The notes beneath the pieces were generated by a model. It saw only the letters and a list, made by a program, of their open reading frames with translations, searched no databases and had not been told where the DNA came from. A program made the position numbers and the translations under genes. Positions 1 to 33,129 of a stretch of 33,129 bases of DNA are shown in pieces. Origin of the DNA: Candidatus Latescibacterota bacterium (lineage in GTDB: Bacteria; Latescibacterota; UBA2968; UBA8231); NCBI GenBank assembly GCA_022820705.1, contig JAJEEZ010000454.1, positions 1-33,129 of the forward strand. Reading direction: 5' to 3'. Position 1 is the stretch's first letter. Each line of letters opens with the position of its first letter.

Positions 1-1
1 C

Positions 2-1798
2 TTTGTGGCCGCCGACGGCACCGAGCGAATCATCCTCAATTACGACTTTACGGACCCGGCGTATGTGGGGCCAGATCTAACCTCTATAGTCGAAGTGGAG
101 TTCGACTATGTGCTAGCCAATGACTTCAAGGTCGAAATGTGGTCTAATCTGCAGACGGGCACGCGCCCGGTGCCGCCGCCGCCGCTGACCAACCAAGTCA
201 TTGAAGAAGCCGAGCCGGTGCTCATCGACATAAGGCGGGCCGCTGGCAATATAAAGGATATATCCAACGCTCAGCGGGTTCTTTTCAACTACGGCTTGCC
301 CTCGGCCAACATGGTCGCCGGATTCACTATCGAAGGCAAGAACGTGTGGGGCTTTGATTTCTACGGCGAGTGGAACAACAACCTGCGCTATTTCCAGTAC
401 CCGAATGCCGCCCTGTTTAACGCCAACGAAGGGCACGAGATCGCTACGGAGAGCGGTCAGGCCACCATCTTCAATCTGTCCAAAGAGACCTACCCGTTTT
501 TTACGTATGGCGAAGCCTATTCGGTGGATGCCGACTATTCGACCTCGGCCTTTGTCTCCCTGCCCCAAGGGGACGTGTACTATGACGATCCCATCCGCTC
601 GGTTTACGAATTTGTCGCCGACAACGACGACCAAGACCGTCGGCCCGACTGGGCCCGGGTAGGCTCGCAGGCCAATGACCGGGAGGTGTTTCCCGGCTGG
701 GACGAGAACCTCGACTTCATTTCGGACTTCAACCAGAACGACAACCGCTCGGTACCCAACTCCATTCCCGACTACGAAGAGCCGTTTTTGCGCTATCACG
801 TCGATCGGCCCGAACTGCTCTTTGGCATTGACCTCAACAACAACGGCTGGATCGACCGCTTTGAGGACGACGAGTTGGCCGACTATCCCTACAAGCCCGA
901 CCGGCGCGGATACAATGTCTTTTTCGGCGTTCATCTCTTACCCGAGGCGCGCTTGCTGGTAGGGCGGCTCGACGAGCGCATGCTCTCGGACGATCGGGAC
1001 AACCAAACCTCGTATGCCATGTTCACTCTCGACAAGGACTACCCTGGTTTGGGACGGGTGCGGGTCTTTGATATGCTCAAGCGGGTCGCGGACACCATTC
1101 CCGATGACCGGCGGGCACCGCTACCCTTCCTCGACGCGCCCACGCCGCCGCTGGTGGCGGATATGCTGTTCTTTCCCGATACCTATATCAACACCGCGTG
1201 GCTGGGGGTGGATTACACCGCCATTGCCAATTTCGAGATAGTCAACAAACTCAAATACGAGCGCTACAGCCAAGCCCAAGAGGAGGCTCGCGACATCGAT
1301 GGCCGGATATTGGCTGGTTCGCCCTCCTTCTTGGGCCTGATCAACAAATTCGAGTACAAGCTGCACCTAGGCCGCTTCCTCCTACAACCTAGGCTCAAAA
1401 GTGAGTACTTCCGTCAAGACGCCTTTGTGCAGACGGAAGAAGACCTAAAGCAATGGACTGGGATTGCCTCGCTTTTGGCCCAAGTGCCCCTACTCAACAG
1501 CAGCGTAATTGACTTCGGGGTGGAGTTGGCCCAGTTCAACGAACTGGTACAGCAGGAAGAGGATATGGTTGAGCAGGGCATCGCCGAAGAGACCGGCGAT
1601 CTGCGCTCTGCGGTTTTTGCGGTGCAGTTAACCAACAACTCAAACTATTTGGGCTACAAGCTGACGATGCAACTCGGCCTGCGTATCGGCCGCACCTTCA
1701 CCGAATTGGTACAGGAGGTAGAGCCCCGGGTCTTTGGCAAGCTCACCAAAGGCCGGACCGAGACCACTAGCTTCATCACCATTTACGCCGGACTGTAA
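2..1798 (+). CDS. Large uncharacterised outer-membrane-type protein, 5'-truncated by the window edge; paralog of 1801..4707
   Basis: The frame is open from base 2 to TAA 1796-1798. It is collinear with the C-terminal two-thirds of the next ORF (VLANDF/Y, YGLPS/TAN, FPGW/YDENxDFISDFNQN, LFGIDLNNNGW, YLGYxLTxQ). The C-terminal half has alternating hydrophobic/polar strand-like segments. Confidence 0.85.
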   Translation, partial: FVAADGTERIILNYDFTDPAYVGPDLTSIVEVEFDYVLANDFKVEMWSNLQTGTRPVPPPPLTNQVIEEAEPVLIDIRRAAGNIKDISNAQRVLFNYGLPSANMVAGFTIEGKNVWGFDFYGEWNNNLRYFQYPNAALFNANEGHEIATESGQATIFNLSKETYPFFTYGEAYSVDADYSTSAFVSLPQGDVYYDDPIRSVYEFVADNDDQDRRPDWARVGSQANDREVFPGWDENLDFISDFNQNDNRSVPNSIPDYEEPFLRYHVDRPELLFGIDLNNNGWIDRFEDDELADYPYKPDRRGYNVFFGVHLLPEARLLVGRLDERMLSDDRDNQTSYAMFTLDKDYPGLGRVRVFDMLKRVADTIPDDRRAPLPFLDAPTPPLVADMLFFPDTYINTAWLGVDYTAIANFEIVNKLKYERYSQAQEEARDIDGRILAGSPSFLGLINKFEYKLHLGRFLLQPRLKSEYFRQDAFVQTEEDLKQWTGIASLLAQVPLLNSSVIDFGVELAQFNELVQQEEDMVEQGIAEETGDLRSAVFAVQLTNNSNYLGYKLTMQLGLRIGRTFTELVQEVEPRVFGKLTKGRTETTSFITIYAGL

Positions 1799-1800
1799 GG

Positions 1801-4707
1801 ATGAGGGCGCGTTACATTATATTGGCTGTCCTAGCCGGGTTGGGTCTGTGGGGAGGAGCCGCTGCCCAAGTCGACTATGGGGGCCGTCTGGGAGATCGGG
1901 TGGGAAACCGCGTCATTTACCACGTGCCCGGCGTGACTACGTATATGGAGGCGCTGGACCCGACTGTGCAGCGCTGGTACATACCGGCCCCCCTGTTTGG
2001 CGAATTTGGCCGCAATCAGTGGGAGTACACCAACTACGCCCGCCAAGCCCACAGGCGTTATATCAACCCCTCGTCAGAGGGGGAACTCTTCTACGATCCC
2101 TTCGGACGCCTCATTACGCGAGGCTGGCTGGTGTACGACTGGCGCCAGACAAAACCACTGATCGCCGAGAGTTCTTCCATCAGGAAAGGTGGCCAGTACA
2201 ACAACTGGTTTAGCCGCTTGGTCATATCCGGGGACTCCAAGGGCCAGTACCGCTATTCTGTGATGGTCGGAGACGAGATATGGACTACCCTAACGCCGAT
2301 GACTTTCCGCAAGGCGGGGTTTAACGGGGTAGTAGCTGACTTCGCCGCAGACCGCTTTCGCGCCACAGGGCTTTTTTCGCGGATTTCGTTCCCGCTCCTT
2401 TCGGGGGGCACCGCGCGCTTCCAGTACGCTACCAACCTCACTGCGGGTCGAGTTGAAGCCGACTTGACTGATTCTTTTACGTTGGGGATGAATTTCGTCA
2501 ACAGCCACAACAACACCGGCAGCAACGAGAGCTTCCAAGGGAATGTGTTCAAGGGTGCCCTGACGGCGGGACAACTGGCTCAGCGGGTTGATCTGCTCTT
2601 GGTGCGGCTGTCGGACGACTCGCCAGAAGATGGCGAGGGCGGTGCCGTCTTGGTTAGCGAGGAGATCGAGATCCGCACTACCCTAAGCCGTCAGGAGATG
2701 ATTCAAGATCAGCTAGTCCACGTGGAGCGGGATACCGTCATCCTCAGCAGCAGTATCGGCTTTAGACCGACCATTGAGGGAGGGAAGATAGACCGGGGGT
2801 TTCTAACGGCCGATGGTGCGGACCAGATCATTTTGCAATATCACTTGGCTCCTAGGGAGACGGCGGGGGAAGAGGGAACCTTGCGTGCGCTCTTCCAGCA
2901 ACACCTAGATCTCACCCTATCTGAAGCTGAAGCCGCGATTAGCGCCATTCGAGACGTGCGCTTTCGCCTCGTGCTAGCCAACGATTACCGCGTCGGGGTC
3001 AGTTCCAATAGGCAGACGGACAAATTTAACGTGCCTCAATTTTTACCCGTGGCGCGGGCCGATGGCAATATCAAGAACCAACTGAATCAGCGCGAGGTCG
3101 TCTTCGACTATGGGCTACCTACGGCCAACCAGATCATCGGTCTGACGGCCGAGGTGCGGGATTTTCACGGCTTCGATTTTTACGGGGAAATAAACCTCAA
3201 TACCCAGTACCGAAAGTACCCCAGCATAGGGCGCGATTCCCACCGTGCGATCAACGGCATTGAGGGGGATCCCCATGAAGTAGGCTGGTTAGTCAATTTG
3301 GCCTTCCGGGAGGGCCCTTGGAGCTTTATGGGTGAGGGGTTTGGCATGGAAGATGGATACCGCACCAGCGTCCTGACGGTAAATCGAGATGGGGTGTCCG
3401 ACTACTCCCCCGAGGCCGTCAACCTGCACTACGAATTTGTGGATGACAACGACGACAACGACCGGCAGCCCGACTGGCTGCGGGTGGGTGAGGGCAGCTT
3501 TGTCCCCACCGAGCGCCGCAGCGAAATCGAGGTGCGCGGCGTGGCCGATCCGGCGATTTTCCCCGGATATGACGAGAATCGCGACTTCATATCGGATTTC
3601 AACCAGAATAGCACCATCGATCGAGTGAATTTTTTTCCCGACTACGACGAGCCTTTTTTGCGCTATGCCGCGGATCGCCCAGAATTTCTCTTCGGCATTG
3701 ATCTCAACAACAATGGGTGGGTAGAGCGCTTTGAGAACGACCAAGAGCCGGACTATCCCTACAAGCGAGACCACTGGGGTTACAATGTCTTCGGCGGGCT
3801 CGAGGTGGCACCGGGTATCCAGCTACGGATGGGTCAGTTGCGGCAAATTCGCTTGGCGAGCGATCGCCGCAACCTGACTAGCTATGGAATGTTCATCTTG
3901 GAGCAGAGTGGGTCGCGGTGGGGTCGTCTGCGGATTTTCGACATGGTTAAGAAGGCCGAAGACGCGATCGCCGACCACTTAGTGCAATGGATCATTCCTA
4001 GAAGCACATTCGGCGCAGCGGCTGAGTCGGCAGGTAGCAATGTGCCGGTATTGGATCCCTTGGCTGCGGAGGATACTTGGATCAACACTTTTTACGCCGA
4101 CTGGGAGTATTCTAGCCCGCGTTTGTGGCGGACTCTGCATCGCTTCAAATGGGAGACTTGGCGGCAGCGCGAATTTTTGCGCGACGCACCGGACGAGGTG
4201 GGCGATTCTGGAGTGGCCTTTGACCCGCTAGGCCCTGAGGGACGCAACGGGCGACGGACCTCGGGCTTTGTCGGACTGATCAATAAGATAGAATACATCT
4301 TTTACTGGCGGTCGCTGAGTTTCAGGCCCAAACTCAAGAGCGAATTCCTGCGCGAGGTGCCCTTTAGCCGAGCATTCGACACGCGGCGCTCTTGGGACGG
4401 CATTTTCTTCTTTGTCGGCAGCGTTCCAGTGTTTGAGACCTCTGAGTTCGAGTTCGGCTTGGAGCAGCGCTCTTTCTTCGACCTCGAAGAAAGGGAAGAC
4501 GAACTGGCAACCGGGCTATTCACTGGGGATTTTCGCGGCTCGGTTTTGGCGTTGCAACTGACCAATACCAGCCAATATCTAGGCTACGAGCTAACCACTC
4601 AGGTGGGCATCCGCCTCGATCGCCGCTCGTTGGAGGTTGTTGACCGGAGCCGAGAGATCGAGACCTCGGGCTTGAGTTTTCTATCGATTATCGCCGGCTT
4701 AAAGTGA
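1801..4707 (+). CDS. Large secreted/outer-membrane-type protein (968 aa) with signal peptide, acidic Ca-binding-like core and beta-strand-rich C-terminus
   Basis: Sec signal MRARYIILAVLAGLGLWGGAAA-Q. Starts 2 nt after the upstream stop. DxNxxG/DxDxD-like motifs. Paralogous to the upstream ORF. The beta-barrel call is inferred from strand periodicity. Confidence 0.85.
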   Translation: MRARYIILAVLAGLGLWGGAAAQVDYGGRLGDRVGNRVIYHVPGVTTYMEALDPTVQRWYIPAPLFGEFGRNQWEYTNYARQAHRRYINPSSEGELFYDPFGRLITRGWLVYDWRQTKPLIAESSSIRKGGQYNNWFSRLVISGDSKGQYRYSVMVGDEIWTTLTPMTFRKAGFNGVVADFAADRFRATGLFSRISFPLLSGGTARFQYATNLTAGRVEADLTDSFTLGMNFVNSHNNTGSNESFQGNVFKGALTAGQLAQRVDLLLVRLSDDSPEDGEGGAVLVSEEIEIRTTLSRQEMIQDQLVHVERDTVILSSSIGFRPTIEGGKIDRGFLTADGADQIILQYHLAPRETAGEEGTLRALFQQHLDLTLSEAEAAISAIRDVRFRLVLANDYRVGVSSNRQTDKFNVPQFLPVARADGNIKNQLNQREVVFDYGLPTANQIIGLTAEVRDFHGFDFYGEINLNTQYRKYPSIGRDSHRAINGIEGDPHEVGWLVNLAFREGPWSFMGEGFGMEDGYRTSVLTVNRDGVSDYSPEAVNLHYEFVDDNDDNDRQPDWLRVGEGSFVPTERRSEIEVRGVADPAIFPGYDENRDFISDFNQNSTIDRVNFFPDYDEPFLRYAADRPEFLFGIDLNNNGWVERFENDQEPDYPYKRDHWGYNVFGGLEVAPGIQLRMGQLRQIRLASDRRNLTSYGMFILEQSGSRWGRLRIFDMVKKAEDAIADHLVQWIIPRSTFGAAAESAGSNVPVLDPLAAEDTWINTFYADWEYSSPRLWRTLHRFKWETWRQREFLRDAPDEVGDSGVAFDPLGPEGRNGRRTSGFVGLINKIEYIFYWRSLSFRPKLKSEFLREVPFSRAFDTRRSWDGIFFFVGSVPVFETSEFEFGLEQRSFFDLEEREDELATGLFTGDFRGSVLALQLTNTSQYLGYELTTQVGIRLDRRSLEVVDRSREIETSGLSFLSIIAGLK

Positions 4708-4714
4708 TTTTTGC

Positions 4715-4743
4715 TTGACCTTATAGGCTATTTTTATTAATTA
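4715..4743 (+). promoter_or_regulatory. Possible sigma70-type promoter for the 4818 gene
   Basis: TTGACC at 4715-4720 followed by an AT-rich tract (TATTAATTA, 4735-4743) in an otherwise GC-rich region. The -10 match is imperfect. Confidence 0.35.
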
Positions 4744-4817
4744 CAGGGCGTAGAACCCGAGTATCGCTTTACCGTACTAGCTTGCAAAACCTCACACCTC
4801 TAAAAAGGAGGGTCGCC

Positions 4818-5738
4818 TTGAAGAAAGCTTTATCCGTCTTATTTACCCCTGTGCTTTTGCTTGGCTTGAGCACCCAGGTACAAGCCCACGATCCGCCCGA
4901 TTTTATCGGCGCGGTGTGGCAATGGCCCGAGACTCACCTGCCGGTCTTAGATGCCGATCTGAGCGAATGGGATATCATTCCCGAGGAATTTTGGATCACC
5001 GAGCAGAGCGTCGTACAGAGCACGGCCCGGCCGTGGATCTACACCGGCGATCTGGACGTGTCCTCGATTTCCTTTCGCTGGATTCCCACTTGGAACGAGG
5101 AAACCAACCGCATCTACTGGGCCTACGAGCGCTTCGACGATAAGTACCAGTTGGGCAACGAGTCGGTCGAAACGACCGTAGATGCCGACCACTCGGGCGG
5201 CTCCTTCTGGGATCTGGAAGGCCAGACCGAAGAGGAAGTAGCACGCCAGCGCGGTCGCCATGCCCAAATCAGCCACTATTGGTTCGACAATGGCCAAGCC
5301 CGTGAGGGAGAGTGGAACTGGTTTTGGATGACCCAAGCTACCTGGTACGACACGCCGCCGTACTCCGATCACGCCTATTGGTTTAGTGGCACGGCTCCCA
5401 ATTCCTTTGAGGAGATGCGCCAACGGGCCGAATGGTGGAGCGTCTATTGGGACGACTTCAACTGGGAAGATCCCGCCGGAAGCGTCCTGCACGACTTCGA
5501 GCAGGACCAGATCATCGGCCTTACAGGGCACGTCTTCGATACTGATGCCGAGCTATCCGACGACTGTAACTGTCATTCGCGCTGGGCCATCAGTCCCAAC
5601 ATCGAATCCTTCGGCGACGCTGATTTCTTGGCCGACTGGGTGCTGCTGGGCGTTGACGATTCCGCCTTTGAAGGTATCGCGCCCACAGCCGTTGAAGACA
5701 ACACTTGGGGCCAGATCAAGGCTTCATTCGGCAAATAA
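4818..5738 (+). CDS. Secreted CBM9/DOMON-like putative carbohydrate-binding protein with a C-terminal 'AVEDNTWGQIKASF' tail
   Basis: Start moved from 4782 to TTG 4818 because AGGAGG lies at 4806-4811 and a signal peptide follows (MKKALSVLFTPVLLLGLSTQVQA-H). The motifs PVLDADLSEW, WNEETNRIYW...DD, ESVETTVDAD and IIGLTGHVFDTD resemble CBM9_1/DOMON-like domains. Confidence 0.75.
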   Translation: MKKALSVLFTPVLLLGLSTQVQAHDPPDFIGAVWQWPETHLPVLDADLSEWDIIPEEFWITEQSVVQSTARPWIYTGDLDVSSISFRWIPTWNEETNRIYWAYERFDDKYQLGNESVETTVDADHSGGSFWDLEGQTEEEVARQRGRHAQISHYWFDNGQAREGEWNWFWMTQATWYDTPPYSDHAYWFSGTAPNSFEEMRQRAEWWSVYWDDFNWEDPAGSVLHDFEQDQIIGLTGHVFDTDAELSDDCNCHSRWAISPNIESFGDADFLADWVLLGVDDSAFEGIAPTAVEDNTWGQIKASFGK

Positions 5739-5765
5739 GCGGTTTTTGCGCCGCATAAGCGCCTC

Positions 5766-5807
5766 ATAAAGAAGGGGGGGAATTCTATTCCCTCCCTTCT
5801 TTTATTT
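5766..5807 (+). terminator. Intrinsic (rho-independent) terminator
   Basis: Stem AAAGAAGGGGGGGAAT (5768-5783), loop TCT, ATTCCCTCCCTTCTTT (5787-5802) with one G-U pair, then TATTT. It lies about 30 nt after the 5738 stop. Confidence 0.8.
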
Positions 5808-5843
5808 ACTATCTGGATCATCTACCGGAGCAGGAGGTAGATA

Positions 5844-7766
5844 ATGAGAGGGAAATTGCTGCGACTTTTGTCGGCTGTGCTAGTAGGGAGCTTATGCTAT
5901 GAGCTAGCTGAAGTCGAGGCGCTCACCGTGTATCGCATTGGTGGGGAGGAGCTACCGCCGCCGGAAGTGGATGGAGACTTTGAATTTATCCAGTTGTCTT
6001 GGGCTGATGTGGACGAAAAACAGCTCGGCAGGATAGACCTCTTGGAGGTTGCAACCCATTCTATTGAGCCTCAGCGTCTAGACCCCACCGTCAATCTGAC
6101 GCCGCTGATTCGGGAGCGGGGCGGCGGCATACGCTCGAACAATTCCTACGGTTGGCAATCGGAAGCCCTCTTAGACTTCTTGATGGACGGCGATCTGACT
6201 ACTGCTTATTTGGGCAGTGGCCGCAGCCAGTCGGCCGACTGCTCGCCGTGCAAGAAGGGCATCTGGTTTGAGTTGAACGGACTGTTTCCCATCCGACGCA
6301 TCAAAATTTCTACCACGGAGCGCTTTGCCCACCAGCGCTTCATCGAGGTGTTCGAGATAGGAACCAACGACGGCGATTCGCGCAAAAAGGGAACCCGAGA
6401 AGGGCAATACCATTGGCGCGGGGCCTTTCTCGATTACGATGTCGTGTTCTCAGTCGCCAATAATTTGGAGCCCTTTCTCGATTTGGAACTGCCCGATCGA
6501 CCCATTGCCGAAATTCTTTTTAAGGCACCTGTTGGCAATTGGGAGATCGCCGAATTTGAGATCTTCGGGGATGGCTTTGCCTCGCAGGCCAGCTATGTAT
6601 CCAATGTCATTGATTTGGGCATGGCTTCTAGCCTAGGTGAATTGACTTGGTCGGGCAGCCGAGATCAAGGCGCAACGGTCAACCTGAGCATGCGCAGCGG
6701 CGATGACACAGATCCCAATTTCTATTGGCGCTTCACGTTCAGAGGCGACGAGCGCTCCCGCTTTGCAACTAGCGGCGAACCGCTCACTCTGGACCGCTAT
6801 AACAGACTGGAGGCAGGCGAGAAAGCCGGGATCAGCCCGGACAACGAAAGTTGGGAGTTCTGGACGCCGCCGCTCGATTTCGATCGGGGGCATTCCGAAT
6901 TAGTGGGTTTACGGCCTCGGCGCTACTTGCAGTTCAAGGCGGACTTTCTCTCGGAGCGGGCGCTTGCGGCCGGACGCATGGAGTACTTGCAGTTTAGCGT
7001 CTCCCAACCTCCGGTGGCCAGCCAAGTGCTGGCCGAGATCGTGCCGCACCAAGTCGAGGTGGGCGAGGTCGTCCAATTCATCTACAAAATCCTGCCCAAC
7101 TTAGAGCAGAATGATCTCGGCTTCGACAGCATTGAGATCGACACCCCCATAGAAGTTACGAGCATTGACGCAGTGTACATCGGCGGCGAAGAACAGGATT
7201 TTACCATCGCGGAAAGAGACGCGAAGAGCTTTGTGGTACAAGTACCGCGAATCGATCTCAACCGCACGGGCGAGTTGGTCGAGGTCGAATTTCAGGCTGA
7301 GGTTTTTCAGGTAGGCACGGTATTTTCGGGCCGGGTCTTCGACAGTCAACTCCCCCATGAGGTGCGCCAGCGCATCACGGCGGGGAACGCCGATGATCTG
7401 GCCGAGAGCAATACCCTGAGCGTCGGGTTGAGTACGGTGGCCAATCCAGCGGTCAAGGCATTGTGGCTTTCGCCGCCGCTCTTCACCCCCAATGGCGATG
7501 GCGTCAACGATGTGCTACAGATTGAATACGATCTGGTAAACCTCAGCGGCGATGTGCCCGTGACGATTGATCTCTACGATTTGGCGGGAGTGAAGCGATG
7601 CGAGGTGGCCCATAGTACAGCGGCTAGTGGTCGGTTCTCGGCTACTTGGGAGGGCGTGGATGATGCGGGCAACCTGCTACCCCCCGGACTCTATCTCTTG
7701 CGTCTCGAAGTGGATTCAGACAAGGCCAAGGATGTCGAAGTCGCAGTCGTGCGGCTAGTTTATTAA
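5844..7766 (+). CDS. Secreted multidomain beta-sandwich protein with a discoidin/F5-8-like region and a C-terminal FlgD-Ig / CHU_C-type domain
   Basis: SD AGGAGG upstream; signal peptide ending ...AEVEA; MDGDLTTAY...IRRIKI...EFEIFG (discoidin-like); C-terminal FTPNGDGVNDVLQIEY...WEGVDDAGNLLPPGLYLLRL. Confidence 0.8.
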   Translation: MRGKLLRLLSAVLVGSLCYELAEVEALTVYRIGGEELPPPEVDGDFEFIQLSWADVDEKQLGRIDLLEVATHSIEPQRLDPTVNLTPLIRERGGGIRSNNSYGWQSEALLDFLMDGDLTTAYLGSGRSQSADCSPCKKGIWFELNGLFPIRRIKISTTERFAHQRFIEVFEIGTNDGDSRKKGTREGQYHWRGAFLDYDVVFSVANNLEPFLDLELPDRPIAEILFKAPVGNWEIAEFEIFGDGFASQASYVSNVIDLGMASSLGELTWSGSRDQGATVNLSMRSGDDTDPNFYWRFTFRGDERSRFATSGEPLTLDRYNRLEAGEKAGISPDNESWEFWTPPLDFDRGHSELVGLRPRRYLQFKADFLSERALAAGRMEYLQFSVSQPPVASQVLAEIVPHQVEVGEVVQFIYKILPNLEQNDLGFDSIEIDTPIEVTSIDAVYIGGEEQDFTIAERDAKSFVVQVPRIDLNRTGELVEVEFQAEVFQVGTVFSGRVFDSQLPHEVRQRITAGNADDLAESNTLSVGLSTVANPAVKALWLSPPLFTPNGDGVNDVLQIEYDLVNLSGDVPVTIDLYDLAGVKRCEVAHSTAASGRFSATWEGVDDAGNLLPPGLYLLRLEVDSDKAKDVEVAVVRLVY

Positions 7767-7791
7767 CCCTACAAACTATGGTTTTAGATTT

Positions 7792-9462
7792 ATGAAGAAT
7801 GGAATAGTGCGCTCAGGCGTTTGCATCCTAGGGCTCTGGCTTCCCTGTGTAGCCCAAGACGATCTAGTGCTTGCCCAGATAGCAGACCAACCCATCGCCG
7901 TCAGCGAATTCAGAGCCTATGCCGCGAATATTCCCAAAGCCTACCAGATGGGTAAGACCGGTGTTGAGGCCGACCGGATTCTGCTCAATGGACTGATCGA
8001 CAAGAAACTATTGCTCGCCGAGGCGGAACGAGCTGGCATTGGCGACGAACGGGAATTTAAGCACAAGCTCGAGCAGTTCGCCCAGGACCAGACCGTCAGG
8101 CTCTACAGAAGTATCGAGATTGATCAGCGGATTTCCATTGTCGAAGAGGAGTTGATGCAGCACTACCGGGATTCGCACCGGGATCGCGCATTGCGCTATG
8201 CGGGTATTTTGGTAGCGACCCGAGACGAGGCACTCGACCTGCTCGACGAACTAGAGGCTGGCGCTGATTTCAGTCAACTGGCCAGAGAGCACTCGCTTTA
8301 CGAGGCGACGCGGGACCAGGGTGGGGATGTAAAAAAGTACTATACGATTGACGATACGGCTCCACCGCTGCGGAGCATTTTTTCCATGCAGGTCGGCGAG
8401 GTTTCCGAGCCGCTGCCGTGGGGCGGCGACCCGCAGCGCTACGTGATCGCCAAGGTTTTAGACGACGCGCCAGTCACCTTTCGGGAGGTAGCCCGATTCG
8501 TCAGGGAGGAGGTCTTCGCCCAAAAGCGCCTACAGCGCGCCCAAGCCCTGCGCGATTCGCTCAGCGACCAGTACGCGCCGCAAATTCACTACGACAAGAT
8601 AGACCACGTGCTGATGCGCCTAGTGCTGTCGCCTGAAGAACGGGTGGCGTCGCCCGAAGAGGGCGAAGAGATATTGTGCCGCTACAACGGCGGCGCGATC
8701 ACCATTGACGATCTCGTGCTGAGCATACCGGAGAAAGCAGAGGGGTATGAGCGCGATTACGAGCGAACCTGGATCGTCGATTATCTACAGGATTCGGCCG
8801 TCCCCAATCGGATGTTTCTGGCAGAGGCACGCAACAAGGGACTGGATAAAAATCAGATAATCCTCGCGGCGGTGGACAATAAGCGCAGCGATATGCTGGT
8901 GAGCGCGTTGAGAAAGCGAGAGGTTGAGGAGCGGCTGCCGCCGATCACCGATGCAGAGGCACGCGCCTTCTACGATCAAAATCCCGAGAAGTTTCAGGGC
9001 TTTGAGAACATTGTCACGACCGAGATTCTGGTGGCCTTTAAGGAGCAGGCTCACAGCCTGAAAGAGGAGTTGGTGGGGGGTGCTGACGCGGTGCAGTTGG
9101 CTAGGGACTTTACGATTCGCAAGGAGCGGGCGCACCACGAGGGGCAGTTGGTCTTGAGTCCGATTGGGCTGTACCAAGATATCTACAAAGTAGCCAAAGA
9201 GCTGCAGGTGGGGGATGTAGGGGGACCGGTAAAGGTGAGAGGAGGGTATTCGGTATTCAAGGTGGAGGAAAAGCAACCGGCCCCCAAGAAGCCCTACCAT
9301 GTTTTTTCGGAGCGGCGTGCGCGGGCTTATGTGAAAATTGCACGTTCGCAAAAGGCGTACGTGCAGTATATGCGCGGGTTACACAAGAAGTACTCGGTCG
9401 AAATTTTCGAGGATAACTTGTTGAAAATTCAAGAGGAGGAGGAAGACGTGCAGGGGGGATGA
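7792..9462 (+). CDS. Exported peptidyl-prolyl cis-trans isomerase / SurA-PrsA-like chaperone with two parvulin (PpiC) domains
   Basis: Signal peptide. SurA-N-like helices (LIDKKLLLAEA; RMFLAEARNKGLD) occur twice, as do parvulin motifs (ILV...GADFSQLAREHS...GGDV...GEVSEP; ILV...GADAVQLARDFT...GDVGGPVKVRGGYSVFKV). Confidence 0.85.
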   Translation: MKNGIVRSGVCILGLWLPCVAQDDLVLAQIADQPIAVSEFRAYAANIPKAYQMGKTGVEADRILLNGLIDKKLLLAEAERAGIGDEREFKHKLEQFAQDQTVRLYRSIEIDQRISIVEEELMQHYRDSHRDRALRYAGILVATRDEALDLLDELEAGADFSQLAREHSLYEATRDQGGDVKKYYTIDDTAPPLRSIFSMQVGEVSEPLPWGGDPQRYVIAKVLDDAPVTFREVARFVREEVFAQKRLQRAQALRDSLSDQYAPQIHYDKIDHVLMRLVLSPEERVASPEEGEEILCRYNGGAITIDDLVLSIPEKAEGYERDYERTWIVDYLQDSAVPNRMFLAEARNKGLDKNQIILAAVDNKRSDMLVSALRKREVEERLPPITDAEARAFYDQNPEKFQGFENIVTTEILVAFKEQAHSLKEELVGGADAVQLARDFTIRKERAHHEGQLVLSPIGLYQDIYKVAKELQVGDVGGPVKVRGGYSVFKVEEKQPAPKKPYHVFSERRARAYVKIARSQKAYVQYMRGLHKKYSVEIFEDNLLKIQEEEEDVQGG

Positions 9463-10493
9463 GTATGGCTAGTTGGAGATGGGGTTTTGGCGCGTCTGTC
9501 CTAGGAGCCACCCTTTGGATCGGCTGTCAGGAGGGAGCTGAAGAGCCGCTGGCGGTTGGCGGGCCTGGGGCGATAGTTATTGAGTCTCAGGAGGAGTTAG
9601 ATGCTTGGGCGGGGGCGCAGAAGGGAGCCTTTGTGGTGCAGGGGGATTTTTTATTGGAGGACGCGTACTTGAGTAGCATGGAGCCGCTGCGCAATCTGGT
9701 CGGAGTAGAGGGAGATTTCGCAATTCGGAATAACGGGGCACTGACCGACCTGAAGGGGTTGCACAATCTCAGCTATGTAGAGGGTGATTTCGACATTCTC
9801 TCCAATGGATTGATTGCACTGCAAGGGCTGGAACAGCTAGAACGCGTGGGGGGAAATTTCGAGATTAGCTGCAATTTTTCGCTGCGGGATCTTGATGGGC
9901 TTAAAGCGCTCAGGCGCGTCGATGGCCATCTCTTCGTCGATGCCACGACCGAGTTGATTAACATCGATGGTCTGAGCGGGCTGACCCACGTGGGGAGCAG
10001 CATCAAAATCAGGGATAATAAGGCCCTGCGAGATCTAAAGGGGTTGGGCAGTCTCTCAGTGGTAGAGGGGGATCTGCTGCTCATATTCAATGGTGCGCTC
10101 AAAGACCTGCGGGGTTTGAACGGGATTGCGACTATTAAGGGTGGGTTGGCCATTGATGAGCATCCCGTCCTCAATAGCTTGGAAGGGTTGAACGCTCTGG
10201 TGGAGGTCGGAGGCGCTTTGAGCATAAACCGCAACCAAGCCCTGCAAAATCTGGATGGATTGGACAATCTCAGGCAAGTAGGTAAAAGCCTCTACATTGG
10301 CGGCAATGCTCTCCTGAGCAACTTGGACGGGCTGGCCAAGTTGGGCCGAATCGGCACCGGAGAGCGGGACTTGATGATTGTGGAATTGAACCCCTCCTTG
10401 CCCATGAGCGCTGGTTATGAACTAGCTGAGCGACTCGGGTTGGCCGAGCATCAGTTCATCGTCTTCGACAATTTGTCGACTAGTGCGCCGTAA
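9459..10493 (+). CDS. Receptor-L-domain / leucine-rich-repeat lipoprotein
   Basis: ATGA overlap with the PPIase stop; lipobox-like LWIG-C23; about ten ~25-aa repeats of LxxLxGLxxLxxVxGxLxIxxN. Confidence 0.85.
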   Translation: MSMASWRWGFGASVLGATLWIGCQEGAEEPLAVGGPGAIVIESQEELDAWAGAQKGAFVVQGDFLLEDAYLSSMEPLRNLVGVEGDFAIRNNGALTDLKGLHNLSYVEGDFDILSNGLIALQGLEQLERVGGNFEISCNFSLRDLDGLKALRRVDGHLFVDATTELINIDGLSGLTHVGSSIKIRDNKALRDLKGLGSLSVVEGDLLLIFNGALKDLRGLNGIATIKGGLAIDEHPVLNSLEGLNALVEVGGALSINRNQALQNLDGLDNLRQVGKSLYIGGNALLSNLDGLAKLGRIGTGERDLMIVELNPSLPMSAGYELAERLGLAEHQFIVFDNLSTSAP

Positions 10494-10526
10494 AGTCGCA
10501 CCGCTAAATTCCGCTGCATTCCATAT

Positions 10527-12233
10527 ATGGTCGTCCTCTTGCGCCGATTCCATCCCGGCAGATCGGTCCTGTGTTCTCTACTCGCCATCGCGATCTGCTA
10601 TTTCGTCGCCCTCTGCGCCCTCGAAAAACGCGGCTTTTGGATTACCGATAACGCCAACAAATTCCTCCAAGTCCAAGCCTTAGCTAACAGCCGCTACACA
10701 GACTTTTCCATTCCTTGGCCGGGGCAGGTCGTCGATCCAGATTTCGTCTATAATCCCCTGCCCTACTATTTCACGCGCGTCGAGTCCGGCAAACTCTATT
10801 CCGTTTTCTCGCCGGTCTTTGCCCTTATCTCGGCCCTGTTCTTTGACTATTTAGGCCATTGGGGTCTTTATCTGTTACCGGCGCTCTCCTCGCTAGCGAT
10901 GCTGGCCGGTTTGGCCCAACTGGCGCATTTGATCTCCCAGCGAATTGCAGTCGGGCATGTCGCCGTCCTCACCGCCGGACTCTGTACGCCGGTGCTTTTC
11001 TACAGTCTCGTTTTCTGGGAACACACCCCGGCGATTTGCTTGGGGATTTGGAGTGTGCGCTATCTGTTGCAGTTTCTCGCAGACTCTGTCCCCAAGCACC
11101 TATTCTTGGGCATGGCCGCGGCCGGATTATCGGTTTATTTCAGAGACGAGTTCTATTTGCTTTGCCTAGTACTGGCCCTATGTACCGCCTTTTATGCCAG
11201 CGCAGACAAATTAAAAATCCTCGTCTCGTCGGCCCTGATTCTCTTGGTTTCCCTCCTGCCGCTCTGGCTCTTCCAATGGCTGACCATCGGCCATCCCTTC
11301 GGTTACCATTTGAATACGCACCTAGCCACTGCTGCCGACTGGGTCCACCATTTCGCGGCGCGGCCGCGGGTATTTTACAACCTGTTCATAGCGTCCAACC
11401 CGATCCCCTCGTTATCTCTCGTTCTTGCCCTGCCGTTCGTCCTCGTCTTTGTACTCAGCCCGCGCTTTGCGCCCCCGGCTTTGCAAAAGGCCGTACCCGC
11501 GTACAGCGCGGTGGCCCTGATAAGTGCCGGTTTATCTCTCGGGGGCTATTTCTTCTCTGCGAGCCCCATCGACTACATGCTCAAATCGTCCAACGCTCTC
11601 TTTGCTTCGGCCCCCTTTGTAGCCTTGGCCTTCTTGCGTTCGTCCGATTCCGAAACGTCGACTTTTAGACGCTGGATTTGGTTGGTCGCCTTGAGCTTTG
11701 CTGCCCTCTACGCCTTGGCCGCGCCCAAGGTGGGTTCCATGGGCATCCACTGGGGCAATCGCTACTTTCTGTTCCTCTACCCGCTCTTCGCGGTCTTAGC
11801 AGCCGGAAACTTGATTGACTGGCTAGAACGCCAGTGGTCCTACTTCAGCGGAGGTGTCCTTGCGGTGGGTGCTGTGCTGGTGCTTAGCTTTGCCGCCCAA
11901 GTGTACGGAATTTCGATTCTCGCGGAGAAGAAAGAGTTCTCCTATCACCTCAATAGCGAGATGCGCCAGCGCAGCGAAGAGGTCGTCATCACCAACCAGC
12001 GCTGGGTTCCCCATGCCCTCTGCGGTGAATTTTACCAAAGACCTTTCTTTTACGTCGAGACCCCCGGACACTACGAGCGTCTGTTGCAACGCCTTTCAGA
12101 CCAAGGGTACAAGTCCTATATTTTTCTCACTCAGTACCGTGGCGGTGCCCTACAACCCACCGTGGAAGTGGACGATGGGTCCTTGAACTACTTCGATCTC
12201 CAGTTTTTTGCTGAAAAAATTCCCGCTCCCTAG
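10527..12233 (+). CDS. Polytopic membrane protein, probable GT-C-fold (ArnT/PMT-like) glycosyltransferase
   Basis: A first TM helix followed by a loop containing WITDNANKFLQ; many hydrophobic helices; FWEHT and WGNRYFLFLYP motifs; soluble C-terminal domain. This is the typical layout of lipid-linked-sugar transferases. Confidence 0.65.
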   Translation: MVVLLRRFHPGRSVLCSLLAIAICYFVALCALEKRGFWITDNANKFLQVQALANSRYTDFSIPWPGQVVDPDFVYNPLPYYFTRVESGKLYSVFSPVFALISALFFDYLGHWGLYLLPALSSLAMLAGLAQLAHLISQRIAVGHVAVLTAGLCTPVLFYSLVFWEHTPAICLGIWSVRYLLQFLADSVPKHLFLGMAAAGLSVYFRDEFYLLCLVLALCTAFYASADKLKILVSSALILLVSLLPLWLFQWLTIGHPFGYHLNTHLATAADWVHHFAARPRVFYNLFIASNPIPSLSLVLALPFVLVFVLSPRFAPPALQKAVPAYSAVALISAGLSLGGYFFSASPIDYMLKSSNALFASAPFVALAFLRSSDSETSTFRRWIWLVALSFAALYALAAPKVGSMGIHWGNRYFLFLYPLFAVLAAGNLIDWLERQWSYFSGGVLAVGAVLVLSFAAQVYGISILAEKKEFSYHLNSEMRQRSEEVVITNQRWVPHALCGEFYQRPFFYVETPGHYERLLQRLSDQGYKSYIFLTQYRGGALQPTVEVDDGSLNYFDLQFFAEKIPAP

Positions 12234-12266
12234 CTATAGCAATTCTACATCACTTACAAGATAATC

Positions 12267-12292
12267 CGCAGATGGACGCAGATGGACGCAGA
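12267..12292. repeat. Intergenic tandem microrepeat (CGCAGATGGA) x2.6
   Basis: CGCAGATGGA CGCAGATGGA CGCAGA read directly at 12267-12292. Confidence 0.8.
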
Positions 12293-12393
12293 ATAGTAGA
12301 TACAAGACGAGCCGCATCTCGAATCGTTCAAGTTATCGAGGATTGCTATATGACGGCTACACTGCCTTCGTCTTTGGTTTCGCAGCAAAAGCG

Positions 12394-14037
12394 ATGCACG
12401 CGCTGATAAGCGGGGTCTTCATCCTCCTGTGTACGGCTCTTCTGTCAGCCCAACCCCTGCCTACTCAGTTTACCGACCAAGCCGCCGCACTCGGCATCAC
12501 GGCACGGAACGTCTCGGGCAGCACCCAAGAATACATCGTTGAAACTGCTGTGGGTGGTTCGGCCTTTTTCGACTACGATAGCGACGGCGATGTCGATTTA
12601 TACGTGGCCAACGGCTCCCGCTTTGAAGGCTTTCCAACAGGCCAGGAGCCGACCAATCACCTCTACCGCAACCACGGGGATCGCTTTGTCGATGTCACTA
12701 CCGCCGCTGGGGTGGGCGACACGAGTTGGTCTATGGGGTGTGCTGCCGCGGACTACGACAACGATGGCGATCTGGACTTGTATGTGACCAATTTCGGCCG
12801 CAATACCTTCTACCAGAATCGGGGCGATGGCACGTTTGAGGATATTACTGAAAAAGCGGGTGTCGGAGACGAAAGATGGGGCGTCGGCTGCGCTTTCGGC
12901 GATGCCGATTTAGACGGCGATGTCGATCTGTACGTGGCCAATTATATCGACTTTTCGCGGGACTATACTTCTACCGTCCCCTGCGTATGGAAGACCGTCG
13001 ATATTTTTTGCGGTCCGCGCGGCTTGCTCCCCGCTGGCGATGTATTCTACCGCAACAATGGTGACGGCACCTTGGCTGACCGCAGCGAGGAAGCCGGTAT
13101 TGCTGGCGCAAAGTATTATGGGTACGGGGTCGTCTTCGGCGATTTCGACCGCAATGGTTGGCCCGATATCTTCGTCGCCAACGATTCGGCCCCTAACAAT
13201 CTGTACCAGAACCAAGGCGACGGCACCTTTGTCGATGAGGGCCTCAGCGCGGGTGTGGCCTATAGCGGCGACGGCACCGAACAGGGGTGCATGGGTGCCG
13301 CGGTCGGCGATTACGACAACGATGGGTACTTCGATATCTTTGTCACCAATTTTGAAGGCGAGTACAATACCCTGTACAAAAATCAGCGCGGTGGATTTTT
13401 CCTCGACGTATCCTTCGTATCCCAAATTGCGGCGCGGGGCACTCCCGAGGTGGGATGGGGCACGGGGTTTTTCGACTTTGACAACGACGGCGATCAAGAT
13501 CTCTTTGCGGCCAATGGCCACACCTATCCCCAAGCCGACTTGCCCCACACCAACAGCAGCTATGCCGAGCCTAATTTCCTCTATCAAAACTTGGGCGATG
13601 GCACCTTTGCCGAAGTCTCCGAACGCGCCGGGCCGGGCTTTGCCTTAGTCGAGGTGAGCCGAGGTGCCAGCTTTGCCGACTACGACCGCGACGGCGATAT
13701 CGATATCTTCGTCTTAAATCTCAACAGCACGCCCAATCTCCTGCGCAACGATGGCGGCAACGAGGGCAACTACTTGCAAATCGCCACTGTAGGCACCCGC
13801 AGCAACCGCGATGGAATCGGCACCCGCATCGAAATAAGCGCCCAAGGTAAACGCCAGGTCGCCGAGGTGCGCAGTGGCACCAGTTTTCTCTCTCACAGCG
13901 ATCTCAAGGTACACTTTGGCTTGGGCGCTGCCTCCAGCGTCGAAAGCGTCGTCCTCCACTGGCCTAGTGGCACAGTTCAGACGCTGCGCGATGTGGCAGT
14001 CAATCAGGTGTTGACCGTGCGCGAGCCGGCTGATTAG
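12394..14037 (+). CDS. CRTAC1-family protein (FG-GAP/VCBS beta-propeller + ASPIC/UnbV), secreted
   Basis: ATG 12394 gives signal peptide MHALISGVFILLCTALLSA-Q (the ORF track starts at TTG 12343). Seven DxDxDGDxDL repeats. C-terminal SNRDGIG...SFLSHSDLKVHFGLG...WPSG. Confidence 0.9.
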   Translation: MHALISGVFILLCTALLSAQPLPTQFTDQAAALGITARNVSGSTQEYIVETAVGGSAFFDYDSDGDVDLYVANGSRFEGFPTGQEPTNHLYRNHGDRFVDVTTAAGVGDTSWSMGCAAADYDNDGDLDLYVTNFGRNTFYQNRGDGTFEDITEKAGVGDERWGVGCAFGDADLDGDVDLYVANYIDFSRDYTSTVPCVWKTVDIFCGPRGLLPAGDVFYRNNGDGTLADRSEEAGIAGAKYYGYGVVFGDFDRNGWPDIFVANDSAPNNLYQNQGDGTFVDEGLSAGVAYSGDGTEQGCMGAAVGDYDNDGYFDIFVTNFEGEYNTLYKNQRGGFFLDVSFVSQIAARGTPEVGWGTGFFDFDNDGDQDLFAANGHTYPQADLPHTNSSYAEPNFLYQNLGDGTFAEVSERAGPGFALVEVSRGASFADYDRDGDIDIFVLNLNSTPNLLRNDGGNEGNYLQIATVGTRSNRDGIGTRIEISAQGKRQVAEVRSGTSFLSHSDLKVHFGLGAASSVESVVLHWPSGTVQTLRDVAVNQVLTVREPAD

Positions 14038-14039
14038 GG

Positions 14040-14437
14040 AGAGACGTTACGCAGCCTTCTATCTAAGTAAGGGTTCAACTATGGCTATTTTCTATCGCAT
14101 AAGGCATTTTGCGGCAAAGGGGCTACTAACCTATTTTTAGCAAGTACACGTATTATTACGGAGAGTTGCCATGACTAATACCCCCCTGACCCCTGAAGAA
14201 CGTCTATCCAGACTTGAAGGAGTCTATGACCATCTAGCGACGAAGGCCGATATTGCCAACCTCAAAGCCGAGTTGAACAAGGATTTTACGGACCAAATAA
14301 AGGAAGTCAGAAAGAGTTTGAACCAATTGCAGGGGGGTATAGCGGTATTGGGTTTTGTATTAATTATTCTCCAGCTATGGATCAAATTTACCGGCTAAAC
14401 TACGAACGATCCGTGCCCAAGCCTGCGTAATAGCAGT
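14040..14437. mobile_element. Possible small cassette / MITE-like unit bounded by imperfect inverted repeats and carrying the 14171..14398 gene
   Basis: TTACGCAGCCTT (14047-14058) and AAGCCTGCGTAA (14419-14430) are an 11/12 inverted match. The interior is visibly AT-richer than the flanks. No transposase and no clear target-site duplication. Confidence 0.35.
14171..14398 (+). CDS. Small coiled-coil protein with a C-terminal TM helix (DUF1640/CCDC90-like 'ATKADI' type)
   Basis: GGAG SD at 14161-14164; LATKADIANLKAEL heptads; hydrophobic C-terminus GIAVLGFVLIILQLWIKF. Confidence 0.75.
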   Translation: MTNTPLTPEERLSRLEGVYDHLATKADIANLKAELNKDFTDQIKEVRKSLNQLQGGIAVLGFVLIILQLWIKFTG

Positions 14438-14440
14438 GAG

Positions 14441-16390
14441 CTACCATCGCGTCACCACGGCATCCCACCCCGCAATCAGATCTACCGCCATCCACAAACC
14501 CGCGCTGCTGACTTGGCCCAATACCATGCCGAGGAAGAAGGGCCGCAGGCGGCGAAAGAGTGTGATTCCGCCGTACCGCAATACGATCCATTTTGCCAGC
14601 CAGCCCAGCGCCATACTCGACCAAGCGAAAAACATCACGTAGGTCCCCCCCACCGGCAGGCCGATTGGGTGGATCGGCCACCACAAGAAGCGGTGGCGCA
14701 GGTACAACAACAGAAACATCAGCCCGGCCCCCAAGCCGGTGAATGCGCCACGCGGCCCCCAGAAATTCCACGCGGCCACCGGATTGAGTTGATTCGCCGC
14801 CATATCGTTAAACGTCCAGCGGCCCATGATGCTGTAAAACCAGTAGTGGAGATTGACCCCGCCGTAGGTATAGGCGATGGAAAGCACCGTCCAAGCTGAG
14901 GTGACCAAGCTCACGGCGATTGCTATGAGCAAAGCCCAAAACAGCGGCGGCCGGCGCGTCCCGACGACCTCGGCTAGTCGGGTGCTGTTGGAGGCTGCCG
15001 CCATCATGGTCGTGCGGATATCCCCGGCCCAGCCATTGGCAAACCCGAGTACCATCAATCCTCGCGGCCCAATAGGTGCCGTGCCCAGCGCATTGATCAC
15101 AAAGGCTGGCGGCGTCATCTGCGTCCGGCCATACCCCATGCCCCCTTCGGCGACGATCCGCGTCAAACCGACGAATACCACAAAGGCGATAACGAGCAAC
15201 AGCAGCGCCGCTCCCACGGGTAATCCCGCGCTTTTCAACCATAAGAGCGCGTAAAGGAAGGCCCCGATCAGGATCCACACGGCTTTGCGGTAGGAGAGTA
15301 TCTGCCCTGAGCCCTCTTTCGGGTCCTTTTTTTCCCACGCTCCGACGACCACTTCTTTGAGGTGCCGACGGGCGGTCCACAAACTGGCTGCCACGAGGGC
15401 AATCAACGCCCCAATGGCCTGCTGGGCGGTGGCGATGGACCCTTCGGTGTGCATCAGCCGGATCTCTGGAATGCTGAACCCGAGGGTGTTGAAAAGGCCC
15501 AACTGGAAGAAGTTGAGCAAGTAGAAAAACCACAGACTAAAGGAGATCTCCAGACTCAGGAAGTACGTCAGGCCAAGGACGATAAACCACAAGTTGAACA
15601 AGACGCCCCGCATGTCGTGGAAGATGGTCAATTGGGTTGACAACTCGATGGGGGAAATAAAGGGATAGTACTTGTGCAGGGCATTGATTCCCAAGAGGAC
15701 GAAGGGAATGGCAAATCCCAACCACATCAGTGGTTCTTTTAGAAAGGGGTTGACCGCCGAAGGTCTGTCGTCCTCGTGGATCATGTACAGCGGCAACTGG
15801 ACGAGAGGGAAGATCAAGCGCTCATTGCGTGCCCATTGTTCGTGGAGCAAAGCCGACAGGGCGATCATCATCAAATAGAGCGCCCCCAAAAAAGAAGCCC
15901 ATGCCAACAGAGGCACCAACCATGCTTCCCAAGGGATAGCCACCTCTTGGGGCAAGCCTTCGTAGAAGTACTTGACCGCCATCGGGTCTTGCGGTGCCAG
16001 CCACGGCTGGATATAGGGGTGGAGGAGTTCGGCCCAGTTGTTTTCGGGCGTGGCATAGTAATAGACTCCGGCCAAAAAGGGGACCAATTGCGCCGTGACT
16101 CCGGTGGAGGGAATCGCCGAAGCCGCGACCATCATGGCGTAGATTACCACTAGTTCTTGGGTCGATAAGCTCCATTTGCGCCCGAGCCATTTGAGCGGAA
16201 TGTTGACCAATAGCAGGAGGAAGAGGAGGAAAATCGCGCTGAGGGCGATGAAATCACCGGTCCAATCAAGGGTCCCCATCACCAGAAGTCCATAGGGAAA
16301 AACCGTGTTGATCACCACGGCCATCAAAGCGCCGACGAGCAAGGCCCGATACGGCATCCATCTTTTATCGCTGGCGACGAATTGACTCAT
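14441..16390 (-). CDS. DUF6785/DUF6784-like polytopic membrane protein (putative transporter)
   Basis: 649 aa with many TM helices. Motifs ELVVIYAM, YYATPENNW, QWARNERLIFPL, TRIVAEGG, FLWWPIHPIG, KWIVLRYGG and RPFFLG match my recollection of this family. Confidence 0.75.
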   Translation of the reverse strand: MSQFVASDKRWMPYRALLVGALMAVVINTVFPYGLLVMGTLDWTGDFIALSAIFLLFLLLLVNIPLKWLGRKWSLSTQELVVIYAMMVAASAIPSTGVTAQLVPFLAGVYYYATPENNWAELLHPYIQPWLAPQDPMAVKYFYEGLPQEVAIPWEAWLVPLLAWASFLGALYLMMIALSALLHEQWARNERLIFPLVQLPLYMIHEDDRPSAVNPFLKEPLMWLGFAIPFVLLGINALHKYYPFISPIELSTQLTIFHDMRGVLFNLWFIVLGLTYFLSLEISFSLWFFYLLNFFQLGLFNTLGFSIPEIRLMHTEGSIATAQQAIGALIALVAASLWTARRHLKEVVVGAWEKKDPKEGSGQILSYRKAVWILIGAFLYALLWLKSAGLPVGAALLLLVIAFVVFVGLTRIVAEGGMGYGRTQMTPPAFVINALGTAPIGPRGLMVLGFANGWAGDIRTTMMAAASNSTRLAEVVGTRRPPLFWALLIAIAVSLVTSAWTVLSIAYTYGGVNLHYWFYSIMGRWTFNDMAANQLNPVAAWNFWGPRGAFTGLGAGLMFLLLYLRHRFLWWPIHPIGLPVGGTYVMFFAWSSMALGWLAKWIVLRYGGITLFRRLRPFFLGMVLGQVSSAGLWMAVDLIAGWDAVVTRW

Positions 16391-16395
16391 AAACC

Positions 16396-18930
16396 CTATT
16401 CGTCTTGGGGCGGTCGCCGGATAAGTTGCTCGGCTAGTAGATCGAGGAAATAGGCCGACGATTTGTCCTCGGGATTCGCCTGGAGTGCGCGCTGGTAGGC
16501 TCTTGCCGCTGCCCGGTCGCGGTTTTGCAGCCGCATGATATCCCCCTCTAGCGCGTGCTCGCCAGCCCTAAAATAGACCTCCATTTTTTCTCGTACTGTA
16601 GCAGAGGGTGCCGTGAGCAGTGACAGGGCCGAGGTGCGGTATGGAGTCAAATGCTCCAACACCTCCCACGAGCCACTGCTGTAGCCCTTCGGGCTGACAA
16701 AGCTGATGTAGGGATGGTCGTCGGTGTTGAGCGGCCCTTCCCCCACATAGCGCCGCAGGGCGACCTCGTCCATCACCAGGGTGTTCAAGAGCGCAAATGC
16801 GTTCCCCATGTCAATGTTCTCTAAGCTGCGATGCACTCGCGGCGGTGTCATCTTCTCGTTGAGCAGTTCCCAATCAATCGCCTGCGGCTGCATGGTCCCC
16901 ACCATGATTGAATAGTTGTTCGAGCGCCACAAGGTAGCGTGGGGAAAGACGTGCTGAAAGGTGCGCACGATGGTCTTGTAGTCGTCTGGCGGCAGGCCGT
17001 GAAAGGGCAGCCACTGGGCCATGATCCCGTCGGTGCTCAGGTGTGCCCGGCACAACTCGTAAAATTCCTTGGTGTAGAGCACCCAGCTATCGGCGCTCGT
17101 TGGATGGGTGGCGTCTCCGGTGATGATTTGGTAAGTGTCGCGGGTGGAGAGGAGAAAATTGCGGCCGTCGTCGATAACTAATTCGATATTCCACGCCGCC
17201 GGATTCTCAAGTACGTGGTGATTGAATTCGCCAAAGTGCAACCGGGCCGCGTCTATCACCTCCGGCACCAACTCAACGCAAGTAATGCGTCGCGGCTCGT
17301 ACTGGGCTGCGCCCCCCAAGGCGATCCCGCCGCCCAAGGAGACGACCAACACCTCTTGCGGATCGGGATGCAGGAGCAGGGGCAAATGGCCCAGGAGGCG
17401 AAAAATTTGCAGCGAGCTGTAGTCGGTCGGCACCTGCCCGCCCCCATTGAGCGCCATTTTGCGGAAACCATCGGTTTGTTGTTCGACGGTGATGACGCCT
17501 TCGGCACCCTCTTGGTAAAACACCAGTTCTCGGTTGACGGCCGCTGGTTCCGCAATGCGCCGCAGCACATCCGAGGGTACTAGGACTAGCAGGAGTGCCA
17601 AACCCACCGCCCCGCTCCAGACCAGCCGCTTGCGTTGCTGGCTAACTAAGGCGAGCGTCAGGCCAACCAAGCCATTCAACGCTGCCAGCACCTTGACGCT
17701 CCACTCGGTCCCCAGCAGCGGAATCAGCACAAACCCCGTCACAAAGGCTCCCCCGACAGCACCCAAGCTGTTGACAGCACCGATGTCCCCTATACCGCGC
17801 CCCAGACGCGTTAGTTGTCGCGTGTAGATTTGGCCGACCAGCGGAAAGATAACGCCCATCGCCACGGTCGGCAGCAACATGATGGCGACGGCCGTAAAAA
17901 ACACGCCGGTTCGCGACATCCACCACGAATCCGCCTGCTGGATCGGCTCCACGAGAATGGATAAATGGGCAAAGGCCAACACGGACAGGGCACCACACGC
18001 GCCGATCAAAAACTGGATCCCGACAAAAATCTCAAGCAAATCTGTCCGCCGCGCGAGCAGCCGACTGCCCAACCATCCCCCCAAGGACAGGCCGCTCAAA
18101 AAGGCCACCAAGACAATGCTGAACTCGTAGTGTGAATTAAAGGAGAAACTCACCATCAAGAGCCGCATCCACGCCACTTCGTAGCCTAGGGCGGCAAAAC
18201 CGGAGATGGCAAAGCCGACCAGCACGCCCCACAGAACGAGGTCAGAGTGAGTGGTCTCTTTTGCTGCCGCCCCTTCGTCGACGCTTACGGCCCGTTGCCC
18301 CCCCCACAGCCAAGCCGCGCCTGCCACCAAGAAATTCACCACAGCGATGGCTTGCGTCGTCCCCTGCAAACCCAGCCCTTCCATCAGCCCGAAGGTCGCT
18401 GCCAACACCCCGACGACCGCGCCCAGCGTGTTGATCGCATAGAGTTGTCCGACCCGACCGCCTAACCTGCCCAGCCGCCGCACTGCAAACTTGGCCATGA
18501 CTGGTAGGGTACCCCCCATCAGTGCTGTGGGGATCAGGAGCAAGGCAAAGCAAAGGCCGAAGCGGGCGAGGGAAAAGAGATAGAAGTTCCCCTGTAAACC
18601 CACTAGAGCACCGTAGGCATTGCCCAAATTCGCACTAATACTGGGAAAGAAAAGGGCGAAAAGACCGATGCCGGCTTCTAGCGCGGCAAAAATCCGCAGG
18701 GGGTGTTTGCAGCGGTCGATGTACCGCCCCAAAACGTAGCTACCCAAGGCTAGGCCAGCCATGAAGGCGCTGAGCACGGTGCTAGTAGCCAGCAGGGTGG
18801 TGCCGAAGACCACGGTCAGCATCCGCGCCCACACGACCTGATAGACTAAGCTGCTGACCCCAGAAAAAAAGAATAGGACCAAGAGCGCCTTTTGTTCAGA
18901 CTGCTCTAGGTCCTGGCCGTGTTCTTCCAC
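16396..18930 (-). CDS. Fused MFS-like membrane domain / spermidine-synthase-fold (class I SAM) domain with a C-terminal TPR
   Basis: FFFSGVSSLVYQVVWARML, FMAGLALG and LYAINTLGAVVG membrane repeats (twice); VLVVSLGGG, VELVPEVI, DDGRNFL, LYTKEFY, GIMAQW, LNTDDHP; terminal YQRALQANP. GTG start. Confidence 0.9.
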   Translation of the reverse strand: MEEHGQDLEQSEQKALLVLFFFSGVSSLVYQVVWARMLTVVFGTTLLATSTVLSAFMAGLALGSYVLGRYIDRCKHPLRIFAALEAGIGLFALFFPSISANLGNAYGALVGLQGNFYLFSLARFGLCFALLLIPTALMGGTLPVMAKFAVRRLGRLGGRVGQLYAINTLGAVVGVLAATFGLMEGLGLQGTTQAIAVVNFLVAGAAWLWGGQRAVSVDEGAAAKETTHSDLVLWGVLVGFAISGFAALGYEVAWMRLLMVSFSFNSHYEFSIVLVAFLSGLSLGGWLGSRLLARRTDLLEIFVGIQFLIGACGALSVLAFAHLSILVEPIQQADSWWMSRTGVFFTAVAIMLLPTVAMGVIFPLVGQIYTRQLTRLGRGIGDIGAVNSLGAVGGAFVTGFVLIPLLGTEWSVKVLAALNGLVGLTLALVSQQRKRLVWSGAVGLALLLVLVPSDVLRRIAEPAAVNRELVFYQEGAEGVITVEQQTDGFRKMALNGGGQVPTDYSSLQIFRLLGHLPLLLHPDPQEVLVVSLGGGIALGGAAQYEPRRITCVELVPEVIDAARLHFGEFNHHVLENPAAWNIELVIDDGRNFLLSTRDTYQIITGDATHPTSADSWVLYTKEFYELCRAHLSTDGIMAQWLPFHGLPPDDYKTIVRTFQHVFPHATLWRSNNYSIMVGTMQPQAIDWELLNEKMTPPRVHRSLENIDMGNAFALLNTLVMDEVALRRYVGEGPLNTDDHPYISFVSPKGYSSGSWEVLEHLTPYRTSALSLLTAPSATVREKMEVYFRAGEHALEGDIMRLQNRDRAAARAYQRALQANPEDKSSAYFLDLLAEQLIRRPPQDE

Positions 18931-18950
18931 GCTGAATGCTCTTTTTAAGA

Positions 18951-18964
18951 ACTGACGTTACGCA
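18951..18964 (+). repeat. Dispersed intergenic motif ACTGACGTTACGCA
   Basis: GACGTTACGCA is identical at 14043-14053 and 18954-18964. The reverse complement of 14424-14437 is ACTGCTATTACGCA. Confidence 0.55.
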
Positions 18965-19026
18965 TCGGGGGAGGGGTCCAAAACGCAGCGCGAACCGCTT
19001 CACCATGCCGTTAGGCGCGATATCCA

Positions 19027-19055
19027 GTAGGGGGCGGTTTCAAACCGCCCCCTAC
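19027..19055. repeat. GTAG-type REP-like perfect palindrome overlapping the stop codon of 19052..21010
   Basis: GTAGGGGGCGGTTT-C-AAACCGCCCCCTAC: 14-bp perfect arms with GTAG/CTAC ends. Confidence 0.8.
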
Positions 19056-21010
19056 CAAGGTTCCTCTATGGTGAGTCGCTGGTTGGTCTGGATGGGGCCG
19101 TCCAAAGTCTGCTCCTGACCCGAGGGCCAGCGCACTGTTAGGCGATCCACTGTCGCCGCCTCTCCCAAGCCAAAGTAGAGTCCATAAACACTCTGCGACA
19201 AATACCCCGACTGCCCATCCTGCACTTGGGTATATACCTGATCGCCTGCTTCCACTGCGACCACTGCGCCCAATCCATTCCGATTCGACGATTTTCCCAC
19301 TAGGACCACTTCCACATAGCGCACCGCCCGCCGCTGACTCAGGTCGCTGAGCAAGACCAGCGGTACCCCATTGAACTCATTGGTCACAATGTCGAGATCG
19401 CCATCGCCCTCCACATCGAACAACGCCGACGAGCGCGTCCCCAAAGCGCCGTACACCAGCAAGCCCCCTTCCTGCCCCTCGCAGCGCTTGTGCTTTAAAT
19501 CCGCCTCGTCGCAGTCGAGGGCAAACCACGGCTGCGCGGTGCGACCGTCGCGTCGCGGCTCCACTCCTAACACAAACTCGCTGTCGAGGAAGCCGCGTCC
19601 TTGGTCGTTGAGCAAGACGGTGTTGATCCCATAGCGAAAGGGGTAATTCATGCTCGAAGCCACGAACACATCCTGCCAGCCATCGGCGTTGAGATCGCCG
19701 CTGCTCAACCCCCACGGCCAATAATTTTCAGCACCGATTAGATCGGAGATTTCTTCGAACTGCCCATCTTCTAGGTGGTGGTAAAAGGCGTTGCCGAAGA
19801 TACTTAATCCCTCGCTTAGTAAAAAATCGTCTGGATATTGGATATACGACTTGAGTTTTTCGTCCCAAGGCCCTACCGGCTGACTCATATCGGAGTGCAT
19901 ATCGGAGACGAATAGATCCATCCGGCTGTCGTTGTCGTAGTCGAAAGCCTTGATCCCCATCGAACCCCACGGCGTTTTGGGGAACACTTCGCGGCTCTTT
20001 TTAACAAAATGCTGCCCTGCTACATTCTCGTAGTAGGAGTCATGCCCCTGCATATTGAGTACGTAGAGGTCCTGCCAGCCATCTCCGTTGAAATCTACCG
20101 GGCTGGCGTCGCCCGACCAGCTCGAATCCAACAATCCCACTTCGTGCGAGACGTCGGCGAAAACCCGCTGTCCGAGGTTCTTGAACAGTGTGCTCTGCTC
20201 GGCGCGCTCGGGCTTCAAATGCCCGGAGAAGGCATCTTTGAAACCTCGGTAGTACTGATAGGTCGCCCCCTCCTCCAGCCGCGTCGGATCGACCGCTGCC
20301 GTCCCCGTTTCGTCTTTGGTATAGATCCCCACATTGGTCACAAACAGATCCAGCAAGCCATCGTTATTGTAGTCGAAGAACTCACCGGACGACGAGTGCG
20401 CCTGCCAACCCGTACCCGAATGCTCGGTTATATCTTCGAAGCGGCCGGTTCCGTCGTTGACCAAGAGCTGGTTGCCCAACCGCACGGCCGTGGCGTATAG
20501 ATCGACATCGCCATCGTTGTCAATGTCGCCAAACGATGCGCTCACTCCGATCTTATCGGCCAACTCCAGACTCGGCGTGGTGTAATTCTCAAAGCGCGCT
20601 CCGCCGAGATTGCGCCATAGCTGATTGCCTCCTACTTGGGTCGTAAAGTAGAGGTCGTAGAGGCCATCGCCATCCACGTCCCCCACCGCTAGTCCATTTC
20701 CATGATCGTAGTGAACCGGGATATGGTCCTTGGCGGAATCCTCTACCACTCTATTGCGAAATTCAATACCGCTGGCTTTGAGCTGGTCGGTAAAGGAGAA
20801 GTCGCAAAAGACCTCGTAGGCTTGGGCCGCCTCCAATTGGGTTTGCTGGCGGCGTGCCATCCACGGTGGGTCGATGATTGCGGCTGGCTCGGGAAAAGGC
20901 TTGAGAATTTTTGCCGGCTCTGGGGTGTCAGATTCAGCGTGGGCGATTTTTGGGAAAGTGAACGCAAGAATACACAGCGCAAAGAGGAAAGCTGCCTGAT
21001 AATTCGGCAT
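19052..21010 (-). CDS. CRTAC1-family protein (FG-GAP/VCBS + ASPIC/UnbV), secreted
   Basis: Signal peptide ending ...PKIAHA; repeated GDVDGDGLYDL/DIDNDGDVDL/DYNNDGLLDL motifs; C-terminal SNRNGLGA...SGYLSQS...YFGLG...RWPSG. Confidence 0.9.
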   Translation of the reverse strand: MPNYQAAFLFALCILAFTFPKIAHAESDTPEPAKILKPFPEPAAIIDPPWMARRQQTQLEAAQAYEVFCDFSFTDQLKASGIEFRNRVVEDSAKDHIPVHYDHGNGLAVGDVDGDGLYDLYFTTQVGGNQLWRNLGGARFENYTTPSLELADKIGVSASFGDIDNDGDVDLYATAVRLGNQLLVNDGTGRFEDITEHSGTGWQAHSSSGEFFDYNNDGLLDLFVTNVGIYTKDETGTAAVDPTRLEEGATYQYYRGFKDAFSGHLKPERAEQSTLFKNLGQRVFADVSHEVGLLDSSWSGDASPVDFNGDGWQDLYVLNMQGHDSYYENVAGQHFVKKSREVFPKTPWGSMGIKAFDYDNDSRMDLFVSDMHSDMSQPVGPWDEKLKSYIQYPDDFLLSEGLSIFGNAFYHHLEDGQFEEISDLIGAENYWPWGLSSGDLNADGWQDVFVASSMNYPFRYGINTVLLNDQGRGFLDSEFVLGVEPRRDGRTAQPWFALDCDEADLKHKRCEGQEGGLLVYGALGTRSSALFDVEGDGDLDIVTNEFNGVPLVLLSDLSQRRAVRYVEVVLVGKSSNRNGLGAVVAVEAGDQVYTQVQDGQSGYLSQSVYGLYFGLGEAATVDRLTVRWPSGQEQTLDGPIQTNQRLTIEEPW

Positions 21011-21071
21011 GGTCTATACTTTTCGACGTATTTTGGCGTTTATGAGAGTGATTTTGCGTTGAGATGGGCGT

Positions 21072-21101
21072 TAAACAAGCAGCATGTCCCCTTTATGTCA
21101 A
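21072..21101 (-). promoter_or_regulatory. Possible sigma70 -35 box for the leftward operon in the divergent intergenic region
   Basis: TTGACA on the minus strand (21096-21101) upstream of the 21010 start. The -10 region is poorly matched. Confidence 0.25.
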
Positions 21102-21182
21102 GAGAATGAGTCTTGCCGCCCCGCCCTTGTGTCGGATATTATGAACTCTTTCAAAAAGCCAAAGTCCAAAGCTTCGCAAACC

Positions 21183-23750
21183 ATGATCTTCTACTCATCC
21201 GTCTATCGTCTTCTCTTGCTGTTCGCAATGGTTCCTCTACCCGTGATAGCCCAATACGAAGTGACCATAGAAGGCAAAGCCTACCAACTCATCCTCGCCC
21301 GCGACCTCGCCGCAGCAATCCAACAAGCCCCTGCCGACACCGCACTCGAATACAACCGCATTGTGGTGCAGGGGCCGCTTGAATTGACCGGTGACACCCT
21401 GCGTGCGGCGCTCGCCTTTGAGGACGTGCGCTTTACCAATCCCGTGGTTTTAGAACGCGCCGTTTTTCTGCAACCGGTGCACTTTGTTCGCACCCATTTC
21501 CAACAGGGGATCTCCCTGCTGGAAGCCTGCCTCGAAAGTGAATTTTCCTGCCGCGACTGCCGCATAGTGGATACGGCTAATTGCAAGCGGACTTTGTTTG
21601 CCGATAAAGTAGATTTCTCGGCCACCCAGTTTTCCGGCGCGGCCTTTTTTCAGCAGAGCGACTTTGGCGGAGAAACTACCTTTGAACGTACGCAATTTGA
21701 AGACGCGACCTATTTCGATCAGACTGTGTTCGCCCGCTCCACTTCTTTTCAGGATGCTTCCTTTGCGGATTTGGCCTCTTTCAAAGAAGCAGGGTGGCAA
21801 TCGACCGTTTCCTTTGCTGGTGCTCGCTTTGGTGAGGACGCCCTGTTCGCGCAAAGCCGCTTTGCGGGAGCCGCTGCGTTCACTGCGGCCTACTTCCGCG
21901 GCACAGCGCATTTCGAGCGCGCCGACTTTTCCGCTATGGCCTCCTTCCGCCGCATCGTCTTTGCCGGTCCGGCTCGCTTTGTCGGTGCTCACTTTCGCAC
22001 GTCAGCGTTCTTTGTCGACAGCCGCTTCAAACAGGAGGCCACCTTTGCTGGCGCGACCTTTGCCCAGTCTTTCCGCCCCAGTGCCTACTTTAGCGTTGTT
22101 CCTGACTTAGCCGATATGACCGCTCCTTCCATAGACCTAAAACCCAAGACCACAGCCCGCCCGGTTCCACCGCCAGACACCGCTGACCCTAGCTGCAACC
22201 CCATTCAATTAGTCGATATAACCCAAGCGGCTGGTCTCGATTTTGAGCACTACAACGGCTTTTCGGGCGAATACTACTACGTCGAAACCTTTGGGTCCGG
22301 GGCGGCCTTCCTCGACGTTGACGGCGATGGCTGGCTCGATCTCTATCTGGTCAACGGCGCACCCCTAAGCGGCGAGCGCCCCGATCCGATTCCCACCAAT
22401 CGCCTGTACCACAACACCGGCGCTGGCGGCTTCACCGATGTGACGGCTGCCTCGGGGGCCGGGCACACTGGCTACGGCATGGGCTGTACCGCCGCTGACT
22501 ACGACGCCGATGGCGACGTGGATCTCTACGTGACCAACGTTGGCCCCAATCTCCTGTTGCGCAACGAAGGCGACGGGCGCTTTGCCGACGCGACTGCCCC
22601 CGTGGGTGGGGCCGATGCTCGGTGGGGTACTAGTTGCGGCTTTCTAGACTACGACCTCGACGGCGATTTGGATCTATACGCGACCAATTACGTGGAGTTT
22701 GACCCGCAGAACAATATCGTCTGTGCCGAGGGCGGCATTCGCTCCTATTGCGAGCCGAAGTTCTACGAGCCGGTAGGCGATGTACTCTACCGCAACGAAG
22801 ATGGCCAATTCCGCGATGTGACGTTGGAGATGGGAATCATCCATAAGGGACGCGGCTTGGGCGTGGCCTTTTCGGATTACGATCTCGACGGCGACACGGA
22901 CATGTACGTGGCCAACGACGGCACGATGAACTTTCTCTACCAAAACCAAGGGAACCGCTTTGCCGAGGTCGGCCTCTACGCCGGAGGGCGCTACAACGAG
23001 GATGGCTTGGCCGAAGCTGGCATGGGGGTGGAATTCGGGGATTGGGACAACGACGGGTTGCAAGATATTTTTGTGACCAACTTTGCCCAAGAGACCAACA
23101 CCTTGTACGGCAACGATGGGCAGGGGCAATTCTACGACATCACCCTTCGCGCCGGCTTGGCCGAATACAGCTACAAACCGCTGGGCTTTGGCACCAATTT
23201 TTTCGACTACGACAACGACGGCGACCTAGACCTTTTTGTCGCCAATGGCCACGTCATGGACAAAATCACCCAAGTGCATCCCGACCATGCCTATCCGCAG
23301 CCCAATCAGGTGCTCTGCAACCAGCGGGGGACCCGCTTTGTCGATGTCTCTGCTAGGCTCGGTCCTGCGCTCGCGGTGGCGGCGGTAAGCCGCGCGTCGG
23401 CCAAGGCCGACTACGACAACGATGGCGACCTAGATCTGCTAGTGACTAATGTTGCCGCCGTCCCCAACCTCCTGCGCAACGACGGGGGCAACCGGCAGCA
23501 CTGGCTGACGATTCAGTTGGGGAACACCGCGCAGCACGCCCGCGTCGCCGTGACGGCTGATGGGCAGCGCCAAGTCAAGGAGCATCAGTCGGGCGGTAGT
23601 TATCTTGCGAGTAGCGATCCTCGTCTCCACTTTGGTCTAGGAGACGCCACCGAGGCCACAGTCGAAATCCGCTGGTCCGACGGCGCGTTGCAGACAATGG
23701 AAGCGGTGGCGGTCGATCAGATCCTACACATAATTCAATCCAAACCCTGA
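21183..23750 (+). CDS. Secreted fusion of an 11-residue-period pentapeptide-repeat domain, a Pro-rich linker and a CRTAC1-family (FG-GAP + ASPIC/UnbV) module
   Basis: ATG 21183 gives signal peptide MIFYSSVYRLLLLFAMVPLPVIA-Q (the ORF track starts at 21084). FxxxxFxxxxx repeats at 21417-22073; DxDGDGxxDL repeats; GGSYLASSDPRLHFGLG. Confidence 0.88.
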   Translation: MIFYSSVYRLLLLFAMVPLPVIAQYEVTIEGKAYQLILARDLAAAIQQAPADTALEYNRIVVQGPLELTGDTLRAALAFEDVRFTNPVVLERAVFLQPVHFVRTHFQQGISLLEACLESEFSCRDCRIVDTANCKRTLFADKVDFSATQFSGAAFFQQSDFGGETTFERTQFEDATYFDQTVFARSTSFQDASFADLASFKEAGWQSTVSFAGARFGEDALFAQSRFAGAAAFTAAYFRGTAHFERADFSAMASFRRIVFAGPARFVGAHFRTSAFFVDSRFKQEATFAGATFAQSFRPSAYFSVVPDLADMTAPSIDLKPKTTARPVPPPDTADPSCNPIQLVDITQAAGLDFEHYNGFSGEYYYVETFGSGAAFLDVDGDGWLDLYLVNGAPLSGERPDPIPTNRLYHNTGAGGFTDVTAASGAGHTGYGMGCTAADYDADGDVDLYVTNVGPNLLLRNEGDGRFADATAPVGGADARWGTSCGFLDYDLDGDLDLYATNYVEFDPQNNIVCAEGGIRSYCEPKFYEPVGDVLYRNEDGQFRDVTLEMGIIHKGRGLGVAFSDYDLDGDTDMYVANDGTMNFLYQNQGNRFAEVGLYAGGRYNEDGLAEAGMGVEFGDWDNDGLQDIFVTNFAQETNTLYGNDGQGQFYDITLRAGLAEYSYKPLGFGTNFFDYDNDGDLDLFVANGHVMDKITQVHPDHAYPQPNQVLCNQRGTRFVDVSARLGPALAVAAVSRASAKADYDNDGDLDLLVTNVAAVPNLLRNDGGNRQHWLTIQLGNTAQHARVAVTADGQRQVKEHQSGGSYLASSDPRLHFGLGDATEATVEIRWSDGALQTMEAVAVDQILHIIQSKP

Positions 23751-23766
23751 TGCCAAGGAGTTGCAG

Positions 23767-25752
23767 ATGATCACCAACTCCCCCGTACCGCGACTGCTGT
23801 ACAACCTTTTCGCCGCCCTGCTAATTCTGGTTACGGCCTGCTCTCAAGACCCCGATGACGACGCCTTAGAAAAGCACCTCCGCCTCACCCGCCAAAATCC
23901 CACCGCGCCGCCCGCTTACTACAATTTGGCCGTAGCCTATACGCAAGCTGGTCGCTACGACGAAGCCCAGCAAAACTACGCCAAAGCCCTCGACCTCGAT
24001 CCGAACTACGCCCTTGCCCACGATGGCTTGGGGCTTTTGGCCCAGCGGCGCGGAGCCTTGGACGAAGCCGCCGCCCACTTTCAAAAAGCACTTGACCTCG
24101 ATTCCACCTTGGCTGCGACGAGCAATAATCTGGGCAATATTCACTACGAGGATGGAGCCTTGGAAAAAGCCGTCGCCGCGTATCAAGCGGCCGTGCGCCA
24201 AGCCCCAGAGGATATCGCGTTCTACATCAATCTCGCCCGCGCCCTGCGCGATCTGCGGGAACTCGACCAAGCGGTGGCCGTTCTGTTGCAGGCCGTTGAT
24301 CGCGACCCATTTTCCCGGGAAGTCCACGCGGCCTTGGGTCATCTTTACGCCGAAGATTTGCGCGTTGAAGCCGCAATAGCCGCCTATGGTGAGGCCCTCC
24401 GCATCGCGCCCAGTGCCGACCTCCACATCCGCTTGGGCGATGTCTATACCCGCGTTGAAAAATTGGCCGAGGCGGTGCGCGAATACGAAAGCGCCTTGGA
24501 GTTGGACCAAGATAATGCCGAAGCTCGTTACAAGTTGGGGGCTATCTACGCCACCCAGCAGCGCATTCCCGAAGCAGTAACTTTAGCTGAAAAAGCCGTC
24601 GCACTAGATTCGACCCAGACGGCGGCTCTGCAGCTCTTGGCGCGGCTGTATGTCAACCAAGGTTTTTACGACAAAGCCGAAAGAGCACTGTTGCAAGCTA
24701 TTGAAGCCGATACCAACTTGATGGAAGCCCGCAGCGAACTAGGGGCCCTCTACATCCGCCAAACCCAGTACCAAAAAGCCGAAGCTATCTTAAAAGAAGC
24801 CGTGGAAAAGGATCCACAGCACGGCGAGTCTTGGCGTCAGTTGGGTCTGCTCTATAGCGATTTGAATCGTCCCGAGGAAGCGGCCAAGATGCTGCGCCAA
24901 GTTCTCGCCATTAATCCCTTACAGCCGGAAGCCCTCTACAACTTAGCTAACGTTCTCCTCGCTCTTGGCCAAACGACCGAGGCCGAGCGCCTGCAAAACC
25001 GCTTTGAACGCCTCGGACGTCTGCACGACCACATCGACCAGTTACAGCAGACGCTCGACGCTACTCCGGCCAACGTCGCTGCTCGCTTGCGTCTGGCGCG
25101 TGCTTATCTCGCGCTCCGGCAGTGGGAAAAGGCCGAAGCCCAGTACCGGTTGCTGCTCGCCAGTGCGCCCACCCATTTGGAGGCGCGCCTCCAGCTAAGC
25201 GGCCTCTACGCCCAGCACGGCAAGCTGGCTAGGGCACTGCGGGTGTGCGAAGAGGCCCTAGCGCACAGTCCCCCGGACTCGGCCCGCTATAAAATTTACT
25301 TTGCGCTCGGTCATCTCTACCACGCACAGGGCCGTATTGAGGAGGCCGAGGCCGCCTTAGAGCGTACGTTGGCCCTAGCGCCTACTCACGCCCAAGCCTA
25401 TAACAATTTGGGCAACCTCTACCTAGCAAAGAACGATCTTCAACAGGCGGCGACGGCTTACCAAAAGGCGCTTGAGGTAGCGCCCGACTTTGCCGAGGCC
25501 CATTACAACTTGGGCCACCTCTATGCCCAACAGAAGGCCCGTGCCAAGGCCGAGCGCCAGTACCAAGCCGCTCTGCGTGTGGATTCTACTTACGCCAGAG
25601 CGCATTATGCACTTGGCGTTCTCTACCAAGAGGCGGCGCAACCTCGCCAAGCCATCCGCGCGTACAAGCATTTTCTCGCGCAGTGGCGGGGCGATCCCCG
25701 CCTAACCCAATCTGCTCAAGAGGCGTTAGCACGACTGGCAGATTCCCAGTAG
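23767..25752 (+). CDS. Tetratricopeptide-repeat lipoprotein
   Basis: AAGGAG at 23755-23760 favours ATG 23767. Lipobox LVTA-C. More than a dozen TPR units (AYYNLAVAY...ALDLDP; AYNNLGNLY...ALEVAP; AHYNLG). Confidence 0.9.
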   Translation: MITNSPVPRLLYNLFAALLILVTACSQDPDDDALEKHLRLTRQNPTAPPAYYNLAVAYTQAGRYDEAQQNYAKALDLDPNYALAHDGLGLLAQRRGALDEAAAHFQKALDLDSTLAATSNNLGNIHYEDGALEKAVAAYQAAVRQAPEDIAFYINLARALRDLRELDQAVAVLLQAVDRDPFSREVHAALGHLYAEDLRVEAAIAAYGEALRIAPSADLHIRLGDVYTRVEKLAEAVREYESALELDQDNAEARYKLGAIYATQQRIPEAVTLAEKAVALDSTQTAALQLLARLYVNQGFYDKAERALLQAIEADTNLMEARSELGALYIRQTQYQKAEAILKEAVEKDPQHGESWRQLGLLYSDLNRPEEAAKMLRQVLAINPLQPEALYNLANVLLALGQTTEAERLQNRFERLGRLHDHIDQLQQTLDATPANVAARLRLARAYLALRQWEKAEAQYRLLLASAPTHLEARLQLSGLYAQHGKLARALRVCEEALAHSPPDSARYKIYFALGHLYHAQGRIEEAEAALERTLALAPTHAQAYNNLGNLYLAKNDLQQAATAYQKALEVAPDFAEAHYNLGHLYAQQKARAKAERQYQAALRVDSTYARAHYALGVLYQEAAQPRQAIRAYKHFLAQWRGDPRLTQSAQEALARLADSQ

Positions 25753-25823
25753 AGCAGGCCCATAGATAGCGGTCATTCCACGACCGCGCTACATTGTTGC
25801 AACGAGGAGAAACGAGGATAACA

Positions 25824-26591
25824 ATGAGAACAGCATTCGCCGGCATTTTCTTAGTCGCGCTGCTAGCCACCGAGGCGGCAGCCTTCTCGCAAACCGAGTT
25901 CCATCTGCAGTACGGCAAACACAAGAATCCATTCTCGTCAGCCGAGCAACAGACTCTTGTCTTTACCGTGCAACAGGCTGCGGGATGGAAGTTGGGGGAT
26001 AGCTTCTTCTTTATCGACTACCTCGATGACGACGAGCGCGACGGTTTCAACGATCGAGATTTCTACGGCGAGTGGTCTCCAACCCTGAGTTTTGGCAAGC
26101 TGGCCAACAGGGAATTGCGCGTCGGCCCCATTCGGGATTTTGCCCTGATTGCTGGGATCAACGTCAGCGGCGACGACAACGTCGTGAAATACCTGCCCGG
26201 TCTGCGGGCCTCTTGGGACCTGCCGGGATTCCTGTTCCTGAATACGGACCTGACGGCCTATATAGATGACAACATTGGCGGCGAAGGCGGTGCCCCCAAA
26301 ACTGACAACAGCTTCCTACTGAACGTCAATTGGGCCTTGCCCATCAATGTTGGCAGTCTGTCTCTGGCGATTGTCGGTCATGCCGAGTACTTGGGCGGTC
26401 GCACCAACGAATTTGGTGAAGAAGTCAAAAGTTCCATTCTCTCTCAGCCGCAGTTTACTTGGGATCTAGGCAAAGTGGTCGGAGCGCCCAATCAGCTCAT
26501 GGTCGGCATTGAATACCAGTACTGGCTCAACAAGCTCGGAACGGACGAAGATGAGAGTACGGCCCAGTTGTTGGTGGTATGGCGTCTCTGA
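25824..26591 (+). CDS. Tsx/OmpK-like nucleoside-specific outer-membrane channel
   Basis: GAGGA SD before ATG 25824; signal peptide; W.LGDSFFFID, FYGEWSPTLS, ILSQPQFTWD and GIEYQYWLNKLG motifs; final strand QLLVVWRL. Confidence 0.85.
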   Translation: MRTAFAGIFLVALLATEAAAFSQTEFHLQYGKHKNPFSSAEQQTLVFTVQQAAGWKLGDSFFFIDYLDDDERDGFNDRDFYGEWSPTLSFGKLANRELRVGPIRDFALIAGINVSGDDNVVKYLPGLRASWDLPGFLFLNTDLTAYIDDNIGGEGGAPKTDNSFLLNVNWALPINVGSLSLAIVGHAEYLGGRTNEFGEEVKSSILSQPQFTWDLGKVVGAPNQLMVGIEYQYWLNKLGTDEDESTAQLLVVWRL

Positions 26592-26701
26592 ATGACGGAG
26601 GCTTTTGGCGCGAGTTGCACAATCGTCGCATATTTTCCGGGGCAATGATATAGACCTCGCAGGCTTGGCAGTGCAACCTGACTGAAAGGGTGAATTAGGC
26701 A

Positions 26702-28429
26702 ATGGCGCAAGTAAATGAATACATCCGCTACGAGCCGGACGAGCGCCCTCCCCACTCCATCGCTGCTGGGGTTGGCTTTCAGGCCGCAGTGGTTATCATC
26801 GCGCCGGTGGTGCTCAGCGCGATTATTATTGGCCGGGCGGCCAACCAGCCGGAGAGTTACCTGACTTGGATCGCCTTCGCGGCGCTGCTGATCAGTGGCG
26901 TGAGCACGGTTCTGCAAGCGGTGCGGGTCGGGCGGATCGGGGCCGGGCACGTGCTCGTCATGGGTACTTCAGGTGCCTTCATCGCGGTCTGCATCACGGC
27001 ACTGGTGCAGGGCGGACCGTCCCTGATGGCGAGCCTGATTGTCGTCTCGTCGCTGTTTCAGTTTGCCTTAGCCGCGCGGCTTTCGCTATTGCGCCGGATC
27101 CTCACACCAGTTGTCTCCGGCACGGTGATCATGCTGATCGCCGTCACGGTCATGCCGATCGTGTTCGGCTTGCTGACGGATGTGCCCGAGGGCACGCCGT
27201 CGGCCGCTGCCCCGACTGCGGCCGGTGCGACGCTCGCTACTCTTGTGGTGTTGGCGCTGTGCGCCCCAGGGGCTTGGCGACTGTGGGCACCGCTCATCAG
27301 TATTGCGGTGGGTTGCGCTGTGGCGGCCCCCTTTGGACTGTTTAACATTCAGCCCGTAATCGACGTGCCTTGGATCGGTTTCCCCGATGGTGCGTGGCCG
27401 GGATTGGACCTGACGTTCAGTGCAGAATTCTGGGCGTTGCTGCCGGCGTTTGTGGTCGTAACCTTGGTAGGTGCGATTGAGACCATTGGCGACGGCATTG
27501 CCATTCAACGGGTCTCGCGGCGTCGGCCGCGGGCAACTGATTTTCGCTTGGTCCAGGGCGCTCTCAACGCCGATGGGACGGGCAACCTGTTGTCCGGGCT
27601 GCTCGGGGCACCCCCCAACACGACCTACTCGACCAGCATATCGCTCGCCGAACTCACTGGGGTTGCCGCGCGCCGCGTTGGGGTGTATGTCGGGGCCATC
27701 TTTGCGGTGCTGTCCTTATCGCCCAAGGTGACGGCCCTGCTGATTGCGATTCCCAATCCCGTGGGCGCGGCCTATGTAACCCTGCTGATAGGCATACTTT
27801 TCGTGCAGGGTATGAAGCTAATCGTTGAGAGCGGCCTCAATAGCCGCAAGGCCGTGGTGGTGGGGCTGTCGTTTTGGATTGGAGTGGGCTTTCAGAATCA
27901 GGTGATCTTCGCCGATTTACTGGGTAAGACGTGGGGCACCTTGCTCGGCAACGGCATGACCGCTGGGGGTATTGCCGCAATTTTGCTGACTGCGTTTATG
28001 GAGTTGACGGCTCCGCGTCGCCGACGCCTAGAGGTCGAGTTAGCCGTTGCTTCGCTGCCCAAGATCGACGAGTTCCTCCGCGCCTTTGCCGCGAAAATCG
28101 GCTGGGACGATCCGGCGACCGAGCGGCTGTGCGCTGCCGGAGAAGAGACTTTGGCGATTCTGGCGCAACAAGCTGAGGACGATGCGGCCAACGGACGGCA
28201 CTTGATTCTCACCGCACGGCCCGCCGAGGGGGCGGTGGAACTGGAGTTTTTGGCGACTGCTGCGGGGGAAAATCTCGAAGATCGGCTGGCGTATCTGAGT
28301 GAACAGCCCGAAATAATAGACGAAGGCGAGGTTTCGTTCCGGCTGTTGCGGCACTACGCCTCTTCGGTGCGACACCAGAAATACCACGACTTAGATATCA
28401 TTGCGGTGCAGGTCGAGCGCGTGCCTTAG
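26702..28429 (+). CDS. NCS2 (xanthine/uracil/ascorbate, SLC23) family permease with a fused C-terminal RsbW/HATPase_c-like domain
   Basis: SGVSTVLQ, GTSGAFI, TPVVSGTVIMLI, ETIGD, GALNADG, TTYS...LTGV, SPK and IPNPV.G are NCS2 landmarks. There is an extra ~135-aa soluble C-terminal domain at 28016-28429. Confidence 0.85.
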   Translation: MAQVNEYIRYEPDERPPHSIAAGVGFQAAVVIIAPVVLSAIIIGRAANQPESYLTWIAFAALLISGVSTVLQAVRVGRIGAGHVLVMGTSGAFIAVCITALVQGGPSLMASLIVVSSLFQFALAARLSLLRRILTPVVSGTVIMLIAVTVMPIVFGLLTDVPEGTPSAAAPTAAGATLATLVVLALCAPGAWRLWAPLISIAVGCAVAAPFGLFNIQPVIDVPWIGFPDGAWPGLDLTFSAEFWALLPAFVVVTLVGAIETIGDGIAIQRVSRRRPRATDFRLVQGALNADGTGNLLSGLLGAPPNTTYSTSISLAELTGVAARRVGVYVGAIFAVLSLSPKVTALLIAIPNPVGAAYVTLLIGILFVQGMKLIVESGLNSRKAVVVGLSFWIGVGFQNQVIFADLLGKTWGTLLGNGMTAGGIAAILLTAFMELTAPRRRRLEVELAVASLPKIDEFLRAFAAKIGWDDPATERLCAAGEETLAILAQQAEDDAANGRHLILTARPAEGAVELEFLATAAGENLEDRLAYLSEQPEIIDEGEVSFRLLRHYASSVRHQKYHDLDIIAVQVERVP

Positions 28430-28446
28430 AGGTAAGCCGACCGGTG

Positions 28447-30753
28447 TTATTCGTGCAGATGGTGCTCGGCCCGTTTGGGATGTTCGACAGCGAACTTAAA
28501 AGAGGGCAGCGCTAGAATCTCCAGTTGTTCCCGTCCCTCGGTCACCCGGATGATCGCGTTCACTGGCACTTTGTCGAACACCTGCTCCTCGCCACTTTTC
28601 GGCCAAAGAACCACTAGCTGCGCCACCCGCTCCGCTGAACCCAACCCCACGTACTGACGCAGTGGATTGCCGCCAAAACTGCCGCCGCTGCCGACCCACC
28701 GGTACAGCGACCGCCTTTGGCCGCCCTCCACCACATCGACCCGTAGCTGCGTCCCGATCCCCGATCGATTCGACTCTACCCCTATTACCTCAATAGCTAG
28801 CCAGCCGTGACCAAATCCTGGATTTTCGTATAGCACATCGGCGAAGCCGTCGCTGCGATAGGCTCCGCCCATCTGCTCGAATATATCCACATCGCCATCG
28901 TGGTCTAAATCGGCAAATACGACCCCATGCCCCTTCTGCAGATGCCCCAACCCGCTGGCAAAAGTCACATCGACAAAGCGCTGACCCGCTTGATTCCAAT
29001 ACAGCACATTGGGCATCAGTTCGGCGTAATCGGTGTCGCCGGTGCCCAAGTAGAAATCCAAAAAACCATCGTGGTCTAAATCGCCAAAGTTGGCTCCCAT
29101 AGGTTTGGTCGGCTGCGCGAGGTGGCGGTCTTGGGATACGTCCGCAAAGCCGCCTCGGCCATCGCCGCGATACAGCCGCGCCTGTTCTACGGATACTGAG
29201 TGGCCCAAGTGCGCGGCGGCGATGTCGGCGATGGTGGCCGAGTATGCGGCGACGAACAGGTCGAGGTAGCCGTCGTTGTCGAAGTCCCAGAACCAAGCTG
29301 GGAAGCTGGCCCGAGGGGAGACGACGCCGAGGGTGGGAGCCACATCGGCGAAGGTACCGTCGCCTTGATTGTGGTAGAGCCGGTTGGGCTGCCCGAGGTT
29401 GGATACGTATAGATCGGGCCAGCGGTCCCCGTCGTAGTCGCCCCAGACGACGGCTTTGGCGTGGGCGTATTGGTCAACGCCAGCGGCGGGAGCCACATCG
29501 GCGAAGGTGCCGTCGCCTTGGTTTTGAAAGAGTTGGCCGGGGGCTACAAAGGTGTCGGTGGTTTCATTGCCGATGTAGAGGTCGAGATCGCCGTCGAGGT
29601 CGTAGTCGGCCCAAGCGGCGGTTTGGGTTGGGTAGTGGTCTCGTCCTAAGCCGGCGGCAAAGGTCGCGTCGAAGAAGGTGCCATCGCCTGCATTCCGCAG
29701 CAGCGAATTGGGATGCTGGCCATGCTCGCCGAACCAAGCCCCGCGCAGGACCAAGAGGTCGAGGTGGCCGTCGTTGTCGTAGTCAGCTTGCACCAAGTTG
29801 AGTCCGCCCAACAGCCCGTTGAGGTTGGCCTCCTCGGTGCGGTCCGCAAAGGTGCCGTCCCCCCCATTGCGGAAAAAGCGCAGTTGTCCGGCCAAGTCCG
29901 ATGTCGAGACGAAGAAATCGAGATACCCGTCGCCGTCGAAGTCGTCGGCCACGGCCCCGCCCGAGAGGCTGAAGGTGTCCAATCCGAGCGCAGGAGCCAC
30001 ATTGACCCAGCGTGGGAACGCCGCTTGGGACTCAAAGGCTTCGGGGGGAATCCGGTGAGCGGGCGGCACCCTCTCGGGATACTGCCCCAAGGTCATATAG
30101 GCGATGTTGAGCAGCCAGCGGGCACTTAGGCGTAGGCGCTCCTCTGCGGCGGTATTATCGAGCACGGCTTGGAAATAGGGGATGGCTTGGCTCGATCCTT
30201 CGGGGAGGGTGTGGAAGCCGCTGGGGCGAATGGGCAGGATGCAGTGGTCGGCGTTGGGGTTGAGGACGCAGTTTTGGGTTTCCCCCAAGCGCAGCCACGC
30301 CAGCCCTAGGCGAAAGTGTATCTCATTTACTACCTGAGCAGGGACCGAGTGTTGGCCCGCGAGCATCTCTTTGGCCGCGGTGAGATGGTCTATGGCACGG
30401 CGTTCCCGCCCCAAGAAAAGTTCGGCGACCCCCAAGCGAAAATGGAGGCGAATTCGGTCTTGGACGGGAGCTGAGTTGGGCAGCGCCTGCAACTGATCTT
30501 CTAACTGTCGTAGCTGACCTTCGCCTTGATAGGGATTCTCGTCGAGATTTTGCGCGCGAACCTCCGCCAAAAGGGCCACCATTTTTCGATGGCTTTCCTC
30601 TTGCGAAAGTGAGGCGGCGTGGCTAGCCGAAATCGCGAAGAGTAACAAGAAGGGCAGCACATAAGACAGAAATGGCTGCGAGATGCCCGCGTTCCGAAGA
30701 GGCGCTGCTAGGGCCTCTAAGTCCGTGCATCGCTCCCTAGGCTGCTTTCTCAT
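28447..30753 (-). CDS. CRTAC1-family protein with an N-terminal TPR-like helical region (FG-GAP + ASPIC/UnbV)
   Basis: ATGA overlap with the upstream gene stop; hydrophobic segment ending ...ASHA; LRLGETQNC...CILP, ARWLLNIAYMTLG; DYDNDG repeats; SNRSGIG...SGGSFGGNPLRQYVGLG...WP. Confidence 0.88.
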   Translation of the reverse strand: MRKQPRERCTDLEALAAPLRNAGISQPFLSYVLPFLLLFAISASHAASLSQEESHRKMVALLAEVRAQNLDENPYQGEGQLRQLEDQLQALPNSAPVQDRIRLHFRLGVAELFLGRERRAIDHLTAAKEMLAGQHSVPAQVVNEIHFRLGLAWLRLGETQNCVLNPNADHCILPIRPSGFHTLPEGSSQAIPYFQAVLDNTAAEERLRLSARWLLNIAYMTLGQYPERVPPAHRIPPEAFESQAAFPRWVNVAPALGLDTFSLSGGAVADDFDGDGYLDFFVSTSDLAGQLRFFRNGGDGTFADRTEEANLNGLLGGLNLVQADYDNDGHLDLLVLRGAWFGEHGQHPNSLLRNAGDGTFFDATFAAGLGRDHYPTQTAAWADYDLDGDLDLYIGNETTDTFVAPGQLFQNQGDGTFADVAPAAGVDQYAHAKAVVWGDYDGDRWPDLYVSNLGQPNRLYHNQGDGTFADVAPTLGVVSPRASFPAWFWDFDNDGYLDLFVAAYSATIADIAAAHLGHSVSVEQARLYRGDGRGGFADVSQDRHLAQPTKPMGANFGDLDHDGFLDFYLGTGDTDYAELMPNVLYWNQAGQRFVDVTFASGLGHLQKGHGVVFADLDHDGDVDIFEQMGGAYRSDGFADVLYENPGFGHGWLAIEVIGVESNRSGIGTQLRVDVVEGGQRRSLYRWVGSGGSFGGNPLRQYVGLGSAERVAQLVVLWPKSGEEQVFDKVPVNAIIRVTEGREQLEILALPSFKFAVEHPKRAEHHLHE

Positions 30754-32501
30754 AAGGGAAACGCAAACGTCGGCCCATTGGCATACCGACGCATCCCGAT
30801 CTCCAACGTCTCCCCAGCCCCTGGCGCTAGCTCCACTGCAAAGGACGAGTCATCTATTGCGGTTTCCTTTCCGCCCACGCGCACGCTCGTAAACTGGTGC
30901 TCGGCATAGGCTCCGCCCTGCACGATTACTGCGCGTCCGGCTACTGGGTCTGTGTTTACCAGCGTCAGCGTCATGGAGTCGGTGCCGAGCCGTTCCACTA
31001 GCGCCCCTACGCCCTCGGGCATTCCCGCCCGCCCAGCCTGCGGATCGAAGTAGCGCACTCGGCAGTGCAGCGGCGAGCCGTGGCGCGGCGTCAGCCCGCC
31101 CAACATGAGTTGGGTTAGTCCGCCCGGAATGGCCGGATTGAATGGGTTGGGATTGTCCGACAGTCGGGTGTCTGGCGTCGTTGGGTCGCGGCGCACCTTC
31201 TCCATTTGCGTGCGGAGGCGGGCAAAGTCGGCCTGTAGCGCCGCTTCCGGGTAGGTGGAGTCGCGTCCCTCCAAGAAGCCGAACCAGCCGCTGTCTGCGT
31301 TTAGCCGGCTCAGATCGGCCCGGTCCATCGACCAGTAGTACACCTCTTGCGCTCCCTGTGCGTACTTTGCCGATTGGAACTCGTACCAGCCTTCGTCTCC
31401 GTGCATATGCGGGTACATCATTTGACCGTCGATTTCTTTTCCGTTGGCATTGATTTTGTCGATCATCTGTCGCCACACATCGACGAACTTCTGCTCGCCC
31501 GACAGCAACAGCGCGTTGCCAAAGCCCGAAATCCCCAACCCGTGCGTGTTGCGGCTGGACATTTCCCCGGTCTGGGGCACTTCAACGGTAAAGGCCCAGC
31601 CGTAACACCCTCCGTACCACTTGCCATCGCACTCGCCGCCGATGGTCCCATCGAGTCCGATATTGGTCGGGATGATCCCGTCGTTGGCCAGCGTGCGCTG
31701 CCGCCAGGCTTCGACGTATTCGAGTACCCAGTCCTTGTACTGGCCCTCGCCCGTCAGCGCGTACGCGTTCAGTCCCAAGGCCGTCGCCACCATGTTCTGC
31801 GGATGGTCGCCGACGACATCGGTGTAGTCTTTGAAGTGGGCCAGCATCTCCTCGAAGTTGCGCTCTCCGTGCAGGGGAATGAAGCGCTCCTGCACCTCGT
31901 CGAGCGGATCGCCGGCCCAATCGAGCGCCGTGGCCTTGCGCAGCAGCGGGCCGCGGCTGCCGTTGAACAGGCTCTTGATGATTTTGCGTTCCGGATCGTA
32001 GTTGGGTGCCTGGGGATCGTCGCCCATGTAAAATCCGGCGAAGCGCCGCACCCGCTGCTCAAAGGCTTGTTCGCGTGGATTCATCAAGCCGTGCAGGTTG
32101 AACGTCGTCAGTCCTTCTCCGTTGTGTACCCAATCGAACATCACTGGGAATTCGCGGTAGTACATCCCGTCCCGGGTAAAGGGCACTTCCGTGGTCTTGG
32201 CCTCGGTGTATTGCTTGAGATGCCCCTCCCAAGCTAACTGGCACATATCGTACAGATGGGCTCCACCTCCTAGCACGTAGAGCACGGGCCAGTGGACTAG
32301 GTTCTCGATGGCGTCGTCCGGCCCGTCGTTGCCGCCCCAGCGCGGGATGCACTCCAAATATCCCCGCTCGTCGAAGTATTTGTCGAAGAATTCTGTGCAT
32401 CCCCTCGTTTGCGCTCGAATCAGTTCCCACTCCAGCAGCGCCCAAGCAGGCGGCGGCATTGGCGTGTCAATGGCGATGGCGCGGGGATTTAGATAACTCA
32501 T
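30750..32501 (-). CDS. Conserved-looking hypothetical cytoplasmic enzyme-like protein (possible (alpha/alpha)6 toroid + C-terminal beta domain)
   Basis: Strong SD (AAAAAGGAG) upstream; no signal peptide; Trp/Asp/His-rich motifs WGGNDGPDDAIE, DWVHNGEG, GDHPQN. The fold assignment is a guess. Confidence 0.8.
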   Translation of the reverse strand: MSYLNPRAIAIDTPMPPPAWALLEWELIRAQTRGCTEFFDKYFDERGYLECIPRWGGNDGPDDAIENLVHWPVLYVLGGGAHLYDMCQLAWEGHLKQYTEAKTTEVPFTRDGMYYREFPVMFDWVHNGEGLTTFNLHGLMNPREQAFEQRVRRFAGFYMGDDPQAPNYDPERKIIKSLFNGSRGPLLRKATALDWAGDPLDEVQERFIPLHGERNFEEMLAHFKDYTDVVGDHPQNMVATALGLNAYALTGEGQYKDWVLEYVEAWRQRTLANDGIIPTNIGLDGTIGGECDGKWYGGCYGWAFTVEVPQTGEMSSRNTHGLGISGFGNALLLSGEQKFVDVWRQMIDKINANGKEIDGQMMYPHMHGDEGWYEFQSAKYAQGAQEVYYWSMDRADLSRLNADSGWFGFLEGRDSTYPEAALQADFARLRTQMEKVRRDPTTPDTRLSDNPNPFNPAIPGGLTQLMLGGLTPRHGSPLHCRVRYFDPQAGRAGMPEGVGALVERLGTDSMTLTLVNTDPVAGRAVIVQGGAYAEHQFTSVRVGGKETAIDDSSFAVELAPGAGETLEIGMRRYANGPTFAFPL

Positions 32502-32632
32502 GGATTGCTCCTTTTTGGTAAATAGGTTGTGTGCGTCTGTCGGTACGATTTGGCACCGGTCAAACTGCGGGATTCGCGCCCCGTAATGAGCATCATAGCC
32601 AGCGCAGGGTCAACCAAACGCCGCTCGTTTCG

Positions 32633-32665
32633 TTGACAAAGAGCCTGTCGCGCAATATGTATTTT
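32633..32665 (+). promoter_or_regulatory. Possible sigma70 promoter for the PhyH gene
   Basis: Perfect TTGACA at 32633-32638; TATGTA 17 nt later (32656-32661) within an AT-rich patch. Confidence 0.4.
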
Positions 32666-32708
32666 GCCAGCCGACGACCGCAATGCACACAGGAGTTCTG
32701 CGAAAAAC

Positions 32709-33129
32709 ATGGCGCAACCGCCTTACCCGCAGCACCTCAATCCCAAGCTGACGCCCGAAATCGCCGAGGATGTGGCTTTCTTTCGCAAGTGGGGCTACCT
32801 CGTCGTCGAAGACGCCATCACCGAGGCGCAGGTTGAGATTCTACGCATGGCTCTTGATGCGGCCTGTGCGCGCGGGGACAGCAGGCAGTTTATCCACCAG
32901 CTCTTAGAAGAGGACGAGGACTTTGCCTTCCTGCTCGACAACCCGCCTGTACTGGAGAGGATGCAGGCCATTCTGGGCACTTGCGTCCAACTTCACAGTG
33001 CCACCGCCCGCATTACTGAGTCGGGACAGGAGGAACAGAACTGGCACCGCGACGTGCCTTGGCCCATTGATCCCGACGGCACGCCCTACGGCGCATTGCC
33101 CGGTCAGATCAACTGCGGCTATTACTTGG
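32709..33129 (+). CDS. Phytanoyl-CoA dioxygenase (PhyH) family Fe(II)/2-oxoglutarate dioxygenase, 3'-truncated by the window edge
   Basis: Absent from the ORF track because there is no stop in the window. Manual translation from ATG 32709 gives MAQPPYPQ...FFRKWGYLVVEDAIT...LLDNPPVLERMQAILG...QNWHRD...INCGYYL, with the HxD motif. AGGAG at 32691-32695. Confidence 0.88.
   Translation, partial: MAQPPYPQHLNPKLTPEIAEDVAFFRKWGYLVVEDAITEAQVEILRMALDAACARGDSRQFIHQLLEEDEDFAFLLDNPPVLERMQAILGTCVQLHSATARITESGQEEQNWHRDVPWPIDPDGTPYGALPGQINCGYYL

Follow-up and report, generated by a model that had tools for sequence, protein, structure and literature searches.

A short C-terminal tail with a conserved lysine on unrelated exported proteins of Latescibacterota

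We analyzed a 33,129-nucleotide stretch of Latescibacterota DNA in full (the window) and found that one of its genes, P0001, encodes a protein with a short C-terminal tail that recurs on unrelated exported proteins of the same genome and in a second phylum. We lean toward the view that this tail sorts or anchors proteins in the cell envelope, as a portable tag that would be read in trans after export by Sec or Tat; this view draws on sequence comparisons. The features on which the analysis centered are listed in Table 1.

Table 1. Features of P0001 and its neighbors in the window
Feature	Position	Strand	Remark
P0003, paralogue of P0002	2..1798	+	Cut by window start
P0002, 968-aa exported protein, family without a name	1801..4707	+	Adjoins P0001; proposed tail reader, not supported as general reader
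P0001, gene for tail-bearing protein, 318 aa	4782..5738	+	TTG start as listed; true start position provisional
Predicted Sec signal peptide (...LLLGLSTQVQA, then HD)	4782..4886	+	Cut site by eye
Tail, T302-K318, TAVEDNTWGQIKASFGK	5685..5735	+	Common to 43 ORF ends in genome
Tail core TWGQIK, T308-K313	5703..5720	+	W, G, and K invariant
Terminator-like hairpin, 16 pairs, then T run	5768..5802	+	30 bases 3' of P0001 stop codon
P0004, neighbor with T9SS-type C-terminal domain (CHU_C / FlgD_ig)	5844..7766	+

The tail motif clusters at C termini

The P0001 protein has the C terminus ...PTAVEDNTWGQIKASFGK-stop, and its open reading frame (ORF) closes with ...SAFEGIAPTAVEDNTWGQIKASFGK*. An initial annotation had assigned a tail ending in phenylalanine to 5688..5738; this span encodes exactly AVEDNTWGQIKASFGK plus the stop codon, whereas the phenylalanine is not the last residue, since GK follows it. 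To describe the tail across the genome (5.0 Mb, searched whole), we translated it in six frames and took every ORF of 80 aa or more (n = 27,422). The pattern [ST]W[GA]x[ILVM]K occurred 44 times, 43 of them no more than 15 residues from the stop, confirming that the tail of P0001 is real. The form with glycine, [ST]WG.[ILVM]K, accounted for 38 occurrences, of which 37 lay within 15 residues of the stop and all 38 within 20; the variant with alanine in place of glycine added six further cases, all six C-terminal. As a yardstick for chance, the last 21 positions hold 12.4% of ORF residues. We concluded that the motif clusters at C termini far above chance.

In its general form, the tail consists of a linker, T-[AS]-V-E-x-x-[ST]-W-[GA]-x-[IVL]-K, and then 2 to 13 (mostly 4 to 5) variable residues, for a length of 14 to 25 residues (17 in P0001). 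Across 146 distinct tails, the residues past the lysine were mostly polar, and no hydrophobic stretch follows the motif in P0001. As the annotation had stated, the tail therefore lacks the transmembrane helix of LPXTG- and PEP-CTERM-type signals. The stop fell exactly three residues past the lysine, at a position often occupied by F or Y, in only 12 of the 146, and the others ran on. An outer-membrane beta-barrel beta-signal, which has an aromatic last residue, was rejected for this reason and because the bodies are soluble-domain families. A search of public genomes with a strict DNA pattern gave 121 matches; in 119, the stop lay 2 to 13 codons past the lysine, and the other 2 leave their locus. 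Some of the matching records carry Latescibacterota in their titles, in keeping with the lineage that had been suggested for the tail.

Unrelated exported proteins carry the tail

BLASTP grouped the tail-bearing proteins of the genome into 16 clusters, from which we removed 2 judged spurious and 1 fragment. The tail is therefore borne by 13 or more protein bodies that are unrelated to each other, including CBM9-like, Cache, lipocalin-like, FGE-sulfatase, LTXXQ, DUF362, dioxygenase-like, and PD40 proteins. This bears out the view in the annotation that such tails end many unrelated secreted proteins, and it disposes of the possibility that the motif belongs to one protein family. P0001 itself has zero Pfam or NCBIfam matches, even at E <= 10, but its body is CBM9-like, given that its paralogues match PF06452 and that CBM9_1 is found on the nearest Atlas clusters. 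The genome has 26 CBM9-like ORFs, of which the tail closes 20, a T9SS domain 1, a PKD-like end 1, and something else 1; 2 run off their contigs, and the last is one half of a split gene. Some DUF362 proteins have the tail, others FlgD_ig, and others again neither of the two; the DUF362 tail protein gave no match at E <= 1e-10 in five tail-poor genomes, a result that carries no weight either way. Tail genes other than the CBM9-like ones sit amid unrelated metabolic genes.

Signal-peptide-like starts were called for 30 of 34 tail ORFs and for 1,374 of 3,969 other ORFs (Fisher p = 1.7e-10), using a crude home-made heuristic whose background of 35% is permissive. The enrichment that the annotation had proposed as a check on its motif is thus present. 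By eye, two tail proteins have twin-arginine starts, and a histidine immediately follows the predicted cut in 12 of 15 P0001 paralogues. These starts suggest that tail proteins would first be exported by Sec or Tat.

The 15 paralogues aligned with P0001 are 17 to 43% identical to it, and the invariant columns include T302, V304, E305, W309, G310, and K313, all in the tail. The codons of the tail vary freely. In the Cache tail protein, the tail is kept in 110 of 120 orthologues, the homologue search from this protein having returned close orthologues only. Free codons, invariant peptide columns, and retention in the Cache orthologues together indicate selection on the peptide.

The lysine of the tail is not replaced by arginine

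In five tail-rich genomes (G221, G207, G079, G095, and G124), the key position of the tail held lysine 255 times and arginine or serine once. In the genome of the window, the arginine variant of the motif occurred 28 times and was C-terminal in 3, as chance would give. Both phyla keep T, V, E, W, and K unchanged. We concluded that lysine is the key residue of the tail and is not replaceable. Since arginine does not take its place, we infer either a chemical step at or next to the lysine, namely cleavage or covalent linkage, upon which the variable stub would leave, or a very exact contact.

This constraint bears on two other explanations. The first, to which we give a slim chance, is that the tail is a self-sufficient membrane anchor, with SWGxIKxxF forming an amphipathic helix or strand, so that a reader would be needless. 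C-terminal helices of PBP5/6, FtsA, and MinD lie in the membrane surface. W, I/V, and F/Y recur at i, i+3, and i+7 in the sequence logo, flanked by basic residues, and in Cache proteins the tail sits where the sensor domain would normally adjoin a membrane helix. Such an anchor would also account for the lack of any reader gene with the same distribution as the tail. However, generic membrane-binding helices accept arginine for lysine and drift, which fits neither the ratio of 255 to 1 nor the residues fixed across two phyla. Moreover, eight or nine residues are short for stable membrane binding, and the conserved TAVE would have no role.

The second explanation is that the lysine is cross-linked to peptidoglycan by an L,D-transpeptidase, in the manner of Braun's lipoprotein, whose C-terminal lysine is joined to peptidoglycan by YkuD-type L,D-transpeptidases. 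Both have an essential lysine near the C terminus of an exported protein, and a lysine that arginine does not replace fits such a tether, as does the presence of the tail on many members of families that we take to be periplasmic. In the tail, however, the lysine is not the last residue but lies 2 to 13 residues from the end. In addition, YkuD (PF03734) was not found in tail-bearing genomes G003 and G024, both 99% complete, or in the tail-bearing families f9 (0/6) and f13 (0/3), whereas all genomes of the tail-less families f2 (29/29) and f3 (13/13) have it. YkuD thus does not accompany the tail wherever the tail occurs, as it would its substrate in an Lpp-type system, and we consider this explanation extremely unlikely.

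The neighboring genes do not follow the tail

Within the phylum of the window, the tail was found in 37 of 40 genomes of family f1 but in none of those of f2 (0/29), f3 (0/13), or f4 (0/2), and a reversed-pattern control gave counts near 0. Families f6, f7, and f13 also belong to the tail-bearing side, and f8 to the tail-less one. In the second phylum, 43 of 101 genomes have the tail, with up to 68 pattern matches in one; 26 of the 101 are tail-rich and 58 tail-less. Each of three family f10 genomes examined has one tail gene, which is not CBM9-like. Neither the f10 tail protein nor its S8 neighbor has an orthologue in the genome of the window. The 211-aa f10 protein looked cohesin-like but had zero Pfam matches even at E <= 10.

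The initial annotation had put forward the two barrel-like genes that precede P0001 as receptors or translocons for the tail. These are P0003 and P0002, both coding for large exported proteins. CBM9-like tail genes are syntenic with the P0002 family, a P0002-like match being present on at least 9 of 16 contigs with a CBM9-like tail gene, and within the phylum of the window the P0002 family is present in every family that has the tail. The named Atlas cluster nearest to the P0002 family is a TonB-dependent-receptor-like barrel (DUF6029), whose score of 0.89 makes it a lead only; against solved structures, the P0002-family profile (A2) had no match at E <= 1.

Against a role as reader, the same model found the P0002 family in none of the 101 second-phylum genomes (E <= 1e-8), despite the tail in 43 of them, while it was positive in 72 of 121 genomes of the window's phylum. 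The putative barrel family is present in 13 of 13 f10 genomes, yet those examined have their single non-CBM9 tail gene, and five CBM9-like orthologues examined in one of the f10 genomes, G006, close with a PKD domain rather than the tail. With about 45 paralogous matches per genome, the P0002 family has the pattern of substrate-specific modules and not that of a shared translocon. In the genome of the window, the non-CBM9 tail genes are not beside members of this family. We concluded that P0002 and P0003 appear to fail as a general reader of the tail, and we regard the proposal as very unlikely.

The tail and T9SS domains occupy the same position

The genome encodes a T9SS core, with matches to SprA_N (62.5 bits), Peptidase_C25 (260.8 bits), and two PorV-like genes (60.3 and 35.7 bits). 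The tail could therefore be a minimal T9SS signal for the PorV shuttle, SprA pore, and PorU-type C25 sortase, in place of the 70- to 100-residue Ig-like domain; C25 would cut at the invariant lysine and attach the protein to the surface. Gingipain K provides a precedent for lysine-specific cleavage within family C25. C25 was found in 116 of 121 genomes of the window's phylum, in 101 of 101 of the second phylum, and in all 10 distinct additional tail-bearing genomes (15 entries, with five apparent repeats). In the second phylum, the tail count rises with the number of C25 copies (rho, 0.57; median, 7 versus 3), a correlation that is raw with respect to kinship and genome size. The T2SS marker GspK (PF03934, T2SSK) reached its cut-off in none of five tail-bearing genomes (G000, G083, G079, G221, and G207); this short, unspecific model is a weak test and also responds in 10 of 14 control genomes.

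The T9SS C-terminal domains (Por_Secre_tail, PF18962/TIGR04183; CHU_C, PF13585; and FlgD_ig-like, PF13860) resemble the tail in that they are portable, stand at the extreme C terminus of exported proteins, and occur in T9SS-bearing lineages. In this genome, the two alternate on the same body families, sharing a slot in CBM9-like and DUF362 paralogues. T9SS domains are folded, whereas the tail has no model match and no motif in common with them. P0001 matches none of the three domain models; at 17 residues its tail is, as the annotation held, too short for one. A hidden Markov model (HMM) of the genome's own T9SS domain matched 135 genes and none of 25 tail genes in a rough gene set. The stretch before these 135 domains contains no WGxIK-like motif, and we rejected the tail as a truncated T9SS domain on these junctions.

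Several further observations argue against a minimal T9SS signal. The tail-less sister families f2, f3, and f4 also have C25 and PorV, so one cannot tell from T9SS whether a genome has the tail. Conversely, the same-genus genomes G083, G085, and G117 have a single C25 match, yet 25 to 31 tail matches each. One study calls the Ig-like fold of the T9SS domain essential (PMC11285876), in contrast to a tail this short. To our knowledge, Tat export has not been described for T9SS cargo, whereas two tail carriers use it. PorV, like C25, was present in 116 of 121 genomes of the window's phylum; being universal, the two are uninformative as tail readers. We consider it unlikely, if worth keeping in view, that the tail is a T9SS signal.

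We also considered whether tail proteins could be carried along with T9SS cargo encoded next door. Among nine non-CBM9 tail genes, too small a number to bear on this idea, a T9SS-domain gene was the next gene in one and within two genes in two, against backgrounds of 4.3% and 7.3%. The corresponding counts for CBM9 loci, which are copies of one syntenic family, were 5 of 16 and 8 of 16. In G221 and G207, the C25 paralogues that we looked at have T9SS-type domains at their C termini rather than tails; one of these paralogues has a small tail gene just downstream, within chance expectation.

Discussion

We favor the reading that the tail is portable and addresses proteins to the cell envelope. 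After export, a factor in the envelope, conserved in at least two phyla, would read the tail in trans as a short linear peptide, and the protein would then stay, free or attached, at a defined place in the envelope. We think that this place is most likely the outer membrane or cell surface, since some paralogues have a T9SS surface-attachment domain where others have the tail. The LTXXQ, Cache, PD40, and Tat-exported redox-type carriers, presumably members of typically periplasmic families, fit a surface destination poorly. None of the families tested emerged as the reader: C25 and PorV are universal, and P0002, P0004 (whose body family is in 1 of 101 second-phylum genomes), and YkuD do not match the spread of the tail.

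A more specific version, in which a covalent attachment system directed at lysine uses the tail as its substrate motif and needs neither a membrane helix nor a folded signal domain, seems to us doubtful. An envelope transpeptidase, for which a PorU-like C25 is the obvious candidate, would cut at the lysine, free the stub of 2 to 13 residues, and link Sec- or Tat-exported proteins to an acceptor in the outer membrane or on the surface. If true, bacteria would have a third chemistry for sorting proteins to the surface, in addition to the sortase type and the T9SS type.

The tail may also be no sorting tag at all but a maturation or turnover signal, such as one recognized by a C-terminal processing protease or a handle for a chaperone that acts during folding only. 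Its strictly C-terminal position and short, variable stub would fit. On the other side, we know of no maturation signal common to 13 or more unrelated folds, the tail alternates with surface-attachment domains, and, like a system, it is present or absent across whole lineages. We regard a maturation signal as improbable.

Among known systems, LPXTG/sortase, PEP-CTERM/exosortase, GlyGly-CTERM/rhombosortase, and MYXO-CTERM/myxosortase also involve short C-terminal motifs on many unrelated exported proteins with a patchy spread. LPXTG-type tripartite signals have a transmembrane helix and a basic cluster past the motif, and the tail has neither. T9SS, for its part, is present in sister families from which the tail is absent. 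Encapsulin cargo-loading peptides consist of a flexible linker and a hydrophobic-Gly-x-hydrophobic-Lys/Arg motif near the end; like the tail, they place a linker and a short glycine- and lysine-containing C terminus on unrelated cargo, and they illustrate how a handful of residues can direct a protein to a protein shell or scaffold. Encapsulin cargoes are, however, cytoplasmic, lack signal peptides, and accept arginine, whereas tail proteins are exported and do not accept it, and the tail has no known counterpart of the shell or scaffold gene. The literature that we searched contains no description of the tail, and a term search of the 2023 preprint by Haft on new signals found neither these phyla nor lysine.

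Should the tail prove to be an address tag, it would label a share of the proteins exported in large, uncultured, and environmentally common phyla, with 43 tail ORFs in this genome, and would imply a sorting or attachment machine so far without a name. Tail-bearing families stand beside tail-less sisters, and many of the genomes are near-complete or single-contig, which offers a direct route to the machine by phylogenetic profiling. The rule that lysine, but not arginine, is accepted provides a sharp and inexpensive test by mutation and by mass spectrometry. For annotation, the tail is moreover a practical marker by which envelope proteins of these phyla can be recognized.

The tail-bearing protein P0001

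P0001, the CBM9-like protein encoded in the window (table), ends in ...SAFEGIAPTAVEDNTWGQIKASFGK immediately before its stop codon, according to the ORF translation, and its signal peptide reads ...LLLGLSTQVQA, followed by HD. No hydrophobic stretch lies downstream of the tail motif in P0001, and the initial annotation was right to describe the tail as lacking a TM helix. P0001 itself had no match in Pfam or NCBIfam, even at an E value of ≤10; its paralogues match CBM9_1 weakly, and the Atlas clusters nearest P0001 carry CBM9_1. The residue directly after the predicted signal-peptide cut (placed by eye; P0001 and paralogues in loci L002 to L032) is His in 12 of 15 CBM9-like tail proteins and Gln in 3. 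This mature N-terminal His could be a metal or heme ligand. The locus containing P0001 looks like a polysaccharide-utilization-like surface module.

Features of the window and of two other loci
Coordinates	Strand	Feature	Details
2..9462		Locus of a type that recurs many times	Tandem pair of exported proteins, 900-970 aa, from an unnamed family (~45 genome matches); CBM9-like tail protein and T9SS-domain protein (domain in 135 of 3813 rough genes of G000, the whole genome); SurA-like double PPIase (~25 paralogues)
4782..5738	+	P0001 ORF, 318 residues	Sec-type signal peptide, CBM9-like body, C-terminal tail
4884..4892		Predicted signal-peptide cut of P0001	Between A and H
5688..5738		Span named in the initial annotation	AVEDNTWGQIKASFGK and stop codon
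5768..5802		Terminator-like hairpin	16 pairs
12343..32501		Other genes	Four FG-GAP/UnbV_ASPIC proteins, one with pentapeptide repeats; DUF6785/DUF6784 protein; MFS-spermidine-synthase fusion, 844 aa; TPR protein, 663 aa; Tsx-like small barrel
G000:C590:7897-8877 (L027:7341-8318)		CBM9-like tail gene split over two adjacent frames	Front part of 189 aa; back part of 137 aa with tail
L185:2092-12443		f10 tail locus in genome G006	Giant protein, 2401 aa

The tail is C-terminal on diverse exported proteins

We searched for [ST]WG.[ILVM]K in every six-frame ORF of ≥80 aa (n = 27,422) from G000 (5.0 Mb in 659 contigs; 77.8% complete). The motif occurred 38 times, lying within 15 residues of the stop in 37 cases and within 20 in all 38; the last 21 positions make up just 12.4% of ORF residues. 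The C-terminal placement that the initial annotation had proposed checking by regex was thereby confirmed across the genome. The form with Ala for Gly occurred six times, always C-terminally. The form with Arg for Lys was C-terminal in 3 of 28 occurrences, which is chance level.

Carriers (n = 38; ORFs at a 60-aa threshold, with gene calls from a rough heuristic) were clustered by BLASTP at an E value of ≤1e-5 after removal of the tails. The bodies fell into 16 clusters, comprising 16 CBM9-like, 6 Cache-domain, and 3 lipocalin-like carriers and 13 singletons (C24 and C34 were judged spurious and C510 a fragment). The tail is thus found on unrelated proteins and not on one family. Other carriers matched the Pfam families FGE-sulfatase, LTXXQ, DUF362, dioxygenase-like, and PD40, and five matched no Pfam family. 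As had been predicted, the tail is enriched among signal-peptide proteins: among tail ORFs of ≥150 aa, 30 of 34 had signal-peptide-like starts by a crude heuristic of our own, compared with 1374 of 3969 others (Fisher P = 1.7e-10). Twin-arginine starts, read by eye, were present on the DUF362 and dioxygenase-like carriers. Since Sec-type and twin-arginine starts both occur among carriers, we concluded that the tail works on proteins exported unfolded as well as folded. One of the CBM9-like carriers, C590, is the back half of a gene split by a frameshift or by an error of assembly.

The tail shares its position with other C-terminal domains. Among 26 CBM9-like ORFs in G000, 20 end in a tail (16 with WG and 4 with WA or AW), one in a T9SS domain, one in a PKD-like stretch, and one in another end; two run off the contig, and one is the front piece of the gene split at C590. 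DUF362 proteins have a Tat start plus tail, a FlgD_ig domain, or neither. We found no T9SS domain in 25 tail genes of the rough gene set and no WGxIK-like motif ahead of the 135 T9SS domains of G000.

Selection acts on the tail peptide

Alignment of 15 CBM9-like paralogues (17 to 43% identity to P0001) revealed invariant columns that include T302, V304, E305, W309, G310, and K313. The consensus of 146 distinct tails is T-[AS]-V-E-x-x-[ST]-W-G-x-[IVL]-K-[AS]-x-[FYLM], although its TxVE part is biased because most tails were collected with a pattern demanding TxVE. From 2 to 13 residues follow the Lys, with 4 or 5 in 105 of the 146. The Lys-form pattern had 255 matches in five tail-rich genomes (68, 45, 56, 52, and 34); with an Arg or AGY-Ser codon in place of Lys, the same genomes yielded one. 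Codons within the motif vary freely, indicating that the peptide, not the DNA sequence, is under selection.

The tail is present or absent by family

A strict 36-base DNA pattern for T[AS]VExx[ST]WGx[IVM]K, scanned against one genome per species, matched at least 121 stretches. Among the matches listed, a stop codon lies 2 to 13 codons past the Lys in 119 of 121, and the remaining 2 run off the locus. Most record titles among the matches listed are Latescibacterota, consistent with the initial annotation; the others are Eisenbacteria/Eiseniibacteriota, Gemmatimonadota, Handelsmanbacteria, and one Planctomycetota. The genomes reached through five records titled Gemmatimonadetes, Gemmatimonadaceae, Handelsmanbacteria, or Gemmatimonas phototrophica (L034, L035, L036, L050, and L128) gave contig numbers, coordinates, and scores identical to those of G081, G077, G082, G100, and G101, which are grouped in f1, the window's own family. 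Record titles are therefore a poor guide to taxon.

Within the window's phylum, 58 of 121 genomes had the pattern. By family, it matched 37 of 40 genomes in f1, none of 29 in f2, 13 in f3, or 2 in f4, 1 of 5 in f8, 5 of 6 in f9, 2 of 13 in f10, and every genome in f5, f6, f7, and f11 to f14 (1 to 3 genomes per family). A reversed-pattern control nearly always gave zero. When the pattern was relaxed to [ST]WGxxK plus five codons and a stop, f2, f3, f4, and f8 stayed at the control level. A variant tail, ...NVTATSWGVLKLSFRP-stop, ends the proteins of the two genomes in genus g5 of f1 that escaped the strict pattern. In another phylum, to which G124 belongs (record title, Eiseniibacteriota), the pattern matched 43 of 101 genomes, as many as 68 times in one genome; tallies for this second phylum include G139, flagged unpublished, without which the count is 42 of 100. 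Genomes within each phylum set are kin, and the counts are interdependent.

Each of the three f10 genomes inspected has exactly one tail protein, of ~211 aa, ending in ...T[ST]WGE[IV]K[SN]Q[FY]KD. In all three (loci L185, L186, and L188), its gene lies just downstream of that for a giant protein with Dockerin_1 and FlgD_ig domains and adjoins a gene for an S8 peptidase that has a T9SS domain.

Neighboring families and YkuD do not fit as general tail readers

The initial annotation proposed the two putatively barrel-like genes upstream of P0001, P0003 and P0002, as receptor or translocon. Their family has ~45 tblastn matches in G000 and no relatives in Pfam or PDB; the named Atlas cluster nearest it is a TonB-receptor-like barrel, at a score of 0.89 that we treat as a lead only. 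The P0002 family is present in all 40 f1 and all 13 f10 genomes, in 1 of 5 f8 genomes, and in none of f2 (29), f3 (13), or f4 (2). However, it was detected in none of the 101 second-phylum genomes at an E value of ≤1e-8, whereas the tail occurs in 43; the tail therefore exists without this family. Moreover, although all f10 genomes have the family, each of the five CBM9-like orthologues that we read in G006 has a PKD domain at its end and no tail. We therefore rejected the P0002/P0003 family as general tail reader. The family of P0004, the downstream neighbor, was likewise rejected, since its body matched only 1 of 101 second-phylum genomes, and weakly. No recurring partner was found near the non-CBM9 tail genes of G000, which lie among ordinary metabolic genes; among tail genes, adjacency to T9SS cargo is confined to CBM9 loci.

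We also rejected YkuD L,D-transpeptidases. None were found in the tail-bearing genomes G003 and G024 (both 99% complete), in f9 (0 of 6), or in f13 (0 of 3), whereas every f2 and f3 genome has YkuD.

T9SS parts in G000 comprise SprA_N, one C25 peptidase gene, and two PorV-like genes. However, in the window's phylum C25 and PorV are each present in 116 of 121 genomes, tail-less families included, and C25 is present in all 101 genomes of the second. Second-phylum genomes with more tails tend to have more C25 copies (rho = 0.57; median, 7 versus 3 copies; uncorrected for kinship or genome size); three tail-rich genomes have ≤3 copies, and two tail-less genomes have ≥10. In the window's genus, genomes with a single C25 bear 25 to 31 tail matches. 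C25 genes per genome range from 2 or 3 to at least 17 to 29 across the second phylum and G227 (G124 to G227). PorV-like genes number 5 to 14 in most f2 and f3 genomes (2 to 4 in a few), which lack the P0002 family and the tail, versus 1 to 3 in f1 (G007 to G120).

Proposed function of the tail

The tail lacks the defining fold and length of T9SS domains, and the initial judgment that it is too short for a T9SS CTD held. Nor does it have the helix and basic cluster of tripartite sorting signals or the features that define the outer-membrane barrel beta-signal or Lpp-type wall linkage. No description of it was found in openly accessible full-text literature, searched by topic, on these phyla, T9SS, C-terminal sorting, or exosortases. 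The 2023 preprint by Haft on new sorting signals, searched by term, contained neither the names of these phyla nor "lysine."

On balance, we lean toward the tail being a sorting or attachment signal recognized by a trans-acting factor, because the peptide is confined to the C terminus, moves between unrelated exported proteins, and is under strong selection; its Lys does not tolerate Arg, the stub after that Lys is short and variable, and whole lineages have the tail or lack it. An exported tail protein would be recognized in trans through its tail and then sorted or attached. The destination is probably the cell surface or outer membrane and not the free periplasm, since the same kinds of body carry either the tail or a surface-attachment domain; carriers of the LTXXQ, Cache, PD40, and Tat-exported redox types, which we take to be periplasmic families, weaken this placing. 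The Lys-not-Arg rule suggests chemistry at the Lys: the chain would be cut after this residue or linked through it, and the stub would be the leaving group. Family C25 (clan CD) includes a strictly Lys-specific peptidase, gingipain K, and by analogy a PorU-like enzyme is the obvious candidate to act at the tail Lys. New here are the family-level map of tail presence and absence, the rejection of neighboring families and YkuD as tail readers, the Lys-not-Arg rule, the Gly/Ala tolerance, and the possible single-substrate f10 loci, which are a promising place to seek the tail reader.
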